Assembly: GCA_012839805.1 (NCBI GenBank)
Contig: DUMU01000007.1
Location: 78,374-142,373 of the forward strand
Source: Bacillota bacterium
GTDB lineage: Bacteria; Bacillota; Limnochordia; Limnochordales; DUMU01
Reading direction: 5' to 3'
Length of the DNA: 64,000 nucleotides
In this document: in pieces, positions 1 to 64,000 of the stretch
Position numbering within the stretch: position 1 is the stretch's first letter
How the letters are laid out: every line of letters starts with the position of its first letter
The notes under the pieces: generated by a model
Database searches by the model: none
The model's input: the letters and a program-made list of their open reading frames with translations, nothing else
What the model was told of the DNA's origin: nothing
Made by a program: the position numbers and the translations under genes

Positions 1-326
1 GACGATATGACCAAGGGAGTCGAGAGCCCCAGATAAGAGCGATCCAGCACCAGTATCTGCGCCTGATGAACTGCTTTTTCCCCGTTTACCCCCGCGCCTT
101 CGTCTTGCCAGACGATCGTCCGCAAGTGTACGCCCGGGCCTATCGGCTCGAGCTCGTCTTCCAGGGTGGCAGCCTGAAGCCCGGCGTTGATGCCGGTGAA
201 GGCCGTGCCCAGGAAGATGAGGGCGGCCAGGGCAAAGATCAGAGCCGCGTACCGCGGCCGGCGGTGAAGACCAGAAAAGCCACCCAATTCGGAAACCTCC
301 CCGGTAACAGTGGAACGCTTCGACAT
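1..326 (-). CDS. hypothetical membrane-anchored protein, N-terminal part only (gene runs off the left edge)
   Basis: Own minus-strand translation: ATG at 326-324, then an open frame to nt 1 (MSKRSTVTGEVSELGGFSGLHRRPRYAALIFALAALIFLGTAFTGINAG...). One hydrophobic helix. Absent from the ORF track because no stop lies in the window. No family recognised. Confidence 0.4.
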   Translation of the reverse strand, partial: MSKRSTVTGEVSELGGFSGLHRRPRYAALIFALAALIFLGTAFTGINAGLQAATLEDELEPIGPGVHLRTIVWQDEGAGVNGEKAVHQAQILVLDRSYLGLSTPLVIS

Positions 327-428
327 TACTCAGGGCCCGTCCTGCCGGGAGGAGTTCCCGGCTGGGACAGGTGCGGGGCCGGTCTCCACATGGGTACGGG
401 TCACCCGGCTTCGGTATGCTGGCGGACC

Positions 429-1184
429 TTAGGACTGGGAGGGTCTGGCCGCGGTTTCTCCCTCCGGCCGGGAACGATCGTAGTGCAGGCGGTGGAATCG
501 GAGTGCCTCCCGTACGTGCTGGTCCCAGTAATCCCAGGTATGGCCTCCGGGATGTTCACGATAGTCATGTGGCACGCCGCGTTCTTCCAGGAAGGCGTGG
601 AAGCGGCGGTTCTCTTCGATCAGGAAATCGTCCGTTCCGCAGTCGAAAGCGATGGCGGGCAGGCGGTCGGCGCTGGCCCGTTCCGCCCAATGGTAGATGT
701 CGGCGTCAACGGGGTCAAGCGGTGGGCTGCCGAAGCGTTGGGCGAGAACCGATACGGGCCAAAGGGCACTCGAGTGGGCCCAGACCGAACGAAAACGGTC
801 CGGATACTTGAAGGCCAGGCGCAGTGCCCCAAAGCCGCCCATGGACAATCCCCCGATCGCGGCGGGGCCTTGGTCGACGTGGAAAAGGCGAGCCAGGTGG
901 GGGGGAAGGTCGTTTATCAGGAAGTCCTCGTAACGCTCGTGAGCGGAATAGTTAAGCCAGAAGCTGAGGCCGCCGTCGGGCAGCACCACGAGGAAAGGCG
1001 AGGTAGCGGCATAGCGGGCGAGGTTGGAGAAACGCAGCCACCCGGTATGGTCGTCGGAGGCGCCGTGGAGCTGGTAAAGTACAGGGTACGGCCCCGGCCC
1101 GGCCGCCGGGTCGGGCAGCAGGACGGTATAGCGTACGTGACGACCTAAGGAGGGACTGAGGAAAGTAATCTCGGCGTAGTCCAA
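429..1184 (-). CDS. alpha/beta hydrolase, esterase D / putative esterase family (PF00756-like)
   Basis: 251-aa ORF with VLYQLHGASDDHTGW, the nucleophile elbow GLSMGG and C-terminal GGHTWDYW. The 360-aa plus-strand ORF 66..1148 is its antisense shadow. Confidence 0.8.
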   Translation of the reverse strand: MDYAEITFLSPSLGRHVRYTVLLPDPAAGPGPYPVLYQLHGASDDHTGWLRFSNLARYAATSPFLVVLPDGGLSFWLNYSAHERYEDFLINDLPPHLARLFHVDQGPAAIGGLSMGGFGALRLAFKYPDRFRSVWAHSSALWPVSVLAQRFGSPPLDPVDADIYHWAERASADRLPAIAFDCGTDDFLIEENRRFHAFLEERGVPHDYREHPGGHTWDYWDQHVREALRFHRLHYDRSRPEGETAARPSQS

Positions 1185-1392
1185 GGTTTCTCCACTCCTA
1201 GCAAGCCATACTGGACTGCTGTGGTAGCTACTCGCCCGCGTGCCGTTCGACGCCGCTTCCTTGTTTCCTGCCGCGCTTTACGTTCCGGGCGCGGGGAAGG
1301 AGGGTCCCTGCCCATGCAGAGTATACCGGAGCAAAGTCGAGGCGCGATGCCCTGCCTTGTGCCATGGTTGTCCGGACCACCGGGCCGTTGCC

Positions 1393-1421
1393 TTGACAGG
1401 GGCAGGGTGCCGGCTTAGAAT
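1393..1421 (+). promoter_or_regulatory. sigma-70-type promoter for tRNA-Arg
   Basis: TTGACA (1393-1398), 17-nt spacer, TAGAAT (1416-1421), about 30 nt upstream of the tRNA 5' end. Confidence 0.6.
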
Positions 1422-1450
1422 AACAACTAGTTTTGGAGCTAAAAACGGAT

Positions 1451-1527
1451 GCGCCCGTAGCTCAGCTGGACAGAGCGTTTGGCTACGAACCAAAAGGCCG
1501 GGGGTTCGAGTCCCTCCGGGCGCACCA
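1451..1527 (+). tRNA. tRNA-Arg (anticodon ACG), CCA encoded
   Basis: Cloverleaf folded by hand: acceptor gcgcccg/cgggcgc, anticodon stem tttgg/ccaaa with loop cTACGaa, T-loop ggttcgagtcc, 3' ACCA. Confidence 0.93.
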
Positions 1528-1755
1528 TTTACCACGCTTTTACACCTGGGGCCAAGCATCGGAAGGATGTTCGGCGGCCAGGTTTTTTGTTGGCTGAGCC
1601 GGGTATTGCTCTTCTCCTTCGTGGTCATCCTGCTCTATGGAAGACCGGTCGGGCAGTCCCGGGGCCTTGCCGGCCGGGCACAGGCCTGGCCCACGGGCTC
1701 GGACGGCGGCCGGCGCAGACGTCGTAACCATGAGAAGGAGAGGAGAAGGCCGAAA

Positions 1756-2976
1756 ATGGCGGCAACGGATGAGAGGCATGAGGCCTCAGGGACCGAAGGC
1801 GGCATGGCCGGCATGGGTGGCGTGGGCGGTACCGGGGCGGCAGGGGGAAGCGGTCCTGCTCGTGGCGGTGGCGATGGCCGGCGCCGGCTCCTTATCTGGC
1901 TCGAGTGGTTACGGCGGAATCCCCTGGTAACGGTAGTGGTGGTCGTGGCCGCCGTAGCCCTGGGGGCGACCCTGCTGCGCGGCCGTACCTGGATGCAACC
2001 GGTGGGAAGGCCGCGCCAGCCCCAGGTCATTGCTTTCTACCAGAAAGGCTGGACCGACCTGGACCGGGGACTGCCCGCACTGCAGGCCAACTACCGTCAC
2101 ATCGACATTCTCTCGCCGTTCTGGTACACCATCGAAAGCAACGGTGACATCGTGCCGCGAGACATCGAGGACGCGGTGCTGCGCTTTGCCAGGGATAAGA
2201 AGATCCCCCTCCATCCTCTCTTCAACAAAGGGGAGGGAACGGCGATGGTCGCCGACCCGGCAATCCGGGCAAAGGTAGCGAGGGGCATCAACGACATCGT
2301 CGAGAAAGCGGGGTACGCAGGCGTCAATATCGACCTCCAGCCACTTACACCCGGCTTGTCGGATGAGTTTACCGACCTGGTGAGGCAAGTTGCGCGCCTG
2401 CTCCATCCCCAGGGGAAGATGGTCTCGGTTTCGGTCATGCCCCAGGTAGGCGTGCCCGAAACCGTTACGGGAGTGTACGACTACGCGGCCCTGGCCCGCA
2501 CCAGCGATTTCCTGGTCTTGATGGCGTACGACCGGCACTCTGCGCCCGGATCACCACCGGGGGCGGTCGCTCCCCACGGATGGGTAGAGGAAAACGTACG
2601 TTGGGCGCTGAACCATGGTGTGCCCGCTCACAAGCTGGTACTGGGCGTGGCAACTTATGGATATGATTGGCACGACGCGACGCCGCAGGGGAAGACCGTA
2701 GGATTAAAAGCGGCGGTCGAGAAGGCCAGGCTTACTGGGGCCGATATCCGTTTCGACCCCAGCACCCGCTCGCTCTTCTTTAGTTACAGCCCGGGGCAGT
2801 ATACCCCCCGCAATGTATGGTTCGAGGGTGGGGACAGCGCCATGGAAAAAGCCGCCCTCGCCCGCAAGTACCGGCTCTTCGGGGTGGGCGTCTGGCGGGT
2901 CGGCTACGAGACCGAGTACTTCTGGAACAAGCTCGAAGACGCTTTGCAGCGGGGAGGCAAATCACCCGCCCGCTAA
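1756..2976 (+). CDS. glycoside hydrolase family 18 protein, YaaH/YdhD-like (spore peptidoglycan hydrolase family), N-terminal TM anchor
   Basis: C-terminal ~320 aa of ORF 1240..2976 have the GH18 layout (ILSPFWY, GYAGVNIDLQPL, LMAYD, GVATYGYDW). The ORF 5' end overlaps tRNA-Arg. ATG at 1756 is preceded by gagaaggagaggagaagg. ATG at 1567 is an alternative. TM helix LVTVVVVVAAVALGATLL. Confidence 0.8.
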   Translation: MAATDERHEASGTEGGMAGMGGVGGTGAAGGSGPARGGGDGRRRLLIWLEWLRRNPLVTVVVVVAAVALGATLLRGRTWMQPVGRPRQPQVIAFYQKGWTDLDRGLPALQANYRHIDILSPFWYTIESNGDIVPRDIEDAVLRFARDKKIPLHPLFNKGEGTAMVADPAIRAKVARGINDIVEKAGYAGVNIDLQPLTPGLSDEFTDLVRQVARLLHPQGKMVSVSVMPQVGVPETVTGVYDYAALARTSDFLVLMAYDRHSAPGSPPGAVAPHGWVEENVRWALNHGVPAHKLVLGVATYGYDWHDATPQGKTVGLKAAVEKARLTGADIRFDPSTRSLFFSYSPGQYTPRNVWFEGGDSAMEKAALARKYRLFGVGVWRVGYETEYFWNKLEDALQRGGKSPAR

Positions 2977-4407
2977 GGGGGCGGGCCACGCTCCCAGCCG
3001 GAGCCAGTAATCGACCAGCGTGCGCATGCCGGCCCGGAGGTTTTCCAGGTGGAAGTGCTCGTTGGGGGCGTGGAACTTCTCGCCGGGCAAAGCAAACCCG
3101 AGCAGCACCACCGGTGCCTCCAGCCGCTCGGCCAGAGCCGGCACCACCGGGATGGATCCGCCCATGCGGACGAAGACCGGCCGCCGGCCGAAAGCGAACT
3201 CCTCCGCCATCGCCGCGGCCGCGGCTTGCAGGAACGGGTTGCCGGGTGAGGTCACCCACGCCCTCCCTCCTTCCATCCGGGTGAACCGATAGCTAACCCC
3301 CGCGGGCAGCCTCTGGCGTACCGCCGCTTCGATCGAGTCCAGGACCGCACCCGGGTCCTGGTGCGGGACGAGGCGACAGGTTATCTTCGCGTGTGCCGAG
3401 GCCGGGATGATCGTCTTGGTCCCCTCTCCCTGGAAGCCGCCCCAGATGCCGTTCACCTCCAGAGTAGGCCGGCCCCACATCCGTTCCAGGGGCGTATACC
3501 CTTCTTCCCCGGCCAGGGCGCTTACGCCGATCTCCCGGCACAGGCTCGTTTCGTCGAAGGGGAGTGAAGCCCAAGCTTCCCGTTCCGCCGGGGTGAGCGG
3601 CTCGACGGCGTCATAGAAACCGGGTATGGCAATCCGCCCGGCTTCATCGTGGAAGGAGGCGATCAGCCGGGCGAGCACGGTCGCAGGGTTCGCCACTGCT
3701 CCCCCGTACACCCCGGAATGCAAATCGTGATCGGGTCCGTATACGTCAATCTGGCAGGCAGCAATCCCCCGCAGGCCGGTGCAGATGGAGGGGAAGCCGG
3801 GTGCATACATGGGCGTATCGGAAATGACCACCACGTCGGCGGCGAGCATTTCGCGTGCTTCCGGCCGGCGGAGGAATTCATGCAGGTGGGTGCTGGAAGT
3901 CTCTTCTTCGCCTTCCAGGATGAACTTCACGCGTAACGGCCAGCTGCCTGCTGCTTCGCGCAGGGCTTCCAGAGCGGCGAGATGCATCCAGACCTGGCCC
4001 TTGTCATCGCTGGCCCCGCGGCCAAAAACCTTGCCATCTCTGATGACCGGCTCGAAAGGGGGTGAGTCCCACCGGTCGAGCGGGTCGACCGGCTGAACGT
4101 CATAGTGGCCGTAGATCAAGACGGTGGGGGCGGCGGTGGCGGCAGTACCATCCGCCGACCGCGGCCCCGAGTCGGCGTAGACCAGGGGATGGCCGGCGGT
4201 AGTGATGACTTCGACCAACGGAAAGCCCAGCTCTTCCAGCTTTCGGGCCAGGAAGCGGGCGGCAGCTTCCACGTCGCGCCGGTGTTCCGGCAAAGTACTG
4301 ATGCTGGGGATGCGCAGAAACTCCATCAGCCCCGACAGGATGTCGCGTTCCTTTTGCTCGAGATAGGAGAACGCTTGCTTGCGAATTTCCGCCACCGTAG
4401 CGGGCAC
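2962..4407 (-). CDS. M20 family metallopeptidase (dipeptidase / ArgE-DapE-CPG2 family)
   Basis: Motifs FLRIPSIS, YGHYDVQP, GRGASDDKG, EGEEETSS. GTG at 4407 follows aaggggggg with an 8-nt spacer. The longer ORF (to 4740) overlaps the cyclase gene. ATG at 4326 (TGATG overlap with the cyclase stop) would delete the conserved N-terminus. Confidence 0.8.
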   Translation of the reverse strand: MPATVAEIRKQAFSYLEQKERDILSGLMEFLRIPSISTLPEHRRDVEAAARFLARKLEELGFPLVEVITTAGHPLVYADSGPRSADGTAATAAPTVLIYGHYDVQPVDPLDRWDSPPFEPVIRDGKVFGRGASDDKGQVWMHLAALEALREAAGSWPLRVKFILEGEEETSSTHLHEFLRRPEAREMLAADVVVISDTPMYAPGFPSICTGLRGIAACQIDVYGPDHDLHSGVYGGAVANPATVLARLIASFHDEAGRIAIPGFYDAVEPLTPAEREAWASLPFDETSLCREIGVSALAGEEGYTPLERMWGRPTLEVNGIWGGFQGEGTKTIIPASAHAKITCRLVPHQDPGAVLDSIEAAVRQRLPAGVSYRFTRMEGGRAWVTSPGNPFLQAAAAAMAEEFAFGRRPVFVRMGGSIPVVPALAERLEAPVVLLGFALPGEKFHAPNEHFHLENLRAGMRTLVDYWLRLGAWPAPLAGG

Positions 4408-5138
4408 CTCAAAAACCCCCCCTTGTCGAAAACCGCGAAAACGCACGCGGGTGAACCGCTGCCTCCAACCAGTCGTAAGATCCCGATGATCAGGGTGGCC
4501 CCGGTCGCGGGGATCCGATCCAGATTGGTCAGGTTCTCGAGGACGATCCGCGGCTTTTCCAGTACCAGGCGGTTGACGGAAAAGGCCGTGTCGAGACCCG
4601 GGTCGATGCCGGGGGCATCGGTCCCGAGGCCCGCCACCCGGCGTTCGGTCAATAGCCACCGGGCGGCCTCGAGACCAAAGCCCGGGAAATGTAGCCGGCC
4701 CGCCGCGTCCTGGTTCAAGAAGGCCGGCGGATCGTCCCATCGGTCCTGCCAGCCGGTGAGGAGGAGGACGACTACCCCGGCCGGGAACTGCCCGTGGGAG
4801 GACTCCCAGGCTTCCAGGTCACCGAGGGTGACCGCGTAATCCGGTTCAGCTGCGGCCCGGGGGCGGACGTCCACCACCACGGCCGGAACGACGAGCGAAG
4901 AAGCCGGGTAGGTATCGATGGTGGCACCTTCGGGATGGAAGGCAGCCGGCGCATGCAGATGGGTGGCAGTGTGTTCACCCAGGGAAAAGCGGCGAAGGCG
5001 GTAGCCTTCCCGGGCGAAGCTCGCCACCACGGCGAACTCCACCCGGGGGTCGCCGGGCCAACAGGGAATCCCTTCATGGATCGGGTGGCTGAGTTCTACG
5101 ACGTGAGCGAAAGTGAAATCAAAGCCGGGCTTCGACAT
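4326..5138 (-). CDS. cyclase family protein (kynurenine formamidase-like, PF04199-like)
   Basis: 270-aa ORF with HPIHEGIPCWPGDP, GEHTATHLHAP, LLLTGW and GLGTDAPGIDP. The C-terminal ~45 aa tail looks non-homologous and overlaps the M20 start. Confidence 0.75.
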   Translation of the reverse strand: MSKPGFDFTFAHVVELSHPIHEGIPCWPGDPRVEFAVVASFAREGYRLRRFSLGEHTATHLHAPAAFHPEGATIDTYPASSLVVPAVVVDVRPRAAAEPDYAVTLGDLEAWESSHGQFPAGVVVLLLTGWQDRWDDPPAFLNQDAAGRLHFPGFGLEAARWLLTERRVAGLGTDAPGIDPGLDTAFSVNRLVLEKPRIVLENLTNLDRIPATGATLIIGILRLVGGSGSPACVFAVFDKGGFLRCPLRWRKFASKRSPISSKRNATSCRG

Positions 5139-5150
5139 ATCCGTAGCAGG

Positions 5151-5960
5151 TCACAGCTTGAGTTTGGGCCGGGTGGCCTCCCGGAAAGCTTCGGCCAGGA
5201 ACTCTTGACCCCAGTTGATGATGGCGTCGACCTTGCCCGTAGCCGGGTTAACCACCACGACCAGGCCCGGGTAGGCCTCCCACTGCCAGTGCTCGACCGT
5301 GATCGTCTTGTCCTTGTCGGCCTGGTACAGGCGGCCATGTACCCTCGTCTCTGCCGGACCCACCAGCTTCACGGGTTGTACGACGTCCGGTTCGCCCAAA
5401 GAGGCTATGACGTCGCTCTTGGAGGCGCCGATGCCGAAGGCGAGCGGCATAACCTGGTAGAGGTAATTCACCTCCGAAACGCTGCTTTTGACCGTCACCT
5501 GCACCCAGCCGGGCTTGAGGAAGAGGATTTCTCCCGCGGGCGAAACGGTGGCCACCTGCGGGTCGGAGGTGGAAAACTGGAGCAGCTCCTGGCCTGACGG
5601 CCAGGGGATCACGTTGTTGCCCGGCAAAGGACCGGAACCCGTCTCGGTGAGGATGTACCCGCGCACGCCGGCATCCGCAGCCGGTGAAGTGAGGCTTATC
5701 CGGCCGGCACTCGTCGTTGGCGGCAGGTAGACAAGCCAGAAACCAAAGTCGAGCTCAAGATAGCTCCCGTTAGCCACCACCAGGTATAGGGGTGAACCGT
5801 AAGCCGCCAGCGCGTCAGGGTCGACCCCGGCAGCCAGAGCGGCATCTGGGGCCAGGGCGCAGACAACGGCGGAAGCAAAGAAGAGCACAAACAGGCCGGC
5901 AAGCTTGGGGTGGCCCACCGGCGCGATCCGGTAAACCGGCTTGGGCGGCAGGGAGGTCAT
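5151..5960 (-). CDS. hypothetical exported protein
   Basis: 269-aa ORF with an N-terminal hydrophobic signal or anchor (LAGLFVLFFASAVVCALAPDAALAAG). Starts 28 nt after the rnfC stop. No family recognised with confidence; a possible Ig-like segment is VATVSPAGEILFLKPGWVQVTVKS. Confidence 0.55.
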   Translation of the reverse strand: MTSLPPKPVYRIAPVGHPKLAGLFVLFFASAVVCALAPDAALAAGVDPDALAAYGSPLYLVVANGSYLELDFGFWLVYLPPTTSAGRISLTSPAADAGVRGYILTETGSGPLPGNNVIPWPSGQELLQFSTSDPQVATVSPAGEILFLKPGWVQVTVKSSVSEVNYLYQVMPLAFGIGASKSDVIASLGEPDVVQPVKLVGPAETRVHGRLYQADKDKTITVEHWQWEAYPGLVVVVNPATGKVDAIINWGQEFLAEAFREATRPKLKL

Positions 5961-5987
5961 GACTCCGGCGCCTCCTTTCGCCCAGTA

Positions 5988-7493
5988 TTACGCCGCGCCC
6001 TGGGGAATCACCTCCTGCTCCTGGTTCACCGGTTCCGAAGTACCGCGATCCGGCAGGGCGCGTGGTTGCGCGCCAGGTATGCCATTGGACACGGCGCCTA
6101 ACTGGCCGGTGGGCGGGGTGCCGGGTAGGGTGGTTCGCACAGCGGGGCGCGGGTGCTCGCGCCACGCTGCCTTCCCCATACGCAAATACTGAACCAGCGG
6201 CCGGCGGCTCGGGCAACTGTAGGCGCAAGAGCCGCATTCTACGCAGTCCGCCAGCCCCCAGGTGACGGCCTGGTCCAGCCGGCCGGCGGCCACCAGGCGG
6301 GCAAGCTGGAACGGAGCGAGACCTTGCGGGCAGGCGTCGAGGCAGCGCCCGCAACGCAAGCAGGGACCGGCCTCGTCCACGGGCGACGCCCGGGCTGTGA
6401 AGGCCAGTACCCCGCCGCAACCCTTGAGCACGGGGACGTCGAGGTCGGCCACGGCGGTGCCCATCATCGGGCCGCCCAGGATGACCTGTCGCAAAGCGCT
6501 CTCGTCCACCCCGGCTGCCTTGAGCAGTTCCCGAACCGGGAGCCCGATGGGCACCCAGTAGTTGGCGGGCTCGGCGACCGCGTCGCCGTCGACGGTTACG
6601 ATGCGCTGGAGGAGAGGTTCGCCCGTAAGGAGAGCCCGGCCCAGGGCCGAGGCTGTGGCTACGTTATGGACGACGACTCCTACGTCGGCAGGTAGACCCC
6701 GGCGGGGAACGACCCGGCCCGTGATGGTGCGGACCAGGGTGCGTTCAGCGCCCTGGGGGTAAAGGCTGGGAAGGACCCGAACCTCGAACCCGGGCAAACC
6801 TCGTACCATCTGCCGGAGCAGGGCGATGGCATCCGGCTTGTTGTCTTCGATCGCGATCACAACCCGGGAAACGCCAAGAGCCCGCTTCATCGCCCTTGCT
6901 CCCCAGAGCAGGGTGGGGGTTTCTTCGACCATCAAGCGGTGATCGCAGGTGAGATAGGGTTCACACTCGCAACCGTTGAGGATCAGGAAGTCGGGGCGGG
7001 GATCATCCCGGGGAGTCAGCTTGACGTAGCTTGGAAAAAGGCCTCCGCCCATGCCCACGAGCCCGGCTTCTCGAGCCAGCCGGCGGATTCCTTCGGGATT
7101 CATCTCTTCCGGCGAGCCGCCATCGCCGAGAAAGGAGCGGTCAAGGGGAAGGAAGGAGTCTCGACCGTCGTTTTCTATCACTACGGCGGGTATCCACAGG
7201 CCGGAAGGATGTAGACGCGGCTCAACGGCGACCACCCTGCCGCAGATGGGCGCGTGGACGGGGGCGCCAAGGCCGCGCGCTTCCCCGATCTTCTGACCCC
7301 GGATGACCCGGTCACCCTTTTGTACCAGCGGCGAGCACGGCTCCCCGGCGTGTTGCCACAGGGAGACGATCAAGCGCTCGGGCGGTGGCAATCTCTTCAC
7401 TGCTTTCCCGGCGGTGGCTGCCTTCTGCTGGGGAAGCTTCAACCCTGAATGGTGGGGGTTCGTTATTCGTTCCACGAAAGCGGCTGCAAACAC
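5988..7493 (-). CDS. rnfC: electron transport complex subunit RnfC (canonical copy)
   Basis: GTG start. RnfC_N-like QHAGEPCSPLVQKGDRVIRGQKIG...PVHAPICGRVV. NADH/FMN signatures GMGGGLFPS and NGCECEPYLTCDH. Two ferredoxin motifs, CLRCGRCLDACP and CVECGSCAYSCP. Confidence 0.9.
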   Translation of the reverse strand: MFAAAFVERITNPHHSGLKLPQQKAATAGKAVKRLPPPERLIVSLWQHAGEPCSPLVQKGDRVIRGQKIGEARGLGAPVHAPICGRVVAVEPRLHPSGLWIPAVVIENDGRDSFLPLDRSFLGDGGSPEEMNPEGIRRLAREAGLVGMGGGLFPSYVKLTPRDDPRPDFLILNGCECEPYLTCDHRLMVEETPTLLWGARAMKRALGVSRVVIAIEDNKPDAIALLRQMVRGLPGFEVRVLPSLYPQGAERTLVRTITGRVVPRRGLPADVGVVVHNVATASALGRALLTGEPLLQRIVTVDGDAVAEPANYWVPIGLPVRELLKAAGVDESALRQVILGGPMMGTAVADLDVPVLKGCGGVLAFTARASPVDEAGPCLRCGRCLDACPQGLAPFQLARLVAAGRLDQAVTWGLADCVECGSCAYSCPSRRPLVQYLRMGKAAWREHPRPAVRTTLPGTPPTGQLGAVSNGIPGAQPRALPDRGTSEPVNQEQEVIPQGAA

Positions 7494-7502
7494 GGGCGCA
7501 CC

Positions 7503-7537
7503 CTCCTCCGGAGGAGACCGAGATAGTGCGCACTATC
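7503..7537 (-). promoter_or_regulatory. two perfect palindromes in the rnfC leader: CTCCTCCGGAGGAG (covers the SD) and GATAGTGCGCACTATC
   Basis: Read directly: 7503-7516 is a 14-nt perfect palindrome containing GGAGGAG 9 nt upstream of the GTG start. 7522-7537 is a 16-nt perfect palindrome. Confidence 0.45.
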
Positions 7538-7742
7538 ACTAAGGCGGGGAAATAAACACGCGCTCGTGCGCACCACTTGACTCCTTTGCCTCCTGAGCTT
7601 ACCACGCAAGCGGTTCAGCTGCAAGAGATTAGTGGCGAAATTCACGAACTGGTTTCACCAGCTCCAGCCACCGGCCCTGGACCGGCAGCCGCCTCCCGTT
7701 AGCGACCTATAGCTAAAAATACCGGCGGCCGGCTGCGGGGCT

Positions 7743-8813
7743 TCAGCGTGCTACCGCGTCGTAGGGGGCGGCGTTGCTGCCGCGCACGGTTATGACGGTA
7801 CGGTTGGGGACACAGACGATGGACTGGGAGGCATTGGTGATCCAGCCCGTGCGCACGCAGACCTTGTCCGGGCAATCGGACTCGCGCACCCGTATCCGCC
7901 CGGGCTCGACCTCCAGGATCATGCGGCCGCGGGGTGTGTTGAGGGTTAGGAACCGGTTCGTGCGCAAAGGCACGATCATTCGTAACTCACCGGCGACCCG
8001 GACCACTGCCTCGGGGTTGGCAGGAGGCGCGGCAAGACTTCCATGCCACAGCAGGATCAGGAGTGCTGCGAAGGCCAGGACACTGGCTATAGCGCCATCT
8101 CCCACCCGTAGAGAAAGACGGTTACGCCGGGAGAAGAGCGCTTGTGAACGTTCCGCCAGCCCGAGCAGTCGCACGGTCAGCCGGGAAACCTTGGGGGGCG
8201 AGACGTTTCCCCGCGAGGGGGCGGTCTCGGCCGGGAGAGCGCCGGGGTCAGCCACGAGTACCGGCAGGAGATAGGCGGCGATCACGCCTATCAGGGCTCC
8301 GGTAGGCAGGGAAAACCAGAGTAAGTACGGAAGGTAGGCCAAGATGGCCCAGCCGCCGGTGAGGAGGCGGGCGACGAGGAGTTGGGCCACATTGTGGGTG
8401 GCCGCTCCCGCGATGCTCACTCCCGTGGGCGAAAGACGGCCGCGGGCGACGCGAGAGGTGACGGACATAGCTCCGACGCTGGCGATGCCGCCGCCAAGCC
8501 CGAAGAGGAAGGGGGCCGAGAGGAAAGTACCCGTGGCCAGCGACCCGAGGACCTGGCGGGCAACCACGAGCAGCAAAGCCTCCCGCCACCCCCAGATGAG
8601 CACTGCGAGCAAGGAGGCCAGGTTGGCCAGGCCGATCTTGGCGCCGGGCACGGGCAGTGCCGGGAGCAGGCTCTCGAAAACGTAGAGGGTGACGGCGATG
8701 GCGAGGAGAACGCCCAGGTAGGCTGCCTTGCGGGTGCTATTCCCCAGGCCTTTCGTGGCCACGGCCACCGGCGATGCGGTTCCGGTGACGGGCAGGGCAC
8801 GAACCTCGTTCAT
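7743..8813 (-). CDS. fusion protein: Gx transporter (Hpre_diP_synt_I, PF07456-like) N-terminal membrane domain plus NusG domain II (PF07009-like) C-terminal domain
   Basis: N-terminal half is polytopic (LGVLLAIAVTLYVFESLLP...GAKIGLANLASLLAV...ATHNVAQLLVARLL). C-terminal half has a TM helix followed by VVRVAGELRMIVPL...ILEVEPGRIRVRESDCPDKVCVRTGWI...IVCVPNRTVITV. ATG at 8813 overlaps the apbE stop (ATGA). GTG at 8822 is an alternative. Confidence 0.75.
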   Translation of the reverse strand: MNEVRALPVTGTASPVAVATKGLGNSTRKAAYLGVLLAIAVTLYVFESLLPALPVPGAKIGLANLASLLAVLIWGWREALLLVVARQVLGSLATGTFLSAPFLFGLGGGIASVGAMSVTSRVARGRLSPTGVSIAGAATHNVAQLLVARLLTGGWAILAYLPYLLWFSLPTGALIGVIAAYLLPVLVADPGALPAETAPSRGNVSPPKVSRLTVRLLGLAERSQALFSRRNRLSLRVGDGAIASVLAFAALLILLWHGSLAAPPANPEAVVRVAGELRMIVPLRTNRFLTLNTPRGRMILEVEPGRIRVRESDCPDKVCVRTGWITNASQSIVCVPNRTVITVRGSNAAPYDAVAR

Positions 8814-10057
8814 GGGGCCCACCGCCCCCGCCCGGCCAGCTCCACCTTACCCTTCAAGCCGCTCGTGACCTTGACCGAAAAGTCGGGGAGCACGAAGATT
8901 CCTTCCACACCGGGCAAAGACTCGAGTAGCTCCAAACCCTTGACCGGCCCTAACACGAAGGCGGCGGTAGAGAGCGCATCGCCAAGCCCCCCGTCAGGGG
9001 TGATAACCGTCACGCTCAGGACCTGCCCGGCCGGCCACCCGGTGTGAGGATCGAGCAGGTGACTGTAGCGGGTGCCGTCATACTCGAAATACCGCTCGTA
9101 ATCCCCGGAGGTGGCGAGCGCCTCGTCGGCCACCGGGACTATGGCGATCACGCTGCTCGGGTCACGGGGATCCTGTACCCCGGCCCGCCAGGGCTCGCCA
9201 CTATTCTTCTTGCCGAGGGCATAGATGTTTCCGCCGAGGTCTAACAGGGCGCTGGTGACCCCGTGCCGGCGTAAGACTTCGGCGGCCTTGGCTACGGCAT
9301 AACCTTTGGCAATACCGCCCAGGTCCAGGGCCTGGCCCGGCCGCCGGAGCCTCACCTTCCGGCCGGCCTCGTCGATCTCTACGTCCGAGAACGAAACCAG
9401 GGACAGGAGTTTGGCGATGGCATCTTGGGAGGGCGGGCGATGGCCCCGCAGGTGGGTCGGGCCCATGCCCTCGAGGGGCGACTCCGGCGTGCTCGCCTCC
9501 GTGGGAGCAGTCTCCTCGGTCTCGACGAAGCCCCAGAGATCGACCAGGGGCGCGATGGTGGGATCGAACGCGCCGTGGCTCGCCTCATGGACGCGCCGGG
9601 CGGTCAACAGCATGGAGACGAGATCGGGGGATACCCGGATCCACGTCCCGTCGCCCGCGTGCCGGTTGATCTCCGCCACCTGGGTGTCGTCCCGGAACCG
9701 GTCGACTTGCGCGGCCAGCCGGTCGAGTTCGGCCAAGGCGGCCTGCACGGCCTTTTCCGCCTGGGTCCGGGTTGCCGCCGTCGCCCGGATCTGGGCGTAC
9801 GTTCCCATCGTAAAGGAGACTGCCTGGGCCTCTGCCGCCTGGGTCTGGTCGGCAGGGACGGCCGACGGTCCGGCTTGATTCGTGGTCACCGCGCCGGCGG
9901 CGTGCTGGCCCTCGCGACCCTGGCAGCCGGCCACGCCCAGGGCAACGGCGAGGAGCAACAGGCCGGTGAGGGCGGCGCCGGGCCCTCCCCGGCGAGGGCC
10001 GAACGAGATCCCGGCGGAACTGGTCACAAATCCCGGGCGAACCGTTGCTATCACCAC
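8810..10057 (-). CDS. apbE: FAD:protein FMN transferase ApbE, probable lipoprotein
   Basis: 415-aa ORF with lipobox LGVAGC. ApbE-like blocks FTMGTYAQIRA, FDPTIAPLVDLWGF, LDLGGIAKGYAV, LLDLGGNIYALG, ATSGDYERYF, HLLDPHTG. GTG start 22 nt after rnfB; exact start uncertain. Confidence 0.85.
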   Translation of the reverse strand: MVIATVRPGFVTSSAGISFGPRRGGPGAALTGLLLLAVALGVAGCQGREGQHAAGAVTTNQAGPSAVPADQTQAAEAQAVSFTMGTYAQIRATAATRTQAEKAVQAALAELDRLAAQVDRFRDDTQVAEINRHAGDGTWIRVSPDLVSMLLTARRVHEASHGAFDPTIAPLVDLWGFVETEETAPTEASTPESPLEGMGPTHLRGHRPPSQDAIAKLLSLVSFSDVEIDEAGRKVRLRRPGQALDLGGIAKGYAVAKAAEVLRRHGVTSALLDLGGNIYALGKKNSGEPWRAGVQDPRDPSSVIAIVPVADEALATSGDYERYFEYDGTRYSHLLDPHTGWPAGQVLSVTVITPDGGLGDALSTAAFVLGPVKGLELLESLPGVEGIFVLPDFSVKVTSGLKGKVELAGRGRWAP

Positions 10058-10078
10058 CGTCTACGACAACCCAAGAAT

Positions 10079-10939
10079 CTAAGAAGCCGCCTGACCGGCC
10101 CCGGCCGGGAGCGCTTCCCCGGCCTCCTCCTCTCTCCGGCACTCAATGACATGAGTGGGACACTTGGCCGAACACTGGCCGCAAGCGATGCAAAGCTCCG
10201 GCGTGATCGTGGCGAGGTTGCCCAGGACGTGGATGGCATCGTGTTCACAAAGGCGTTCGCAGATGTTGCAGGCGATGCAGCCCGCCTGGCAGACCTGGCG
10301 CACCAGCTTCCCGGGGAGGGGTGACAAGCAGTTGACGAAGGTGCGGCGGCCGGCATCTACCAGCTGGATGACGCCCCGCGGGCAGACCTGGGTGCAGATG
10401 CCACAGCCGGTGCACTTTCTTTCGTCCACCACGGGCAATCCTTCGGGACCCATGGTAAGGGCATCGAAGGGGCAGGCTTCTACGCAGGTGCCAAAGCCGA
10501 GACATCCGTAGGTACAGGCCTTACCTCCCCCGCTCACGAGTTCGGCCGCCCGGCAGTCGGGGAGCCCCCGGTACTCGCCGGTACGTTTGGCGAGGGCTTG
10601 CGTGCCGGCGCAGAAAACGTGGGCCACCTGGCGAGTCACGCCGGCCGGGGCGGCAACGCCCAGGACTTCGGCCACCCGGGCAGCCACGCCCGGGCCACCG
10701 GCCCGGCAGCCATCGGCCGGGGCTTTGCCCTCCACGGCCGCCTTGGCAAAGCCGGAGCAGCCGCTGAAACCACAAGCGCCACAGTTGGCGCCGGGAAGGA
10801 GGTTCGCCAGCAGTTCAACCCGGGGATCTTCCTGAACGGTGAACCGCCGGGAAGCCCACACGAGCAGTACTGCGAAAGCGACGGCCAGCAATCCCATGGA
10901 GAGGGAGGCGGCCAGGATCGAGCTCAGCATGCTTTCCAC
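10079..10939 (-). CDS. rnfB: electron transport complex subunit RnfB
   Basis: N-terminal TM helix, CGACGFSGCSGFA cluster motif, then several CxxCxxCxxxCP ferredoxin repeats. Confidence 0.9.
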   Translation of the reverse strand: MESMLSSILAASLSMGLLAVAFAVLLVWASRRFTVQEDPRVELLANLLPGANCGACGFSGCSGFAKAAVEGKAPADGCRAGGPGVAARVAEVLGVAAPAGVTRQVAHVFCAGTQALAKRTGEYRGLPDCRAAELVSGGGKACTYGCLGFGTCVEACPFDALTMGPEGLPVVDERKCTGCGICTQVCPRGVIQLVDAGRRTFVNCLSPLPGKLVRQVCQAGCIACNICERLCEHDAIHVLGNLATITPELCIACGQCSAKCPTHVIECRREEEAGEALPAGAGQAAS

Positions 10940-11008
10940 CTCATCTCATCACGACACCTTACCTGACGAGCTTTGGGTCGGTAGCCCTTTTGCGTCCCTG
11001 CACGAACC

Positions 11009-11599
11009 TCAAGATGCCGGCACGAGCCCGCTGAACCCCATGAAGGTCAGGCTCATAATGGCGGCGATCAGAAGCGAAAGAGCCGGCCCTTGCAAGCTCA
11101 AGGGCACGTCGGCGAACTCCAGCTCTTCGCGCAAGCCGGCCATCAGCACAATGGCGAGAGTCCAGCCCACCGCGCTACCGACCGAGAACACCAGGGTCTC
11201 GAGCAGCCCGTAATCGCTCCCCGCCACCAGCAAGGCCACCCCGAGGATGGCGCAGTTGGTGGTGATGAGCGGCAGGTAGATTCCGAAAGCCTCGTAGAGC
11301 GAGGGACTGTAACGGCGGATCACCATTTCGAGGAATTGCACCAGCGTGGCGATGACCAGGATGAAGACGACGTACTGAAGGAACGGCAGGTGGAAGGGTA
11401 CGAGGATGTACCGCTGGATCGCCCAACTGACCGCACCGGATATGGTCATGACGAAGGTTACCGCCGCTCCCATTCCCAGGGCGGTCTCGAGGCGCTTGCT
11501 CACGCCGAGGAAGGCACAGATGCCCAGGAACCGGCTGAGGATGAAGTTATTGATCAGGGCCGAACCCACGAAGAGCAGAACCAGTGAACTGAAGCTCAT
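11009..11599 (-). CDS. rnfA: electron transport complex subunit RnfA
   Basis: 196-aa polytopic protein: MSFSSLVLLFVGSALINNFILSRFLGICAFLGVS...ITTNCAILG. Confidence 0.9.
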   Translation of the reverse strand: MSFSSLVLLFVGSALINNFILSRFLGICAFLGVSKRLETALGMGAAVTFVMTISGAVSWAIQRYILVPFHLPFLQYVVFILVIATLVQFLEMVIRRYSPSLYEAFGIYLPLITTNCAILGVALLVAGSDYGLLETLVFSVGSAVGWTLAIVLMAGLREELEFADVPLSLQGPALSLLIAAIMSLTFMGFSGLVPAS

Positions 11600-11615
11600 G
11601 ATGCCCCCTGCCCCC

Positions 11616-12359
11616 TTAGTTACTCAAACTGAGCCCCGCCGTTGAGGCCCCGGCTCCCGTGCCCGTCGTCGCAGCGGTTACGCCGGCCCCGGAGCCACGG
11701 GCGCGTTCGAGGCGACGGGCGGCCCGTTCTTTCGCAAGGCGCGACCCGAGGTTGAAGAGCCCGACGATCGCGCCCATGGTCAGGAAGGCGCCCGGCGGCT
11801 GCAGCATCACCCGCCAGGTGACGAAGCCGGGCGGCATTACCGGATGCCCCAGGAGCGAACCACTGCCTAGCAGCTCACGGACGATCCCGATCATGACCAG
11901 TGAGATGGTATAGCCGATGCCATACCCGAACCCATCGGCCAATGCCCGGTCGACGGGGACGTGGGAAGCCCACGCCTCGGCCCGCCCCAGGATGATGCAG
12001 TTGACTACGATGAGCGGAACGAAAAGCCCGAGGACCTTGTGCACCTGGGGCACGGTGGCGGCGAGTACCAGGTCGGCGATGGTGACGAAGGTGGCAATGA
12101 TGATGGTGTAGACCGGGATGCGGACTTCTCGCGGGACGATCTTGCGGATGGCGGAGACCATCACGTTGGTACCGACCAGCACGAAGATGACCGCCGCGCC
12201 CATGGCGAGGCCGTTCACTACCGCGGTGGTGACGGCCAGGGCAGGGCAGAAAGCGATCATCAGCCGGAAGGGCGAACTCTCCGTCCACACGCCTCGGAGG
12301 AAGTCCGTCCCCAGCGTCCGTAGCTTGCTCGGCTCACGACCGGTGCTCACAGCGCTCAT
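11616..12359 (-). CDS. rnfE: electron transport complex subunit RnfE
   Basis: NPFRLMIAFCPALAVTT... and VVNCIILGRAEA motifs. Has a ~40-aa Ala/Gly/Thr-rich C-terminal tail. Confidence 0.9.
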   Translation of the reverse strand: MSAVSTGREPSKLRTLGTDFLRGVWTESSPFRLMIAFCPALAVTTAVVNGLAMGAAVIFVLVGTNVMVSAIRKIVPREVRIPVYTIIIATFVTIADLVLAATVPQVHKVLGLFVPLIVVNCIILGRAEAWASHVPVDRALADGFGYGIGYTISLVMIGIVRELLGSGSLLGHPVMPPGFVTWRVMLQPPGAFLTMGAIVGLFNLGSRLAKERAARRLERARGSGAGVTAATTGTGAGASTAGLSLSN

Positions 12360-12483
12360 GCGTCAGTCGACACTCCTCTCAAACTCACCCGCTCGGCCCG
12401 GCCGGCGACGACCGCCATCGCCGACGGCCGGGCCGGGCTTACTCACCGGTTGACTCCGCGCGCACGCTCGCGTGCCCGCCCGG

Positions 12484-13581
12484 TCACTCTATCAAGCCGG
12501 ACGCGCGAGCCGCTGCGATCCCGTAGCGAACGGCTTCGGCCACCGCCTGAGAGGAGACGGTAGCCCCGCTGATCGTGTCGAGGTCCTCACCAACCTCCAG
12601 GCGGGCGTCGATGCTCTTCCCGGCGAACTGGCGCTGGAAAGCGGCATCAGTGGCGATCTTGTCTCCCACGTCCGGGGTTTCGCTCTGGTGGTAGACCCGG
12701 ACGTTGATCAGCGTCTTGTCGGCCGGATCGATCACCCCGAGCACCTCCACCGGCCCTTCCATCCCGGCGGCCGCGGCCCGGAAACCGATCGCTCCGGTCT
12801 CTCCGGTGGAAGAAATGCCCTGGAAGATCTCGGGGTCGGTCTTGGCTCCTTCCGCGGGGAAAGTGCCGATGGAGACGAACATGACCACGTCCACCCCCGC
12901 ATCGGGCGGTACCACGGCGAGCAGGGCTTCCGCCGGGTCGCCGGCCAGCTCGGGCAGGGCGTTAGTAGAACCCTCGCTCGTGGTGCTACCGCCCCCGGTG
13001 GCTGCCGGCACCGCTGCTGCCATCACCACGGGCTGGCCCATCCGTTGCATGGCGGCTTGGATACCCGTCCGGACGATATCGACCGCGGCCCGTGACGATA
13101 TGGTGGCGCCGGTGATGCCGTCGATGTCCTGGTTCAGCTGATAGGCATCGGTGAGGGACTTACCGGCAAACTGGTCGGTGAAGGACGGCTCTTGAATGCG
13201 AGAGCCGAGCCCCGGCGTCTCCGAAAGCTGGAGAACGCGGATCCCCACCAGCGACTTGCGGTCGGCACTCAGCCCGATCGCCATCTTGATCGGCCCGCCG
13301 AACCCGTCGCCGCTCGCCTTGAAGGCGTACCCGAGCACGCTTCCGTCCGCGGCGAGTACTCTGTAGACGGCATCGTCGGCCTCGGCCGAGCTGGGCGGTA
13401 CCTCTTCTTCGAAGCTGGCCGCCTCCGGGAACAGCCCCTTGAAGCCCAGCTCGAGGTCGGCTTTCTGCCGGTTGGCTTCGATGATGGGGTTGAGCCAGGT
13501 GTAAAAGCCGGCCAGAGTCCCGCCGGATAGGATGGAAACCAGAGCCAATACCAGGATCATGCGCCAGGTGGAACTACGCAC
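12484..13581 (-). CDS. rnfG: electron transport complex subunit RnfG with two tandem FMN-binding domains
   Basis: N-terminal anchor MILVLALVSILSGG. Two FMN_bind-like modules end in DIDGITGATISSRAAV and DLDTISGATVSSQAVA. 365 aa, against ~200 aa for a usual RnfG. Confidence 0.88.
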   Translation of the reverse strand: MRSSTWRMILVLALVSILSGGTLAGFYTWLNPIIEANRQKADLELGFKGLFPEAASFEEEVPPSSAEADDAVYRVLAADGSVLGYAFKASGDGFGGPIKMAIGLSADRKSLVGIRVLQLSETPGLGSRIQEPSFTDQFAGKSLTDAYQLNQDIDGITGATISSRAAVDIVRTGIQAAMQRMGQPVVMAAAVPAATGGGSTTSEGSTNALPELAGDPAEALLAVVPPDAGVDVVMFVSIGTFPAEGAKTDPEIFQGISSTGETGAIGFRAAAAGMEGPVEVLGVIDPADKTLINVRVYHQSETPDVGDKIATDAAFQRQFAGKSIDARLEVGEDLDTISGATVSSQAVAEAVRYGIAAARASGLIE

Positions 13582-14560
13582 GAACAGAAACCTCCTTTGG
13601 ACGCGGCAGCGTGAGGCGGTTGATCAGCGGTGTGCACATGTTGAAGAAAAGGATGGCAAAGGAGACGCCCTCCGGATAACTGCCCCAGAGCCGGATGACC
13701 ATGGTCATCACGCCGATGCCCAGGGCATATATCCACCGGCCCCATTTGGTAAGCGGGCTCGTCACCCAGTCGGTGGCCATGAAGAACGCTCCCAGCACCA
13801 ATCCACCGGAAAGAACGTGAAGTAGCGGATCTTGCCCGCCGGCCCAGGCGAAAAGGGCCGCCGAGCCCAGCACCCCCGCCGGGATTCGCCAGTCGATGAC
13901 CTGAAAAGCTATGAGTATGAGACCACCGAGCAAGAGAGCCGCTATAGCAGTCTCACCCAGTGAACCGCCATGATAGCCCGCGAGCAGTTCAAGGTAGGAG
14001 GGAACGCCTGCCCCCTTGGCCATCGCGGCCAGGGGGGTAGCGCCGGTTACCGCGTCCACCCCGCGTATCGGGCCGCCGAAATCCGTGAGGATCTGGGGAA
14101 AGGTGACCAGCAGGAAAACCCTCCCGACCAGCGCCGGGTTGAACAGGTTATGACCCAGGCCGCCGAACGCGTGCTTTCCCAGCAGGATGGCGATGGACGC
14201 TCCGATCACCACCGTCCAGAGGGGAACGGAGGGCGGCAGGGTGAGCGCGAGCAAAAGTCCCGTCACGGCCGCACTTCCATCGAGGAGATACCGCCCGGGC
14301 GAACGGCGCCGGGCCCAAACCGCCAGGGCCTCGACCGCCAGTGCGGTCAGGACCGATGCCCCGACCACCCGGAGCACCCGGAGTCCGAAGATGTAGGCCG
14401 CCACTCCCACTACGGGCAAGAGCGTGGCAAGCACCAAGTACATGGCCCGCTGGGCGGTAAGCGGTGAATGGAGGTGGGGAGAGCTAGAGAGAAGCAGAAG
14501 GCGTGTTCCAACGCCTCCGGTCTCCCGTCGCGGCTCAAGCGTTGGCGAAACCGTGTTCAT
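13574..14560 (-). CDS. rnfD: electron transport complex subunit RnfD
   Basis: 328-aa polytopic protein with the flavinylation motif VDAVTGATPL. ATGA overlap with the upstream gene and an 8-nt overlap with rnfG. Confidence 0.9.
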   Translation of the reverse strand: MNTVSPTLEPRRETGGVGTRLLLLSSSPHLHSPLTAQRAMYLVLATLLPVVGVAAYIFGLRVLRVVGASVLTALAVEALAVWARRRSPGRYLLDGSAAVTGLLLALTLPPSVPLWTVVIGASIAILLGKHAFGGLGHNLFNPALVGRVFLLVTFPQILTDFGGPIRGVDAVTGATPLAAMAKGAGVPSYLELLAGYHGGSLGETAIAALLLGGLILIAFQVIDWRIPAGVLGSAALFAWAGGQDPLLHVLSGGLVLGAFFMATDWVTSPLTKWGRWIYALGIGVMTMVIRLWGSYPEGVSFAILFFNMCTPLINRLTLPRPKEVSVRA

Positions 14561-15972
14561 CGGTTACCTAACCTCACTTCTGCGTGACAGCTGGCTACTG
14601 CTACCTGTTGCTCCCGTGGCCGTTTACCGGTCGGGGACGCCTTCCCGTTGGAGGATGAGGCGATGCCGGTTTGACGGCCGTTCTCTTCGGAAGCTTTCTC
14701 CGGCTTACGGCGGGAGAGCTCATGCTGGGCGAGCCTGATCAGCTGAACCAGGGGGAGCCGCGCCGGGCATGCATAGGCGCACAGGCCGCAGGCATAACAC
14801 TTTTCCGCTCCCTGCCGGGCCGCCTCCTCCCAGCGATGGAGACGGGCGAGGCGGCCGAGGACCGCGGGAGCAAGTCCCTCGGGACATATGGCAACGCACC
14901 GGCCACAATGGAGGCAGACGCCCACGCCTGGGGAGGCTTCCAGAAAGGCGTCACCCAGCGCGAGATACCCCAGATCGCCCAGGCTGATGTAAGCATCTTC
15001 CAGGGGGAGAGCTTCACCCGCCAGGTAGCCGCCCCGAACCAGGAGACGAAGACGTGCGTAATCGACCCCCGCGGCTTCGAGGAGGGCGCTAACCGGAGCC
15101 CCGATGGGCACCCGGTAAGTACCGGGCCGGGCGACCGCGTCCCCCCCTATGGAGACGAGGACATCGACGGGAGGCAGAAACGTCTGCAAGCTCCTGCCCA
15201 CGGCCGCCGCGATCTCGACGCCGACAATGGCCGCATTGCTGAACCGGGCGGCCAGCATCTCCGGACGCCCCGCCGGGTAACCGGCCGGAACTAGCAGCAC
15301 TTCGGCGGGGAGGAGGTCGCGCCGTAAAGCGGCAAGTTCAGTGGCGGAAAGGGTCCCTTCAGCTATCGCCAGCCAGCCCTGGCGGTTGCCTGGCGCTCCC
15401 GGGCCGGATAGGATGGCGGTTACTCCGGCGGCGACGTCGGCCCTCCGTTCGTGAAGCAGGGCCCGGCGACCGAAGACTCCCTCGTCGGGGTCGCACCCGT
15501 TGAAAACGATAATGCCCGCGGTGGTGAGGGGCTCAGGGTCTACGCCGGCAAGGCGGCAGGCGTGGCGGAGGCGATCCCCGACGGGGGTTGTGCCTGCCCG
15601 GCGGTTGGTGCCTTGCTTCTCTGCCCCGGCTTCCGCCACCGGCTGGATGGCAACGAACGGAACCAACCCGGACCCACCCGTGTCCGGGGCCGGCCGGAAG
15701 CCGGCGTCCACCACTTTGCCGGCCACCGGGCTGAAAAGGCAACCGTCTTCAGGTGCATCCTGCGGGCCGGCCAGTACTGTACCGGGCCTCACGAGATCAC
15801 CCTTTTTCACTACCGGCACGAGAGCCCGCCCGGTAAGGTCTTGCCCGCGAAAGACCAGAATTGAAGGGGAGGTCAGGACCTGGCTGGGTTGCCAGCCTCC
15901 CTCCCCTCGGGTAAACAGGGACCGCCCCGGTACACGTAGGAGCCGGCCCCGTCCCCGCCTGCGCCACGGCAT
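14557..15972 (-). CDS. RnfC-like subunit lacking the NADH/FMN-binding signatures
   Basis: Has VVKKGDLVRPGTVLAG...FSPVAGKVV, CLHCGRCVAICP and CYACGLCAYACP. The glycine-rich and ECEPY positions read RLAGVDPEPL...FNGCDPDEGVFG. ATG at 15972 is preceded by gggaggg with an 8-nt spacer. The ORF extends to 16059. Confidence 0.8.
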   Translation of the reverse strand: MPWRRRGRGRLLRVPGRSLFTRGEGGWQPSQVLTSPSILVFRGQDLTGRALVPVVKKGDLVRPGTVLAGPQDAPEDGCLFSPVAGKVVDAGFRPAPDTGGSGLVPFVAIQPVAEAGAEKQGTNRRAGTTPVGDRLRHACRLAGVDPEPLTTAGIIVFNGCDPDEGVFGRRALLHERRADVAAGVTAILSGPGAPGNRQGWLAIAEGTLSATELAALRRDLLPAEVLLVPAGYPAGRPEMLAARFSNAAIVGVEIAAAVGRSLQTFLPPVDVLVSIGGDAVARPGTYRVPIGAPVSALLEAAGVDYARLRLLVRGGYLAGEALPLEDAYISLGDLGYLALGDAFLEASPGVGVCLHCGRCVAICPEGLAPAVLGRLARLHRWEEAARQGAEKCYACGLCAYACPARLPLVQLIRLAQHELSRRKPEKASEENGRQTGIASSSNGKASPTGKRPREQQVAVASCHAEVRLGNR

Positions 15973-16068
15973 GATCCAATCCCTCCCGTCGACAATGCAA
16001 TGCATGCCCCAGCGGTGATTTGGGGGCAGGTGCGGACGGCCCCGCCTGCCCCCAAGCAAGCGAACGGT

Positions 16069-16803
16069 TCAGCGCTCGGCGGCCTTCAGGGCGTTGGCTA
16101 CCGCTTCCTTGTATTTGTTGCCGCTGTTGGTCGCGCCGGTAACCACGTCCACTTGCTCGATCTCAGCCACCGAGCTCTTGCCGACGAAACGCTTTTGCAT
16201 TTCGTCCCGGGCGGTGACGGCGACTTTGTACGAGTAGTTCTTCCAATCCTTGAACTTACCGTCGGTGACCTCGTCCAGCCGCACCGCCTTGATCTTGTCG
16301 TTTTCCACCGTCACCCAGGCCACGGCGTAGCCATGGCTGTCCGCCTTGCTCTTGCCAAAGAAAGTACCTTCGAAGTACTTGGCTTTGGATTCAGGAGTCA
16401 CGCGCGCCTTGGCCAGCGCCCGCTCTACCGCCTGAATCCATTTGCGGCTGCTGCTGGTCGCCTTGGCGTAGACATCGACCTGGGGGCCGTTGTTGGCCAC
16501 GAAATCTTTTTCGAGCTTCTCCTTGGCCTCTTTGGCTGCCGGCCAAGGATACTTATCGTAGTCCTTGGGTTCCCCGAACTGGGTTATTTCGCTCAGGGTG
16601 ACGCGTACGATCTTGTCATCCTTGATGACTAGTACGGCCATGCCATAGCCATGGTCGTCTGCGTCTGAGATACCGGTGGTAACCCCATCCTTGTAGATCT
16701 TCCCGGCCGTCCGGCCCGTGAGCGGCAGTGCTACTGCAGTTGCTACCGCGAGGATCCCGACGAGTAAGACGACGCGGCTCCAACCTTTGAGAACGCGATC
16801 CAT
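16069..16803 (-). CDS. extracytoplasmic protein with two FMN-binding (FMN_bind, PF04205-like) domains
   Basis: ATG at 16803 after aggaggg (8-nt spacer). Signal or anchor WSRVVLLVGILAVATAVAL. Two repeats start YKDGVTTG.../FEGTFFGK... and end VDVYAKATSSS and VDVVTGATNSG. Confidence 0.8.
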   Translation of the reverse strand: MDRVLKGWSRVVLLVGILAVATAVALPLTGRTAGKIYKDGVTTGISDADDHGYGMAVLVIKDDKIVRVTLSEITQFGEPKDYDKYPWPAAKEAKEKLEKDFVANNGPQVDVYAKATSSSRKWIQAVERALAKARVTPESKAKYFEGTFFGKSKADSHGYAVAWVTVENDKIKAVRLDEVTDGKFKDWKNYSYKVAVTARDEMQKRFVGKSSVAEIEQVDVVTGATNSGNKYKEAVANALKAAER

Positions 16804-16955
16804 TTCGCAAGCCCTCCTGACTGGTTGAGATTGCGGGTTCACCACGGTAGCCCGGATCACCGGGCTTTCCCAACATTAGTACCTACGTGTTGTCCGTCCC
16901 GAATCCTCCCCCCTTGCTCAACTGGGCCGGCCGCGGGAGCCGGCGGAGCCGAAGG

Positions 16956-16973
16956 TTGTGCCTTTCTTCACAA
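16956..16973. promoter_or_regulatory. Rex-like operator (TTGTGcc-N4-TTCACAA)
   Basis: TTGTGCCTTTCTTCACAA read directly. Matches the 18-bp Rex consensus TTGTGAA-N4-TTCACAA except for two positions. Lies in the divergent region between the rnf cluster and the protease gene. Confidence 0.45.
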
Positions 16974-17186
16974 TGTTGGTCAAACGAAAATGGCCACCCG
17001 GCCAGCCTCATTCCTCGGTTGCCTTGTTCTCCCCGGCTGAACTTTACGCCTCCGGCGCGGGATTGTCAACCGGCCTCTACCGCCCCCTTCGTTTTCGCCT
17101 GCGGCTCAATTACATTAGCAGGAGTTTCCTGGTGAGGATCGAAGAATACTAGGTAGCACTATTTACCGACCGGTGGGAAAGGAGAT

Positions 17187-20100
17187 ATGCAGATGCGGCC
17201 CGCTTTCCGTCGCAAGTTGCCGCTGGCCTGCATTCTGGCGGCTGGGTTGCTTCTTTCGTGCACTGCGCCTCTCTTGTCCGCTGCCGGACCGGCGACGCGG
17301 GCTCCATCAGTATCGCCACAGCCCGGGCTTGACGGGGGGGCGATCGTTCCTCCGCCCTCAGGATCGCCGCGGCAAGAGTTCCTGCCAGGTGAGGTCCTGG
17401 TCAAGCCGAAGATCAAGATCCATCCTGGGGTGGCCATGTCCCAGGCGGTGGCCAGCGCCGAGGTCGGAGTGAAGACTTCCGTCGCCGAGTTGGTGGGGAT
17501 CGAGCCACAGGCGGTCAAGGTCAAGCCCATCTCGATGCCGGATGGAAGTCCCCTGCTGGTGGTAAGCATCCCCGAGGGATCGGAGGAGGAAGTGGCCAGG
17601 GCCCTGAGCGCCCGGCCTGACGTGGAGTACGCCGAGCCGAACTACCTTTGGTACCCGGACGATGCCGTCTTCCCGACGGATCCACGTTTCAGCTTCAACT
17701 ACGACTTGCACAACACCGGCCAGGTTTTCGTGCCGCCCCTCGGCTTGAGCGGAACGCCGGACGCGGACATCGACATGCCCGAGGCCTGGGGCATCCATCA
17801 GGCGAGCGGCAGCATCGTCGTGGCCGTCATCGACACCGGCATCTTTATCGACCATCCCGAGCTCGCGGGGCAGATTTGGACGAACCCGGGCGAAATCCCG
17901 GATAACGGCGTGGACGACGATGGGAACGGATACGTCGACGACGTCCACGGCTGGGACTTCTTCAATAACGATAACACCGTCTTCGATTTGGCCGATGGCG
18001 ATGAACATGGCACACATGTTGCCGGGACGATCGGCGCGCTGATGAATAACGGCATCGGTTCGGCCGGTATCAACGGCAAGATCCAGATCATGCCGTTGAA
18101 GTTCATCGGGCCGAACGGCGGATCGACTGAGGATGCAGTCCGGGCCATCGAATACGCTGCGTCTTTTGGCGTGAAAATCTCCAATAATAGCTGGGGCGGT
18201 GGGGGCTACAGCGACGCACTTCGCGATGCCATAGCTAGCTCCGGCATGCTTTTCGTAGCCGCCGCGGGAAACGATGGTTTGGATAACGACGTCGCTCCGC
18301 ACTACCCGTCCTCTTACGACCTGCCCAATGTGCTGGCCGTGGCCTCCAGCGACTGGAACGACGAGCTCTCCGGCTTTTCCAACTACGGGGCGACCAGTGT
18401 CGACCTGGCCGCGCCCGGGGACTTCATCTTCAGCACCTGGGTTCGGAACGTCAACGGAACGGCACAGCCTGCCTTCGCCTGGGCTTCGGGCACGTCAATG
18501 GCTACACCGCACGTAGCCGGGGTGGCTGCTCTCCTGCTCGACAAGTACCCGGACCTGCCGCTCTATCCGGGAGCGCCGGGAGCGCAGCCGGACTCACCGA
18601 CATTGAAGGACGTACTCATGTACTCCGGGGATTACAAACCGGCCTATCAAGGGCTCATGGTTGCCCCGGTCCGGTTGAACGCGGAGCGTGCTTTGGGCCA
18701 GGTCATCGCTCCTATCATTCAGAATCTCACCGTTAACGGCAGGCCTTTTGGCAACCGCACAACTCCGGGCCAGGCGGTGGCGTTCACTGTAACGGCCGAA
18801 ACCCCGTTCAGCACGGTGGCTTCGATCACCTGGGATTTCGGCGACGGGCAGGAGGCAGCCGGGGCGACCGTTACTCACGTCTATGGTCGGCCCGGAGTAT
18901 ATGAGGTCCGGGTAACGGTAACGGACGACGACGGCGATGCATCAACCGCCTTGGCCACGGTCGAGGTGGTAGAGGACAACAGAACGGTTGTCCTGGTGGA
19001 CGACGACGGCAGTGCTGCCAGCGAGATTCCTTTGATTAACGCTCTAGAAGCAGCAGGGCTTCCCTATGTGGTAGCCGCCCCGCAGGCAATTCTGCGGCTC
19101 AACCCCCAGGACCACCCGAACCCGATCTTCTGGGAGACGGGAACGGAGTTATCTGCACTTAACGTATGGGAACAGGGCTTCATCGCCGCGTTCCTCGATG
19201 CGGGTGGGCGTCTCTTCCTGAGCGGTCAGGATGTCTTGGAGGGACTGGCGGGAAGCGACTTCCTGACCCGGTATCTCCACGTTCAGGCCTTCCGGAGTGA
19301 TACGGGGGCAGACGTGATCGAAGGTATCCCCGGCGATCCGGTCACGGGCGGTATCGGTCGCATTCGCCTCCAATTCCCGGAGGGGATCACGGACCGGGCC
19401 GATGACCTTACTCCCACCGAGGATGCCGACCCGATCTTTACGACCTCCCTCAACACCAGCCCGGCGTTGCGCTATATCTCGTCGGATCAGCAAGGACCGC
19501 GCCTGGTCCTCTCTACCGTTTATTTCGGAGCAATCCCGCTCACTAACCCGGATCCGTCCAATGCCCGCGGGTTCGTGCTCAGCATCTACCATTTCCTGAC
19601 CGGGCAGGATGTCAATCTGCCACCGGTCGTCCTCAAGACCGGCGGCTCGTTCCAGATCGGCGACGCTCCTCTCACTGTTCAGGTCAACGCGACGGTAGAG
19701 GACCCCGTTCCCCAACCACTGGCGGTGGCGTACGCCTACTGGGACTTCGGCGATGGTTCACCGGTGGTAGGGGCGAAACCGCAAGAGAACTTCGCGGCCA
19801 GCCATACGTACCAGGCTCCCGGCTTTTACCGGGCGACGCTGCGGGTAGTTGATGACCAGGGTGAGGACACCATCGCCTATCGCAACTTCCTCGTACTCCC
19901 GCCAGGCACGAAGATGATCGCGGTGGACGACGGCGACAATCCCGGGACGTTCGGCCTGATCACCGGGGTTCTCGATCAGCTGGGGGTCCGGTATGTAGCC
20001 GTAACCCCGGACCTGCTGGTGGACGAGACCGGCATTCTCGACGGGGCCTGGCAGTACCCGCTCTTGTGGACCACCGGCGAGATCGGCTATACCGACCACT

Positions 20101-22259
20101 CGGAAGTGGCGGCCCTCGAAGAGTTCATGGACCAGGGCGGGCATCTCATCCTCTCCGGACAAGATGAGCTCTTCAACATCTGGGAAGCCGACCCGCAACT
20201 GATGGAGTTCGCTACGGACTATCTCAAGGTTGCCGACGTGGCCCATGACGTAGGGGCTCCGCACATCCTTGGGCAGCCGGGCGACCCGATTAGCGACGGC
20301 GTGGAGATCTACCCGCAGTTCCCCTTCGCCGACTGGAGCGACATCATCTTACCGGCTCAAGAAGCGTCACCGCTCTTCTGGCGGGACATGGCGGACTACG
20401 GCTACCCTGACTACTACCTCCCGAATGCTTTACGCTACGATGGTAGTTACCACTTGCTCTTCCTTGCCTTCCCGCTTGAAGCAGTACCGTACCAGTATCG
20501 GTTGTCGGCGTCACCCACGTCAGCTGCCGGTCCGGGAGGGGCGGTGGCCGTGCCTCTGGCTGGTGAAAGCAGCGCCAGTACGGGCACAGCGCAGGTGCTC
20601 AAGAGCCAGCGAAAAGCCGGTGCTGCCAAAGGCATGCAGCTTGAGCAACTGAAGAGTCTTGCCTGGCGGCCAACCGGCGAAGTGGGCCCCTTCGTACCCG
20701 GTACCTTGCCCTTGCTCCTTGGCCGAGCCTTGAGTGCCTCCGACGCCGGTATTGCGCCGCCGCTTGCCCCCCTGGTGCTTGCTGTGAGCGCGGACCAGGG
20801 CCCGGTCGAGCCGGGCGTGGCCGTGACTTTGCAGGCGCTGGCCGAAGACGTAGACGGAACGATCGTGGAGGCCTGGGTGGAGACCGGCGATGGAGCGCGG
20901 ATCGATGTACTGGCGGGCGATTCACGGGTGATAGCGGACGTGACGCACACCTATAGCGAGCCCGGCGTCTACGATGTCACTTACTACTTTAAGGACGACG
21001 CGGGTAACGAAGCGGTCGGCAGCAGCCGGGTGACCGTAGCCTACCTGCCGCAGGCTAGCCTTGAACCGGCGGCGGTGGAGGTGAGCCTCTCCCCCGCGAT
21101 CCAGGCGGAACGGTCACTTACTCTCCACAACTCCGACGAGCAAGCCGAGCTGCACTTTACTGCGGAAGTAGCAGAAGCTCCCGCATGGCTCACCGTCGAG
21201 CCCGCCGCGGGAACTGTGTCCCCGGCGAGTTCGGCCAGCCTCCGCTTGCTGTTCAATACCGACGGCCTGGAAGCCGGTCAGGACTATACCGCAACGGTGG
21301 TCGTCCAGACCGACGATCCCGACCGGCCGCGGTTCGACGTGCTGGTTACGCTCCACATCGTCACTCCGGCGGCTGCGGTCAACCCGGGTGAGCTCAGCTT
21401 CATGCTAAACCCGGACGAGCAGGCGACCCGGGCGATCACGGTCTCGAACGAGGCGTCGGGGGAGGGAGCCGTTCTGGCCTTCACCGCCAGCGTAGACGGC
21501 GAGACGGGATGGCTCAGTGTCAGCCCGGCCCAGGGAGAAGTCGCTCCGGAGGGTACGGCGGAACTAACCGTTACGGTCGATACCACGGCGCTGGTCGCCG
21601 GTGACTACCAGGGGAAGATCGTGATCGCAACTAACGACCCGGAGAAGCCGGAAATCCAGATACCGGTCACCCTGCAGGTGCGACCCATCAACCTTCAGGT
21701 ACTGAGCCCGCAAGCAGGCGACGTCTGGACGGGAGTGAAGGAGATCCGCTGGCAGGCGGAGGACCCTGAAAGCCAGCAAGAGACGGAAGCCCTCAAGATC
21801 ACGCTGGAGTACAGCCCCGATGGAGGCACGACCTGGAAGAGTATCGCCACCGATGAAGCCAACGATGGGCGTTACAGTTGGGATACCCGTTCGGTGGAGA
21901 AAGGCGGCAACCGCTTCGTCGTGCGGGTGACAGCGACTGACCCCGAGGGGCACGCGGCGACGGCCACGAGCGGGGTATTTACCGTGGCGGTAGTTCGGAA
22001 CATGGTCACCCACGGTCCGAACCCGGCCAGGGAGTACGTCACCTTCTACTACAACCTGAGCGAACCGGCGAAGCTCTACGTCTATGACATCAGCGGTCAC
22101 CTGGTGCTGGCTCAGGATCTCGCGCCTGCCGCCAACCACTATCGGTGGGACCTGACGGACGCAGCGGGTCGACCACTGGCCAGCGGGCTGTACCTTTACA
22201 CGGTAGTGACCGAATCGGGCCAGGCCTCGCCGGTCGAACGCCTGGTAATCAAGCGGTGA
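17187..22259 (+). CDS. secreted multidomain subtilisin-like (S8) peptidase with PKD repeats and a T9SS-type/FlgD-Ig-like C-terminal domain
   Basis: Signal peptide and an I9-like propeptide. Catalytic triad contexts VAVIDTGI, HGTHVAGTIG, SGTSMATPHVAG. Three PKD-like WDFGDG.../THTY...Y repeats, two ~100-aa Ig-like repeats, and a C-terminus GPNPAREYVTFYYNL...LYVYDISGHLV...WDLTDAAGRPLASGLYLYTV. The second ATG (17193) has better SD spacing. Confidence 0.88.
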   Translation: MQMRPAFRRKLPLACILAAGLLLSCTAPLLSAAGPATRAPSVSPQPGLDGGAIVPPPSGSPRQEFLPGEVLVKPKIKIHPGVAMSQAVASAEVGVKTSVAELVGIEPQAVKVKPISMPDGSPLLVVSIPEGSEEEVARALSARPDVEYAEPNYLWYPDDAVFPTDPRFSFNYDLHNTGQVFVPPLGLSGTPDADIDMPEAWGIHQASGSIVVAVIDTGIFIDHPELAGQIWTNPGEIPDNGVDDDGNGYVDDVHGWDFFNNDNTVFDLADGDEHGTHVAGTIGALMNNGIGSAGINGKIQIMPLKFIGPNGGSTEDAVRAIEYAASFGVKISNNSWGGGGYSDALRDAIASSGMLFVAAAGNDGLDNDVAPHYPSSYDLPNVLAVASSDWNDELSGFSNYGATSVDLAAPGDFIFSTWVRNVNGTAQPAFAWASGTSMATPHVAGVAALLLDKYPDLPLYPGAPGAQPDSPTLKDVLMYSGDYKPAYQGLMVAPVRLNAERALGQVIAPIIQNLTVNGRPFGNRTTPGQAVAFTVTAETPFSTVASITWDFGDGQEAAGATVTHVYGRPGVYEVRVTVTDDDGDASTALATVEVVEDNRTVVLVDDDGSAASEIPLINALEAAGLPYVVAAPQAILRLNPQDHPNPIFWETGTELSALNVWEQGFIAAFLDAGGRLFLSGQDVLEGLAGSDFLTRYLHVQAFRSDTGADVIEGIPGDPVTGGIGRIRLQFPEGITDRADDLTPTEDADPIFTTSLNTSPALRYISSDQQGPRLVLSTVYFGAIPLTNPDPSNARGFVLSIYHFLTGQDVNLPPVVLKTGGSFQIGDAPLTVQVNATVEDPVPQPLAVAYAYWDFGDGSPVVGAKPQENFAASHTYQAPGFYRATLRVVDDQGEDTIAYRNFLVLPPGTKMIAVDDGDNPGTFGLITGVLDQLGVRYVAVTPDLLVDETGILDGAWQYPLLWTTGEIGYTDHSEVAALEEFMDQGGHLILSGQDELFNIWEADPQLMEFATDYLKVADVAHDVGAPHILGQPGDPISDGVEIYPQFPFADWSDIILPAQEASPLFWRDMADYGYPDYYLPNALRYDGSYHLLFLAFPLEAVPYQYRLSASPTSAAGPGGAVAVPLAGESSASTGTAQVLKSQRKAGAAKGMQLEQLKSLAWRPTGEVGPFVPGTLPLLLGRALSASDAGIAPPLAPLVLAVSADQGPVEPGVAVTLQALAEDVDGTIVEAWVETGDGARIDVLAGDSRVIADVTHTYSEPGVYDVTYYFKDDAGNEAVGSSRVTVAYLPQASLEPAAVEVSLSPAIQAERSLTLHNSDEQAELHFTAEVAEAPAWLTVEPAAGTVSPASSASLRLLFNTDGLEAGQDYTATVVVQTDDPDRPRFDVLVTLHIVTPAAAVNPGELSFMLNPDEQATRAITVSNEASGEGAVLAFTASVDGETGWLSVSPAQGEVAPEGTAELTVTVDTTALVAGDYQGKIVIATNDPEKPEIQIPVTLQVRPINLQVLSPQAGDVWTGVKEIRWQAEDPESQQETEALKITLEYSPDGGTTWKSIATDEANDGRYSWDTRSVEKGGNRFVVRVTATDPEGHAATATSGVFTVAVVRNMVTHGPNPAREYVTFYYNLSEPAKLYVYDISGHLVLAQDLAPAANHYRWDLTDAAGRPLASGLYLYTVVTESGQASPVERLVIKR

Positions 22260-22274
22260 GAGGAGCGGTGGAGC

Positions 22275-23174
22275 ATGAAGAGAGTTCAGTTGGCACGCAT
22301 TGTGTCCGGGGTGGTTGGTGGCGTCCTCCTCATCGGTCTGCTGCTCCTCGTGTCGGCAAGCATGAGCGCGCTGGCCGCGGCCGGTCCGCCGGACTATAGC
22401 CGTACCGGGGCAATGCTGGACATCGGCATGAGCGCGAGGGCAATGGCCCTGGGTGGGGCGTACGCGGCAGTGGTCGAGGACGCTACGGCGCTCTACTACA
22501 ACCCGGCCGGACTCCTGCGGGTGCAGGGGATACAGGCAAACTCACTCTATCTGGATCAACACGGAGCGGCCAGTTACATGGCTCTGGGAATAGCGTCCCG
22601 GGGCCTGGGAATTGGGCTGCTCCACCTGGGCTCGGCCGGCAACCCCTACCGGGACGAATTCGGTAACGATCTCGGCGACAACTTCGACCTGGGCGAAACC
22701 GCATGGATGCTGGGAGGAGCCCGGTCCGTTGGTGAACTGAAGCTCGGCGTTACCGGCAAGTACTACCGTCAAGTCATTGCCGACGAGGTAAGCTCTGGAT
22801 GGACGGTGGATGCAGGGGTGCTGCTGGAAAAGGGAAAGCTTACCCTGGCGCTGGTAGGGCGGAACCTGGCCGGGGAACTCTCGGGTTCACAGGGCCGGGA
22901 TCCGTTTGACGCCAGCTATGTGCTGGGTGTGGGCTACCGCTCCGGACCGCTGCTCTTGCTGGCCGACCTCGGCTTGGGTCAGGTGGTGCGGACGGGCGTG
23001 GAGTACCAGTTGGCCGGGGTTGCCCTGCGGGGCGGTCTCTGGAGTGAACAGGGAAATCAAGCGCTGACGGCAGGGCTGGGGACAAAGGTCGGGAACCTTA
23101 CGATCGACTACGCTCTACAGGTTCCCTCCCATCTCCCGGTTGAGCACCGTTTGGCGGTAGGAGTGCAGTTCTGA
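22275..23174 (+). CDS. PorV/PorQ-like outer-membrane beta-barrel protein (family assignment tentative)
   Basis: Signal peptide, then the N-terminal signature GMSARAMALGGAYAAVVEDATALYYNPAGL. Alternating beta-strand pattern and a C-terminal aromatic residue (...LAVGVQF). Starts 15 nt after the protease stop, with a gaggag SD. Confidence 0.65.
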   Translation: MKRVQLARIVSGVVGGVLLIGLLLLVSASMSALAAAGPPDYSRTGAMLDIGMSARAMALGGAYAAVVEDATALYYNPAGLLRVQGIQANSLYLDQHGAASYMALGIASRGLGIGLLHLGSAGNPYRDEFGNDLGDNFDLGETAWMLGGARSVGELKLGVTGKYYRQVIADEVSSGWTVDAGVLLEKGKLTLALVGRNLAGELSGSQGRDPFDASYVLGVGYRSGPLLLLADLGLGQVVRTGVEYQLAGVALRGGLWSEQGNQALTAGLGTKVGNLTIDYALQVPSHLPVEHRLAVGVQF

Positions 23175-23194
23175 GTCATCCTCGCCCGCACGCT

Positions 23195-23234
23195 AACGGG
23201 CCGGTGCCCCGCCCGCGGGGCTCCCGGCCCGTTT
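23195..23234 (+). terminator. GC-rich hairpin terminator after the protease/barrel operon
   Basis: AACGGGCCGG-tGCCCCGCccGCGGGGCt-CCGGCCCGTT followed by TT(T)CG. The U-tract is weak. Confidence 0.5.
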
Positions 23235-23487
23235 CGCGCGCATATCCATATGCGACACGTGAGTGCACATGGAGCGGGGAGCGGTAGCCAGGAGGCCGGG
23301 GGCCGGGGTGTTTCGCGGCGCTTCCGGGGGGTGGGGGAGCAGAATAGGAGCGTGAAGCGGATAAGACGGCAGGAGACCGGTGCCGGGAAGAAGAATGAAG
23401 AGCGAGCGCGGGCCGCCCGCTGTACACCCCGGGACACCGGCCGCCCGCGCCAGTCCGCAAACGCGTCAATCGAGGTGTCAAGCCAGT

Positions 23488-25869
<2,382 letters not shown>

Positions 25870-25981
25870 TCGGGCAGCCCCGGCCGCGCTGGTGAACTGC
25901 CTGCCTGGCGGTCCGGGGATGCCCGGGGTCGCCTGGATCTGGATCCGGTTAGCGAAAGATTGGCGAAAGAGCCAAAAAAGA

Positions 25982-26016
25982 ACGAGGGATGGCTGATCGC
26001 CATCCCTCGTTTTATT
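25982..26016. terminator. bidirectional rho-independent terminator (hppA / ssrA)
   Basis: acgagggatgg-ctgatcg-ccatccctcgt, flanked by aaaaaag on the left and tttatt on the right. Confidence 0.75.
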
Positions 26017-26035
26017 GGAAAAACTGGCCAAAAAC

Positions 26036-26386
26036 TGGTGGAGGTGAGCGGAGTTGCACCGCTGTCCACGAGAGGGACCACACCCGCATCTACGAGCGTA
26101 GCTCTCGCTTTCTTCTCGTCCCGGCCGGCCCTCGAGAGCCAGGTCCGTCCGGCACCAGCCTGTATGAGTCCTCCGACCTACCAGGCACTCGGCCGGAGCC
26201 ATCCCGCTTCATGACACCTGGTTCCGGTTAGCGGGCGTCACCGGGCAGGCGTAGCAGCTGCTTACGCAGCGACTGCTAGAGCAGTGTTGTTGTTGGCACT
26301 TATTGGGTTTCCCCGGATTAACGAGTCAGGGAAGCTCGGCTCGCCGCGAATGCCACCCCATCCCGTGTCGAACCTGATTCACCCCC
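26036..26386 (-). ncRNA. ssrA: tmRNA (SsrA), tag peptide (A)ANNNTALAVAA
   Basis: 5' GGGGGTGAATCAGGTTCGACACGGG. Tag ORF GCC AAC AAC AAC ACT GCT CTA GCA GTC GCT GCG TAA at 26297-26262. 3' tRNA-like end GGTGCAACTCCGCTCACCTCCACCA with a G3:U pair in the acceptor stem. Confidence 0.92.
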
Positions 26387-26397
26387 GTGCGTTTTAT

Positions 26398-26426
26398 AGT
26401 ATACCGTCGCCGCACCGCGCTGTCGA
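26398..26426 (-). promoter_or_regulatory. sigma-70-type promoter for ssrA
   Basis: TCGACA, 17-nt spacer, TATACT. The -10 element ends 11 nt before the mature tmRNA 5' G. Confidence 0.6.
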
Positions 26427-26774
26427 TACTTCCTGAACGACAAGCCGCCGCACCTTTTCGCCACTCCGGGCGCGGCGGCGCCGGGCTCGTGACACCGGTC
26501 CGGCGGCAGCCAAGCACAGGCGGGCCTGTGCCCGGATAATATCCCTGCCGTTGGTTCCGGATGCCGCCGTCGTTTTACGGGAGCCCCTGCCAGCCGGGGA
26601 ATCGAGCTCTCGGGCGGTCCGTTGCTACCAGAATTCCACGTCAGGCATAGCGCCTGGTTTGCCGAATAGCGATCACCAACGAGCCCAGGGACTGCCGAAA
26701 ACTCCTGCAACTACTGAAGGGGATCTGGGGACGGGTGGCGAATGAGACGTCGCTCAGGCTTCGGGCCTCGGGCC

Positions 26775-27251
26775 TCAAGCCTTACCGAGCTCGCGTTCTT
26801 TGACAATGCGCCGGATCTGGCGATCGGTTTCGGCTCGGGAGATGGACTCCCGCTTGTCGTAAAGCTTCTTGCCGCGGGCCAAAGCGAGCTCTACCTTGAC
26901 GTGGCCGCCACGCAGGTAGACAGCCAAGGGGATGAGGGTATAACCCTTTTCCTTGATCCGGCTGGCCAGGCGCAGGATCTCGCGGCGATGGAGCAGGAGC
27001 TTGCGAACCCGCAGGGGGTCGGGGTTGAAACGGTTGCCGTGCTCGTAGGGGGAGATGTGAACATTTCGGAGAAAAACTTCGCCCTTCTCGATGGTAGCGT
27101 AGCCGTCCCGCAGGTTGATCCGGCCGAGGCGGATCGACTTCACCTCGGTTCCGGTGAGTACGATCCCGGCTTCGATGGTTTCCTCGATGAAGAAGTCGTG
27201 CCGGGCCTTGCGGTTTTCGGCGATGGTGCGGATCGCGTCGCGGCTCGTCAT
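26775..27251 (-). CDS. smpB: SsrA-binding protein SmpB
   Basis: [32 protein letters not shown]...[11 protein letters not shown] at 27251 gives a typical 158 aa. The TTG at 27287 used by the ORF track is part of a TTGACA box. Confidence 0.9.
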
Positions 27252-27257
27252 GCGGAT

Positions 27258-27287
27258 ATGGTAAGAAGTTTCTCGGATATGTGTCAA
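27258..27287 (-). promoter_or_regulatory. promoter placing the smpB transcription start at or next to its ATG (leaderless candidate)
   Basis: TTGACA (27287-27282), 18-nt spacer, TACCAT (27263-27258), then 6 nt to the ATG at 27251. No SD is visible. Confidence 0.5.
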
Positions 27288-27312
27288 GAGTCGGAAATGG
27301 GGGGTTGCAGGA

Positions 27313-28284
27313 ATGATCGAAATCAGGGGGTTGACGAAGCGGTTCGGTCAGCTGACCGCCGTGGATAACCTCAACCTGCGGGTGGAAAAAGGAGAGATCT
27401 TTGGTTTCCTGGGGCCTAACGGTGCTGGAAAGACCACTACTATCATGATGATCCTGGGTTTGATCCGGCCAACGTCAGGATCGGTTCGCATCTTCGGGAA
27501 AGAGCTCTCTGAAGATTACTTCGGGATCAAGAAGCGTCTGGGAGTGCTTTCTGAATACCAGTACATGTACGATGAGATGACGGCACGGGAATACCTGACG
27601 TTCTTTGCCCGGCTTTACCAGGTAGAACAAGGAGAGAAACGGGTCCAGGAGGTCCTGGAAAGGGTGCGGCTCCGGGACCGCCAGGATGAGCTGGTGGGCG
27701 GATACTCTAAAGGAATGAAACAGAAACTCGGGTTAGCCCGGGTGCTCCTGCACGACCCGGAGATTCTGATCCTCGACGAGCCGACCAGCTCCCTCGACCC
27801 TTACGGGGTGCGGGAGGTGCGGGATATCTTGCTCGAGGAGCACGAGCGAGGCCGGACCCTCCTGATATCTTCGCACCTGCTATCCGAGATCGAGCGGATC
27901 TCCACGCGGGTCGGGATCATGAACAAAGGCCGGCTGCTGGCCGAGAACACCATGGACGAGCTGCGCCGGCGGCTGACCCAAGAGGTAACCATAACCGTGG
28001 ACCTGGAGAGTATCCCCGACGGCGTAGTGGACAAGCTCCGGGAGCTGCCGAACGTGGTGTCGGTGGAGACGGTCCCGGTCAGCCGGGACGGTGCGGGTGC
28101 CGGGATGAGCCTGGTCATCAAGACCAAGCCGGGGGCCGAACGGCGGGCCGAAATCGCCCGGGTGCTCAGTAGCGCGGGAGCTATCATCCTCGGCATGCGC
28201 ACCAGCGAAATGAACCTGGAAGAGGTCTTCATCACCATCACGGAAAACAACATCTCACTCCTGGCTGAGGAGGGCGTGGCATGA
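27313..28284 (+). CDS. ABC transporter ATP-binding protein (ABC-2 exporter type)
   Basis: Walker [10 protein letters not shown], signature [12 protein letters not shown], Walker [13 protein letters not shown], plus a C-terminal accessory domain. Confidence 0.9.
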
Positions 28285-29111
28285 GTGCTACCTCGTACCG
28301 GCTGCACGCCACCCGCTTGATCGCGGGGCGTGAACTGCGTTCAACCGTCTTCGGCATCGGCATCTACATAGTCATGACGATCGCGTTCGTTTTGGCGTCC
28401 TACGGCGTCAACAGCTTCTTGTACAACATCTCTCAAAACGGCGCTCTGGCCATGCCATCGCCGTTGCTTCTGCCCCTATTTGTGGCCGTGTTTCTGAGCT
28501 CGCTCTATCTCGGGCTGCTCTCGTCGTTGACCATCTCCCGGGAACGAGATCAAGGCACGCTGGAAGTACTTTTCTACGGGCCGGTGGACTCATTCAGCTA
28601 TGTGATGGGCAAGTTCATCGAACAGATGCTCGTCTTCGGCGTTTTCATCCTGTTCAACCTGGTCTTCTTTGCCTTCGTTGCGCTGATTACTAACTTCGGC
28701 TTCAGCTTGGACATAATCTGGCTTCTCCTGATCTCCTTCTTCGTGGCTGCCTCAGTGGTCGCTTTCGGGATTTTCCTCTCATCGATCACCAAGAGCAGCC
28801 GGGCGTCGGTGTTCCTCTTCATCCTTTTCATGGCTTTCTTCATCGGCTTCTTCTGGGGGTACTCGACGCTGATGGGGATTCCCGACAAGGAGCTTTCGGC
28901 CGGCATGATCTACTTGCGGCAGGCCCTGGACTACCTGCGGCGGGTGATCGAGTGGGTCTCACCGCTCGAGTATCTCAACCGTGGGGCGCTGGCGGTCGCT
29001 TCCAGCAGCGTGAGCGGTTTCTTCGCCGCGGTGGGCGAATCCCTGGCCTATGGTGTGGTGCTGCTTGCCGCCTCGATCTTCTTCTTCAATCGTAAGGGGG
29101 TCAAGAAGTGA
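28281..29111 (+). CDS. ABC-2 family permease (NosY/GldF-like)
   Basis: Six predicted TM segments with ISRERDQGTLEVLFYGPV after TM2. 4-nt overlap with the ATPase gene. Confidence 0.8.
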   Translation: MSATSYRLHATRLIAGRELRSTVFGIGIYIVMTIAFVLASYGVNSFLYNISQNGALAMPSPLLLPLFVAVFLSSLYLGLLSSLTISRERDQGTLEVLFYGPVDSFSYVMGKFIEQMLVFGVFILFNLVFFAFVALITNFGFSLDIIWLLLISFFVAASVVAFGIFLSSITKSSRASVFLFILFMAFFIGFFWGYSTLMGIPDKELSAGMIYLRQALDYLRRVIEWVSPLEYLNRGALAVASSSVSGFFAAVGESLAYGVVLLAASIFFFNRKGVKK

Positions 29112-30703
29112 TGGTGATGAGGACGGAAGGTAAGGTGATGGTTCGCCGGCTGCTCCTGGGATTGCTGCTCGCAGGCACGGTGGCAGGAGCGCAGCTGGTG
29201 GTAGCCCCGGGCCAGAGCGGGGCCGCGACCGGGGCGGCCGATCAAGCCACCGTGGCCGGCGATACCCAGTCGCCCGCCGAGGGCACCCAGTCCTCAAGCA
29301 ACGGAACCCAGCCCGCGGGCAATGGTAACGCCAGCAGCGGCAGCGAAAGCAACAAGAGTGCGAGCGGCAGTACTCTCGCCCCCTGGGAGAAGGACATGCC
29401 CCAGCCCACCGAGGAGGAACTCAAAGGAGAGGGTGTGCCGGAGAAGGAAAAGCAGCTGGTCTACTCCCTCAGCCCCTGGACCGCTACGGAAAAGGAGCCG
29501 TACGGCGGCACGTTCGTTCCGAAAAGCGAGAGTACCTTCTTCCTATTGGCGGACCATCCCAGTCTGGTGAACCCGGTTCGTACCGAGGTGTACTACTGGC
29601 CGATCACCAAGGAATACATGGCGGACTGGTTCGGCTTCCGGGAGGACGTGCCGGGGAAGCTGGAGATCTTGCAGAACGGCAAGGTCATAAAGACCCTGGA
29701 GAAAGTGAAGTACACCTACAAGTACGGTGGCGAGGACTGGTCGCAGGCGCCTACGCTCATCGTCGGTGAAGAAGCGGTCAAGGAATACCAGGCGTACAAC
29801 GACGCGATGGATGCATACTACAAAGCCATGACCAAGTACTATGAGGACTACGACGCCTGGAACAAGTACATGGAGAAGCTCATTAAGCGAGTACAGCAGA
29901 CCGGCAAGCCCGCCAAACCGGAAGAGATCCCGGAGGCGCCCAAGCAGCCGGAGCCACCCAAGATCTACGTGACTGAACCAACCGAAGCCTTCCTCGTGAA
30001 TTTGCCGGCCGGCGAGTACGAGATCCGGACGGTAAAGGATGGGAAGGTCGTTCCCGATAGCGAGAAGAAGCTGGTAGTAGTCGCGCCCCGCCGGCAGGGG
30101 ATCGGTTACGTAGTCGTCCCCGAAAGCAAGTGGACCCGACCGTTCACCAGCGATGACCGAAGCCAACTTCTGTACACCTGGGGTTCGCGCACACTGTACA
30201 TCGGTGTGTTCGACTCTTTGGAGTACAACCGGTATGCCTACACTCGCTTGACGCAGGTCCACGTTCCTTTGGCAGGAAAGGGAACGGAAACGCAATGGCA
30301 ATGGGTGCAGACGAAGGAACGGACCGACGTGCGCCTGCAGCTGGTCAAAAACGGCGACGTGATCCAGGAGATTGTGCGGCAGCCCTTCTACGTCAAGCAG
30401 ACACCCGGTTACGCCCTGGGCTACCAGATCGTGCCTTTTGATGAAAAAGACCCGGAGATGCAGGGTCAAAAGCCTACCCTGTGGGGATTCCGGGTCGTGG
30501 TACCCGAAGGCGAGGGCTATCAAATCCGGGTAGTGGACGCCAAGGGTAATGTGCTGCCCGAAAGCGTCAGGGACATCCGTTCCGTAGCCCAGCAAGGACC
30601 ATGGGCGTTGTACGCAGTATCGGCCTTCCCGCTGGTGGTCGGCGGGCTGATCTATGGCTTGCGCCGGACACGAGTCCCGCGGCGCAAGCCTCTGCCGGTA
30701 TGA
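29108..30703 (+). CDS. uncharacterised exported protein with C-terminal TM anchor, Lys/Glu/Tyr-rich
   Basis: Signal peptide LLLGLLLAGTVAGA, Ser/Gly/Asn/Gln-rich linker, Tyr-rich helical segment YQAYNDAMDAYYKAMTKYYEDYDAWNKYMEKL. Two CarboxypepD_reg-like strands (LPAGEYEIRTVKDGKVV, PEGEGYQIRVVDAKGNVL). C-terminal helix ALYAVSAFPLVVGGLIYGL followed by RRTRVPRRK. Overlaps the permease stop. ATG at 29138 is an alternative start. Confidence 0.7.
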   Translation: MMVMRTEGKVMVRRLLLGLLLAGTVAGAQLVVAPGQSGAATGAADQATVAGDTQSPAEGTQSSSNGTQPAGNGNASSGSESNKSASGSTLAPWEKDMPQPTEEELKGEGVPEKEKQLVYSLSPWTATEKEPYGGTFVPKSESTFFLLADHPSLVNPVRTEVYYWPITKEYMADWFGFREDVPGKLEILQNGKVIKTLEKVKYTYKYGGEDWSQAPTLIVGEEAVKEYQAYNDAMDAYYKAMTKYYEDYDAWNKYMEKLIKRVQQTGKPAKPEEIPEAPKQPEPPKIYVTEPTEAFLVNLPAGEYEIRTVKDGKVVPDSEKKLVVVAPRRQGIGYVVVPESKWTRPFTSDDRSQLLYTWGSRTLYIGVFDSLEYNRYAYTRLTQVHVPLAGKGTETQWQWVQTKERTDVRLQLVKNGDVIQEIVRQPFYVKQTPGYALGYQIVPFDEKDPEMQGQKPTLWGFRVVVPEGEGYQIRVVDAKGNVLPESVRDIRSVAQQGPWALYAVSAFPLVVGGLIYGLRRTRVPRRKPLPV

Positions 30704-30767
30704 CGGCCGGCTCTTGATCCCAGACGGACGGCACCGTTTTTCGCCTGAACTCAAAACACTTGAGAAC

Positions 30768-30798
30768 GGGGGCGCCGAAGAGGCGTCCCTTTATTCTT
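30768..30798 (+). terminator. rho-independent terminator of the ABC-2 operon
   Basis: GGGGCGCC-gaaga-GGCGTCCC followed by TTTATTCTT. Confidence 0.65.
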
Positions 30799-30961
30799 GA
30801 TTTCACTGTTTCTCGGATTTCCTCGGCCGAAACAGGAATCGGACTCCTTTTCGAGAATGTGGGAAAGGAGGTTGTCCATTCCCCTTCTCGGGGATTCAAA
30901 ACCCGAGTTTCTCCGTCGCCGGGGGCCGGGGCGGGGTCTGGTGAAGTCGAGGTGAACGGTT

Positions 30962-33616
30962 TTGCGAGGGTGCGGGGTAGGGGAACAGCCGATAGCACGT
31001 TCCGCCCTCATCCTGTTCGCCACCGTCCTGCTCCTGCCGGCTTCGGGGGGGCCGGGCGTCACCGCCGCCGGCCCGGCCCCAGGTCGCCCCGAAGTCCAGG
31101 CGGGGGCGGATGCCATCCTCTGGATAGCCGGCCGGCCGGCGCCCGCCGAGGCTGCGCCCCGGCTGGTCGACGGCTACCTGTTTGTTGCGGCCCGTCCCGC
31201 CTTCTCTACCTTGGGGGTCACCGTGGAGCCGCTTCCGCCTTCTTCCCGGGGAGAAGCCCCCCGGTGTCGCCTGGTGCGAGAAGATCGGGAGCTGATCCTC
31301 ACCGCCGGGAGCGCCTCGGCGCGCCTCAACGGGCAGGAGTTCGACCTGCGGGTCGCACCCTGGGTGGAGAAGGAAGAATGGTTGGTGCCGCTCAGCCGGG
31401 TGGCGATCGCCCTCCGGCTCTCGCTCACCTGGGATAAAGAGCTCGGCCGGCTGGTTTTGACCGGTGGGGCGGGGGAGCCGGGGGAGAAAGCCGGGAAGAG
31501 TTCGGGGAGCGAGGCCGGCAGCACGGCCGGGGCTTTACCGTCTTCGCTGCCGGCCCGGCTTTGGGTCAGCCTGCAGCAGGACGGCGACCGGGTCGGGCTA
31601 CGACTGGAGGCCGGGGTGCCCTTCCGGGTGCAGGTACGGGACGCGGCTGGGGAAAAGCAGGCCGAGATCGACGTGGACGGGCTTCCTGCCGGTGTAAAGG
31701 TGGCCCTACCCGCCATACTGCGAGGATCGTGGCCCTCTCCGCTCATGGAGGTGGCGTTGATCCCGGTGGCGGTTCCCGCTCCGGGAGCGAGCGACCGGGC
31801 CACCGGAACCGTGAAGCTGCAAGTACGGTTTACCACGGCGGCGCGCCTTGAGCCCGTGCGTTCCGAAGCGAAGCCGGTGACCGATGCCACCCCGGCGCCG
31901 GCGGGAAAGGCCGCGACCACCGCCGGGCCGCGATACCGGGCGGATCTTTGGGTCGCGCCTGCGTCGCTCGCTGTACCCGTGGCGTCCCCCGTGAGCTCCG
32001 CGCTTTCCGCGTCTTCGGTGCTCCCACCGTCCGGCCTGCCGCCGTCCCTAAGCCTTCTCGCCGCCGCCGGGCAATCCTCACCGAGAACCCTGACCCGCGT
32101 CGAGTGGCAGCGGGAGGCGGGTTCGAGTGGCAGGCTAATCCTCCGGTCGACGGCGGCAGTGCCTGCCTCTTTGGCACCCTCTTCGGCGGCGGGCGGAACA
32201 GGTGCAGAAGAACCGGCATCGTTTCGTTCCGCGGTATGGCAGGACCCCCTCCGCCTGGTGATCGACCTGCCCGGGGTGACCTGGGAGGGCGAGAAGAGAA
32301 CGATCACGCTGAATGATCCCGATTTTGCCCGCCTGACCGTGGAGCGAACCCCCTCCGGTGAAGCCCGCCTCGTTCTGGAGGCGGCTCATCCCGGATTGCC
32401 CCTGGTTCGAAGGGACGGCAAGACGGGTGAGCTTCTGGCCGACGTGCTACGGGTAGTCCCGGCAGTAGAGGTGGACGGACCAACAGGAACGGTTACCATC
32501 CGGAGCTCCGGGCCGGTTGAGGCCAGGGTCTTCGTCTTACCCGACCCCGAACGCCTGGTGGTGGACCTGCTGGGGGCGGCGATTGTGGGCTCGGGGCCTC
32601 GTATCAACCATGACCCTGGCGCCGCCGGTAACCCGGTCTCGCGGGTACGGGTCGCTCAATTCGACCCCCGCACGGTCCGGGTGGTACTGGAATTGGTCAA
32701 GCCATTCGAGGTAAAAGTAAGTCAGAGCGAAGACGGTTCCCGGTTGGACTTGGCGTTCAGGGATGGGCCGGACGTTTGGGCAGCGTTCCCCGGGGGGCGA
32801 GCGAGCCGGGAGGCCGGGGAAGCCCGGGATACGCCGCCCGCCCAGGGAAGCGGAGCGAGCCGAACCGGGACCACGGTCAGCTGGGTTCAGCGCTGGCAGC
32901 CGCCCTCAGGACCCGCGGGTGTCAAGCCGGGCGAGGCGGTGATCGAAGCGCCGCCACGCCCGGAAGGGACGAAGATGCTCGCGCCGGCTATGCCGGTGAT
33001 GCCGGTGATGCCGGCCGTGCCGGTCATTGCGGGCGGCGGCGCGGCCGTGGAGGAGACTTTGACCCATCTGGCAGGCCGCTTCATAGTCCTGGACCCGGGG
33101 CACGGAGGTAGCGACCCGGGGGCCATCGGGGTGAACGGGGCTCGGGAAAAGGACCTGACCCTGGCCATAGCGCTGGACCTGGCGGCCAGGCTACGCGCGG
33201 CCGGAGCCCGGGTGGAGCTCACCCGGGAAAGTGACACGCTTCCGGCCTGGCCCCAGCGGGTAGCCCCGGCCAACCTGGGATCGGCCGATGCGCTGCTCAG
33301 CATCCACCTCAACTCGTTCCCCGGGCCGGAGGCACGGGGAATCGAGGTATACTACGCGGCCTCGCGGCCGGGGGCGGAGGAACTCGCCCGTACGCTCCTG
33401 CGTTCCTTGGCCCAGAGGCTAGGGACGCCCGGGCGCTGGGCCCGTGCCAGGGATGACCTTTATGTTTTGCGGGAGAGTCTGGTTCCTGCCGTTTTGCTCG
33501 AACTTGGATACCTGAGTCACCCCGAAGAGGCAGCCAAGCTCGTCGAACGGCAGTACCAGGAGGAGATTGCCCGGGCGATCGCGGTCGGTCTGGATCAGTA
33601 CTTCGCCGGCAGGTGA
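30962..33616 (+). CDS. N-acetylmuramoyl-L-alanine amidase (Amidase_3) with copper-amine-oxidase-N-like and AMIN-like domains
   Basis: C-terminus has VLDPGHGGSDPGA...KDLTLAIAL...LSIHLNS...GIEVYY...PAVLLELGYLSHPEE. N-terminus has LNGQEFDL...WLVPLSRVAIALRLSLTWD. Central LRLVIDLPGV / ERLVVDLLGA / VRVVLEL repeats. TTG start after gaggtg. Confidence 0.85.
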   Translation: MRGCGVGEQPIARSALILFATVLLLPASGGPGVTAAGPAPGRPEVQAGADAILWIAGRPAPAEAAPRLVDGYLFVAARPAFSTLGVTVEPLPPSSRGEAPRCRLVREDRELILTAGSASARLNGQEFDLRVAPWVEKEEWLVPLSRVAIALRLSLTWDKELGRLVLTGGAGEPGEKAGKSSGSEAGSTAGALPSSLPARLWVSLQQDGDRVGLRLEAGVPFRVQVRDAAGEKQAEIDVDGLPAGVKVALPAILRGSWPSPLMEVALIPVAVPAPGASDRATGTVKLQVRFTTAARLEPVRSEAKPVTDATPAPAGKAATTAGPRYRADLWVAPASLAVPVASPVSSALSASSVLPPSGLPPSLSLLAAAGQSSPRTLTRVEWQREAGSSGRLILRSTAAVPASLAPSSAAGGTGAEEPASFRSAVWQDPLRLVIDLPGVTWEGEKRTITLNDPDFARLTVERTPSGEARLVLEAAHPGLPLVRRDGKTGELLADVLRVVPAVEVDGPTGTVTIRSSGPVEARVFVLPDPERLVVDLLGAAIVGSGPRINHDPGAAGNPVSRVRVAQFDPRTVRVVLELVKPFEVKVSQSEDGSRLDLAFRDGPDVWAAFPGGRASREAGEARDTPPAQGSGASRTGTTVSWVQRWQPPSGPAGVKPGEAVIEAPPRPEGTKMLAPAMPVMPVMPAVPVIAGGGAAVEETLTHLAGRFIVLDPGHGGSDPGAIGVNGAREKDLTLAIALDLAARLRAAGARVELTRESDTLPAWPQRVAPANLGSADALLSIHLNSFPGPEARGIEVYYAASRPGAEELARTLLRSLAQRLGTPGRWARARDDLYVLRESLVPAVLLELGYLSHPEEAAKLVERQYQEEIARAIAVGLDQYFAGR

Positions 33617-33658
33617 CGGAGGCTTCGCGAGCGGGGATCGAGCAGTGTAGATTATCGA

Positions 33659-34351
33659 GTGGGTGATCGAGCAGTGAACTGGTGGGGCCGATGCCTGCGC
33701 TACGCAGTAGTGGTAGGGCTCCTTGCCTTCCTGGGATGGGCGGGCTGGGGGGAAGAGAGTAAGGGAGCCATCTTGCACCTGCGAGCTCTGCCCGTCGGCG
33801 AGGGCCGCTCTTTACTCGCAGATAAGACCACGCCGGCCGGAGAGGCCCGCCCGCGCCCGGGACCGGGGGCGAGCAGCGAGTCCCTCCCGCGGGGGCCGGT
33901 CAACCGGGCTACCGTAACGGTAGCCTTTTACTATCCTTCTCGCGACGGCAGCTTCCTCGTGCCGGAGGTGCGGTCGGTTCCGCAAGCAGAGAGTTCACCA
34001 GGGCGAATCATTGAAGAACTGCTGCGAGGACCTACCCTGAACCAGACATTGATTAGCCCCTTCCCTGCCGGTACGCGCCTTTTGGACTGGAGACTTGCCA
34101 CCGACGGCACGCTGGTGGCCGATTTCTCCCGGGAGCTGGTCACCCGGCATTGGGGAGGCACCTCTGGTGAACTGGCTACCGTGTACTCGCTGGTGAACAC
34201 GGTGACCCGTTTGCCGGGTGTGCGGAGGGTCCGGTTCGAGGTGGAAGGCGAGCCGGTCGAAACCCTGGCCGGACACGTCGATTTGCGTGAACCGCTGACT
34301 TTTGATGCCACGCTGGTTTGGAGCGGGGACGGAGGGAATCAGGAGCCTTGA
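33659..34351 (+). CDS. gerM: GerM/Germane domain protein (sporulation/germination)
   Basis: N-terminal TM helix, then VTVAFYYPSRDGSFLVPEVRSV...IIEELLRGP...VYSLVNTVTRLPGVRRVRFEVEGEPVETLAGHVDL. GTG start. Confidence 0.75.
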   Translation: MGDRAVNWWGRCLRYAVVVGLLAFLGWAGWGEESKGAILHLRALPVGEGRSLLADKTTPAGEARPRPGPGASSESLPRGPVNRATVTVAFYYPSRDGSFLVPEVRSVPQAESSPGRIIEELLRGPTLNQTLISPFPAGTRLLDWRLATDGTLVADFSRELVTRHWGGTSGELATVYSLVNTVTRLPGVRRVRFEVEGEPVETLAGHVDLREPLTFDATLVWSGDGGNQEP

Positions 34352-35778
34352 CGAATTGGCAGGGCCGCCGGGTGGCGGTAGTGGGGCTGGGCACGAGTAA
34401 TCTGGCGGTGATCCGGTATCTCCTGCAACGAGGGGCACAAGTAGAAGGCCGGGATCAAAAAAACCTGGCCGAGCTGGGCGACGTAGGAGCCGAACTTGCC
34501 CGGTTGCCGGTCAAGCTCCGGCTCGGGCCCGGTTATCTCGAAGGTTTGACGGAATACGACGCGGTTTTCGTGACTCCGGGCATCTCCCGTCACAAACCCG
34601 AGCTGGTAGAGCTCAAAACTAGCGGCGTTCCCATCTTAAGCGAGATCGGGGTGGTCCTGGAAGAGTGCCGGGCAACGGTGCTGGGGATCACGGGGACGAG
34701 CGGTAAGACCACGACGACCACCCTTGTGGGCAAGATCATGGAGGCCGCGGGACGCCAAACTTTCGTGGGGGGCAATATCGGCCAGCCCCTGATCGAGGTG
34801 GCTGCCTCCATCCCGCCCGAGGCGATGGTAGTGCTGGAACTTTCCAGTTTCCAGCTGGAGATGCTGGACCGGAGCCCGCAAGGGGCGCTGGTGACCAACG
34901 TAACCCCCAACCATCTCGACATGCATGCCGACATGGCGGAGTACGTGGCAGCCAAGGAAAGGATTTTCCGTTTCCAGGGACCCCGGGATGTGGCCGTCTT
35001 CAACCTGGATAACGAGTACACCCGGAAGATGGCGGAGGAGGCACCCTCCCGCCGGCTGTGGTTCAGCCTGGAGGAGGAACCGGGGGCCGGCGCCTGGCTG
35101 GCCGGGGAAGCGATTTACTGGCGAGGCCGGGAAAACCAGGGGGCAGAGAAAGTAGTTCAGCGGGAAGAGATACTCTTGCCCGGTATGCACAATGTGGCCA
35201 ATGTGGCGGCGGCCTGTGCACTTACCGGGGCGTTCGGGGCTCCGGTGAGCGCGATGGCGCAGGTGGCCAGGACTTTTCGGGGGGTGCCCCATCGCCTGCA
35301 GGTGGTGGGGGAAGGAACGGTACGGGGGAAGGCGAATGTGACCTTCATCAACGATTCCATCGCCACCACCCCCTCCCGCACCGTGGCCGCGATCCGGGCC
35401 ATGACCCGGCCCACCGTGCTGCTCCTGGGGGGCTACGACAAGCACCTCCCCTTCGACGAGCTGGCAGAGGAGTTGATGCAGCCCGAGTCGCCGGTGACGG
35501 CCGTGGTGCTGCTGGGGGCGACGGCGGAGAAGATCGGGGCGGCGATGGCGGCGGCCAAGGAGCGCGGCGGGCGGGCACTCGAGCGGGCGCGGCCTTTGCA
35601 GGTGCTTAGGGCTGCTTCGTTCGCGCAGGCGGTGCAGATGGCGGCCGAGGTGGTGCCGCCCGGAGGGGTGGTGCTCCTGTCACCGGCCTGCGCGAGCTAC
35701 GATATGTTCCGCAATTTCGAGGAGCGGGCGCACGTTTTCGAGCAACTGGCGCAGGAGCTTCTGAGAGAGGGAGCGTGA
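34348..35778 (+). CDS. murD: UDP-N-acetylmuramoylalanine--D-glutamate ligase MurD
   Basis: [42 protein letters not shown] at 34348 overlaps the gerM stop. TTG at 34318 is an alternative. Confidence 0.88.
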
Positions 35779-36578
35779 CCGGATTGCCAAGGATTGACGG
35801 CCGGAGGCCAGATGAACTGCGGCCGGTGAAGATCGTTCGCAACTACACCAAGTGGGCGGAAGGATCGGTACTCATACAGAGTGGGGATACCTGGGTGGTA
35901 TGTACCGCGTCGGTGGAGGACCGGGTGCCGCCGTTCTTGCGCGGTACGGGACAGGGCTGGATAACGGCCGAGTACGGAATGCTTCCCCGTTCGACCAGTA
36001 CCCGCACCCAGCGGGACGTATCGCGTGGAAAGGTCGCCGGGCGGACCAGTGAGATCCAGCGTTTGATCGGGCGGGCGCTGCGGTCGGTGGTGGATCTGCA
36101 CGCGTTGGGGGAGCGCACGTTGTGGATCGACTGCGACGTGTTGCAGGCGGACGGGGGTACCCGCACGGCGTCCATCACGGGCGGGTTCGTGGCTATGGTG
36201 GAAGCACTGGGGCGAATGGCGGCCCAGGAGGGCTGGGACGCGCTGCCGGTATACGATTACGTAGCCGCCGTGAGTGTGGGTATGGTGGATTCGGAACCCC
36301 TTCTCGATCTTTGCTTCGAGGAGGATTCGCATGCCGGAGTAGACATGAACCTGGTCATGACCGGCACCGGTGAGTTCGTGGAGATTCAAGGAACCGCAGA
36401 GGGTGCCCCGTTCGGAGCCCGTGACCTCGACGCCCTGCTGCGGTTGGGGCGGGAAGGTATAGCACGGCTGATTGCGCTGCAAAAGGAAGTATTGGCGCCG
36501 GACCTCGCCGGACGGGTAGGGACGCGGCCGCGTCCAATTACGACCGGGCCGGCGGTGCCTTCGGGGCCTGAAGATTGA
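35775..36578 (+). CDS. rph: ribonuclease PH
   Basis: [13 protein letters not shown]...[19 protein letters not shown]...[14 protein letters not shown]...[22 protein letters not shown] overlap with murD. ~25-aa Pro-rich C-terminal tail. Confidence 0.92.
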
Positions 36579-36603
36579 GCAGGATCGAGGTCGGCTGAGA
36601 GGG

Positions 36604-37248
36604 ATGGGGCAGGTATTGCCGCGGCTGGTTCTGGCTACACACAATGACGACAAGGTGCGAGAGCTCCGGGAACTGTTACAGGAGCTGGTGCCCGCGCTCG
36701 GGCCGGTCGTGAGCGTAGGAGAGCTCCTCCGGCAGGGCCTGGGCGATCCGCCTGAAATAGTAGAGGATCAACCCACCCTGGAGGGGAACGCTGTCAAGAA
36801 GGCACGGGCGGTGGCAGCCTGGAGCGGGGTGCCGGCGCTCGCCGATGATACGGGGCTGGAAGTGTTCGCCCTGGGAGGACGTCCCGGGGTATGCAGCGCG
36901 CGCTATGCGGGCCCCGGGGCTACCTACGCCGATAACCGCCGCAAACTGCTGGGGGAGCTGGCCAACGTGGCGGACGAGGCGCGGGCGGCGAGATTTCGCA
37001 CCGTGGTGGCAGTGGCTTATGACCCCGAGCACGTCGAAACGGCCGAAGGGGAGCTCCGGGGGAGAATCACCCGGGAGGAACGGGGTCGAGCCGGCTTCGG
37101 CTATGATCCGATCTTCGAAATCCCGGAGTTGGGAAAGACCCTGGCTGAACTGACTCTCGAAGAGAAGAACCGCTTGAGCCATCGGGGCCGGGCCTTGCGG
37201 GCGGCGGTGCCCCTGCTCGAACGACTGGTTACGGGACCGGCCCGGTGA
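36604..37248 (+). CDS. rdgB: dITP/XTP pyrophosphatase (RdgB/HAM1 family)
   Basis: LVLATHNDDKVRE..., ADDTGLEVFALGGRPGV.SARY, GFGYDPIF and SHRG motifs. Confidence 0.9.
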   Translation: MGQVLPRLVLATHNDDKVRELRELLQELVPALGPVVSVGELLRQGLGDPPEIVEDQPTLEGNAVKKARAVAAWSGVPALADDTGLEVFALGGRPGVCSARYAGPGATYADNRRKLLGELANVADEARAARFRTVVAVAYDPEHVETAEGELRGRITREERGRAGFGYDPIFEIPELGKTLAELTLEEKNRLSHRGRALRAAVPLLERLVTGPAR

Positions 37249-37363
37249 CCGGAACGAGGGCGGGGCCGTTCACGCCCCGGGCCGCGAAGAAGGCTGCCGA
37301 GGCCCGCGCGGGACGGCGGGGATCGCGGCAGAGGTGCAGGTGTGCAGGTGCGGCGCTGCTGCC

Positions 37364-37393
37364 TTGACAGGGCATGGGATCTGGTGTTACGAT
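37364..37393 (+). promoter_or_regulatory. sigma-70-type promoter for the tRNA Pro-Gly-Arg-His cluster
   Basis: TTGACA (37364-37369), 18-nt spacer, TACGAT (37388-37393). Confidence 0.55.
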
Positions 37394-37423
37394 TCGCGGG
37401 CGAGGCGGGCACGAAAACGAATG

Positions 37424-37500
37424 CGGGGTGTGGCGCAGGTTGGTAGCGCGTCTGCTTTGGGAGCAGAAGGCCCGCGGTTCAAGTCCGCGCACCCCGACCA
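37424..37500 (+). tRNA. tRNA-Pro (anticodon TGG), CCA encoded
   Basis: Acceptor cggggtg/caccccg, anticodon loop ttTGGga, T-loop ggttcaagtcc. Confidence 0.92.
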
Positions 37501-37510
37501 TGATTTTATT

Positions 37511-37584
37511 GCGGGTGTAGCTCAATGGTAGAGCATCGGCCTTCCAAGCCGAGTACGGGGGTTCGATTCCCCTCACCCGCTCCA
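37511..37584 (+). tRNA. tRNA-Gly (anticodon TCC), CCA encoded
   Basis: Acceptor gcgggtg/cacccgc, anticodon stem tcggc/gccga with loop ctTCCaa, T-loop ggttcgattcc. Confidence 0.92.
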
Positions 37585-37607
37585 GTTTTTGCGCTTATTG
37601 CGTTATT

Positions 37608-37686
37608 GCGCCTGTAGCTCAGGTGGAGAGAGCGGGGGCCTTCTAAGCCCTGTCTTGCGGGGGTTCGAGTCCTCCCAGGCGCACCA
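37608..37686 (+). tRNA. tRNA-Arg (anticodon TCT), CCA encoded
   Basis: Acceptor gcgcctg/caggcgc, anticodon loop ctTCTaa, T-loop ggttcgagtcc. The variable region looks slightly long in my hand fold. Confidence 0.85.
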
Positions 37687-37699
37687 GCCAAAAGTTTGT

Positions 37700-37777
37700 G
37701 GTGAGCGTAGCTCAGATGGTTAGAGCGCCAGGTTGTGGCCCTGGAGGTCGTGGGTTCGAGTCCCGTCGCTCACCCCA
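37700..37777 (+). tRNA. tRNA-His (anticodon GTG) with encoded G-1, CCA encoded
   Basis: g-gtgagcg/cgctcac-c acceptor with G-1:C73, anticodon loop ttGTGgc, T-loop ggttcgagtcc. Confidence 0.92.
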
Positions 37778-37964
37778 TTTTGTGCCGCCGGAACCCAGTT
37801 GGTCCGGCGGCCTTGTTCTATGTCTTGGGCGAGTTTTCCCGGGAGAGACAGTTGACGACGCTTTCTCAGGCAGGGAAAATCGACGTAGAGACGGAATTCA
37901 CAAGCTAGCAGCTATTGGGCGCACAAGTTCATCCATTCATCCATCCAGGGTAGGGGGACGGCGG

Positions 37965-39413
37965 ATGTCGGATTTTCGCACGGCGTGGCATGAGCGGCTG
38001 AAGAAAGTAGTCCAACAGGGGATCCGGGCTCGCACGTTTGCGGCCTTCAATGCCAACGTGGACGTCATCGTCCACCTGGACGACGGCGTAGTCCAGCGGC
38101 TGCTACGAGATTCCGGAGTGTCGCTTTCCAGGGTCCGAGCCCGTTCGGCCGAAGCGCTGGAGCGTATCGTCAACCCGGAGGACTTCTTTACCGTGTTGAG
38201 GGACCGGCTCATCGCCGGCAAATCGTTTCATATCACGGTGGACAGCTCCGATCTCTTTACTTGGCTGGACGACCATTTCCAGAACGAGAAGGAGACGATG
38301 GGTGGGCAGGCTGGTATCATCGCCAACCAAATGGCGGAACTGGGGGCGCCGGCGTTGGTCTACACACCGGTACTATCGCCCAAGCAAGCCCGGCTGTTCC
38401 ACCCCGACGTCCGGACTCCTGTAATCTCTGATACTGGAGAACTAGAACTGGTACCGGCTGCAGCAGCCGCTCGAGCCGGCATCGGCACGAAAATCAACTG
38501 GATCCTGGAGTACGGGAAGGGCCTGGTTTTCCATTTCGGCGAGGAGACGGTGACTACGCCTCGAGCCAACCGGGTGATCCTCGCCAGCCGGCCGCGCGAG
38601 GCGGTGATGGGCTTTCCGCCCCAGCTTCGCCCCTTCCTGACCGACCTTGCTGCCTGCATGGACGTGGCGTTCATGGCGGGATACCACTATGCGAGCCACG
38701 AGTTGCCGGATGGACGTTCCTTCGCGGAATACCTGGCCGATAGCGTCGCCGACCTGCGAGCCCTGAAAGCAGGCAACCCCCAGCTCAGGATTCATCTGGA
38801 GTACGTTCCCATGCAGGATCCGGAACTCGAACGCAAAATGCTACTCGGGGTGGGCCGGGAGATCTCGAGCTTTGGCATCAATGAAAACGAGATCCGGCGG
38901 GTGCTGCGGGAGTTCGGGTACGAGGAGGAGGCGCGCCGGGTCGAGGAGGCCGAGTCGGCCTACACCCTGTACCGGGGAGCTCTCGCCCTCGCCGGTGAAT
39001 TGGGACTCGACAGAATCCAAGTTCACAACCTGGGCTACTACGTACTGGTCCTGCGCAAGCCCTATCCTGTGCCGGCCGAAGAGGTACGGAATGCTTGTCT
39101 ATACGGTTCCTGCGTCAACGCGCTGAAGGCCCGGGACGGGGGTTACGTCCGGGGCGATTGTGTCTACCAGGCGGCCGAGATCCCGCTCTCCGATATAGGC
39201 TTTACCAACCTGGAGACGCTGGCCCGGGATCTCGGGCTCTCCGGGCAGGCCCAGGAGGCTTTCCTTGCCCAAGGCATCCTGGAAGAGGAAGACCATATAT
39301 TGGTAGCCGTTCCTGCCCACGTGGTACCCAATCCGGTGAGCACGGTCGGCATGGGCGATACCATCTCCTCGTCCTCATACGCCCGGGAGCTTCAGCCGCT
39401 CCCCGTGTGCTAA
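37965..39413 (+). CDS. ADP-dependent sugar kinase (ADP-dependent phosphofructokinase/glucokinase family, PF04587-like)
   Basis: AAFNANVDVIVHL, MGGQAGIIANQMA and C-terminal PNPVSTVGMGDTISSSSYA closely resemble archaeal ADP-PFK/ADP-GK signatures. ATG at 37965. The ORF-track start (37698) lies inside tRNA-His. Confidence 0.8.
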   Translation: MSDFRTAWHERLKKVVQQGIRARTFAAFNANVDVIVHLDDGVVQRLLRDSGVSLSRVRARSAEALERIVNPEDFFTVLRDRLIAGKSFHITVDSSDLFTWLDDHFQNEKETMGGQAGIIANQMAELGAPALVYTPVLSPKQARLFHPDVRTPVISDTGELELVPAAAAARAGIGTKINWILEYGKGLVFHFGEETVTTPRANRVILASRPREAVMGFPPQLRPFLTDLAACMDVAFMAGYHYASHELPDGRSFAEYLADSVADLRALKAGNPQLRIHLEYVPMQDPELERKMLLGVGREISSFGINENEIRRVLREFGYEEEARRVEEAESAYTLYRGALALAGELGLDRIQVHNLGYYVLVLRKPYPVPAEEVRNACLYGSCVNALKARDGGYVRGDCVYQAAEIPLSDIGFTNLETLARDLGLSGQAQEAFLAQGILEEEDHILVAVPAHVVPNPVSTVGMGDTISSSSYARELQPLPVC

Positions 39414-39491
39414 CCCGACCCGAGCTCCGGTAGAGGGCCGGATAAAGCTGCTCGCCTAGCCGCAGACTAAGCGTCGATCGCCGTCGCCGTC

Positions 39492-39525
39492 CCTGGCGCC
39501 GGCCGGTCCACCGGCCGGCGCCAGG
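39492..39525. other. perfect 15-bp GC-rich hairpin (CCTGGCGCCGGCCGG-tcca-CCGGCCGGCGCCAGG)
   Basis: Read directly. Lies 79 nt after the kinase stop. No U-tract. Confidence 0.6.
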
Positions 39526-39628
39526 CGGTCAGGGTAAACCGGCGGCGATGACGAGCAGGGCGATCCGCTGGTACCGGCCCGGCCGGCCGCCGGCGGTATG
39601 CAGGGACGCCCGGTGGGGAGGAACGAGC

Positions 39629-41125
39629 ATGCCTACCGGCCAGGAGTTCGACGAAACCTACAAAATACTGGTGGTGGCCGCGGAGGCGACACCGTTCGCC
39701 AAGACCGGGGGACTGGGCGATGTGGCGGGGTCGCTGCCGAAGGCGCTTTCCACTTGGGGAAACGACGTCCGGCTGGTGATTCCCCGCTACCGGGGCATCG
39801 ATGATTGGAAGGTGTTGGGGGACTTCCCCGTCTGGGTGAACGGCCGGCGAGAAACGGCGGTGCTGCGCCAGTCCCACCTCCGAGCGCGGCTTGACGACGT
39901 CGAGCGTCTCGTCCCGGTTTACTTCGTTGACAACTATCACTATTTCGACCGCGATCGCTTCTACAACTATGCGGACGATGCCGAACGGTGGGCTTTTTTC
40001 TGCCGGGCGGTATTGGAGATGATCCGGTTTCTCGAATGGCGGCCGGACATCATTCACGGTCATGACTGGCAAACCGGGCCGGTACCGCTCCTACTCAAAA
40101 CCCATTACGTTCACGATCCGTTCTACAGCTCGATCGCCACGGTGTTTACGGTTCACAATCTGAAATACCAGGGTAACTTCGGGCGTGAAGCCCTGGGCTT
40201 CCTGGGCCTGGGAGACGAGTTCTTCACCCCCGAACGGGTCGAATTCTACGGCAAGGTGAGTTACCTCAAGGCGGGTCTCGTCTTTGCCGATCTACTCAGC
40301 ACCGTGAGCCGGCGCTACGCCCGGGAGATCCAGGAATCCGGCAAGGGCTTCGGCCTCGAGGGGGTGCTGGCCCAAAGAGGACAGGAGCTCTTCGGTATTC
40401 CCCACGGTCTGAACTACCACGAGTTCAACCCTGCTACCGATCCGCGTCTTCACCACAATTACACCTTAGCCAATGCCATCCAGGGGAAACGGGCCGGCAA
40501 GCAGGCCCTGCAAAAGGAGTTGGGGTTGCCCATCGTGGAGCTGCCCGTGGTGGGGATGGTCACCCGTTTCGAGAGTGACAAGGGGATCGAGCTGCTCCAG
40601 GGGGCGGAGGAACTTCTCCGTGAGGACATCCAGCTCGTCCTGCTTGGGCTAGGCGAACAGCGCTACGAGGCTTGGGCCCGGGACCTGGCCCGGCGGTACC
40701 CCGAACGGGTGGGGCTGCAGATCGGGTTCAACACCGTGCTCGCCCAGCGCATCTATGCGGGAGCGGACATCATGCTCTTCCTCAGCCGGCTCGAGCCGGA
40801 TGGGATGGGGCAGCTGATCGCGCTCCGCTACGGAGCGATTCCCGTCGCTCATGCCACGGGAGGCTTCGCCGACACCATCATGGATTACGACGGTCAGGCC
40901 GGCACGGGTACGGGATTCCTTTTCTCTCCTTATGAACCGGCGGCCCTGCTCCAGGCGGTCCGGCGGGCGCTGGGGGTCTACCACAACGCCGAACGCTGGC
41001 GGCTCCTGGTGGAGGCGGCCATGCGGAGTGATTTTTCGTGGAACCGGGTGGCCGGAGAATACATGGGGCTCTACCACCTTGCCGAGCAGAAGATGCGCCA
41101 GCGGGAGCTGGTCGCGGTGGTTTGA
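39629..41125 (+). CDS. glgA: glycogen synthase GlgA (ADP-glucose type)
   Basis: ILVVAAEATPFAKTGGLGDVAGSLPKAL, HGHDWQTG, PSRLEPDGMGQL-type block (LSRLEPDGMGQLIALRYG). ATG at 39629 after ggggaggaa. Confidence 0.9.
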   Translation: MPTGQEFDETYKILVVAAEATPFAKTGGLGDVAGSLPKALSTWGNDVRLVIPRYRGIDDWKVLGDFPVWVNGRRETAVLRQSHLRARLDDVERLVPVYFVDNYHYFDRDRFYNYADDAERWAFFCRAVLEMIRFLEWRPDIIHGHDWQTGPVPLLLKTHYVHDPFYSSIATVFTVHNLKYQGNFGREALGFLGLGDEFFTPERVEFYGKVSYLKAGLVFADLLSTVSRRYAREIQESGKGFGLEGVLAQRGQELFGIPHGLNYHEFNPATDPRLHHNYTLANAIQGKRAGKQALQKELGLPIVELPVVGMVTRFESDKGIELLQGAEELLREDIQLVLLGLGEQRYEAWARDLARRYPERVGLQIGFNTVLAQRIYAGADIMLFLSRLEPDGMGQLIALRYGAIPVAHATGGFADTIMDYDGQAGTGTGFLFSPYEPAALLQAVRRALGVYHNAERWRLLVEAAMRSDFSWNRVAGEYMGLYHLAEQKMRQRELVAVV

Positions 41126-41151
41126 CGGTCCGGCGGGTGCTGTGCTATATT
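41122..41151 (+). promoter_or_regulatory. sigma-70-type promoter for tRNA-Lys/tRNA-Leu
   Basis: TTGACG (41122-41127), 18-nt spacer, TATATT (41146-41151), 14 nt before the tRNA-Lys 5' end. The -35 element overlaps the glgA stop. Confidence 0.55.
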
Positions 41152-41165
41152 TACAAAGGACTTGA

Positions 41166-41241
41166 GAGCCGGTAGCTCAGCAGGTAGAGCAGCGGACTTT
41201 TAATCCGCGGGTCGAGGGTTCGAGTCCCTCTCGGCTCACCA
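41166..41241 (+). tRNA. tRNA-Lys (anticodon TTT), CCA encoded
   Basis: Acceptor gagccgg/tcggctc, anticodon stem gcgga/tccgc with loop ctTTTaa, T-loop ggttcgagtcc. Confidence 0.92.
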
Positions 41242-41290
41242 TTTTCTTCTGTTGCCTCAGTGTAGTGTCTGGTTTTTCGACCGGCTTGAC

Positions 41291-41375
41291 GCGAGAGTGA
41301 TGGAACTGGTAGACATCGGCGACTTAGGATCGTCGGCCTTACGGCGTGGGGGTTCGAGTCCCCCCTCTCGCACCA
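41291..41375 (+). tRNA. tRNA-Leu (anticodon TAG), long variable arm, CCA encoded
   Basis: Acceptor gcgagag/ctctcgc, anticodon stem ggcga/tcgtc with loop ctTAGga, variable arm ggccttacggcgt, T-loop ggttcgagtcc. Confidence 0.92.
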
Positions 41376-41386
41376 GGAAATGGGAA

Positions 41387-41415
41387 GGGCAGCCATCCCC
41401 GGCGGATGACTGCCC
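41387..41415 (+). terminator. hairpin after the tRNA pair (possible terminator)
   Basis: GGGCAGCCATCC-ccggc-GGATGACTGCCC (one mismatch), followed by CTTATGCGCTTTAT. Confidence 0.4.
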
Positions 41416-41529
41416 CTTATGCGCTTTATCTATGCCGGTCTGGCTTTCTCTACGCCGGCCGGCCGGATAAGCACGAGAGCGGGCGGCACGGAGAGCCGGG
41501 ACGGCGAGCAGGGAGGAGAAATACGGGGA

Positions 41530-42945
41530 ATGAAGGCATCGGTCGAGAAGCGGGATAAGAACGTAGTAGCGTTGACGGTGGAGGTTCCGGCCGAAGAGGT
41601 CGAGCAGGCCGTAGAGCGAGCTTACCGGCGGCTCCTTCCCAGGCTCAGGATCCCTGGTTTCCGTCCCGGCAAGGCACCGCGCTCGGTAGTAGAGGCGCGT
41701 CTCGGTCGCGAGTACCTCCTGAACGAAGCGGTGGAAGACATGGTTCCCCGGGCGTACGAGTCGGCGGTCAGGGAATACGCCCTCGAGCCCGTGGAACGGC
41801 CCCGGATCAAGCTGACCCAGGCCGAGCCCGGAAAACCCTTGATCTTCGAGGCTCAAGTGACCGTTACTCCCGAAGTGGAACTGGGGGAGTACCGCGGTCT
41901 GGAGGTGGAGCGGCCGGTCAGGGCGGTGACCGAGGCCGACGTCGAGCGGGTGCTGGACTCCCTGCAGGAACGGGCAGCCCAGCTGGTGGTGGTGGAGCGG
42001 CCGGTGCAAGCAGGCGATTTCGCCACCATCGACTTTGCCGGGCTCCTTGAGGGCAAGCCCTTCCGGGGAGGGGCGGCCAGCGATTACGTACTGGAGGTGG
42101 GCAGGGGGGCCTTTCCGGCGGACTTCGAGAATGCCTTGATCGGGATGAAGGCGGGGGAGACCAGGACGGTCCCGGTTCGCTTCCCCGACCAGTACAGCAA
42201 CCCCGAGCTGGCCGGGAAGGAAGTGCAGTTCACCGTGACGGTGAAGGCGGTTCGGGAAAAGCGAGTGCCTCCCCGGGATGATGAGTTGGCCCGGACGGTG
42301 GGGGAGTTCGAAACTTTAGAACAACTTCGCCAGGATATCCGTCAGAGGTTGGAGCAGCAGGCGGAGGCAGAGGCGGAAGAGAAAGTGAGGGAAGCTCTTG
42401 TCCGTCGCGTTACCTCTGAAGCCCGGGTGGAGATTCCCCAGGTCATGATCGACCGGGGCATCGACCGTATGTTGCGCCGCTTCGAGGAAAGCCTGGCCTA
42501 CCGCGGGATGACCCTGGAACGATATCTGGACGTGGCCGGCAAGACTCTGGAACAGCTGCGATCCGAGCTTGCCCCCAGCGCGACCGAGATGGTCAAAAGC
42601 GAGCTTTGCCTGGCTGCCATCGCCCGGCGGGAGGGGTTGACCGCTACCGAGGAAGAGGTCAGGGAAGAAGTGGAAAGGCGGGTCGGCCTGGCCCGGGATG
42701 AGAAAGAAGCGAAGGAGTTGCGGGAGCTCTGGGAAGGAGAAGCGGGCAAGGAGTTGATCCGGGAAACGATAGAAGAGCGGAAGGCGATAAGGTTTCTGCG
42801 AGACCAGGCCCGGGTCAATACGGTCATCGTGGCCGAACCGGAGCCGGCCGCCGAACCGGGCAAGGAGGGTGAAGAGGCTCCTCGCGCCCCCCAAGCCGGG
42901 TCACCTGCGAGGGAGGCCTCCGGTGAGCAGGACGCCTCCGGGTGA
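41530..42945 (+). CDS. tig: trigger factor
   Basis: MKASVEKRDKNVVALTVEVPAEEV..., LRIPGFRPGKAPRSVVE, FKBP-like middle domain. Acidic/Pro-rich C-terminal tail. ATG at 41530 after gggaggag. Confidence 0.92.
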   Translation: MKASVEKRDKNVVALTVEVPAEEVEQAVERAYRRLLPRLRIPGFRPGKAPRSVVEARLGREYLLNEAVEDMVPRAYESAVREYALEPVERPRIKLTQAEPGKPLIFEAQVTVTPEVELGEYRGLEVERPVRAVTEADVERVLDSLQERAAQLVVVERPVQAGDFATIDFAGLLEGKPFRGGAASDYVLEVGRGAFPADFENALIGMKAGETRTVPVRFPDQYSNPELAGKEVQFTVTVKAVREKRVPPRDDELARTVGEFETLEQLRQDIRQRLEQQAEAEAEEKVREALVRRVTSEARVEIPQVMIDRGIDRMLRRFEESLAYRGMTLERYLDVAGKTLEQLRSELAPSATEMVKSELCLAAIARREGLTATEEEVREEVERRVGLARDEKEAKELRELWEGEAGKELIRETIEERKAIRFLRDQARVNTVIVAEPEPAAEPGKEGEEAPRAPQAGSPAREASGEQDASG

Positions 42946-43016
42946 TCGAGTAAGGTACGAAACAGTGGCAGGCCAGCTGGCAGCGCTCATATTCTGCAGG
43001 GAAGGCGGGATTTTGG

Positions 43017-43622
43017 GTGAGCATCTACGTTCCAATGGTAGTGGAGCAGTCGGCCCGGGGGGAGCGGGCGTACGACATTTATTCTCGTCTCCTCAAAGAC
43101 CGTATCGTTTTTATCGGCGGTCCCATCGACGACCATGTGGCCAATCTGGTCATTGCCCAGCTGCTTTTCCTGGAGTCGGAGGATCCGGACAAGGACATCA
43201 ACCTGTATATCAACAGCCCGGGCGGAGAAGTCTATTCAGGACTCGCGATCTACGACACGATCCAGTACATCCGCCCGGACGTATCGACCATCTGTGTGGG
43301 TCTCGCGGCCAGCATGGGCGCCCTGCTCCTCGCCGCGGGGGCCAAGGGGAAACGGTATGCTCTTCCCTATAGCCGCATCATGATCCACCAACCACTGGGA
43401 GGTGTGCGGGGACAGGCGACCGAGATCGAGATCGAGGCCCGGGAGATCCTAAGGGTGAAGAACACTCTCAACGAGATCCTGGTCAAGCATACCGGGCAGC
43501 CCCTGGAGAAGGTGGAGCGGGACACCGACCGCAATTTCTATATGTCGGCGCAGGAGGCGTTGGAGTACCGGTTGATCGATGACATACTGACACCCGGTTC
43601 CCGGAAACAGGAGGGGAAGTAG
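43017..43622 (+). CDS. clpP: ATP-dependent Clp protease proteolytic subunit ClpP
   Basis: [36 protein letters not shown] (Ser), MIHQP (His). GTG start. Confidence 0.95.
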
Positions 43623-44905
43623 TGTTCAAATTCGGCGACGAAAAGTCCACTCAGCTCAAGTGCTCTTTCTGCGGCAAGCCCCAAGAGCAGGTCAAGAAGC
43701 TCATCGCCGGTCCAGGGGTGTTCATCTGTGACGAGTGCATCGAGCTTTGCAACGAAATCATCGAGGAGGAGCTGAGCGACGAGACCGAGGTAGACCTGGG
43801 GAGCCTGCCCAAGCCCCAGGAGATCAAGGCGATACTGGATCAGTATGTCATTGGCCAGGAGCAGGCCAAGAAGGTCCTCTCCGTCGCCGTCTACAATCAC
43901 TACAAGCGCATCAACTCCGGGAATCGCATAGATGACGTGGAACTCCAAAAGAGCAACATCCTTCTGCTCGGGCCGACCGGTTCGGGGAAGACCCTGCTTG
44001 CCCAAACCCTGGCCAAGATCCTGAATGTTCCGTTCGCCATCGCGGATGCGACTTCTTTGACGGAAGCGGGGTACGTCGGCGAAGACGTAGAGAATATCCT
44101 CTTGCGTCTGATCCAAAACGCGGATTACGACGTGGAGAAGGCCGAACGGGGCATCGTCTACATCGACGAGATCGACAAGATCGCCCGCAAAAGCGAGAAC
44201 CCGTCGATTACCCGGGACGTATCGGGGGAGGGCGTGCAGCAAGCCCTGCTCAAGATCCTGGAGGGCACGATAGCCAGCGTCCCGCCCCAGGGCGGACGCA
44301 AGCACCCCCACCAGGAGTTCATCCAGATCGATACCACCAACATCCTCTTCATCTGTGGCGGCGCTTTCGAAGGGCTCGACAAGATCATCGAAAACCGGGT
44401 GAGCCAGAAAGCCATCGGTTTCGGAGCCGACATCCGTCCCCGGGCCGAACGGCAGGTGGGCGAATTGCTCCGCCAGGTGATGCCGCAGGATCTCCTCAAG
44501 TTCGGGATGATTCCCGAGTTTGTAGGGCGGGTCCCGATCGTGGTGGCCCTCGACGCCCTGGACGAGGACGCGCTGGTTCGCATCCTGATCGAGCCCAAGA
44601 ATGCCCTGGTTCGCCAGTACCAGAAGCTCCTCCAGCTGGACAACGTGGAGCTCGAGGTGACGGAGGATGCCCTCCGGGCCATTGCCCGCAAGGCGCTGGC
44701 GCGCCGGACGGGGGCCCGGGGACTGCGCGCCATCCTGGAAGAAGTGATGCTCGACGTGATGTTCGAGGTCCCTTCGAGCAAGGATGTAAAAAAGTGCGTC
44801 ATCACTCCCGAGTGTATCGAAGGCCTCGAGCCACCGCGGCTGATCAAGGTGGAGGACCGCAAGCGGGAGCCCACTCCGTCCCGAGAACAGCCGGCCACCG
44901 CCTGA
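43622..44905 (+). CDS. clpX: ATP-dependent Clp protease ATP-binding subunit ClpX
   Basis: Zinc ribbon CSFCGK...CDECIELC, Walker [21 protein letters not shown] overlaps the clpP stop. Confidence 0.95.
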
Positions 44906-44922
44906 GCCTCGATTCCGGGTAT

Positions 44923-44972
44923 GCGCCTCCTCGGCCGCAGGAAAAGCTACGGTCGAGGAGGCGCTTTTCTTT
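44923..44972 (+). terminator. rho-independent terminator after clpX
   Basis: GCGCCTCCTCG...CGAGGAGGCGC stem followed by TTTTCTTT. Confidence 0.75.
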
Positions 44973-45072
44973 GGCGGCGAAAACGGAAGTTGGGGTCTCC
45001 GCCCCTTCGGAGGCCGAAATCGGCAGATACCTTCGACCGGCAGGGCTCAAGTTCAGCGGCTTTTTGGCCCTC

Positions 45073-45717
45073 ATGGGCTGGGTCCTGGTGGCCGTAGCCA
45101 CGGCCCTTCATCCTCGGGAGGCCGCTTTTGGCAGCGGCACGCAGGCACTGCGCGACATCACAGGAAACCCGCGCTGGATCCCCATCCACCTTCTGCTCGC
45201 CCTGGGGTTTACCTTGCTCGTCCCGGCGTTCAGCCATTTCGAAAGCCGGTTGGCTTACCCGGGTACTCCTGCTCGCACCCACGCCTTGTCCCGGCTCGGT
45301 GCCCAGCTGTTTCGAGCCTCGCTCCCCCTTTGGTTGATGGTCGCGAGCTGGGAGATCGCCATCCTCACCGCCATGGCGAGCGCGCCCGGAACGGTCATCG
45401 ACGTCTCCCCGCTGTGGGTGGCCCTGGTTCGCGGCCTGCGGAATTTCTCGCTCCTGCTCGGGTACGTGGCGGCCTTCCTCATGTGGGGTACCCTCGTCTC
45501 GTGGGGCGTGGCCGGGAGAATCACGGGGAGCTTGTCGCGCCCCTTCTCCATCTGGGCGGTGGTGGGCGGAATCCTGGGCTGGGTGGGCTTGCCGGTCGGA
45601 GCCCTGGTTTCCGCACGCTGGGGTATATGGGCGCTGGCGGCAACGAGCGTGGTGGGAGCCATCTGGATCCCGGTGGCGGCCTGGAGCATGTTCGTGGGGG
45701 AGAGTGAACCGTCGTGA
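45073..45717 (+). CDS. hypothetical polytopic membrane protein
   Basis: Downstream part of ORF 44794..45717, whose 5' part overlaps clpX and the terminator. Several hydrophobic helices. Start unclear (ATG at 45073, TTG at 45064 or 44971) and no clear SD. Stop overlaps the lonB GTG. Confidence 0.45.
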   Translation: MGWVLVAVATALHPREAAFGSGTQALRDITGNPRWIPIHLLLALGFTLLVPAFSHFESRLAYPGTPARTHALSRLGAQLFRASLPLWLMVASWEIAILTAMASAPGTVIDVSPLWVALVRGLRNFSLLLGYVAAFLMWGTLVSWGVAGRITGSLSRPFSIWAVVGGILGWVGLPVGALVSARWGIWALAATSVVGAIWIPVAAWSMFVGESEPS

Positions 45718-47357
45718 GCCCGGCGGGCCTCCTTACGCTGCTCAACCTCATCTTCATGCTGGTGGTGGGCAGTTACTTTTGGAGCATGATGCGTACCCAG
45801 CAAACCAACCGCAGTGTCATCGAGCGGGAGTCCCGCAAAGAGCTGGAAAAGCTCAAGCGGATGCGGGCCATATCCCTGACCGAACCCCTTTCGGAACGGG
45901 CCCGTCCCCGGGATCTCGGCGAACTGATCGGCCAGGAGGAAGGGCTCAAGGCCCTCCGGGCGGCCCTGTGCGGGCCCAACCCCCAGCACGTGATCATCTA
46001 CGGTCCTCCCGGGGTAGGGAAGACGGCCGCGGCCCGGATCATCCTGGAGGAGGCCAAGAAGCACCCCCTTTCGCCTTTCCGCCCGTCCGCGGTCTTCGTG
46101 GAGATGGACGGGGCGACGGCCCGTTTCGACGACCGCGGCATCGCCGACCCTCTCATCGGCTCGGTCCACGACCCCATCTACCAGGGCGCGGGAGCACTGG
46201 GGGTGGCCGGGATTCCCCAACCCAAGCCGGGCGCGGTCACCAAAGCCCACGGGGGTATTCTCTTCATCGACGAGATTGGGGAGTTACATCCCATTCAGAT
46301 GAATAAGCTCCTCAAAGTCCTGGAAGACCGGAAAGTGCTGCTCGAAAGCGCTTATTACAGTTCGGAAGATCCTAACATTCCCCCCCACATCCATGACATC
46401 TTCCAAAATGGCCTCCCGGCCGATTTCCGCCTGGTGGGAGCAACCACCCGGCTGCCGGAGGAGATACCGGCGGCTATTCGTTCACGATGTGTAGAGGTGT
46501 TCTTCCGGGCGCTCACGCCGGAGGAGGTGGAGACCATCGCCCGGCAGGCCGCTACCCGGGTTGGTCTAAAGCTGCAGGAGGAGGCGGCCGGGGTAATACG
46601 TGCTCACGCGCAAAACGGCCGGGATGCGGTGAACATGGTTCAGCTGGCCGGAGGGCTGGCGGCGGTGGAAAAGCGTAGCGAGATAACCCGGGCCGACGTG
46701 GAATGGGTGGTGGAAAGCGGCCAGTACACGCGCCGGGTGGACGCCCGTCTTACCGGTGAACCGAGAGTCGGGCTCGCCTACGGGTTGGGGGTGGCCGGTC
46801 CCGGGATCGGGCTGGTCATGGAAATCGAGGCGGTGGCGAGCCGCTCCGAGAAGCCCGGGGCGGGGCGCCTGCGCCTGACCGGCGTCGTCGAGGAAGAAGA
46901 GGTTAACGGCCTCGGCAAGACGGTACGCCGCAAGTCGCTGGTACGGGGATCGGTGGACAACGTGCTCGCCGTGCTCCGTCATCATCTCGGGCTTCCTGTC
47001 TATGACTACGACATCGACATCAACTTCCCGGGCGGGGCGGCCGTGGATGGACCCTCGGCCGGGGTGACCCTGGCCACGGCGGTGGCCAGCGCGATTCTGG
47101 GCCGGGCCGTGGCGGGGGATATCGCTATGACCGGCGAGGTGTCGCTGCTCGGGGACGTGCGCCCCGTGGGAGGCATCATCCCCAAGATCGAAGCGGCAGT
47201 ACGGGCCGGTGCTCGCCGGATCGTGGTTCCCGAAGGGAACTGGCACGAGCGGCTGCGCGATCGGAAGGAAACCCAGGTGATACCCGTGCGACGACTGGGG
47301 GAAGTACTCGAGCTAGCGCTAGAACCGGTGGTAGCCGGGCGGTCTTGGCACGGGTAG
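45714..47357 (+). CDS. lonB: LonB-type ATP-dependent protease (sporulation protease LonB-like), N-terminal TM helix
   Basis: TM LLTLLNLIFMLVVGSYFW, Walker [14 protein letters not shown], Lon protease domain DGPSAGVTLATAV...GEVSLLGDVRPVGG. Position between clpX and lon as in Bacillus. Confidence 0.85.
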   Translation: MSPAGLLTLLNLIFMLVVGSYFWSMMRTQQTNRSVIERESRKELEKLKRMRAISLTEPLSERARPRDLGELIGQEEGLKALRAALCGPNPQHVIIYGPPGVGKTAAARIILEEAKKHPLSPFRPSAVFVEMDGATARFDDRGIADPLIGSVHDPIYQGAGALGVAGIPQPKPGAVTKAHGGILFIDEIGELHPIQMNKLLKVLEDRKVLLESAYYSSEDPNIPPHIHDIFQNGLPADFRLVGATTRLPEEIPAAIRSRCVEVFFRALTPEEVETIARQAATRVGLKLQEEAAGVIRAHAQNGRDAVNMVQLAGGLAAVEKRSEITRADVEWVVESGQYTRRVDARLTGEPRVGLAYGLGVAGPGIGLVMEIEAVASRSEKPGAGRLRLTGVVEEEEVNGLGKTVRRKSLVRGSVDNVLAVLRHHLGLPVYDYDIDINFPGGAAVDGPSAGVTLATAVASAILGRAVAGDIAMTGEVSLLGDVRPVGGIIPKIEAAVRAGARRIVVPEGNWHERLRDRKETQVIPVRRLGEVLELALEPVVAGRSWHG

Positions 47358-47389
47358 CGCCGGCAAGTCATCTTCTGCTCAAGGGCGGC

Positions 47390-47418
47390 TTGACTTCCAT
47401 CTCCGGCCGGCCTAAGCT
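47390..47418 (+). promoter_or_regulatory. candidate promoter for lon
   Basis: TTGACT, 17-nt spacer, TAAGCT. Would give a ~140-nt leader. Confidence 0.35.
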
Positions 47419-47564
47419 TGAGTTCAGTTTGGCACACGCGAACGACCTTTAGTCCTTTTCCCGGTTCTATCTTAACCTGCCTGCACTTACCGAGAGGAGA
47501 AAACCCAGCTCCTGCGAATAGGCCTTTTATCCGCGTGTGGCGAGAAACAGAAGGAGCAGTGGTC

Positions 47565-50237
47565 ATGCCTGAGCCCGAGCCCCTCGATGGTGTCCGCCGC
47601 ACCCTGCGCCGGCGGGGTGGAGTGCAGCGCACGCTGCCTCTCTTGCCGCTACGCAGCATGGTCATCTTTCCCGGCCAGGTGGTGAGCCTGGACGTGGGGA
47701 GGCCCCGGTCGGTCGCGGCCATCCGCGAAGCACTCCGTCACGACGGGCTGATGGTGGTGGCCGCCCAGCGCCACGCCGACCAGTTGGAGCCCGACCGGGA
47801 GGGGATTTACGATTACGGGACGATGGTCCGCCTGCTACCACCGGCCGGGTTGCTACCGATGGTGAGTGTTCCGTCCCGCTCCGGCCGTTCGCCGGCGAGC
47901 GACGTTCCGGCGGGTGGTGCTCGGGCGGATGGCGCTCTGGTGGGCGGCGCCACGGCGGGCGGGATTGCTACGGAGTTTGAGGCTTTCCGGGTGAGCGTCC
48001 GGGGGCTGGATAGGGTCAGGTTGGTCAGGGTATGGAAGACACCCTTCTACCGCGCCACGGTTCGGGTGGTACCGGACAGCCAAGGGACGGCTGGCGGCGA
48101 CGAGATGGCGGCGGCGCTCTTGGCCTTGCAGCGCCGGTTGAAGGAGTATGCCGAGGTGGGCCGGCCGCCGCTTTTCGAGACCCCGGAAGTCCCGGAAGAG
48201 CTGCTTGCTCACCCCGGCTGGTTGGCGGACCTGCTCGCGGCCCGGCTACCGCTGGGAGTCAACGAAAAGCAAGAGATCCTGGAGGAACTCGACCCGTTGG
48301 TGCGGCTCGAACGGGTTTACGAGCGCCTGAACCGGGAGATCGCGGTGGCCCGGCTCGACCAGCGCATCCAGGAGCGGGTGCGGGAGCAGATGGAGCGGGC
48401 CCAGAAGGAGTATTACCTCCGGGAGCAGTTGCGGGCCATCCAGCGGGAGCTTGGTGAGGCAGACGGGCTCTCGGTCGCCGACGCCGAAGGCGACGGGTAT
48501 CGCCAGCGAATAGAGCAGGCGGGAATGCCCGAAGAAGCAAAGCACAAGGCCTTGCAGGAACTGGAGCGACTGGGACGGATGCCCTCCATCTCTCCGGAGG
48601 CCGCGGTGATCCGGACGTACCTTGACTGGTTGCTCGCGATTCCCTGGCAGAAGACGAGCGAGGACCGCCTCGACCTGGCCTCCGCCAGGGAGGTGCTGGA
48701 GGCCGACCATTACGGCCTGGAAGAGGCCAAACGGCGCATCCTCGAGTTCCTGGCCGTAAGACGCCTGGCCGGGACGGGAGTGAGCAAAGGGCCCATTCTC
48801 TGCCTGGTCGGGCCTCCTGGCGTGGGCAAGACCTCCCTCGCCCGGTCGGTGGCCCGGGCCCTGGGCCGTCGCTTCGTCCGTTTTTCCCTGGGGGGGCTCC
48901 GGGACGAAGCGGAAATCCGCGGTCACCGGCGCACCTACGTGGGCGCGCTTCCCGGTCGGATCATCCAGGCGTTGAAGCAGGCCGGCACGAGGAATCCGGT
49001 CATCCTGCTCGATGAGGTCGACAAGATGGGCATGGACTTCCGGGGGGATCCTGCGTCGGCTCTGCTCGAAGTCCTCGATCCCGAACAAAACAAGGCCTTT
49101 TCCGACCATTACCTTGAAGTCCCGGTAGACCTGAGCGAAGTGCTTTTCATCACCACGGCCAACTATCTCGGGGCTATCCCCAGGCCACTCCTCGACCGGA
49201 TGGAGACCATCGAGATCCCCGGCTACACCGAAGCGGAGAAATTCCAGATCGGCAAGCGGTATCTCTGGCCGAAGCAGCTACGGGAGAACGGCCTGACGCC
49301 GGAGGCAGTTCAGCTGAGTGAGGGAGCGTTGCGGGACATCATCCGGCGCTATACGCGGGAGGCCGGGGTGAGACAGCTCGAACGGCAGCTGGGGAAGCTT
49401 TGCCGGCGAGTGGCCCTTCATATCGTCGAACGGCGCGAAAGCCTCGCTCCCGGAGAGCGCGAGAGCGAGCCCTGCGATGCACTCCACCTGCGCATCACCC
49501 GGCGAGGGCTGAAAGAGTACTTGGGGGCGCCGCTTAACCGGTTCGGGGAGGCTGAACTCCAGGACCGGGTAGGAGTGGCGACCGGCCTGGCGTACACGGA
49601 GGCCGGGGGAGACATCCTCGCGATCGAAGTCCTGGTGGCCCCGGGGATGGGGCGTTTCGTGCTCACCGGTAAACTGGGCGAGGTGATGCGGGAATCGGCC
49701 CAGGCGGCCCTGAGCTTCATCCGTTCCCGCCGGCAAGCGCTGGGCATTGGCCAGGACTTTCCCGACCGGTTGGACATTCACATGCACATCCCGGAAGGAG
49801 CGATTCCCAAAGACGGGCCGTCGGCCGGGATAACCATCGCCACCGCCCTGGCTTCGGCTCTGACCGGTCGCCCGGTCCGGCACGACGTGGCCATGACCGG
49901 CGAGATAACCTTGCGGGGCAGGATACTCCCCGTGGGCGGGCTCCGGGAGAAGCTCCTCGCGGCGGTCAGATCCGGGATTGGTACGGTGCTCGTTCCGGCA
50001 GAGAATGAAAAGGATCTGGCCGAGATGCCCGCCGAGGTGAAGCGCCGGCTGGATATCCGGCTCGTCCGGGAGATGGACGAGGTCCTGGCCCAAGCGCTGC
50101 TACCACCACCGGAAAGCGAGAAGGCCGGTGATGATGAGGCGAGGGGCGAAGCTAAAGAGGAATCGACGGCGGCACAGAATCCCGAGGCCCGGCCCTCGGG
50201 CAAGGGGGCCGGAGAGAAAGCGGCCAGGGCGGGATGA
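47565..50237 (+). CDS. lon: ATP-dependent endopeptidase Lon (LonA)
   Basis: [23 protein letters not shown], Walker [23 protein letters not shown]...[17 protein letters not shown] at 47565 after aaggag (8-nt spacer). Confidence 0.93.
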
Positions 50238-50266
50238 CTCCGGCCGGGGAGACGGAGGGCGGCAAT

Positions 50267-51259
50267 ATGGACCGAATAGGGCACTGGCACGAGATCATGG
50301 AGGAAGAAGCCATCCGCGGCCTGGCAGGTCGCGACTTCCTTTCCCTTGCGGACTTCGAACCCGGGGAGATCCGGGCCCTCATCCGGCTGGCTCGGGCGCT
50401 GAAAGCGGCCCGGCGGCAGGGAGAGCCCCATCGGCTGCTGGAGGGCCGCGCGCTGGCCATGATCTTCCGCAAACCTTCCACTCGTACCCGGGTGGCCTTC
50501 GAGGTAGGGATGGTAGAACTAGGCGGTTATCCCCTCTACCTTTCCGGCAGTGAGATCCAGCTCAGCCGCGGCGAAAGCCTGGCAGATACGGCCCGGGTGT
50601 TGTCGCGCATGGTTCACGGTATCATGATCCGGACTTTTGCCCAGGAGGAAGTAGAGGAGCTCGCCCGTCATGCTTCGGTTCCAGTGATCAACGGCCTGAC
50701 CGACCTGCTCCACCCGACGCAGGTGCTGGCCGACCTCGTCACGCTGTCGGAAAAATGGGGTGAGTTGAGCGGGCATCGTCTTGCCTATGTGGGCGACGGG
50801 AACAACATGAGCCATTCCCTGGCTTTGGGCGGGGGGCTGATGGGGATGGAGATCGTGCTGGCGACCCCGCCGGAGTATGCTCCCGATCAGGAGGTCCTTG
50901 CCAAGGCCCGGCGACTCGCGGGCGCGCAGGGGGGCCGGGTCGAATGGACCGATGACCCGCGAGCCGCGGTACGCGGGGCGCACGCCATTTACACCGATAC
51001 ATGGGTCAGTATGGGGCAGCAGACGAGCGGGGAAGCCAGAGAAGCCAAAATAGCGCGCCTTTTACCCTATCAGGTGAACCGGGAGCTGCTCGAGCTGGCC
51101 GCTCCCGGCGCCCTGGTGATGCATTGCCTGCCTGCGCACCGGGGCGAAGAAGCGACCGGAGAAGTTCTCGATGGGCCTGCTTCGATTATCTTCGATCAGG
51201 CCGAGAACCGGCTGCATGCTCACAAAGCCATTTTGGCGGCCTTGTTACGCGGGGTTTGA
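50267..51259 (+). CDS. argF: ornithine carbamoyltransferase
   Basis: [35 protein letters not shown] at 50267 after ggaggg (7-nt spacer). Confidence 0.9.
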
Positions 51260-51958
51260 ACTTCCGGCGGGAGGAAAAGTGAGGGCGCGGGACCGGATCA
51301 CACAAGCATCCGTGCCCAGAGAGCGGACCTGGGCCGCCGGAACGATCAGGGCCGGTTGCAGGCGCAGATAGCTCCAGAGGGTGCTTTCCCGCACGACCAG
51401 GGCATCCAACCTTCCCGACCTGGTTTCCACGACGAGGTCCTGCAGGATCCCGATCCTTTCACCTTCCTCTGTGATGACGGGCAGGCCCCCCAGGCGCGGG
51501 GGCGGGCTGGTTCCCGGGGGGTGCGAATGGCCGGTACCGGGGTGAGCTGCGGCGCACACTTCCGGCGGAGGTCCGGCCGCGGGCCTCGTTCCCGGAGACC
51601 AGAAAGCGCGGTGCCACGGCCGGGGTTGCCGCTGCACCCTCGCCCAGTCGATCAGCGCCGCCAGGGCGGGCCGGTTACCCGGTGTGGCCAGGGCGGCAGC
51701 CGAGGGTATGGTTACTGCGTGAGGTCCGATGGCGATCACCTCGGTTAGGGCGAGAAGCCGGTAGACGCCGGAAGAGGGGTTGGTTTCGGCTTCCCGGGCG
51801 GCCAAGCCTGGGTCGAGAACACAAAGGAGCCCTTCCAGGTTGAACGAGCGGGGATGGAAGAGACCTTGTTCCACCGTGGCCAACCGGCGACCGGAGTCGA
51901 TGGCCAGCACCGGGCGGCCCTGAAGATCGCCGAGACGCACCGTGGTGGTGGCAGGCAT
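51245..51958 (-). CDS. PRC-barrel domain protein (two PRC-like modules joined by a Pro-rich linker)
   Basis: LGDLQGRPVLAIDSGRRLATVEQGLF and LPVITEEGERIGILQDLVVETRSGRLDALVV. ATG at 51958 after gggaggaa. 3' end overlaps argF by 15 nt (convergent). Confidence 0.6.
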   Translation of the reverse strand: MPATTTVRLGDLQGRPVLAIDSGRRLATVEQGLFHPRSFNLEGLLCVLDPGLAAREAETNPSSGVYRLLALTEVIAIGPHAVTIPSAAALATPGNRPALAALIDWARVQRQPRPWHRAFWSPGTRPAAGPPPEVCAAAHPGTGHSHPPGTSPPPRLGGLPVITEEGERIGILQDLVVETRSGRLDALVVRESTLWSYLRLQPALIVPAAQVRSLGTDACVIRSRALTFPPAGSSNPA

Positions 51959-52170
51959 GGCCGGCTGTTCCTCCCGTCCTTTCCCTTGACCCAATCGTGA
52001 TTGTGCCGGCAGTGAACGCCCGTCGCGACCTGAGGCGAGGGCGATCCTGGCGATCGAAAGCGCACGGGTACGAAACCTCACGTTGGCGACAGTCCAGTCT
52101 ATGAGGATGGGTAAAGGGTTATGACGATCGGCCGGCTTCCGGCCGCGTGAGTTGACCGGTCGGCGCGAAT

Positions 52171-52200
52171 CGAGGGGGCGCGGGTAACGTCGCCCCCTCG
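52171..52200. other. perfect 10-bp GC hairpin downstream of doxX (possible terminator)
   Basis: CGAGGGGGCG-cgggtaacgt-CGCCCCCTCG read directly. Confidence 0.4.
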
Positions 52201-52243
52201 TTGCCTCGTTGGCCCGGTGTTGGGCAGCTTATTGAGTCATCTG

Positions 52244-52807
52244 CTACCGGCCGGCCTGCCGGGCGGTTTCCCGGGCTTTGGCGATTCCCGCCAGCCCCCC
52301 GCTTCCAGACAGGCGCAGAGCCTGGAGGAATCTCTGCCAGTAGGGTCGGACGTATGGAAGCAGGAAATGGTCGAGACCATAGGCACCGGCGGTTGCTCCG
52401 GCCGCAATGATTACAATCTCCAGCGTATAGAGAATCGGGTTGGTGCTCGTCGTGCCCGCCAGCATGAAGTTGAGGTTCATGAAAGCGCCCATGACGGCGG
52501 CAAAGGTGGTGAACGCACCCAGGATCAGAGCGAGTCCCACCAGCGTCTCACCGATGGGGATCAGATAGGTGAAGAAACCGGAGGACGGTATGGCGATCTC
52601 TTTCAGGAACCAGGCGTACCAGCTCTGTACGGCAGGATGTTCACCCGTCGCTTTGGCGAGAGCGCCCTGGAAGAAACCGTTAATGGCCACTCCGGCCTTC
52701 TCTCCCACCCATACCGGACTGTGGAGCTTCTCCCAGCCGGCCTCGAGCCACTGGGAACCCACATACAAGCGGATGAGAAGGAGCAGTGCCCGCTTGAACG
52801 TCGACAT
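52244..52807 (-). CDS. DoxX family membrane protein
   Basis: LLLLIRLYVGSQWLEAGWEKL... with four TM helices. ATG at 52807 after ggaggggagg. Confidence 0.8.
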   Translation of the reverse strand: MSTFKRALLLLIRLYVGSQWLEAGWEKLHSPVWVGEKAGVAINGFFQGALAKATGEHPAVQSWYAWFLKEIAIPSSGFFTYLIPIGETLVGLALILGAFTTFAAVMGAFMNLNFMLAGTTSTNPILYTLEIVIIAAGATAGAYGLDHFLLPYVRPYWQRFLQALRLSGSGGLAGIAKARETARQAGR

Positions 52808-53038
52808 GTGTCTTACCTCCCCTCCAATGAACATGTTACGGTGTTCACAGTATCAAAGGTAGATGCCGGGTGGCGTTTACGGGACATATGTCCTATAGAT
52901 GTTCAGACAAACGTCTCGGACGGGAGGGGTGGGCGGCCCGACTCGGGAAGGAGAGGGTCAAGGCCCCTACCCGCGAGGAGTCAGGGGTGGCGGGGAAGTA
53001 GCGTTCGGGTGTAAAAAACATTGGAGGTGGATGTCCCA

Positions 53039-54490
53039 GTGGGGCCAGAAAAAAGGCTGTTGTCGCTGCCGCCTTCGGTGCCGGCAGAGATCTTCCGTGA
53101 ATATGACCTGCGGGGTTTGACCGCGTCCCAGCTTACCCCCGAGGTCATGGGGCTTTTGGGGAGAGTGCTCGCCCGCTACTACCAGGACGCGGGCGAGAAG
53201 CGGGTGCTGGTAGGTCGTGATAACCGCCTGAGCTCTCCGGACCTGCGCGACGCACTGGTAGAAAACCTGCTCGCGAACGGCATGGACGTGGTCGATCTCG
53301 GCGTGGTCACTACCCCGCTTTTCTACTACGCCCGCGTTCATCTGGGACTGAATGCCGGTCTGATGATCACTGCGAGCCATAACCCCCCGCAATACAATGG
53401 CCTCAAAGTCGCTCTCGGCTTCGCGACGATCTACGGCGAGGAGATCCAGCGCCTGCGCGCCCTGGCCGACCGGCTGCTCCGCGAAGAACACGCCCGGGGG
53501 AAACCTGCGACCGCGACGGCGCCCGGCAAACTCGAACTGGTGAACGAGGGGAACTCCTATATCAACATGCTGGTAGAGAAAATCCGCCTGGGGCCGAGAA
53601 GGCTGAAGGTGGCCGTTGACTGCGGCAACGGAACGGCCAGCCTCTTTGCCGTGGAGTTCCTTGAGCGTCTCGGCTGCCAGGTGATTCCGCTTTATTGCGA
53701 GCCGGACGGGCATTTTCCCCATCATGAACCCGACCCCACCGTCAGTGCTAATCTTCGCGACCTCCAGCAGGCGGTGGTGGAGAACGGCGCGGACGTCGGT
53801 ATCGGGTTCGACGGCGACGCAGACCGGATCGGGGTGGTAGACGATCACGGCCAGATCGTGTGGGGCGATGAACTGATGATCCTATACTGGCGCGAGATCC
53901 TCCCCCGGTACCCGGGCGCGGTGGCCATTACCGAGGTCAAGTGCTCGCAAGCGCTGGTCGAGGAGATCGAGCGACTGGGAGGCAAACCGTTGTGGTACAA
54001 GACCGGCCACTCGCTCATCAAAGCGAAGATGAAGGAACTGGGTGCGGTCTTCACCGGTGAGATGTCCGGCCATATGTTCTTTGCCGACGAGTATTACGGC
54101 TTCGACGACGCGTTCTACGCCGCCGGCCGGCTCCTGCGCATACTCTCCCATGCTGATGAACCGCTTTCGAAGCTTCGCTCCGCCATCCCTCATTACCCCA
54201 GTACGGCCGAGACGCGGGTGCCTTGTACCGAGGAGGGTAAATTCCGGGTGGTGGCTGCGTTGCGGGAGGAGTTCCGGAGGAGGGACGGGGTGCTCGAAGT
54301 CATCACGGTGGACGGAGCTCGAGTAGTCTTCCCGGACGGATGGGGATTGGTCAGGGCCTCCAATACGCAGCCGGTCATCGTGGCCCGCTGTGAGGGGAGA
54401 ACGCCGGAAGCGCTCGCGAGGATCACTCAGACCATGAAAGAGGCGCTGCTGCGCCACCCCGAGGTTCGCGAGTTCGAGTGGGCCTATTGA
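53039..54490 (+). CDS. phosphomannomutase/phosphoglucomutase (alpha-D-phosphohexomutase family)
   Basis: Active-site TASHNPPQYNGLKV, Mg site GFDGDADRIGVVD, sugar loop GEMSGHMFF. GTG at 53039 after ggaggtgg. The ORF opens at TTG 53021. Confidence 0.88.
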   Translation: MGPEKRLLSLPPSVPAEIFREYDLRGLTASQLTPEVMGLLGRVLARYYQDAGEKRVLVGRDNRLSSPDLRDALVENLLANGMDVVDLGVVTTPLFYYARVHLGLNAGLMITASHNPPQYNGLKVALGFATIYGEEIQRLRALADRLLREEHARGKPATATAPGKLELVNEGNSYINMLVEKIRLGPRRLKVAVDCGNGTASLFAVEFLERLGCQVIPLYCEPDGHFPHHEPDPTVSANLRDLQQAVVENGADVGIGFDGDADRIGVVDDHGQIVWGDELMILYWREILPRYPGAVAITEVKCSQALVEEIERLGGKPLWYKTGHSLIKAKMKELGAVFTGEMSGHMFFADEYYGFDDAFYAAGRLLRILSHADEPLSKLRSAIPHYPSTAETRVPCTEEGKFRVVAALREEFRRRDGVLEVITVDGARVVFPDGWGLVRASNTQPVIVARCEGRTPEALARITQTMKEALLRHPEVREFEWAY

Positions 54491-54514
54491 GGGAGACGCC
54501 GGGGGGGCGGCCGC

Positions 54515-55204
54515 TTGCAGTTCAAAAGGTTACTCGAGCTTTTCCTGATTTTCTTCAAGATCGGGGCTTTCACGTTTGGGGGGGGATACGCCATGATCCC
54601 GCTGATCCGGCGCGAGATCTCGGAGCGGCGGGAGTGGCTGTCCCCCGGGGATTTCGCCGATGTCCTCGCCATCGTCCAAAGTGCTCCCGGGGCGATTGCC
54701 GTCAATACCGCCGCCTTCGTGGGATGGCGGCTGGGAGGATTTCCCGGGCTGGTCCTGGCCGTCCTGGGAGCCACCCTGCCGTCACTGCTCACGATCCTCA
54801 TCGTCGCGGCCGTCTTCCTCACGTTCCAGCAGAACGAGTTCGTAAACGCCGTATTCGCGGGTTTGCGCCCGGCGGTGTTCGCCCTGATCGTCTCGGCTGT
54901 GTTCACTGTTGGTAGGGATGTGTTGGGCCGCCGCGCGCCGGCCGGGGAAGCGAACGGGCCGGCCGCCGGGGAGGCGAACCGGAGTACGGCGGCACGGGAG
55001 TCGAGCCGGGCCGATCGCCGCTTTGGCGTCGCCGAGATCGTCATCGGGGTGTTGCTCCTCACCCTGGTGCGACTCCACCCCATCCTGGTGATCTTGCTGG
55101 CCGGGGCGGCGGGCATCGTGCGGGGCAGGGTGATCGCGGCGCGGGGGCTGAGGGCTCGAACTCGATCTCCAGCCGGACCCATCGGAACCACGCACGAGGA
55201 GTGA
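54515..55204 (+). CDS. chromate transporter family protein (short CHR, first half of pair)
   Basis: FLIFFKIGAFTFGGGYAMIPLIRREI...SAPGAIAVNTAAFVG. TTG start. Contains a ~45-aa insert including the tandem AGEANGPA/AGEANRST. Confidence 0.8.
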   Translation: MQFKRLLELFLIFFKIGAFTFGGGYAMIPLIRREISERREWLSPGDFADVLAIVQSAPGAIAVNTAAFVGWRLGGFPGLVLAVLGATLPSLLTILIVAAVFLTFQQNEFVNAVFAGLRPAVFALIVSAVFTVGRDVLGRRAPAGEANGPAAGEANRSTAARESSRADRRFGVAEIVIGVLLLTLVRLHPILVILLAGAAGIVRGRVIAARGLRARTRSPAGPIGTTHEE

Positions 55205-55213
55205 AAGCAACCC

Positions 55214-55753
55214 GTGGCGTCGTTCTTATCGTCTCTCATCAGCCTGTTCTGGAGCTTCTTCAAAATCGGGGCTTTCAGCTTCGGTGGCGGTTACGCGATG
55301 ATTCCCCTCATCGAGCGGGAAATCATCGAGCGCCATGGATGGCTGACCATGGCGCAGTTCATCGATATCATCGCCATTTCGCAGGCGACACCCGGCCCGG
55401 TCGCGGTCAACTCGGCCACCTTCGTCGGCTACCGGGTGGCCGGGGTGACGGGCGGGGTGGTGGCGACCCTGGGGGTGGTTACGCCCTCCGTCCTGGTGAT
55501 CCTCCTGCTTGCCTGGCTCTTTTTCCGCTACCGGTCCCTTGCGGTGGTGCAAGACCTTCTGGCCGGCATCCGGCCCATTCTAGTGGCGTTGATCATTGTA
55601 TCTGCCATCTCGGTCTTCCGCGAGTCGGTGACGGGAGCGACGACTCTGGCCATCGCCTTGGGAGCCCTGGCGGTTCTTACCTGGACCAAGATCGACCCGG
55701 TACTGGTTTTGCTAGGGGGGGCGCTAGCCGGCCTGGTGATCCATTTCCTATGA
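55214..55753 (+). CDS. chromate transporter family protein (short CHR, second half of pair)
   Basis: FWSFFKIGAFSFGGGYAMIPLIEREI...ATPGPVAVNSATFVGY. GTG start. Confidence 0.85.
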   Translation: MASFLSSLISLFWSFFKIGAFSFGGGYAMIPLIEREIIERHGWLTMAQFIDIIAISQATPGPVAVNSATFVGYRVAGVTGGVVATLGVVTPSVLVILLLAWLFFRYRSLAVVQDLLAGIRPILVALIIVSAISVFRESVTGATTLAIALGALAVLTWTKIDPVLVLLGGALAGLVIHFL

Positions 55754-55824
55754 CCTCACCTCGCTCTTCGGGGGAAGGAGGTTGTCTTCCCGCGGAGAAT
55801 GGACAGCCGGAAGGAGGTCCGATT

Positions 55825-56874
55825 ATGAGACTGAGTCTCCATCGGCTAGTTGTCTTGGCAGTGATCGTTCCGGTAGTGTTGGGCGCTCTGGCTCCGGCGT
55901 CGCCGGCCCTGGCGGCCCAAGCGCTGCGGGTCGGTATGGTCACCGACATGGGCGGGATTGACGACAAGAGCTTCAATGCTACCAGCTGGGCAGGGGTGGC
56001 ACGGGCCATCCGGGAGCTGAAGATCGAGGGGCGGTACCTCGAGTCCCAGCAGCAGGCGGATTACGCGAAGAACATTCAGGAGTTCATCAGCCAGAAATAC
56101 GATATGATCATCACCGTCGGCTTCCTGCTGGGTGACGCGACGAAAGAGTTCGCACTGAAAAACCCGGGCACCAAGTTTGCCATCGTCGACTTTGCCTACG
56201 ATCCGGTCATACCCAACGTTCTCGGGCTGACTTTCGCCACGGATGAGGCGGCTTTCCTCGCCGGGTACCTGGCGGCCGGAATGACGAAGACCAAGATCGT
56301 TGCCACCTTTGGCGGCATCCCCATCCCACCGGTCACCATCTTCATGGACGGCTTCGAGGCCGGAGTGAAGTACTATAACCAGGTCCACAAGACGAACGTC
56401 CGGGTGCTCGGCTGGAACGCGAAGACCGGCAAGGGCAGCTTCGTAGGCAACTTCGAGAGCACCGACGACGGGCGGCGCACCGCCGAAGCGCTCTTCGACG
56501 AGGGGGCCGACATCATCATGCCGGTGGCCGGGCCGGTGGGCCTGGGAGCGGCGGCAGCGGCCAAGGCTCGCAACAAGATGTTCATCGGCGTCGACACCGA
56601 CTGGTACGTGAGCGCTCCGGAGTTCAAGGAGATCTACCTCACCAGCGTGATGAAGAACATGGATAACGCCGTCTTTGACGCCATTAAGCTCGCCCAGGAG
56701 GGGAAGTTCAAGGGCGGCGTGTATGTGGGGACGCTGGCCAACGGCGGCGTCGGCATCGCTCCCTTCCATGAGTACGACAATAAAGTCCCTGCTTGGCTCA
56801 AGCGGGAGCTGGACGAGGTCAAGCAGAAGCTGATCCGGGGCGAAATCAACATCAACGCCATCCTGGGCAAATGA
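55825..56874 (+). CDS. BMP family (PnrA/Med-like) ABC transporter substrate-binding protein
   Basis: ATG at 55825 after ggaaggagg. Signal peptide, then LRVGMVTDMGGIDDKSFN...TFGGIPIPPV...GVDTDW. The upstream part of ORF 55201.. overlaps chrA. Confidence 0.88.
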   Translation: MRLSLHRLVVLAVIVPVVLGALAPASPALAAQALRVGMVTDMGGIDDKSFNATSWAGVARAIRELKIEGRYLESQQQADYAKNIQEFISQKYDMIITVGFLLGDATKEFALKNPGTKFAIVDFAYDPVIPNVLGLTFATDEAAFLAGYLAAGMTKTKIVATFGGIPIPPVTIFMDGFEAGVKYYNQVHKTNVRVLGWNAKTGKGSFVGNFESTDDGRRTAEALFDEGADIIMPVAGPVGLGAAAAAKARNKMFIGVDTDWYVSAPEFKEIYLTSVMKNMDNAVFDAIKLAQEGKFKGGVYVGTLANGGVGIAPFHEYDNKVPAWLKRELDEVKQKLIRGEININAILGK

Positions 56875-56926
56875 GGGTAAGTGAGCCGGGTAACCAGGAA
56901 GCAGAGCACTGGAGATCGGTAGCCGG

Positions 56927-58534
56927 ATGGGAGCGCGATCGATGGACGACGTAGAGAAGGCCGGTGTAGGGCGTAACCAAGCTCCAGGTGAAGGGCAGGA
57001 TCGATCGCGGCCGGTGCTCGAACTCCGGGGAATCGTCAAACGGTTCCCCGGAGTCCTTGCGAACGACCATATCAGCCTGAAACTGTACCCGGGCGAAATC
57101 CTGGCCCTCCTTGGTGAGAACGGAGCCGGCAAGACCACTTTGATGAACATCCTCTACGGGTTGCTACCGCCGGACGAGGGGACGGTGATGGTCCGGGGGG
57201 AGCCCGTCCGCTTCAGCAGCCCGGCGGACGCCATCGAAAAGGGGATCGGAATGGTGCACCAGCATTTCATGCTGGTGCCGGTGATGACGGTGGCCGAGAA
57301 CGTGATGCTGGGTGAGGAGAAAGTCCATCATCGTTTCTTTCTGGATCGGGCGGGAGTGAGCGAGGCGATCCGGAAGATTTCCGAACGTTACGGGCTGGCG
57401 GTCGATCCCCAGGCATACGTTCAGGACCTGCCCGTGGGGATCCAGCAGCGCGTCGAGATCATCAAGCTCCTCTACCGGCAGGCAGACATCCTGATTCTGG
57501 ATGAACCGACGGCCGCGCTCACCCCGCAGGAAGTTCACGAGCTTTTCGGTATCTTGAAGGGGCTGGCCGCGGCCGGCCATTCCCTGATCTTCATCACCCA
57601 CAAACTCAAAGAAGCTCTGGAACTCGCCGACCGTATCGTGGTGCTCCGCCGGGGGCAGGTGGTGGGCGAGACCGAGGCCGCCCGGGCAGATGAGGCGACC
57701 CTCGCCCGCATGATGGTGGGACGGGACGTGGAGCTGGTGGTTCAAAAGCCGGTGGCCAGGCCCGGAGAGCCCGTGCTTACGGTGGAGGACCTGTGGGTAG
57801 AGGGCGAACACGGCGAGCCCGCGGTGAGGGGCGTCTCTCTCGAAGTGCGCTCGGGGGAGATCGTCGGCATCGCGGGAGTGCAGGGAAATGGACAGACCGA
57901 GTTCATGGAAGCGCTGGTGGGGCTGCGACCCTCCCGGGCGGGACGGGTGATGCTGCTCGGACGCCCGGTGACGGGTCTTTCCCCCCGGCAGGTACTCGAG
58001 GCGGGGGTGGGCTACATTCCCGAAGATCGGCAGCGGGACGGCTTGATCCTGCCTTTCGCCATTGAGGATAACCTGGTGCTGGATACCTATTACCATCCCC
58101 CGCTCTCCCGCCGGGGCTGGCTCGACCGGAGGGCGATCCGGCAAAGAGCGGAGAAACTCGCGCAGGCGTTTGACATCCGGACGGCTTCGCTCGGGCTACC
58201 GGTTCGCACCCTCTCCGGGGGCAACCAGCAAAAAGTGATCGTGGCCCGGGAACTCTCCCGTTCGATCCGGCTCATCCTGGCCCTGCAGCCGACCCGGGGC
58301 CTGGACGTGGGTTCCATCGAGTATATCCACCAGCGGATCGTGGAAGCCCGGGAGGCGGGGGCAGGGGTGCTCTTCGTCTCCACGGAACTTGACGAGATCC
58401 TGGCGCTCTCCGACCGCATCGTGGTCTTCTACCGCGGGCGGATAGTGGGCACGCTGGAGGCGGCCGCGGCCGATCGAGAGCAGCTGGGATTACTGATGGC
58501 GGGTGCGACCGGAACCGGGGGGGTGGCCGCATGA
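56927..58534 (+). CDS. ABC transporter ATP-binding protein, duplicated ATPase (sugar/nucleoside uptake type)
   Basis: Walker A GENGAGKTT and GVQGNGQTE, signature LSGGNQQKV, Walker [10 protein letters not shown]. Confidence 0.9.
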   Translation: MGARSMDDVEKAGVGRNQAPGEGQDRSRPVLELRGIVKRFPGVLANDHISLKLYPGEILALLGENGAGKTTLMNILYGLLPPDEGTVMVRGEPVRFSSPADAIEKGIGMVHQHFMLVPVMTVAENVMLGEEKVHHRFFLDRAGVSEAIRKISERYGLAVDPQAYVQDLPVGIQQRVEIIKLLYRQADILILDEPTAALTPQEVHELFGILKGLAAAGHSLIFITHKLKEALELADRIVVLRRGQVVGETEAARADEATLARMMVGRDVELVVQKPVARPGEPVLTVEDLWVEGEHGEPAVRGVSLEVRSGEIVGIAGVQGNGQTEFMEALVGLRPSRAGRVMLLGRPVTGLSPRQVLEAGVGYIPEDRQRDGLILPFAIEDNLVLDTYYHPPLSRRGWLDRRAIRQRAEKLAQAFDIRTASLGLPVRTLSGGNQQKVIVARELSRSIRLILALQPTRGLDVGSIEYIHQRIVEAREAGAGVLFVSTELDEILALSDRIVVFYRGRIVGTLEAAAADREQLGLLMAGATGTGGVAA

Positions 58535-59745
58535 CCGGGGAGCCAGAGCCGGGGGCGAGGGCTGGCGGAAGCGGGACCGGGGACGGGGGCAGGGTTGGGG
58601 TCGGGTGGCTCGCGACGGCAACGACGCGCGGTGCGGTACCGGTGCTCGCGGTTCTAACCGGGCTCGTCCTGGGTGCCGTCATCATCATCGTTACCGACCA
58701 GGACGTCATCGAAGCCTGGGGGAAGATCGGGTCGCAGCCGCTCGCACTGCCGGCCGCGGCCTGGGCAAGCGTTCGGGATGCCTACCGGGCCCTGTTCGCG
58801 GGCGCGCTGGGAAGCCCGTACGCCCTGTCGGAGAGCCTGGTGACGGCTACTCCCTACATCTTCGCGGGGCTGGCCGTAGGCCTCGGCTTCCGGGCCGGGC
58901 TCTTCAACATCGGGGCCGAAGGGCAACTTTTCATCGGCGCCCTGGCTTCGGTCTGGGTTGGATATGCCATTACCGGGCTGCCCGTCTGCGTTCACCTGCC
59001 CCTCGCGGTCCTGGCCGGGGCGCTGGCGGGTGCCGTGTGGGCGGCCATTCCCGGGTATCTTAAGGCGCGGACCGGGGCGCATGAGGTGGTCAACACCATC
59101 ATGCTCAACTACGTCGCGTTCCGCCTGAGTGACTGGCTGATCAACGGGCCGATGAAGCGGCCGGGGTGGGTGCCCATCACGCCGGAGGTTCAGCCGACGG
59201 CCTACCTTCCCCGTCTCTTCGGCGATCCCCTCAGGCTGCACGCGGGCTTCCTCCTCGCGCTGGCGATGGCGGTCGCGGTCTATTGGTTGCTTTTCCGATC
59301 CGTGCTGGGCTTCGAGCTTCGTTCGGTGGGCGCCAACCCCCGGGCCGCGCGGGTAGCCGGTATTAACGTGGGGCGGACCATGGTGGTGGCGATGGCCATG
59401 AGCGGTGCTTTGGCGGGCCTAGCCGGGACCAGCCAGGTGCTGGGGGTGGACCACTGGCTGGGACAGGGGTTTTCGGCCGGGTACGGGTTCGACAGCATCG
59501 CCCTCGCCCTGCTGGGCAAAAGCCACCCGGCCGGGGTGGTGGCGGCGGCGCTCCTCTTTGGCGTGCTCCGCAGCGGCGCCACCCGGATGCAGTCGGCCGC
59601 CGGGATTCCCATCGACATCATTACCATCATCCAGGCTCTGGTCATCGCTTTCGTGGCGGCAGACGCGTTGATACGCGGTCTTTTCCGGCTGCGCCGCGAG
59701 GAGCAAGTACCGGCCGAGATGTTTACGAGGGGGTGGGGCGGTTGA
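58531..59745 (+). CDS. ABC transporter permease (BMP/nucleoside system, YufP-like)
   Basis: Polytopic protein with FNIGAEGQLFIGAL and GFDSIALALLG. 4-nt overlap with the ATPase gene. Gly-rich N-terminal ~35 aa. Confidence 0.85.
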   Translation: MTGEPEPGARAGGSGTGDGGRVGVGWLATATTRGAVPVLAVLTGLVLGAVIIIVTDQDVIEAWGKIGSQPLALPAAAWASVRDAYRALFAGALGSPYALSESLVTATPYIFAGLAVGLGFRAGLFNIGAEGQLFIGALASVWVGYAITGLPVCVHLPLAVLAGALAGAVWAAIPGYLKARTGAHEVVNTIMLNYVAFRLSDWLINGPMKRPGWVPITPEVQPTAYLPRLFGDPLRLHAGFLLALAMAVAVYWLLFRSVLGFELRSVGANPRAARVAGINVGRTMVVAMAMSGALAGLAGTSQVLGVDHWLGQGFSAGYGFDSIALALLGKSHPAGVVAAALLFGVLRSGATRMQSAAGIPIDIITIIQALVIAFVAADALIRGLFRLRREEQVPAEMFTRGWGG

Positions 59746-61037
59746 GCTTACCGGCTTGGGCGGATCAAGGGGAACGGGTGGAGCCACGCCCCTTCGCGCG
59801 GGCGCCAACCCGGGGGAGCCGGCCGCCGGCACCGGTCGTCGTCTCGTTCCTCGTCATCCTGGTCATCGTTCTGGGCTTCCTGCGGACCTCTCCGGGCGGC
59901 GAGGCCCTCTTCGGACTGGCAGGAAGCGGCGGGGCCGAGCTGGTGGTACTCGGGCCTCTCAGCGTGCCGGTCAATCCGGCCTTGTATGGCTTCTTCCTGC
60001 TGACCGCGGTGATGGGGCTGGCTTATGCGGGCGGGCGTCTCGAGGCGGGCGGGCTCGTTTTGGGGGTGGCGTTCCTTTCCCTGGTCGGGGCGTTTCTGGT
60101 CTGGGCGACCGCCGGCCAGTCGCTCAACCTAATGGGTATGCTCCAGGCTACGCTGGTACGGGCGGTACCCATCCTGCTCGCAGCGCTGAGCGGCGTGATG
60201 TGCGAGCGCTCGGGCGTGGTCAACATCGCGATCGAGGGGATGATGCTGGGGGCGGCTTTCACCGGGGTGGTAGCCGCTTCGGCCACCGGCAACCTTCTCG
60301 TGGGCCTGGTAGGGGCGGTAGCAACGGGGGCACTCCTGGCTTTGGTGCATGCCGTGCTTTCCATCGGCTACCGGGTGGACCAGATCGTAAGCGGTACGGT
60401 GATCAACATCTTCGCCACCGGGGTCACCAGTTACTTGAGCGCCCGTTTCCTTCAGCACATGGCCTGGCTCAACGCCTCCGGCACTTTCCCGGATGTCGTC
60501 GTGCCCGGGCTCTCACGGCTTCCGCTGATCGGACCGCTACTTTTCCGGGGGAACTTCTTTTTCTACCTGGCGATCGCGCTGGTCGCCGGCCTGCATGTAC
60601 TCCTCTTCCGGACCCGGTTCGGTTTGCGGGTGCGGGCGGTGGGCGAGCATCCCCGGGCCGCCGATACTTTGGGAGTAAACGTTTGGCGGATCAGGTACGT
60701 CAGTGTAATACTGGGAGGAATGATCGCCGGCCTGGGCGGCGCCTATTTCACCCTGGGATCGGTGGGGCGGTTCGATGAACTGATGACCGCCGGGCGCGGC
60801 TTCATCGGCCTGGCTGCCATGATCTTCGGGAAGTGGACGCCGGCGGGTGCTTTCGGGGCATCGCTACTCTTTGGGTTTGCCGACTCGCTCCAAACCAAGC
60901 TCCAGATCCTGGGAACGCCGATCCCGCCGGAGTTCCTCTTGATGGCTCCTTACGTGGCAACCATCATCGTGGTCTCCGGGATCGTGGGCCGGGCCACTCC
61001 GCCGGCGGCCGACGGGCAGCCTTACGAGAAAGGATGA
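59733..61037 (+). CDS. ABC transporter permease (BMP/nucleoside system, YufQ-like)
   Basis: VNIAIEGMMLGAAF...GFIGLAAMIFGKW. GTG at 59733 overlaps the upstream gene. The true start may be later. Confidence 0.85.
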   Translation: MGRLSLPAWADQGERVEPRPFARAPTRGSRPPAPVVVSFLVILVIVLGFLRTSPGGEALFGLAGSGGAELVVLGPLSVPVNPALYGFFLLTAVMGLAYAGGRLEAGGLVLGVAFLSLVGAFLVWATAGQSLNLMGMLQATLVRAVPILLAALSGVMCERSGVVNIAIEGMMLGAAFTGVVAASATGNLLVGLVGAVATGALLALVHAVLSIGYRVDQIVSGTVINIFATGVTSYLSARFLQHMAWLNASGTFPDVVVPGLSRLPLIGPLLFRGNFFFYLAIALVAGLHVLLFRTRFGLRVRAVGEHPRAADTLGVNVWRIRYVSVILGGMIAGLGGAYFTLGSVGRFDELMTAGRGFIGLAAMIFGKWTPAGAFGASLLFGFADSLQTKLQILGTPIPPEFLLMAPYVATIIVVSGIVGRATPPAADGQPYEKG

Positions 61038-61056
61038 CCCAGGGAGGAAGCCGATC

Positions 61057-62130
61057 ATGGGCCGCGAGATAACGCTGATTTTCTTCTTCGGGATGCTGGT
61101 CCTGATCGGTTCGCTGCTGGCCAGCCAGGTAGCCGCGCCCCCGCCGCAGCCCCCGGGTGGACCCGGTGGTGCTGATTACCCGCATGCGAGGGTGAGGCAG
61201 TCGTCGTTCGGGAACGGTAGCGAGCTCTATTGGCTCTTCGAGCCGGCTGATCCCATGCCTGCCGACGCCCCGGTCATTCTTTTCCTGCACGGCTGGGGAG
61301 CACTCGACCCCGAGCCCTACCGGCGGTGGATAGACCATCTGGCCCGGCGAGGTAACGTGGTCATCTACCCGAAGTATCAGGAAGGCCTCAACACTGAACC
61401 GCAGACCATGACGGAAGCCGCTCTGGCGGCGGCGGTCGACGCGTGGCGCAGGCTCCAAGGAGAGCCACCGTCCACGCCCTCGACGGGCGCGGGCGCTCCG
61501 CCCGGGCATGTCCGTCCGAGGGGTGAGCGGATGATCATCGTGGGTCACTCCCTCGGGGCGGTCATCGGTGCGAACCTGGCCGGGCGGGTGGCCATGGGCG
61601 AGGCGCCATTACCGGCCATCCCGGCGCTCATGCTGATCGAGCCGGGGGATTCGCAAGGACGATATGCAGGGCGGGACTATCCCAGCATCCTGGAAACCTC
61701 CCGGTATCAGGCCCTCCCTTCTGACACCTTGCTCCTCATGGTCGTGGGTGACCGTCCGGACCGGCTCGTAACGGGGACCATCGAGCGCATGTGGCCGGCG
61801 CTGGAACACCTGCCGGTCGACAACCGGGACTTCATCGTAGTGCAAAGCGACGATCACGGCCGGCCGGCGCTGGTGGCCGACCACTTTTCCCCTTGCGCGG
61901 CCGGTCCGGGTTTTCCCGCGCTCCTCGACGCGGCCCTCGGCAGCCTGGAGACGGATGCGCTCGACTACTACGGGTACTGGAAGCTGCTCGACGGTTTGAT
62001 CGGCGCGGTCTACTACGGCCGGGATCGCGAGTATGCTCTGGGGAACACGGAAAAACAGCGGTTCATGGGAAAGTGGTCCGACGGGACGCCGGTTCGGCCC
62101 CTGTTGGTGAGCGACCGCCCCCTGATTTAG
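61057..62130 (+). CDS. alpha/beta hydrolase, exported or membrane-anchored
   Basis: N-terminal hydrophobic helix, VILFLHGWG and the nucleophile elbow VGHSLGA. Confidence 0.7.
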   Translation: MGREITLIFFFGMLVLIGSLLASQVAAPPPQPPGGPGGADYPHARVRQSSFGNGSELYWLFEPADPMPADAPVILFLHGWGALDPEPYRRWIDHLARRGNVVIYPKYQEGLNTEPQTMTEAALAAAVDAWRRLQGEPPSTPSTGAGAPPGHVRPRGERMIIVGHSLGAVIGANLAGRVAMGEAPLPAIPALMLIEPGDSQGRYAGRDYPSILETSRYQALPSDTLLLMVVGDRPDRLVTGTIERMWPALEHLPVDNRDFIVVQSDDHGRPALVADHFSPCAAGPGFPALLDAALGSLETDALDYYGYWKLLDGLIGAVYYGRDREYALGNTEKQRFMGKWSDGTPVRPLLVSDRPLI

Positions 62131-63587
62131 CCCGTCCCGCATGCCTCCCGCAGCGCGATGGAGAGTTCGACCCGCTTTTTCTGCAGTTCACAAAAGAGAG
62201 GAACGGTACCCAGCATGTCTCCGCCCAGCAGGTCGGCGTTGGCGTGGCAGCCGCCTCCGCAATAGAGCCGGGCCCAGCAGTTCCGGCACTCCGGCTTGCC
62301 CAGGGCGTGGGCCCGGCGGAAACGTTCACTGAGTAGATGCCCGCAGGATCCGTCTCCGGTCGGGGTCGGGCTCAGCGATTGCTCGATGCCCGGGTCGAAG
62401 ATGGAGCCCATGCGGTAGGCCTCTCGTCCCACGAATTGATGACACGGATACAGGTCCCCCTCCGGGGTGACCGCGAGGTACTGGTATCCGGCGCCGCACC
62501 CGCTAATCCGCCGGGCCACACAAGGACCCGAGGGTGGGGCGAGCCGGAAATGGAAGAACTCGAAGGGGTCACCCTCCCTGGCCTTTCGCAGGTAGAGTTC
62601 GGCCAACCGGTCGTACTCCGAAAGCAGCCGGGGCAAATCCTCATCCCGCAGTGCCCAGGGGGCATCCGGGCCGGGAACGGCTACCACCGGCTCAAGCGAG
62701 ATGCGCCGGAACCCCTGATCGAGCAGGTACTCCACGTCCGCCGTGAAGTCGAGGTTCTCCCGGGTGAAAGTGCCGCGTATCCAGTAATCTCCATCCACCA
62801 GCTGTTGAACGGCTTGCCGGACGTTGCGCAATACGGCCGCGTGACTCATCTGGCCACCCAGCCGCCGCCGGAAGCGGTCGTGGATCTCGGGACGGCCGTC
62901 CAGGCTGAAGATCACCTGGAAATGGTAGAAGTTGAGGAAGGAGGCGATCTCTTCGTTCCAGAGCAGACCGTTGGTGGTCAGCGTGAAGTTGATCCGCTTG
63001 CCGGCTGCTGCCGCGCGGCTGGCGGCATACCCGGTAACATCGGTGACAACCTCCCAGTTGAGGGTGGGTTCGCCGCCGAAAAAGTCGATCTGCAGGGCGG
63101 ATGACCTGCCCGACGCTTCCATGAGCAGATCGATCGCCCGCCGGGCCACCTCTTGGCTCATGCGCCGTTCCCCGTGGCGCTGCCAGTCGGGCGCGGCGAA
63201 GCAGTACCGGCAGGCCAGGTTGCATTCCATGGCGACCAGGAGGCAAAGGGCCTTGAGTGGTGTGCCGATCCGAAACCCGGCGGAGGCGGCAGGTCCCAAA
63301 GTGATGGGCGGGGAGTCCGAGCCCGGGGAGGGGTGGCGGCGCGAGCAAGACCGGGTGCGGAGCGCCAACACTTCCCGCCAAGCCGTGGCGGCCTCCTTCC
63401 GGCCGAACCGCTCGACTAACGCCAGCGGCGGGGAAGGGGACGCCGGCCCCTCCGCCATCTGCCAGGCTGCTGCCGCCGCCTCGTCCAGGGAGTACACTAC
63501 CCCTGTTTCGCCGTCCACCAGATAGTGGAGATGACGAAACTGGAAATGATGCCAGAGACTAGGCGAGGGGAATAGCCCGGCGGCCAC
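62127..63587 (-). CDS. scfB: SCIFF radical SAM/SPASM peptide maturase (ScfB-like)
   Basis: CNLACRYCF radical-SAM motif. C-terminal SPASM cysteines (CGAGYQYLAVTPEGDLYPCHQF, CRNCWARLYCGGGCHA). Directly downstream of a SCIFF-type peptide. GTG at 63587 after ggagag (8-nt spacer). Confidence 0.88.
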   Translation of the reverse strand: MAAGLFPSPSLWHHFQFRHLHYLVDGETGVVYSLDEAAAAAWQMAEGPASPSPPLALVERFGRKEAATAWREVLALRTRSCSRRHPSPGSDSPPITLGPAASAGFRIGTPLKALCLLVAMECNLACRYCFAAPDWQRHGERRMSQEVARRAIDLLMEASGRSSALQIDFFGGEPTLNWEVVTDVTGYAASRAAAAGKRINFTLTTNGLLWNEEIASFLNFYHFQVIFSLDGRPEIHDRFRRRLGGQMSHAAVLRNVRQAVQQLVDGDYWIRGTFTRENLDFTADVEYLLDQGFRRISLEPVVAVPGPDAPWALRDEDLPRLLSEYDRLAELYLRKAREGDPFEFFHFRLAPPSGPCVARRISGCGAGYQYLAVTPEGDLYPCHQFVGREAYRMGSIFDPGIEQSLSPTPTGDGSCGHLLSERFRRAHALGKPECRNCWARLYCGGGCHANADLLGGDMLGTVPLFCELQKKRVELSIALREACGTG

Positions 63588-63807
63588 GGCGGAAGCTCTC
63601 CGAACGGCGGCGGTCCGCGGCAGACACCAGCGAGCTTGCCGGACTGGCTTTCACGCAGATCTGGCTCGCCACGGTGCAAGAGGTCTTGCAGGCCGACTGG
63701 CAGGAGGTGTTGCACTCATCGCAGTTCACATCCGTGGGATCATCCCGCAGAATGCTCCAGGCGAGCAACCGTATGTGTTTTCTGGGGGTTATCGAGGCAG
63801 AGGTCAC
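63559..63807 (-). CDS. scfA: SCIFF (six-cysteine) ranthipeptide precursor with an unusual 31-aa C-terminal extension
   Basis: GTG at 63807 preceded by aaggagg (7-nt spacer). Core KHIRLL...DVNCDECNTSCQSACKTSCTVASQIC matches the SCIFF consensus (GGCGECQTSCQSACKTSC.V.NQ.C). The frame then stays open for 31 more codons into scfB. Confidence 0.85.
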   Translation of the reverse strand: MTSASITPRKHIRLLAWSILRDDPTDVNCDECNTSCQSACKTSCTVASQICVKASPASSLVSAADRRRSESFRRGRRAIPLA

Positions 63808-63865
63808 AGCCGTTCCTCCTTAGCTTTGCCGGCAGGCAGATATGGTCCGCCAAGATGATATGCTG

Positions 63866-64000
63866 CCGGCCGCCGGTTAGACAAGGGCGGTCGCCGGGCC
63901 GGAGCCGGAACGATCCGGAATCGGGCTTGAGCAGGAAAGTCCGGGCGGCAGGGAGAACCAGTATCCGGTAGGTTAGTGGATTCCACGGCCGAGACGATCC
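63866..64000 (+). ncRNA. rnpB: RNase P RNA (bacterial), 5' portion only; continues past the window end
   Basis: The universally conserved P4 segment AGGAAAGTCCGGGC lies at 63933-63946. It is preceded by AGACAAGGGCGGTCGCCGGGC and a P3-like hairpin CCGGAacgaTCCGG, parallel to E. coli M1 RNA (AGACAGUCGCCGC...GAGGAAAGUCCGGGC). The 5' end is estimated, not determined. Confidence 0.7.

Follow-up and report, generated by a model that had tools for sequence, protein, structure and literature searches.

Closest described systems

In the attachment complex of the P. gingivalis type IX secretion system (T9SS), PorV holds PorU and PorQ holds PorZ; in each case a surface protein with a type A-like beta-sandwich as its C-terminal sorting domain (CTD) is combined with an outer-membrane barrel of the PorV/PorQ family. 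The canonical type A branch of the T9SS uses SprA/Sov as translocon and PorV as shuttle for proteins with a Sec signal peptide and a type A CTD, whose criterion is a conserved Lys near the C-terminus (PMC10994853). In F. johnsoniae, Type B CTD cargo is linked to one dedicated PorP/SprF-like barrel, which recognises the CTD and anchors the cargo at the surface (PMC12618676, PMC9143113). Published surveys report T9SS only in Bacteroidetes/FCB (PMC4793230, PMC12421860). We searched the literature and found no paper on type IX secretion in Limnochorda, nor on PorV/PorQ-family proteins of Bacillota paired with CTD cargo.

The locus described here falls outside this host range. It lies in a 64-kb stretch of DNA (the window) from a MAG labelled “Firmicutes/Bacillota bacterium” at NCBI, where a gene for a CTD-bearing S8 subtilase is directly followed by a gene for a PorV/PorQ-family barrel, both on the + strand, as are all features below. 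Such a pair in a relative of Limnochorda deserves attention because the literature consulted here confines type IX secretion to Bacteroidota and FCB allies. Like PorU-PorV and PorZ-PorQ, it joins a protein ending in a type A-like CTD beta-sandwich to a PorV/PorQ-family barrel, with docking inferred for the window pair, and its CTD profile comes nearest to the PorU and PorZ C-terminal domains. Unlike them, the passenger is a subtilase rather than a C25 sortase or A-LPS carrier, the barrel has about 300 aa instead of 340-400 aa and reaches neither equivalog cutoff (PorV, PorQ), the genes for cargo and barrel lie side by side, the host belongs to Bacillota and not to Bacteroidota, and an A-LPS/sortase step is not evident. 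With the Type B CTD-PorP/SprF systems of Flavobacterium it shares the genetic logic of one cargo gene linked to one barrel, but its CTD is of the type A/FlgD-Ig class (TIGR04183) and its barrel of the PorV/PorQ family. The likeness to canonical type A secretion consists of the Sec signal peptide, the type A CTD and the PorV homologue and, in relatives, of a giant protein of the outer membrane that matches SprA/Sov locally and is encoded beside the PorV-like gene, whereas no GldKLMN/PorKLMN motor/ring or PorU was seen and the lineage lies outside the FCB superphylum. Besides, proteins of L. pilosa and of Aerophobetes MAGs that carry the NF033709 label “PorV/PorQ family protein”, which is a database name only, belong to the same protein family as the window barrel. 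FadL/TodX/TbuX channels share the beta-barrel fold with an N-terminal hatch segment, but their profile similarity is marginal, and the window barrel family is associated with CTD proteins and not with catabolic operons.

Domain organisation of the protease

The subtilase gene (17187..22259) encodes a secreted, multidomain protein of 1690 aa with a C-terminal sorting domain; its domain identities are established by the ORF list, the translation and Pfam and NCBIfam searches. The ribosome-binding site GGAGA precedes the ATG, and translation from a second possible start, at 17193, yields the product of 1688 aa found in public gene calls. The N-terminal Sec signal peptide MQMRPAFRRKLPLACILAAGLLLSCTAPLLSAAG (aa 1-32; 17187..17282) was read off the translation, its cleavage site being without tool prediction, and may be of lipoprotein type (LLSC). 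A fervidolysin-type prodomain (aa 59-152; PF22148, E 1.3e-5) and the S8 catalytic domain (aa 209-459) occupy 17361..18563. The latter meets the criterion for Peptidase_S8 (PF00082; E 1.8e-52, 178.9 bits against a cutoff of 21.8), and the triad D216, H274 and S437 as well as the oxyanion residue N362 are all found at their motif positions.

The next segment (18729..21038) consists of PKD1 (aa 515-594), module 1 (aa 598-786), PKD2 (about aa 815-897), module 2 (aa 906-1103), a low-complexity linker and PKD3 (about aa 1195-1284), as summarized from Pfam and self-BLAST. The original prediction had described two copies of an unrecognised module of ~150 aa interleaved with PKD repeats. It turned out that the interleaved order and the duplication are real (33% identity, E 2e-17), but the module is about 190 aa long. 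It shows weak DUF4350/DUF4159 similarity at most, and a local HMM found one to three copies in orthologous proteases. Two BACON_2/ASH-type Ig domains (aa 1290-1388 and 1395-1495; 40% identity, E 4.5e-18 in self-BLAST) and a Kre9/KNH-like Ig domain (aa 1507-1600) follow at 21054..21986 (Pfam, self-BLAST) and probably form a stalk.

The CTD (aa 1611-1690 of 1690; 22017..22259) sits at the extreme C-terminus of this protein with an N-terminal Sec signal peptide, and was assigned to the T9SS type A/FlgD-Ig class by TIGR04183 and by profile matches. It passes TIGR04183 (T9SS type A sorting domain) with 32.1 bits in the whole protein and 37.2 bits as an isolated tail, the cutoff being 23, which upholds the first assignment of the tail to the Por-secretion-tail/FlgD-Ig class; in Pfam it remains just under the cutoff of 27 (FlgD_ig PF13860, 26.0; Por_Secre_tail PF18962, 18.7). 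Its features are GPNPA, SGLYLY and K1689 near the end (…RLVIKR), the last of which satisfies the type A criterion of a conserved Lys (PMC10994853). This Lys is not invariant in the clade, because the closest orthologue ends in …RLTIVR. The CTD profile matches the C-termini of PorU (1.2e-11) and PorZ (3.2e-10) and, at about 1e-4, the F. johnsoniae CTDs solved inside the translocon, and FlgD is among the matches as well.

The spacer and the barrel protein

The stretch from stop to start reads TGA-gaGGAGcggtggagc-ATG, and therefore a Shine-Dalgarno site (GAGGAG) stands immediately past the protease stop codon. This spacer (22260..22274) was taken from the sequence, and the step from 22259 to 22275 agrees with the predicted distance of 15 nt. 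In a simple scan, nothing resembling a promoter or terminator was seen between the two genes, which are probably co-transcribed.

The barrel gene (22275..23174) encodes a protein of 299 aa, placed in the PorV/PorQ family by NF033709, AlphaFold, Foldseek and a family profile. It comprises a Sec signal peptide (aa 1-34, …SALA/AAG), a conserved N-terminal hatch motif (aa 46-82), the barrel itself (about aa 87-299), the motif GMSARAMALGGAYAAVVEDATALYYNPAGL and a C-terminal Phe (…VGVQF), and with its modelled fold it fulfils the description of a FadL-type outer-membrane beta-barrel. NF033709 (PorV/PorQ_fam) gives the window protein 71.2 bits (E 1.1e-19), which is under the cutoff of 90, a value that is passed by its relatives at loci L088 (102.9), L002 (128.2) and L012 (173.2). 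Both equivalog cutoffs are missed by far (PorV NF033710, 17.5 against 250; PorQ NF033711, 46.8 against 220), and the barrel is an orthologue of neither PorV nor PorQ. Its homology to PorV is nevertheless demonstrated by the family profile (31 members), which matches F. johnsoniae PorV (6h3i_F) with E 1.6e-25 and 93 bits, while the next match is TodX with E 0.03 over only 32 residues. The AlphaFold model (pLDDT 92.5) has a short-helix N-terminal segment and then 15-16 strand elements, although strands were not counted on coordinates. Its top Foldseek matches are the PorV chains 8gl6_F and 6h3i_F from SprA complexes (TM 0.69 and 0.64), and TbuX, TodX and FadL take the 3rd to 8th ranks. Thus the proposed resemblance of this signal-peptide protein to PorV/PorQ barrels was supported in both profile and fold. 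There is no FadL-family match (PF03349) at E <=1 in Pfam and no PorP/SprF model among the NCBIfam matches at E <=1; a FadL- or TraF-like identity was rejected on the missing Pfam match and on the profile values for PorV and TodX. Since the barrel is ~100 aa shorter than PorV, the long CTD-binding loops are possibly missing.

Invariant residues were taken from the family alignment of the barrel, and the motif YYNPAGL was used for a degenerate-pattern search of loci. Profile search of a large protein database with the barrel family yielded mostly an Aerophobetes-type branch of ~292 aa, and close relatives with high GC were absent from its results. In a second branch, the family members adjoin TonB-dependent-receptor-like proteins.

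Pairing of CTD proteins and barrels across loci

To summarize gene order around the family barrels, 80 metagenome loci were compared. The CTD terminates 40 of the 52 genes that lie immediately upstream of a family barrel, compared with 6 of the 163 remaining genes (Fisher p 2.5e-26), and 40 of the 52 adjacent tails match TIGR04183. This p value overstates the support because the 80 loci are not phylogenetically independent. The cargo types next to the barrel vary widely, including S8, M6, RCC1, BNR/sortilin and non-enzymes, and therefore the link follows the CTD and not the enzyme. In L. pilosa the barrel gene is followed by three ORFs ending in a CTD. The source genome is not alone in having the CTD-barrel pair, which occurs widely in metagenomes and is common among metagenomic lineages whose GC spans 27 to 68%. 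Conservation of the gene pair was thereby borne out, both by the strong enrichment of CTD-barrel adjacency across the family and by the presence of both genes at the corresponding site of a Limnochordaceae MAG (see below). Recognition of the CTD by PorV and translocon-dependent secretion are inferred, with genomic support only, namely this adjacency (40/52 against 6/163).

The giant outer-membrane protein and other T9SS parts

We scanned 43 ORFs of the 64-kb window and found no gene for SprA-like proteins, GldK/L/M/N (PorK/L/M/N) or PorU, and GldA/GldF-like ABC matches are far under cutoffs, in accordance with the early remark that no other T9SS component is visible in the window. The precomputed Pfam labels also show no motor, ring or sortase genes in the ±10 kb flanks of L. 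pilosa, Geochorda, Limnochordaceae and other MAGs. In five loci of the clade, the barrel is followed by a giant outer-membrane protein of 1435-1628 aa. All six giant-protein homologues tested match only TIGR04189 (SprA/Sov), and in the same model region; the match is local (55-70 residues) and reaches 21-38 bits against a cutoff of 200, and across clade loci the proteins have 1435-1729 aa against 2319 model positions. The giant protein does not match SprA in PDB (phmmer; family profile) and gave no Pfam match, and the AlphaFold model of a 1028-aa homologue (five sequences) is unusable (pLDDT 43.6). It is not a demonstrable SprA member.

The original prediction had suggested a minimal or different CTD-dependent attachment route. 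The CTD-barrel pair on which this idea was built is supported, but “minimal” is probably too strong, because a giant protein with SprA/Sov-like matches follows the pair in five clade loci. A third component, the translocon, likely exists outside the window.

Lineage and genomic setting

The assignment to a Bacillota-like genome with sporulation genes stands: the window contains tig-clpP-clpX-lonB-lon, spore_lonB scores above its cutoff, and the NCBI label of the MAG agrees. Synteny with a Limnochordaceae MAG extends over more than 20 kb, and the cargo-barrel pair occupies the same chromosomal site in that MAG, between the Rnf operon and smpB; the pair is also kept between these genes on a related contig. 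The lineage is thus settled. A host without an outer membrane would have refuted the proposal, but electron microscopy shows cultured Limnochordia to be diderm (PMC11456536), and a monoderm host was rejected on this ground together with the synteny. An H+-pyrophosphatase is encoded near the pair, whose best matches (53-67% identity) are scattered across many phyla and are taxonomically uninformative.

Proposed mechanism and alternative explanations

Our interpretation, to which we give a probability of roughly 0.6, is that both genes belong to one operon, by which a diderm Bacillota of the Limnochordia lineage displays the protease at its surface in a CTD-dependent manner, on a cognate PorV/PorQ-like barrel. 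According to this model, the protease and the barrel protein would cross the inner membrane via Sec, and the barrel would be inserted in the outer membrane. The type A-class C-terminal beta-sandwich domain would then guide the protease across the outer membrane and might stay docked on the cognate barrel encoded alongside, so that the protease would be held at the surface on its PKD/Ig stalk. The conduit would probably be a divergent SprA-like giant barrel, which is encoded right after the pair in relatives and presumably elsewhere in this genome. What we say on binding of the CTD to the barrel, on retention of the protease at the surface instead of its release, on the nature of the translocon and on the energisation of transport is inferred, and no experimental evidence of binding, secretion or location supports it.

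The view of the genome is limited to 64 kb, so a complete canonical T9SS (SprA, GldKLMN/PorKLMN, PorU, PorZ), perhaps FCB-derived, could be encoded elsewhere, with the barrel being one PorV paralogue that lies beside a cargo gene by chance. Both CTD and barrel are true homologues of T9SS components, and many of the pair-bearing metagenomic lineages (GC 27 to 68%) possibly have a full T9SS. But motor, ring and sortase genes were found neither in the window nor, by Pfam labels, in the ±10 kb flanks of relatives, the sole SprA-like candidate is short (1435-1729 aa against 2319 positions) and matches only locally, and T9SS has been reported only in Bacteroidetes/FCB (PMC4793230, PMC12421860); we regard this explanation as unlikely, even if it is the strongest of the alternatives. 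Somewhat less credit is given to an uptake channel of FadL/TodX type, which would import hydrophobic or peptide products of the protease while the CTD serves as an Ig-like adhesion or FlgD-like module without a role in sorting. Against the homology to PorV, which exceeds that to TodX by more than 20 orders of magnitude in the profile search, stand the FadL-superfamily fold with TbuX, TodX and FadL in the Foldseek ranking, the FlgD match of the CTD profile, and the second branch beside TonB-dependent-receptor-like proteins, which suggests nutrient uptake. The adjacency, however, tracks the CTD over unrelated passengers including non-enzymes, and the CTD, which passes the type A model, invariably forms the very end of the protein.

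It is also conceivable, though very doubtful, that the barrel itself exports its neighbour in a two-partner or autotransporter-like manner, the CTD plugging a 14-strand barrel and the passenger being threaded without a separate translocon. One-to-one gene pairing recalls the TpsA/TpsB logic and the window contains no translocon, but a small hatch-bearing barrel (14 strands by analogy with PorV/FadL) has no known capacity for a 1690-aa multidomain protein, POTRA/Omp85 signatures are absent in Pfam and NCBIfam searches, and a giant outer-membrane protein adjoins the pair in relatives. There is hardly any room for a functionless pairing, either as a decaying remnant or on a contig mis-binned from a non-Bacillota diderm. 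The source is indeed a MAG, and GC at 16-20 kb of the window is slightly low (0.61 against about 0.65), but the pair shares one contig with housekeeping genes typical of Bacillota, the synteny with the Limnochordaceae MAG exceeds 20 kb, and 11 contigs, assembled independently and from several samples, contain the identical sequence. Moreover, both ORFs are intact, with catalytic triad and signal peptides, and their codon-position GC pattern resembles that of the neighbours.

Significance of the pair

Limnochordia are deep-branching, cultivable diderm Bacillota with a conserved operon of a CTD-protease and a PorV homologue; in this clade a candidate divergent translocon adjoins the pair, and motor and sortase are not visible. 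Nature thus provides a simple setting in which to ask what parts of the T9SS suffice for CTD-dependent export and anchoring, and the locus also bears on the origin of T9SS and on how the outer membrane of Bacillota descended. We can only tentatively suggest, as one possibility, that the CTD signal, one barrel per cargo and a short SprA-like translocon make up a core that predates the Bacteroidota/FCB machinery, or one that was transplanted into Terrabacteria and simplified. Organisms of this lineage are abundant in biogas reactors and compost, where their proteases, presumably displayed at the surface, probably play an important part in protein degradation.

Besides, cargo in metagenomic genomes, of which there are thousands, could be annotated by means of the adjacency rule (40/52 against 6/163). 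NCBI names the L. pilosa orthologue of the barrel (WP_144440312.1; 41% identity) “PorV/PorQ family protein”, and the window barrel itself is deposited as “hypothetical protein”.

Protease and barrel gene pair

Both genes of the pair lie where the original prediction had placed them: the S8 protease gene (17187-22259, + strand, 1690 aa) is followed by the gene of a 299-aa signal-peptide protein, the barrel (22275-23174, + strand), in our ORF list. The 15-nt spacer between them reads TGA-gaGGAGcggtggagc-ATG, with a ribosome-binding site directly 3' of the protease stop codon. Since a consensus scan also detected neither a promoter-like nor a terminator-like site in this spacer, the predicted co-transcription of the two genes is likely, though inferred.

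The protease starts with a hydrophobic signal peptide, followed by a fervidolysin-type prodomain (aa 59-152) and an S8 domain (aa 209-459, E 1.8e-52) in which D216, H274, N362 and S437 are all intact. Further domains are three PKD repeats, two BACON_2/ASH-type Ig domains and one Kre9/KNH-like Ig domain. It turned out that the last 80 residues pass the NCBIfam model TIGR04183 “T9SS type A sorting domain” (32.1 bits vs a cutoff of 23; 37.2 bits when the tail is scanned in isolation) and stay slightly under the Pfam cutoff of 27 (FlgD_ig 26.0, Por_Secre_tail 18.7), which bears out the proposed C-terminal sorting domain (CTD) of Por-secretion-tail/FlgD-Ig type. The protease also has two internal modules (18978-19544 and 19902-20495; pattern VVLVDDDG… LFLSGQD…), which are true duplicates as predicted (33% identity, E 2e-17) and are about 190 aa long instead of the proposed ~150 aa. 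The module is a conserved domain; with a local HMM, 1-3 copies were found in orthologous S8 proteases and a single one in an M6 peptidase from this clade. The only family signal of the module is a weak match to DUF4350/DUF4159, which we take to be Pfam families with a glutamine-amidotransferase-like fold.

Family and structure of the barrel

The barrel has a signal peptide, a C-terminus …HRLAVGVQF and a conserved N-terminal motif with the family consensus GxGARxxGMGGAFxAxxDDxxAxxYNPAGL. Among NCBIfam models, PorV/PorQ_fam ranks top (E 1.1e-19; 71.2 bits, under the cutoff of 90), followed by PorVQ2, PorQ and PorV, all far under their equivalog cutoffs, and Pfam gives no significant match (TraF_2, E 0.057, 13.1 bits). 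A profile of 31 family members matches F. johnsoniae PorV (6h3i_F) at E 1.6e-25, while its best FadL-family match is TodX at E 0.03. The AlphaFold model, run with the family alignment, is confident (mean pLDDT 92.5, pTM 0.83), and in a Foldseek search against PDB its top two matches are PorV chains of SprA translocon complexes (8gl6_F, TM 0.69; 6h3i_F, TM 0.64), ranked before TbuX, TodX and FadL. These results together argue against membership in a different family; a FadL- or TraF-type identity is rejected on the Pfam result and the PorV-specific profile E value. The suggested PorV/PorQ resemblance was thus confirmed, with the NF033709 cutoff missed, and the barrel is a short, divergent member of this family that is orthologous neither to PorV nor to PorQ. 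The family is large: when 1.84 billion representative proteins were searched exhaustively with HMMER, 5525 of them matched at E ≤ 1e-3, of which 698 had E ≤ 1e-10.

Association of the barrel with CTDs

In every close-relative context retrieved, a CTD-ending gene adjoins the barrel (L-numbers denote related loci in other genomes or metagenome contigs). An orthologous S8 protease stands beside it in L007 and L181, an M6 peptidase with the same CTD lies 3' of it in L088, a CTD protein precedes it in L090, a 1307-aa non-protease with a FlgD_ig tail ends 13 nt before it in L002, and a BNR/sortilin protein with a CTD is its neighbour in L012 (Calditrichia). In Limnochorda pilosa (AP014924.1; L179:7384-13391), three short ORFs come after the barrel, each with a CTD at its end; two of these ORFs carry RCC1 repeats and look like pieces of one gene. 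A second, divergent barrel of the family is located on the opposite strand of L179, just upstream of the first.

A pattern scan of metagenome contigs provided 80 further barrel loci with GC from 27 to 68%. Using gene proxies, a CTD was found at the end of 40 of the 52 same-strand genes directly upstream of the barrel, as against 6 among 163 others (Fisher p 2.5e-26, odds ratio 87); the p value is merely indicative because the loci are not phylogenetically independent. The barrel-adjacent tails match TIGR04183 at E ≤ 1e-3 (40 of 52), the C-terminal part of the PorU model (33 of 52) and that of the PorZ model (31 of 52). Since the passengers of these CTDs are varied, including PKD-rich proteins, S8, M6, Ig-repeat proteins and others, the conserved link joins the barrel and the CTD, not the barrel and proteolysis.

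A second branch of the family (L118, L120, L123, L126, L128, L129, L138, L145, L151, L152 and L159; 25-29% identical to the window barrel) shows a different conserved pairing, in which the barrel sits directly behind an outer-membrane protein of ~1120 aa, for instance L128:2433-5816 followed by the barrel at 5842-6843. These partners terminate in …GRQIRLGLEVNL, and their N-terminal domain is of TonB-dependent-receptor/SusC type.

Host lineage and envelope

The exact sequences of the barrel, ClpX, LonB and RNase PH are all found in an NCBI MAG that bears the label “Firmicutes/Bacillota bacterium”. There the barrel has the accession HHV54225.1 and the product name “hypothetical protein”, on a contig of 207,976 bp. 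The same sequence recurs in 11 assembled contigs, several of them from biogas-fermenter samples. The window carries tig-clpP-clpX-lonB-lon, with spore-type LonB above its cutoff, a CwlD-like amidase gene and a radical SAM/SPASM maturase gene (62127-63587, - strand; 424.7 bits vs the SCIFF maturase cutoff of 425), a content that fits Bacillota and agrees with the expected Bacillota-like genome with sporulation genes.

Among the closest barrel relatives, the one at 47% identity clusters with MBE3582551.1 of “Limnochordaceae bacterium”, and the one at 41% identity is WP_144440312.1, “PorV/PorQ family protein [Limnochorda pilosa]”. Besides, more than 20 kb of the window is syntenic with the Limnochordaceae MAG locus, which contains an Rnf operon, an FMN-binding protein, a 1581-aa S8 protease, the barrel and smpB, and then an ABC transporter, an amidase with Cu_amine_oxidN1, AMIN and Amidase_3 domains, murD and rph; the sole extra gene of the window is an H+-pyrophosphatase. 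From these names and this synteny, the window organism is a relative of Limnochordia. A binning artefact as the source of the pair is excluded by the synteny and the repeated independent assemblies.

The amidase of the window (30962-33616, 884 aa) has the same three domains, Cu_amine_oxidN1 + AMIN + Amidase_3. Diderm AmiC/PilQ contain AMIN as a periplasmic domain, and Cu_amine_oxidN1 is typical of Bacillota; the architecture, kept in the Limnochordaceae MAG, is compatible with a diderm Bacillota envelope. The outer membrane that the original prediction needs is supported for Limnochordia by gene markers in all 46 genomes analysed by Taib et al. and by electron microscopy of two new isolates, which have a diderm envelope (PMC11456536).

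Candidate translocon and T9SS components not seen at the loci

Next after the barrel of L090 come a 1621-aa protein with the C-terminus …VRAEF (1757-6622) and then another S8 protease. Homologues of this giant protein (1435-1729 aa, outer-membrane-type C-terminus …VRAEF) exist in a Limnochordaceae MAG and in Geochorda subterranea (CP141614.1, L091:10001-14761; 59% identity), where the gene precedes a 3477-aa S8/PKD protease. Further homologues are encoded in L095 (7077-11384), L098, L102 (3430-7866) and L180 (10001-14887), directly 3' of the barrel in the first three and some 1.7 kb beyond it in L180; the order in these loci is S8-CTD protease, barrel, giant protein. The family thus occurs in Limnochordia and related metagenome contigs directly 3' of a PorV-like barrel or beside giant S8 proteases.

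For all six homologues tested, the top NCBIfam family is TIGR04189, the T9SS translocon Sov/SprA, always matched in model region 585-653 (E 4e-5 to 3e-10; 21-38 bits vs a cutoff of 200). The local match is short, the giant-protein profile did not reach SprA in PDB, Pfam gives no match, and the AlphaFold model of a homologue has no usable fold (pLDDT 43.6). Therefore, a divergent SprA-like translocon remains a lead, not a finding, based on specific but short similarity.

As the original prediction had noted, no other T9SS component is visible in the window, where we found no giant-protein homologue and saw no GldKLMN-type or PorU-type gene. Nor did precomputed Pfam labels reveal any GldKLMN- or PorU-type gene in the roughly 20 kb that surround the related loci of L. 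pilosa, Geochorda and the MAGs. An ABC ATPase and an ABC-2 permease (27313-30703) have GldA-like and GldF-like NCBIfam matches far below cutoffs, the second-best match of the ATPase and the best of the permease, respectively. They are followed by a 531-aa protein without family, and this trio adjoins smpB also in the Limnochordaceae MAG.

Proposed mechanism and alternatives

In the T9SS of Bacteroidota, PorV is the binding partner of type A CTDs inside SprA and is still bound to them when they exit the translocon (PMC10994853), and the CTD-like domain of PorZ stays uncleaved (PMC8545088). A genetic link between type B cargoes and cognate PorP/SprF-like shuttles, which set the surface location of these cargoes, is frequent (PMC12618676); here the linkage is between CTD cargo and barrel. 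The profile of barrel-adjacent tails is closest to the C-terminal domains of PorU (6za2_A, E 1.2e-11) and PorZ (5m11_A, 3.2e-10), with F. johnsoniae substrate CTDs at about 1e-4. On these grounds, CTD-dependent export and surface docking is the most economical reading, in which export, binding and all function are inferred. The protease would be exported across the inner membrane by Sec and cross the outer membrane in a CTD-dependent way, and the retained CTD may dock non-covalently on the barrel encoded downstream and keep the protease on the surface, with the PKD/Ig/module array as a putative stalk.

A FadL-like uptake role of the barrel is disfavoured by its PorV-specific homology and by an adjacency that is specific to CTDs, but such a role may still hold for the second branch behind the TonB-dependent-receptor-like proteins. 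It is also unlikely that the barrel itself is the exporter in a two-partner model, because it is small, with 14 strands inferred from the analogy to PorV/FadL, and has a hatch. A full canonical T9SS elsewhere in the genome, which we consider rather improbable, cannot be excluded from 64 kb.

The finding is partly known at the database level: “PorV/PorQ family protein” is the name that PGAP already gives to the L. pilosa orthologue and to many proteins from Aerophobetes, and the protease would be labelled by TIGR04183. T9SS has been described as confined to Bacteroidetes (PMC4793230) or to the FCB superphylum (PMC12421860), and in the searchable literature no paper names Limnochorda together with type IX secretion. 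What is new is an operon of T9SS-type CTD and PorV-type barrel in a diderm Bacillota, together with a short candidate translocon but with neither motor nor sortase visible, its function being inferred. To a specialist, the lineage would come as a surprise, and so would the one-cargo-one-barrel arrangement in the case of type A-like CTDs. Cultured hosts exist, so the CTD-barrel system is open to testing, while all functional claims are still inferred.

Other features of the window

The H+-translocating pyrophosphatase gene (23380-25869) lies between the barrel gene and tmRNA/smpB; read from the GTG at 23380, its ORF has a long low-complexity N-terminal extension. It is missing at the otherwise syntenic L181:10915-11628 and its best relatives spread over many phyla (53-67% identity), which suggests acquisition by insertion or transfer. 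The Rnf operon (5988-16860, - strand) contains two RnfC-like genes, one canonical (5988-7493, - strand) and one divergent (14557-16059, - strand), as well as a PplA-like FMN-binding lipoprotein (16069-16860, - strand), and the region also has ApbE and a fused Hpre_diP_synt_I/NusG_II protein. Together, these Rnf, ApbE and PplA-like genes recall flavin-based extracellular electron transfer. The mechanical GH18 ORF (1240-2976) overlaps tRNA-Arg(ACG) at 1451-1527, so the true start of the gene must be downstream of this tRNA. Other RNA genes are a tmRNA with the tag peptide ANNNTALAVAA (26036-26386), a cluster of four tRNAs (Pro, Gly, Arg and His; 37424-37777) and a Lys/Leu tRNA pair (41166-41375).

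Follow-up and report, generated by a model that had tools for sequence, protein, structure and literature searches.

Few ABC-2 (type V) transporters are known to work with an extracytoplasmic partner, and our understanding of them is poor. To our knowledge, NosDFY, which matures nitrous oxide reductase, is the sole such ABC-2 system with a worked-out mechanism; its ATPase cycle works on NosD, an all-beta protein tightly bound on the periplasmic side, and does not simply pump a solute. NosD is a soluble protein with a beta-helix fold. In GldA-GldF-GldG, an ABC-2 transporter associated with gliding in Bacteroidota, the large extracytoplasmic protein GldG, whose gene follows that of the permease, has an alpha/beta fold and is held by an uncleaved N-terminal TM helix and a C-terminal TM helix; we know of no role for it. 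The concept of a bitopic accessory protein is also seen in LptB2FG, where LptC places a single TM helix against the transporter TM domains and its beta-rich ectodomain takes the lipid cargo (see the review PMC10094684).

The locus described here is a block at positions 27313-30703 on the + strand of the window, the whole 64,000-nucleotide stretch analysed, and consists of three overlapping genes; the first encodes an ATPase, the second an ABC-2 permease and the third a protein of 531 aa, here called X. Our preferred reading, with a probability of roughly 0.6, is a chromosomal operon that encodes an ABC transporter of type V (ABC-2 fold), with X, a member of a family not named before, serving as its dedicated extracytoplasmic partner subunit. 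The features of the block and its neighbours are as follows.

26036-26386: tmRNA
26775-27287: smpB
27313..28284, + strand: ABC ATPase, 323 aa, DrrA/NosF/ABCA-like NBD type (PF00005)
28281..29111, + strand: ABC-2 permease, 276 aa, NosY-like subfamily (PF12679)
29108..30703, + strand: protein X, 531 aa counted from GTG, unnamed family
29108..29194, + strand: X residues 1-29, signal-peptide-like N-terminus (hydropathy, AF2 helix 7-29)
29195..29428, + strand: X 30-107, disordered Ser/Gly/Asn/Gln/Thr spacer (pLDDT 35-50)
29429..29767, + strand: X 108-220, predicted N-terminal beta-sandwich domain (∼114-219 in the AF2 model; pLDDT 95-98)
29768..29902, + strand: X 221-265, predicted single 45-residue helix (DSSP, pLDDT ∼98)
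29903..29977, + strand: X 266-290, ordered Pro-rich linker (alignment, AF2)
29978..30592, + strand: X 291-495, predicted C-terminal Ig-like beta-sandwich modules (∼286-493 in the AF2 model; strands at pLDDT >95)
30599..30673, + strand: X 498-522, C-terminal TM helix (hydropathy, AF2 helix)
30674-30700, + strand: X 523-531, basic cytoplasmic tail after the TM helix
30768..30800, + strand: intrinsic-terminator-like hairpin and T-tract, closing the three-gene unit
30962-33616: AMIN + Amidase_3 protein, 884 aa, directly downstream of X

The ATPase matches PF00005 over 137/137 profile positions (E = 7e-33) and carries a C-terminal extension of ∼90 aa. Its closest solved relatives are the NBDs of ABCA3, ABCA4 and ABCA1, NosF (5e-45) and Rv1218c, and against the drrA model TIGR01188 it scores 249 bits, which is under the equivalog cut-off. 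The permease matches ABC2_membrane_2 (PF12679; E = 1e-14, 54.7 bits, cut-off 27.2) and also PF12698, has six hydrophobic segments by hydropathy, and contains the motif RERDQGTLEVLF as well as RERDQGTLEVLFYGP. No sequence relative of it was found in the PDB, the solved NosY included; its 112 homologues are NosY-type in the naming of their sources, several of which use ‘multi-copper enzyme maturation permease’. The PF00005 and PF12679 matches agree with the original prediction of an ATPase and a NosY/GldF-like ABC-2 permease, and an ATPase with an ABC_tran domain, encoded next to a separate 6-TM permease, places the pair among the ABC-2, or type V, ABC transporters.

The ORF coordinates bear out the expected translational coupling of the three genes, since both junctions overlap by 4 nt, as ATGA between ATPase and permease and as GTGA between permease and X. 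The start codon of X is ambiguous, the candidates being GTG 29108, ATG 29111, ATG 29117 and ATG 29138 (the last giving MVRRLLLG... and preceded by GGAAGG), so that the length of X is 521-531 aa; its coupling to the permease stands with any of the four. A terminator had also been proposed after the third gene, and a hairpin with a 9-bp stem containing seven GC pairs (30768-30790), then TTTATTCTT, does lie 65 nt past the X stop codon. We treat it as supportive only, because the terminator scan as a whole, with five found against 4.2 expected in shuffles, showed no enrichment.

The reading frame of X has the codon-position GC pattern typical of coding DNA, 95 homologues (23-100% identity) and a confident structural model. 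At its N-terminus, the signal peptide seen in the original prediction is supported by hydropathy, by AF2 helix 7-29 and by a basic n-region, a short hydrophobic core and a signal-peptidase-like AGA|Q site; the N-terminal segments of the homologues end in AxA-like sites, and cleavage is probable. As this short signal-peptide-like segment is accompanied by one C-terminal TM helix, X is taken to be a type I bitopic protein. Thus, of the GldG-like topology suggested earlier, the large bitopic protein in third position stood, whereas the N-terminal TM anchor is lacking. The Ser/Gly/Asn/Gln-rich spacer is indeed there and disordered, but is confined to the closest relatives of X (alignment occupancy 0.20), and is a Limnochordales-specific insertion outside the family core.

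The folded part of X begins with the N-terminal domain, which carries the family motif VY[YF]WPIT with Y162 and W164 invariant. The helical stretch picked out for its unusual Tyr/Lys/Asp content corresponds to the 45-residue helix, which is rich in Tyr (18%), Lys, Ala, Glu and Asp and has a family occupancy of 0.99. What had been called a Pro/Lys/Glu linker survives as a Pro-rich linker, ordered in the AF2 model, in which P278 is invariant and P281 nearly so. The C-terminal modules contain the motifs NLPxGxY, RRxGxGY, KWTRP, QTPGxALGY and GSxRxIR. They had been described as two carboxypeptidase-regulatory-like modules, a description that has to be dropped: X gave nothing at E ≤ 1 against the CarboxypepD_reg families PF13620 and PF13715, and hhalign against genuine CarboxypepD_reg operon proteins aligned 15 columns with 2-3% probability. 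The TM helix and basic tail were found where predicted, and in the family alignment (70 members) P508 is present in 70/70 sequences, R519 in 94% and L509 in 84%. The anchor is under sequence-specific constraint, of which a passive anchor would need none. The invariant residues of X are Trp, Tyr, Gly and Pro; conserved Cys, His and Met are absent.

Two confident AlphaFold models (pLDDT 87 and 94) indicate a folded ectodomain. Foldseek with both returned generic tandem Ig-like folds only, the list including filamin, invasin and FdeC; the best local matches were to filamin Ig-domain pairs, with a probability of 0.99 and an E of ∼4e-3 at a TM-score below 0.33. The N-terminal domain with the 45-residue helix had no Foldseek match in the PDB (best E 0.21). 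X likewise had no match in Pfam, NCBIfam, PADLOC or the PDB sequences, so the lack of recognisable similarity first noted by eye holds, and the family is absent from Pfam and NCBIfam.

A profile search brings together 532 clusters (50% identity) as the family of X, with a usual length of ∼440 aa. The common features of the family are a signal peptide, an ectodomain of ∼390 aa, the VY[YF]WPIT, KWTRP and ALGY motifs, a C-terminal TM helix with an invariant Pro, and a basic tail. The hosts belong to at least six phyla, comprising Limnochordia and other Bacillota, Chloroflexota, Armatimonadota, ANGP1, Atribacterota and Spirochaetota. Among the 89 loci fetched via X, the permease lies directly upstream on the same strand in 88/88 with upstream DNA, and the ATPase is also present in all 81 that have at least ∼1.9 kb upstream. 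After removal of redundancy, X directly follows the same permease subfamily in 83/83 loci with upstream DNA, and the permease stop and an X start codon overlap by 4 nt in 74 of these junctions, overlap by 1 nt in seven and abut in one (82/83 together); independent gene calls gave the 4-nt overlap in 8/8 loci. In the reciprocal direction, the remotest permease homologues still found with context, three proteins at 30-35% identity, each precede a protein of 442-444 aa for which Pfam gave no match. Linkage of the triad, whose conservation the original prediction had left to be checked, is thus seen in every locus with upstream DNA. A confident match to an unrelated family combined with no conserved linkage would have counted against a new class, and the opposite was found.

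The layout of the other parts is less fixed. Four loci have their ATPase and permease matches in one stop-free reading frame, which may represent a fusion, with X separate and adjacent. Many lineages have a fourth operon gene, for an extracytoplasmic, membrane-anchored CarboxypepD_reg-domain protein. This gene is missing from the present window; either the core is able to work as three parts, or the fourth is encoded elsewhere in the genome. The variable ATPase/permease layout with a fixed X, together with the fourth gene, fits a multi-subunit machine. One family variant, P0185, has no TM helix and shows a weak discoidin-like C-terminus (E 0.0098, short of the cut-off).

How far do the described systems, or other roles for X, account for these observations? 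To read X as a divergent GldG or NosD, and the operon as a distant version of GldAFG (gliding) or NosDFY (copper-enzyme maturation), is highly improbable. The gene order resembles gldA/F/G, with a large extracytoplasmic protein directly after the permease by analogy only, the permease shares PF12679 with NosY and GldF and has homologues named for copper-enzyme maturation, and both this operon and NosDFY have a type V core, NosF being one of the solved proteins nearest to the ATPase. However, the ATPase reaches 227 bits on the GldA model TIGR03522 (cut-off 402.6) and the permease 28 bits on the GldF model TIGR03518 (cut-off 288.5), the host phyla differ from those of GldAFG, and no gld, spr or nos genes lie nearby. 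GldG was rejected as the identity of X on the absence of a PF09822 match at E ≤ 1 and of any NCBIfam match, and NosD on the absence of a NosD-family match at E ≤ 1, of conserved metal ligands for copper binding and of an adjacent nosZ or nosL. In contrast to the two TM anchors of GldG and the soluble beta-helix of NosD, X has a probably cleavable signal peptide, one C-terminal TM helix and a predicted fold of membrane-anchored Ig-like sandwiches with one long helix. LptC, which X resembles in concept, is N-terminally anchored and a beta-jellyroll, LptFG are type VI with periplasmic domains of their own, and we found no sequence or Foldseek similarity. X might instead be a co-expressed surface protein and not a subunit: a cargo, an adhesin, or a LanI/NisI-like immunity protein alongside a LanFEG-like ABC-2 pump, in which case X would bind a toxic peptide that the pump would then expel. 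Operon linkage would be equally expected if X were a cargo, conferred immunity or acted as a regulator, and does not by itself separate partner from client; LanFEG with LanI/LanH is likewise an ABC-2 pump whose genes come with one for a membrane-attached extracytoplasmic accessory, the ATPase scores 194.8 bits on the lantibiotic-protection model TIGR03740, adhesins typically carry Ig-like modules in tandem, as the Foldseek list reflects, and the anchorless P0185 would suit a surface protein. Nevertheless, we regard this as unlikely. X needs no ABC exporter to cross the membrane, because it has its own Sec-type signal peptide; the TIGR03740 score of the ATPase stays under the cut-off of 309.75; X is far larger than LanI/LanH and unrelated to them; and no recurring lantibiotic, bacteriocin or regulator genes were found near the operon. 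The 1:1 adjacency, kept in housekeeping contexts through six or more phyla, together with the invariant TM proline, exceeds what is usual for immunity or adhesin genes.

The chromosomal setting bears on two further explanations. The block was expected to be more AT-rich than its flanks, and windowed GC shows this dip: the block has 59.2%, whereas the window averages 64.3% (sd 1.9%). This puts the block in the bottom 1% of the window's 3.4-kb stretches, the few lower ones overlapping it and the adjacent smpB. The tmRNA/smpB locus is a common integration hotspot, and the low GC close to it could suggest a horizontally acquired island. However, the three genes match their flanking genes in GC3 (0.77-0.80 and 0.77-0.78, respectively) and the deficit sits in GC1 and GC2, so the dip is an effect of amino-acid composition and not of foreign DNA; smpB itself has a GC of 0.596, the same as the block, the smpB-operon-amidase order is kept in at least 15 related genomes, and the operon adjoins the 5' side of smpB and does not sit at the ssrA 3' end. 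An island is accordingly very hard to credit. The near neighbours are housekeeping genes, smpB on one side and, on the other, the amidase gene, a GerM protein and a MurD-like (Mur) ligase, an arrangement seen again in 15-23 Bacillota loci, over which X identity ranges from 33% to 81%. With the conserved helix of X, the neighbouring amidase recalls FtsEX-EnvC and FtsEX-PcsB, in which an ABC ATPase acts with a long-helix extracytoplasmic partner, and the module could then be a mechanotransmission device for cell-wall hydrolysis, X being moved by ATP hydrolysis and its long helix regulating the AMIN-Amidase_3 neighbour. This is nonetheless very unlikely, since the amidase neighbourhood is restricted to Bacillota and the operon is intact without it in Spirochaetota, Chloroflexota, Armatimonadota and Atribacterota, genes beyond the operon varying from phylum to phylum. 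In addition, the terminator-like hairpin lies between X and the amidase gene, FtsEX is a type VII and not an ABC-2 transporter, and X has no LytM, CHAP or EnvC-like domain.

A dedicated partner subunit of the transporter is thus the most likely role for X, because a large unnamed family always trails one permease type across at least six phyla. Of the accessory and substrate roles offered by the original prediction of a new class, accessory is favoured. Motor and membrane core would consist of two copies of the ATPase and two of the 6-TM permease. X would be exported via its cleavable signal peptide and held in the membrane by the single C-terminal helix, which, with its invariant mid-helix Pro and basic cytoplasmic tail, would pack against the permease, so that the ectodomain of ∼390 residues would stand above the permease outer face. 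We infer this physical complex, and likewise which way transport runs and what kind of cargo is carried. X may receive the output of the permease, for which the most plausible candidate is an envelope component, amphiphilic or lipid-linked. Alternatively, X may itself be moved by the ATPase cycle, comparable to NosFY acting on NosD or LptB2FG with LptC.

A more speculative and rather doubtful extension is that X marks a type V ABC ‘nanomachine’ of a new class, whose ABC-2 motor would pump no solute and would instead power or feed an extracytoplasmic beta-sandwich assembly carrying out an envelope-biogenesis step, for example the hand-over of a lipid-linked or amphiphilic component. In many lineages the second membrane-anchored protein, with its CarboxypepD_reg domain, would join X in this assembly, whose N-terminal domain would have no solved structural relative. 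Such a machine would be common to Limnochordia, Atribacterota, Armatimonadota, Chloroflexota and Spirochaetota, and would parallel Lpt, Lol or NosDFY with unrelated parts.

The X family would not overturn present ideas on ABC transporters. Its host phyla are mostly uncultured and dominate anaerobic digesters, sediments and hot springs. The X module would constitute a third, unrelated partner family for these transporters, comprising over 500 clusters (50% identity) and strictly tied to one permease subfamily. X is therefore an uncomplicated case for defining a new family, and a candidate for structural work on the coupling between a type V core and a subunit outside it.

The operon comprises three ORFs on the plus strand at exactly the coordinates originally given, the third encoding the 531-aa protein here called X. 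Both junctions are 4-nt overlaps, ATGA between ATPase and permease and GTGA between permease and X. The ORFs, as listed, are:

27313-28284, plus strand, ATPase, 323 aa
28281-29111, plus strand, ABC-2 permease, 276 aa
29108-30703, plus strand, X, 531 aa

The first product is an ABC ATPase (PF00005, E 7e-33) resembling NBDs of the DrrA, GldA and NodI type and scoring under every equivalog cut-off; among solved structures it comes closest to the ABCA3, ABCA4 and ABCA1 NBDs, then to NosF and Rv1218c. The second product, an ABC-2 permease (PF12679, E 1e-14), has six hydrophobic segments and a RERDQGTLEVLFYGP motif. It found no relative among PDB sequences, and the GldF model, whose cut-off is 288 bits, gave it 28; PADLOC matched neither the permease nor X. 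The start of X is ambiguous (GTG 29108, ATG 29111, ATG 29117 or ATG 29138, the last with GGAAGG ahead of it), and translational coupling is kept whichever of the four applies. Downstream of X, 65 nt past its stop codon, comes a terminator-like element: a GC-rich hairpin with a 9-bp stem and then TTTATTCTT. Most of gene X is also covered by an antisense ORF of 403 aa (29543-30754, minus strand). This is a shadow ORF, as is common in DNA of 60–65% GC; it is the plus-strand gene that has homologues and a GC3 pattern typical of coding DNA.

Gene calls for five diverse members of the X family gave the order ATPase, ABC-2 permease, X in all five, with 4-nt overlaps. When all ORFs of 89 fetched loci were scored by phmmer and HMMs, the permease lay directly upstream of X on the same strand in 88/88 loci with any upstream DNA, and the ATPase was also present in all 81 loci with at least ∼1.9 kb upstream. 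Of 83 non-redundant junctions, 74 have an X start codon and the permease stop overlapping by 4 nt and seven by 1 nt, and in one the two abut; these counts take the X start codon nearest the permease stop and are thus somewhat generous, while independent gene calls agreed on the overlap in 8/8 loci. Starting from the permease, 112 homologues were found, and the three most distant with usable context (30–35% identity) were each followed by a 442–444-aa protein with no Pfam match. So far as homologues can be detected, this permease subfamily and X do not occur apart. A Rosetta-stone search revealed no X–permease fusions. In four loci from Armatimonadota and Chloroflexota the ATPase and permease matches share one stop-free frame (L045:3506-5923, L046:875-2911, L047:4001-5926 and L069:4016-5917), which may mark a candidate fused half-transporter; X is still a separate downstream gene in each.

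The family is large. A word-indexed search with X returned 95 homologues (23–100% identity) from Limnochordales (76%), other Bacillota, Chloroflexota and Ca. Caldatribacterium, all labelled ‘hypothetical’ and none carrying a Pfam domain. An exhaustive profile search gave 532 clusters (50% identity) at E<=1e-3, and 293 at E<=1e-30, and GTDB species representatives, when scanned, extended the range to Armatimonadota, ‘ANGP1’ and many Spirochaetota, nearly all as metagenome-assembled genomes. Source names of the relatives are ‘hypothetical’ or ‘uncharacterized’, apart from one spurious JGI ‘YegP’ label, and literature searches on GldG structure, NosDFY, CarboxypepD_reg with ABC-2 and type V accessory subunits turned up no mention of the family. 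Four loci carry out-of-range MAG labels: L012 (Bacteroidota), L081 (Bacteroidales), L085 (Cellvibrionaceae) and L091 (Deltaproteobacteria). The L012 label looks like a binning error, as its X is 81% identical to that of the window.

X was modelled with AlphaFold2 from a 70-sequence alignment, giving a mean pLDDT of 87 and values >95 for residues 110–520. The predicted layout is:

X 7-29, helix resembling a signal peptide, with a short hydrophobic core and an AGA|Q site
X 30-107, Ser/Gly/Asn/Gln spacer, disordered
X ∼114-219, beta-sandwich domain
X 221-265, single unbroken helix, 18% Tyr
X after the 221-265 helix, Pro-rich linker, ordered
X ∼286-493, further beta modules
X 498-522, TM helix, then a basic tail

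The spacer is confined to the closest relatives (alignment occupancy 0.20), and the canonical family length is ∼440 aa. X had no useful match in Pfam (best E 0.0047, spurious) and none in NCBIfam, and the family profile reached only E 0.11 against PDB sequences. No PDB structure matched the whole model in Foldseek at E<1e-3. The top local hits were generic tandem Ig-like sandwiches with TM-scores <=0.33, from filamin Ig-domain pairs, invasin-type adhesins and arrestins. Residues 108–285, modelled alone at pLDDT 93.6, likewise found no match in the PDB by Foldseek (best E 0.21, probability 0.18) or in BFVD. The label ‘carboxypeptidase-regulatory-like’, originally given to the beta modules, was not upheld: PF13620 went undetected, and hhalign of X against operon proteins that do carry CarboxypepD_reg aligned only a 15-residue NLPxGxYxIR motif, at 3% probability.

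Nine positions of X are invariant (Y162, W164, P278, G302, W342, W399, G438, Y439 and P508). Eight of these lie in the ectodomain and are aromatic, Gly or Pro, and the ninth is the TM proline, present in 70/70 sequences; together with Leu509 (84% conserved) and Arg519 (94%), it suggests, from the alignment, specific helix packing rather than a generic hydrophobic stretch. A sortase- or PEP-CTERM-like C-terminal signal was considered and rejected, given the conserved Pro in mid-helix and only ∼10 hydrophobic residues beyond it. Nearly invariant polar residues (R328, R329, T343, S348, E372, Q431, D477 and R488) are clustered in the C-terminal modules. The alignment contains no conserved Cys, His or Met, a point against a copper function of the Nos kind. 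One metagenomic family member, P0185 (588 aa), is without the C-terminal TM helix and instead extends for a further ∼180 residues, in which F5/8 type C (discoidin) scores below threshold (E 0.0098); this tail could be a hint of glycan binding, or an assembly artefact.

In many lineages the operon holds one extra gene, whose 234–290-aa product pairs an N-terminal TM helix with a CarboxypepD_reg-like domain. This fourth gene lies upstream of the ATPase in Spirochaetota (26 loci), between ATPase and permease in Atribacterota and others, and right after X in 13 loci from Bacillota. Examples from across these positions are L001:4467-5183, L004:3331-4185, L006:3280-4152, L008:2481-3332, L021:5663-6514, L090:3291-4004 and L092:3296-4000. 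Versions encoded upstream of the ATPase and downstream of X resemble each other in the TM and CarboxypepD_reg part (hhalign, 96% probability), and hhalign found no homology between the X family and either of the two fourth-gene families. Neither tblastn nor an HMM search located a fourth gene in the window, where X and the amidase gene are separated by ∼260 nt and the terminator only.

The operon sits among housekeeping genes: H+-PPase, tmRNA and smpB before it, and an AMIN-Amidase_3 protein, GerM, a MurD-like ligase and RNase PH after it. Features of the surroundings are:

17187-22259, plus strand, secreted-looking subtilase, 1690 aa
23380-25869, plus strand, H+-translocating pyrophosphatase (PF03030, E 1e-280)
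26036-26386, minus strand, tmRNA (Rfam 168 bits; tag peptide ANNNTALAVAA)
26775-27287, minus strand, smpB, directly upstream of and divergent from the operon
30962-33616, plus strand, 884-aa protein with Cu_amine_oxidN1, two AMIN and Amidase_3 domains, downstream of the operon
33659-34351, plus strand, GerM (Germane) protein, downstream of the operon
34318-35778, plus strand, MurD-like ligase, downstream of the operon
37424-37777, plus strand, four-tRNA cluster (Pro-TGG, Gly-TCC, Arg-TCT, His-GTG)

The subtilase combines a fervidolysin-like prodomain, Peptidase_S8, three PKD, BACON/ASH-type Ig domains and FlgD_ig. The pyrophosphatase has a ∼165-aa Ala/Gly/Thr-rich N-terminal extension before its Pfam domain, and its listed GTG start may be too far upstream. 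The smpB stop-to-stop ORF begins just 25 nt from the ATPase start; its true start is probably the second Met, ∼36 nt further in. In 15–23 related Bacillota loci, smpB, the operon, amidase, GerM and Mur ligase follow one another as they do here. Recurrence of these four neighbours is limited to Bacillota, and in other phyla this cell-wall cluster does not follow the operon; recurrence of URO-D and NeuB near the operon is limited to one spirochaete clade. CUT1-type sugar-importer genes (SBP_bac_1, BPD_transp_1) occur <6 kb from the operon in loci of several phyla (among others L001:8594-12016, L004:10563-13338, L008:9585-12470, L059:7963-9444 and L064:8268-9716), probably by chance, as such genes are very abundant in those genomes.

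The compositional dip noted earlier is real by windowed GC: the operon block has 59.2% GC, where the window averages 64.3% (sd 1.9%), and is among the lowest 1% of equal-length stretches of the window; the few that are lower overlap it. Its reading has to change, since GC3 of the three genes (0.77–0.80) equals that of the flanks (pyrophosphatase 0.78, amidase 0.77, smpB 0.77). Only GC1 and GC2 are reduced, so the dip reflects proteins rich in Lys, Glu, Tyr, Phe and Ile, not foreign DNA. On GC3 and the conserved synteny, a horizontally acquired island is thus rejected as highly improbable. The same low standing falls to X being a remote GldG or NosD, which the domain, fold and equivalog tests reject. 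An FtsEX-EnvC-like control of the adjoining amidase has some appeal in Bacillota. Outside that phylum, however, the amidase linkage is missing, and a terminator separates X from the amidase gene, making it a poor prospect. Less improbable, while still unlikely, is a role for X as client, adhesin or immunity protein in place of subunit; linkage alone cannot tell these two readings apart.

The best reading, from its own signal peptide and the strict one-to-one adjacency, is that X would be a dedicated extracytoplasmic subunit. With its predicted Sec-type signal peptide, X can be exported independently of the ABC system. The C-terminal helix would dock on the permease, and the ectodomain might then accept material that the permease drives out of the membrane, or else be set in motion by the cycling ATPase. 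NosD on NosFY is an arrangement of this kind, as is LptC on LptB2FG (review PMC10094684). The concept proposed for X is the same, although the parts are unrelated. As for the substrate, our guess would be an amphiphilic or lipid-linked envelope component, in view of the ABCA/DrrA-like ATPase and the peptidoglycan-related neighbourhood in Bacillota.

The original prediction of a new accessory class in a GldG-like position thus stands, with no known-family match and with conserved linkage. The system is an ABC-2 transporter with an extracytoplasmic partner whose family is unnamed, large and phylogenetically broad. While this leaves the understanding of ABC transporters unchanged, it makes the X family a good target for family definition and structural study.

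Follow-up and report, generated by a model that had tools for sequence, protein, structure and literature searches.

The reviews consulted still portray the ribokinase-superfamily ADP-dependent sugar kinases as an archaeal (and animal) trait, and it is from the Euryarchaeota that all of their enzymology, ancestral reconstructions and specificity rules derive. The described members include the PFK-specific P. horikoshii enzyme PH1645 (1U2X, 3DRW; EC 2.7.1.146), the ADP-glucokinases (GKs) of T. litoralis (1GC5), P. furiosus (1UA4) and mouse (ADPGK, 5CCF), the M. jannaschii ADP-PFK/GK (5OD2), which also uses glucose, and AncMsPFK (6C8Z, 6XIO), a reconstructed Methanosarcinales ADP-PFK/GK ancestor that stands for the present-day enzymes of this order. 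Numbered after AncMsPFK, K179, N181 and R212 are conserved solely where an enzyme is PFK-specific or bifunctional, and E90 solely where it is a GK or bifunctional; the E90A mutation lowers the GK kcat of AncMsPFK 180-fold and its PFK kcat 80-fold, and the KM for glucose is 131 mM despite the presence of the Glu (PMC7948494). The E90 site thus matters for the turnover of fructose-6-phosphate (F6P) too. In glycogen-forming methanogens the bifunctional ADP-PFK/GK has been tied to glycogen use (PMC12965863). Among bacteria, PFK-A1/A2 of the cyanobacterium Synechocystis use ADP (PMC11609450); these belong to the PFK-A superfamily (PF00365), which is unrelated in fold, and are not homologous to the enzyme described here. 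In the literature searched we found no bacterial ADP-dependent PFK other than the cyanobacterial PFK-A, no characterized bacterial enzyme of the PF04587 family and no statement on the PFK of the Limnochordia.

We analyzed a gene for a protein of this family in a 64-kb stretch of DNA, hereafter the window, from a Limnochordia bacterium of biogas reactors (see the table). An initial annotation had recognized the ADP-dependent kinase family from three motif blocks, NANVDVIV, MGGQAGIIAN and TVGMGDTISS, and had called the family rare in bacteria and known mainly from Thermococcales, methanogens and animals. These points hold: the blocks are found in the translation (FNANVDVIV at residues 28-36, MGGQAGIIAN at 112-121 and TVGMGDTISS at 460-469), and the PF04587 profile matches residues 24-473 at its positions 3-429 of 430, i.e. 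over its full length, far above chance (225.5 bits, cutoff 27; E 1.3e-66). Clustered at 50% identity, a set of 1.84 billion proteins holds only 458 clusters of this family. [quoted passage not shown] The NCBI and JGI pipelines already name such proteins, the generic NCBI name for the clade being 'ADP-dependent glucokinase/phosphofructokinase'; in this window the kinase is an ordinary resident gene of a family that pipelines already annotate. With the NCBIfam ADP-PFK model TIGR02045 it scores 299.3 bits, below the equivalog cutoff of 408.1, which marks it as a divergent relative rather than an orthodox orthologue. The ADP-GK models NF010642 and NF010641 fit it less well (162 and 137 bits; cutoffs 387 and 554).

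The AlphaFold model of the kinase (pLDDT 95.6, pTM 0.93) has the two domains of the solved members, a Rossmann-like large domain and a small alpha/beta lid. It superposes on the ADP-PFKs 6c8z, 1u2x and 5k27 with TM scores of 0.83-0.90, and on ATP-dependent ribokinase/adenosine kinases with scores of 0.33-0.43. These low values, along with the lack of any PfkB/ribokinase Pfam (PF00294) match at E<=0.01, rule out an ATP-dependent PfkB/ribokinase identity, the outcome that the initial annotation had itself raised as a challenge. The best match in both sequence and fold is AncMsPFK (6c8z, 265 bits, E 9e-78; full-length TM 0.83-0.84), followed in the PDB by ancMT (211 bits) and the P. horikoshii (197 bits) and M. 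jannaschii (180 bits) enzymes. With AncMsPFK it shares the two-domain architecture and the N-x-N-x-D, GGQ, K-x-N, R...R, HXE, NXXE/DXXE and GXGD motifs; in contrast to it, the kinase is bacterial, falls in a separate well-supported clade, is only ~31-40% identical and has His89 and His241 in place of Glu90 and Gln244. PH1645 also retains the K-x-N motif and both Arg residues (TM 0.83-0.89) and likewise lacks the Glu (GKPAAVPL against GKSFHITV in the kinase); however, this hyperthermophilic archaeal enzyme, of ~30% identity, has Ala at that site, whereas the kinase clade has His or Tyr. The M. jannaschii enzyme has the same fold (TM 0.79-0.83) but possesses the Glu, and there is no sign of glucokinase activity in the kinase. 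The tie to glycogen use described for it in methanogens is what the initial annotation had suggested for the kinase. The ADP-glucokinases share the Pfam family, fold and catalytic motifs but are more distant: the archaeal ones reach 107-119 bits (90 for the T. litoralis construct 5o5x) and mouse ADPGK a TM score of 0.66.

The active site was mapped using the alignment of the kinase with 6c8z together with the contact list and mutant kinetics of PMC7948494. N32, N34 and D36 of AncMsPFK correspond to N29, N31 and D33 of the kinase, G115/Q116 to G114/Q115, K179/N181 to K176/N178, R206 to R203 and R212 to R209, while the Mg-ADP and catalytic motifs are H277-L-E279 (HXE), N306-E-N-E309 (NXXE) and G462-M-G-D465 (GXGD). 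All F6P ring and phosphate contacts of 6XIO are retained except E90 and Q244, and the F6P-phosphate residues K176, N178 and R209 are all present. The E90 site is Glu in AncMsPFK and ancMT (E72) and Ala in the P. horikoshii PFK. Across 124 clade members there is no variation in K176, N178, R203, H241 or the catalytic motifs, save for the catalytic Asp D465, kept in 123; R209 is kept in 120, and site 89 is Tyr in 70, His in 53 and Glu in none. With His/Tyr, the Glu site takes a third form, unseen in characterized enzymes. The residues that mark the GKs, Glu at position 89, His at 178 and Asp at 209, are missing, the kinase having H89, N178 and R209; on this ground, and from the scores below the GK model cutoffs, a glucokinase (EC 2.7.1.147) was rejected. 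Since K176, N178 and R209 are kept and the Glu is replaced by His89, the sequence predicts a specific ADP-PFK rather than a glucokinase. Of the two substrates proposed in the initial annotation, glucose or F6P, only the latter agrees with the specificity residues. Family membership and the conserved nucleotide contacts H354, L356 and R203 suggest ADP as the phosphoryl donor.

By homology with the structure of AncMsPFK with F6P and ADPbetaS, the kinase would most likely transfer the beta-phosphate of Mg-ADP to the 1-OH of F6P, yielding fructose-1,6-bisphosphate and AMP (EC 2.7.1.146). D465 of the GXGD motif would act as the catalytic base, R203 would grip the beta-phosphate of ADP, and E279 and N306/E309 would bind Mg2+ via waters. 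The furanose ring would be contacted by D33, G114 and Q115, and the 6-phosphate by N29, N31, K176 and N178, and probably also by H89 and H241, with the small domain shutting over the active site. With His in place of the glucose-orienting Glu, little or no glucokinase activity is expected. In this organism the enzyme would serve the upper Embden-Meyerhof pathway, including the use of hexose phosphate from glycogen, a role that we infer, as we do the substrate and the donor.

The gene lies, as initially described, between a tRNA cluster directly upstream and glgA (see the table). A candidate sigma-70-like promoter falls in the 187-nt gap between the tRNA-His gene and the kinase ATG. The kinase-glgA intergenic region has a predicted fold of -124.8 kcal/mol (z -3.1) and contains two elements: a conserved block that Limnochordales relatives also have, which might be an alternative-sigma promoter for glgA, and a perfect hairpin, replaced in genomes L006 and L007 by a hairpin of differing sequence in the equivalent spot. 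An Rfam scan of positions 36500-42000 found only tRNAs and no family for this hairpin, which was not called by the terminator scan because it lacks a T-tract. The downstream glgA encodes a GT5 N-terminal and a GT1 C-terminal domain (PF08323, Glyco_transf_5, E 7e-79; PF00534 also matched). Its start is preceded by a Shine-Dalgarno sequence, GGAGGA, 6 nt upstream, the first in-frame ATG at 39548 not being the true start, and the 498-aa product is called identically in other assemblies.

Table. Features of the window around the ADP-dependent sugar kinase gene
Feature	Position	Strand	Evidence or remark
Second rnfC	5988-7493		
Rnf cluster	~10079-16059		
Membrane pyrophosphatase	23380-25869		family match above cutoff
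tRNA cluster Pro-TGG, Gly-TCC, Arg-TCT, His-GTG	37424..37777	+	ARAGORN; Rfam tRNA 58-76 bits
Candidate sigma-70-like promoter TTGACG-17-GAAAAT	37852..37880	+	consensus scan 9/12, pattern match only
ADP-dependent sugar kinase family gene, 482 aa	37965..39413	+	predicted ADP-dependent 6-phosphofructokinase
Conserved intergenic block CGGATAAAGC-N14-CAGACTA	39439..39469	+	alignment with L006, L007, L004 (Limnochordales)
Perfect 15-bp GC hairpin CCTGGCGCCGGCCGG-tcca-CCGGCCGGCGCCAGG	39492..39525	+	between kinase gene and glgA
glgA, ADP-glucose-type glycogen synthase, 498 aa	39629..41125	+	TIGR02095 494 bits (cutoff 328)
tRNA-Lys-TTT and tRNA-Leu-TAG	41166..41375	+	downstream boundary before tig
PGM/PMM-family mutase	53021..54490	+	four PGM_PMM Pfam domains; 12 kb downstream

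The block murD-rph-rdgB-tRNA-[kinase]-glgA-tig-clpPX is conserved in Limnochordales relatives: L004 and L006 have exactly the same gene order, with which L005 and L007 agree as far as their short contigs extend. The kinase is 64% and 78% identical to its counterparts, in line with rph (73/84), glgA (65/79), tig (50/68) and murD (61/71). While glgA directly follows the kinase in four Limnochordales genomes, in other Limnochordia the kinase adjoins argH, prs, rbsK or a racemase-like gene. The link to glycogen turnover is therefore weak, the adjacency being confined to the Limnochordales and a hairpin separating the two genes; the position beside glgA reported in the initial annotation stands, but the conserved block and hairpin in the intergenic region count against the functional link drawn from it. 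Co-regulation of the two genes is not demonstrable.

In a neighbor-joining tree (Kimura-corrected distances, 200 bootstraps) the bacterial sequences, well over 100 clusters, are monophyletic in 97.5% of bootstraps. All members with a resolved taxon are Limnochordia, including Limnochordales and Limnochordaceae, the rest being unresolved Bacillota/Firmicutes MAGs. Member lists for 20 cluster representatives supplied names for about six clusters; a scan of genome contigs with poorly conserved kinase peptides recovered seven close loci. Identities among the named Limnochordia members go down to ~45%. This clade is large, old, bacterial and under purifying selection. The nearest outside sequences are archaeal, either by gene context or as named Micrarchaeota/Norongarragalinales; for P0132 and P0140 the assignment derives from flanking genes for an archaeal-type L10/P0 with the RL10P insert, an L12/P1-type Ribosomal_60s protein and Spt5-NGN, and a profile search from 32 outgroup sequences gave 45 matches, almost none with an organism name. 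The sister relationship of the bacterial clade to an archaeal group has 20% bootstrap support, so no donor lineage can be named. As the nearest outside sequences are archaeal, any transfer was ancient, at or before the base of the Limnochordia. We propose that the clade would descend from one ancient bacterial ancestor and would later have been duplicated in some lineages.

We consider it probable that the gene encodes a resident, housekeeping-type ADP-dependent F6P kinase of the Limnochordia, of single ancient bacterial descent. A bifunctional PFK/GK of the Methanococcales/Methanosarcinales kind, with His89/Tyr89 hydrogen-bonding glucose instead of the Glu, would accord with the nearest solved relatives, AncMsPFK and ancMT, being bifunctional-type ancestors, with the ability of both His and Tyr to donate or accept hydrogen bonds, and with the generic NCBI name. 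The M. jannaschii glucose contacts are otherwise kept (equivalents of D36, G114-Q116, N181 and D471), and the replacement of Q244 by His241 occurs in many family members. Nevertheless, we regard such activity as quite improbable: the Glu is described as conserved across all GK and bifunctional enzymes and is found nowhere in the clade, and the GK turnover of the AncMsPFK mutant and its glucose KM, given above, also speak against it. A new PF04587 specificity class acting on another phosphosugar (sedoheptulose-7-P, tagatose-6-P or a ribose/ribulose phosphate) is unlikely, though with some chance of being correct. The clade-specific His/Tyr, the score below the ADP-PFK equivalog cutoff and the two paralogues in single MAGs, which suggest diversification, would all suit it; moreover, the kinase lies directly before prs in L008-L010, directly after ribokinase in L012 and close to a DeoC-family aldolase, a few genes away, in L001 and L014, so a pentose-phosphate-related compound or some other phosphosugar is conceivable as the substrate. 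Against this, the F6P contacts are retained as described, and the neighborhoods differ from one another and hold mostly housekeeping genes (argH, purK, the racemase-like gene), so that no operon indicates an alternative pathway.

The initial annotation had regarded the kinase as a probable horizontal acquisition with a role linked to glycogen turnover. The predominantly archaeal distribution of the family, the tRNA clusters on either side, a common target of integration, and the four instances of glgA downstream would be in keeping with a recent arrival from archaea that forms a glycogen-catabolic module with glgA. This is nonetheless very improbable and already contradicted: the GC content (0.616), GC3 (0.743, neighbors 0.69-0.82) and codon distance to the pool (0.028) are all in the host range, no integrase, repeat or mobile-element gene was found nearby, synteny is identical between genomes whose kinases are only 64-78% identical, and neither the divergence within the Limnochordia nor the missing glgA adjacency outside the Limnochordales fits a newcomer. 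A recent genomic island was rejected for the same reasons. The codon usage, the conserved synteny and a divergence proportional to that of the flanking housekeeping genes establish that the kinase is native in this genome and not recently acquired. Horizontal acquisition thus survives only as an ancient event, and this comes close to the old, vertically inherited bacterial clade that the initial annotation had set against transfer.

The Limnochordia abound in subsurface habitats and anaerobic digesters. Their resident F6P kinase would offer a bacterial case of ADP-driven glycolytic priming, and where metabolic reconstructions of biogas-reactor MAGs consider PfkA or Pfp alone, it would call for a correction. 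As its Glu site is His or Tyr, the clade would independently test the specificity rules. Tentatively, the Limnochordia as a class may run a modified Embden-Meyerhof pathway with the PF04587 enzyme as the main or only PFK, though this is somewhat doubtful. If so, the paralogues (a Tyr/His-type duplicate and an R176/P178 variant in the same MAGs) would mark a new evolution of specificities within bacteria, parallel to the Thermococcales GK/PFK split, and His/Tyr for Glu would define a third, uncharacterized active-site class. Two paralogues in a single MAG are seen in GX008_01465 with GX008_01535 and in GX977_12855 with GX977_06730. A classical pfkA-pyk pair accompanies a variant paralogue in one or more Limnochordia MAGs, so the ADP enzyme need not be the glycolytic PFK. 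Pfam and NCBIfam searches of ~45 ORFs of the window, a small part of the genome, found no pfkA, pfp or ROK/glucokinase gene.

Conversion of ADP to AMP costs one phosphoanhydride bond, the same as ATP to ADP, counting adenylate kinase. The membrane pyrophosphatase and Rnf genes that the initial annotation had noted are present in the window, and the 'ATP-sparing metabolism' it read from them and the kinase is speculation. The phosphohexomutase is likewise found where it was reported; its best NCBIfam match is PgmG at 476 bits (cutoff 600), it scores 386 bits with archaeal-type GlmM (cutoff 439), and it belongs to a transcription unit separate from that of the kinase, providing context only.

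The product of the gene preceding glgA had been placed by the initial annotation in the ADP-dependent phosphofructokinase (PFK)/glucokinase (GK) family from three hallmark sequence blocks, all of which are present in the translated 482-aa protein (FNANVDVIV, residues 28-36; MGGQAGIIAN, 112-121; TVGMGDTISS, 460-469). This placement is borne out by an end-to-end match to PF04587 (ADP_PFK_GK), with residues 24-473 covering positions 3-429 of the 430 in the profile (E = 1.3e-66; 225 bits against a cutoff of 27). The alternative of an ATP-dependent kinase of the ribokinase family is ruled out both by the Pfam search, in which the protein had no match to the PfkB/ribokinase family, and by structural comparison: an AlphaFold2 model built from a 50-sequence alignment (pLDDT 95.6, pTM 0.93) superposes on ADP-PFK structures with TM-scores of 0.83-0.90, as against just 0.33-0.43 for ATP-dependent ribokinase and adenosine kinases. 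The closest structure by sequence is AncMsPFK, a reconstructed Methanosarcinales ancestor (6C8Z/6XIO; 265 bits), followed by the reconstructed ancMT (211 bits), the P. horikoshii ADP-PFK (197 bits), the M. jannaschii PFK/GK (180 bits), the Thermococcales glucokinases (107-119 bits) and a T. litoralis glucokinase construct (5O5X; 90 bits). By this measure the kinase lies nearest the ADP-PFK side of the family among solved structures. The NCBIfam models point the same way: the ADP-PFK model scores it at 299 bits, albeit below the equivalog cutoff of 408, and the glucokinase models at 162 and 137 bits.

The position of the gene between a tRNA cluster and glgA, and the presence of the phosphohexomutase, membrane pyrophosphatase and Rnf genes in the window, are as first described. 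A start at 37698, given by a mechanical ORF list, was rejected as it falls within tRNA-His; exactly the same 482-aa product is called in four independent biogas-fermenter metagenome assemblies.

Positions of the kinase gene and other features in the window
Feature	Position	Strand	Remarks
Separate rnfC	5988-7493		Canonical, 495 bits
Rnf cluster	~10079-16059
Divergent RnfC-type gene	14557-16059		127 bits, below cutoff
PplA-like lipoprotein gene	16069-16860		FMN-binding
S8 protease gene	17187-22259		1690 aa
PorV/PorQ-like gene	22275-23174		71 bits, below cutoff of 90
Membrane pyrophosphatase	23380-25869		ORF as listed
tmRNA	26036-26386	opposite to pyrophosphatase	Tag ANNNTALAVAA; just downstream of pyrophosphatase
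tRNA-Pro/Gly/Arg/His	37424-37777		Flank of kinase-glgA pair
Kinase	37965..39413	+	482 aa; PF04587; ATG start, GGGGGA six nt 5'
Conserved spacer block	39439-39469		CGGATAAAGC-N14-CAGACTA; common among Limnochordales
Perfect 15-bp GC hairpin	39492-39525		3' of conserved spacer block
glgA	39629-41125	+	ATG start behind GGAGGA; TIGR02095, 494 bits vs cutoff 328
tRNA-Lys/Leu	41166-41375		Other flank of kinase-glgA pair
PGM/PMM-family mutase	53021-54490

The initial annotation had left the substrate as glucose or fructose-6-phosphate (F6P). To choose between them, the F6P and ADP contacts of AncMsPFK, which are documented together with alanine-scan kinetics in the 6XIO paper (PMC7948494), were transferred to the kinase via a phmmer alignment (6c8z chain numbering offset by 21). 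The phosphate and ring contacts N32, N34 and D36 correspond to N29, N31 and D33, the ring contacts G115 and Q116 to G114 and Q115, the F6P phosphate ligands K179 and N181 to K176 and N178, the F6P-binding R212 to R209, and R206, which contacts the ADP beta-phosphate, to R203. Likewise, E282 of the HXE motif is matched by E279, D310 and E313 of the DXXE/NXXE motif by N306 and E309, the nucleotide contacts H360 and L362 by H354 and L356, and the catalytic base D471 by D465. Two contacts differ, E90 being replaced by His89 and Q244 by His241. K179, N181 and R212 are kept solely in PFK-specific and bifunctional enzymes, and E90 solely in glucokinases and bifunctional enzymes; E90A in AncMsPFK lowers the glucokinase kcat 180-fold, though it also lowers the PFK kcat 80-fold (PMC7948494). 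In direct alignments, ancMT and AncMsPFK have Glu at this site and the PFK-specific P. horikoshii enzyme has Ala (GKPAAVPL), whereas the kinase has His89 (GKSFHITV). The GK signature of more distant family members (Glu89, Leu/Met/Phe at 176, His at 178 and Asp at 209) is also absent from the kinase. Thus, K176, N178 and R209 speak for F6P, while His89 and the missing GK signature speak against glucose; the enzyme most likely uses ADP to phosphorylate F6P and is predicted to have little activity as a glucokinase.

Across the 124 members of the bacterial clade to which the kinase belongs, the catalytic and F6P-binding residues are invariant or nearly so, with the catalytic Asp kept in 123, the pattern that purifying selection on a functional enzyme leaves. 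At site 89, Tyr is found in 70 members and His in 53, a state without counterpart among characterised enzymes. Two Limnochordia MAGs each carry two kinase paralogues (GX008_01465 and GX008_01535, proteins P0062/P0305; GX977_12855 and GX977_06730, proteins P0020/P0124). In one paralogue sub-clade (P0107, P0110, P0111 and P0124), K176R and N178P are combined with Leu/Phe at site 89 and variation at site 209; this sub-clade hence probably acts on a different substrate.

The family is small as a whole: 1.84 billion representatives contain 458 clusters of it at 50% identity (E<=1e-3). A MAG entry at NCBI labelled 'Firmicutes bacterium' (GXX55_02115) has the identical protein. The MAGs with relatives at 45-78% identity carry the labels Limnochordaceae, Limnochordales, Limnochordia or unresolved Bacillota/Firmicutes; anaerobic digesters are the source of many. 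Many are already named 'ADP-dependent glucokinase/phosphofructokinase' by NCBI and JGI. Neighbor-joining (NJ) analysis of 157 full-length sequences unites the bacterial proteins in a single clade, with 97.5% support from 200 bootstraps. Archaeal sequences are its neighbours from outside, two of them named Micrarchaeota and Norongarragalinales and two others adjoining archaeal-type L10/P0, L12/P1-type (Ribosomal_60s) and Spt5 genes. The pairing of the clade with an archaeal sister group has just 20% NJ support. Every member of this old clade whose taxonomy is resolved belongs to Limnochordia, and the clade is one that annotation pipelines already recognise. A 3468-bp contig binned as Bacteroidota (L007, JBLNBY010000410.1) has kinase-glgA-tig in the order of the window at 77-81% identity; it is probably a mis-binned Limnochordales fragment rather than a second bacterial phylum with the kinase.

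A probable horizontal acquisition had also been proposed. With GC 0.616, GC3 0.743 and a codon-usage distance of 0.028 to the pool, the gene does not stand out in composition from 19 neighbouring genes, and no integrase or mobile-element genes are found near it. Moreover, the block murD-rph-rdgB-(tRNAs)-kinase-glgA-tig-clpP-clpX-lon is common to two Limnochordales MAGs, in which the kinase is 64% and 78% identical and its neighbours diverge in proportion (rph 73/84, glgA 65/79, tig 50/68, murD 61/71, clpX 86/93). Within Limnochordales, at the least, the gene is therefore vertically inherited, and such descent probably extends through the whole class. This comes close to the outcome that the initial annotation had named as a refutation, an old, vertically inherited bacterial clade; acquisition holds only as a deep historical statement, any archaeal transfer being ancient, and a recent event is contradicted.

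The suggested link to glycogen turnover is weak. Adjacency to glgA is kept in four Limnochordales loci (L004-L007) but is absent from the other Limnochordia loci inspected (L001, L008-L010, L012-L016). There, the kinase follows argH (L013, L015), a racemase-like gene with no prs alongside (L001, L014), purK (L016) or, directly, a ribokinase (L012, 3858-4781), or lies between a racemase-like gene and an immediately 3' prs (L008-L010; prs at 9550-10503). A DeoC-family aldolase is encoded a few genes 5' of the kinase in L001 and L014. The prs, ribokinase and DeoC neighbours could point to a link with pentose phosphates or could be coincidental. In the window itself, a 215-nt gap separates kinase and glgA. 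Its conserved block recurs across Limnochordales as CGGATAAAG-N15/16-CA[C/G]ACTA (L006, 9478-9575; L007, ~1060-1160; L004, 11488-11530), and L006 and L007 have a GC-rich hairpin of other sequence at the corresponding place; no Rfam family matches the spacer. The block and hairpin suggest that glgA is regulated separately, through a promoter, perhaps of alternative-sigma type, with a leader hairpin, or through a T-less terminator. F6P from glycogen breakdown would pass through a PFK, as proposed for glycogen-forming methanogens (PMC12965863). Beyond this, synteny with glgA adds little to a glycogen role. Nothing in the analysis backs the proposed ATP-sparing metabolism: with adenylate kinase counted, conversion of ADP to AMP has the same bond cost as the use of ATP.

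No PfkA, Pfp or glucokinase is encoded within the 64-kb window. In L016, from a Limnochordia MAG with the variant paralogue, a classical pfkA-pyk pair lies 3.5 kb away. The Geochorda/Carboxydochorda paper describes complete Embden-Meyerhof gene sets in those two genomes and most of these genes in all Limnochordales, with the PFK type not given. No characterised bacterial PF04587 enzyme was found in the literature searched. On the presence of the family, the abstract of one article says only that it 'has been reported in bacteria', and a 2025 review treats the PF04587-type PFK as archaeal, the only bacterial ADP-PFKs it includes being of the unrelated PFK-A fold. What is of interest about this predicted ADP-PFK, with its unusual His/Tyr at the specificity site, is mainly its clade, a still untested bacterial offshoot of an archaeal enzyme family that has been studied well, and not the window locus.

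Elsewhere in the window, there are two RnfC-type genes, the canonical one apart from the Rnf cluster and the divergent one heading rnfDGEAB. The additional lipoprotein gene lies upstream of the cluster; downstream, the cluster is followed by ApbE and a heptaprenyl-diphosphate-synthase-I/NusG_II fusion. The listed pyrophosphatase ORF has ~160 residues before its Pfam match, and thus the actual start probably lies further downstream; the NCBIfam models that match it best are of Na+-translocating rather than H+ types. The S8 protease has PKD and BACON-like domains and a C-terminal type A sorting domain of the type IX secretion system (T9SS; TIGR04183, 32 bits, cutoff 23), and the next gene is PorV/PorQ-like; parts of this secretion system would not be expected in a Limnochordia genome, outside the Bacteroidota group.
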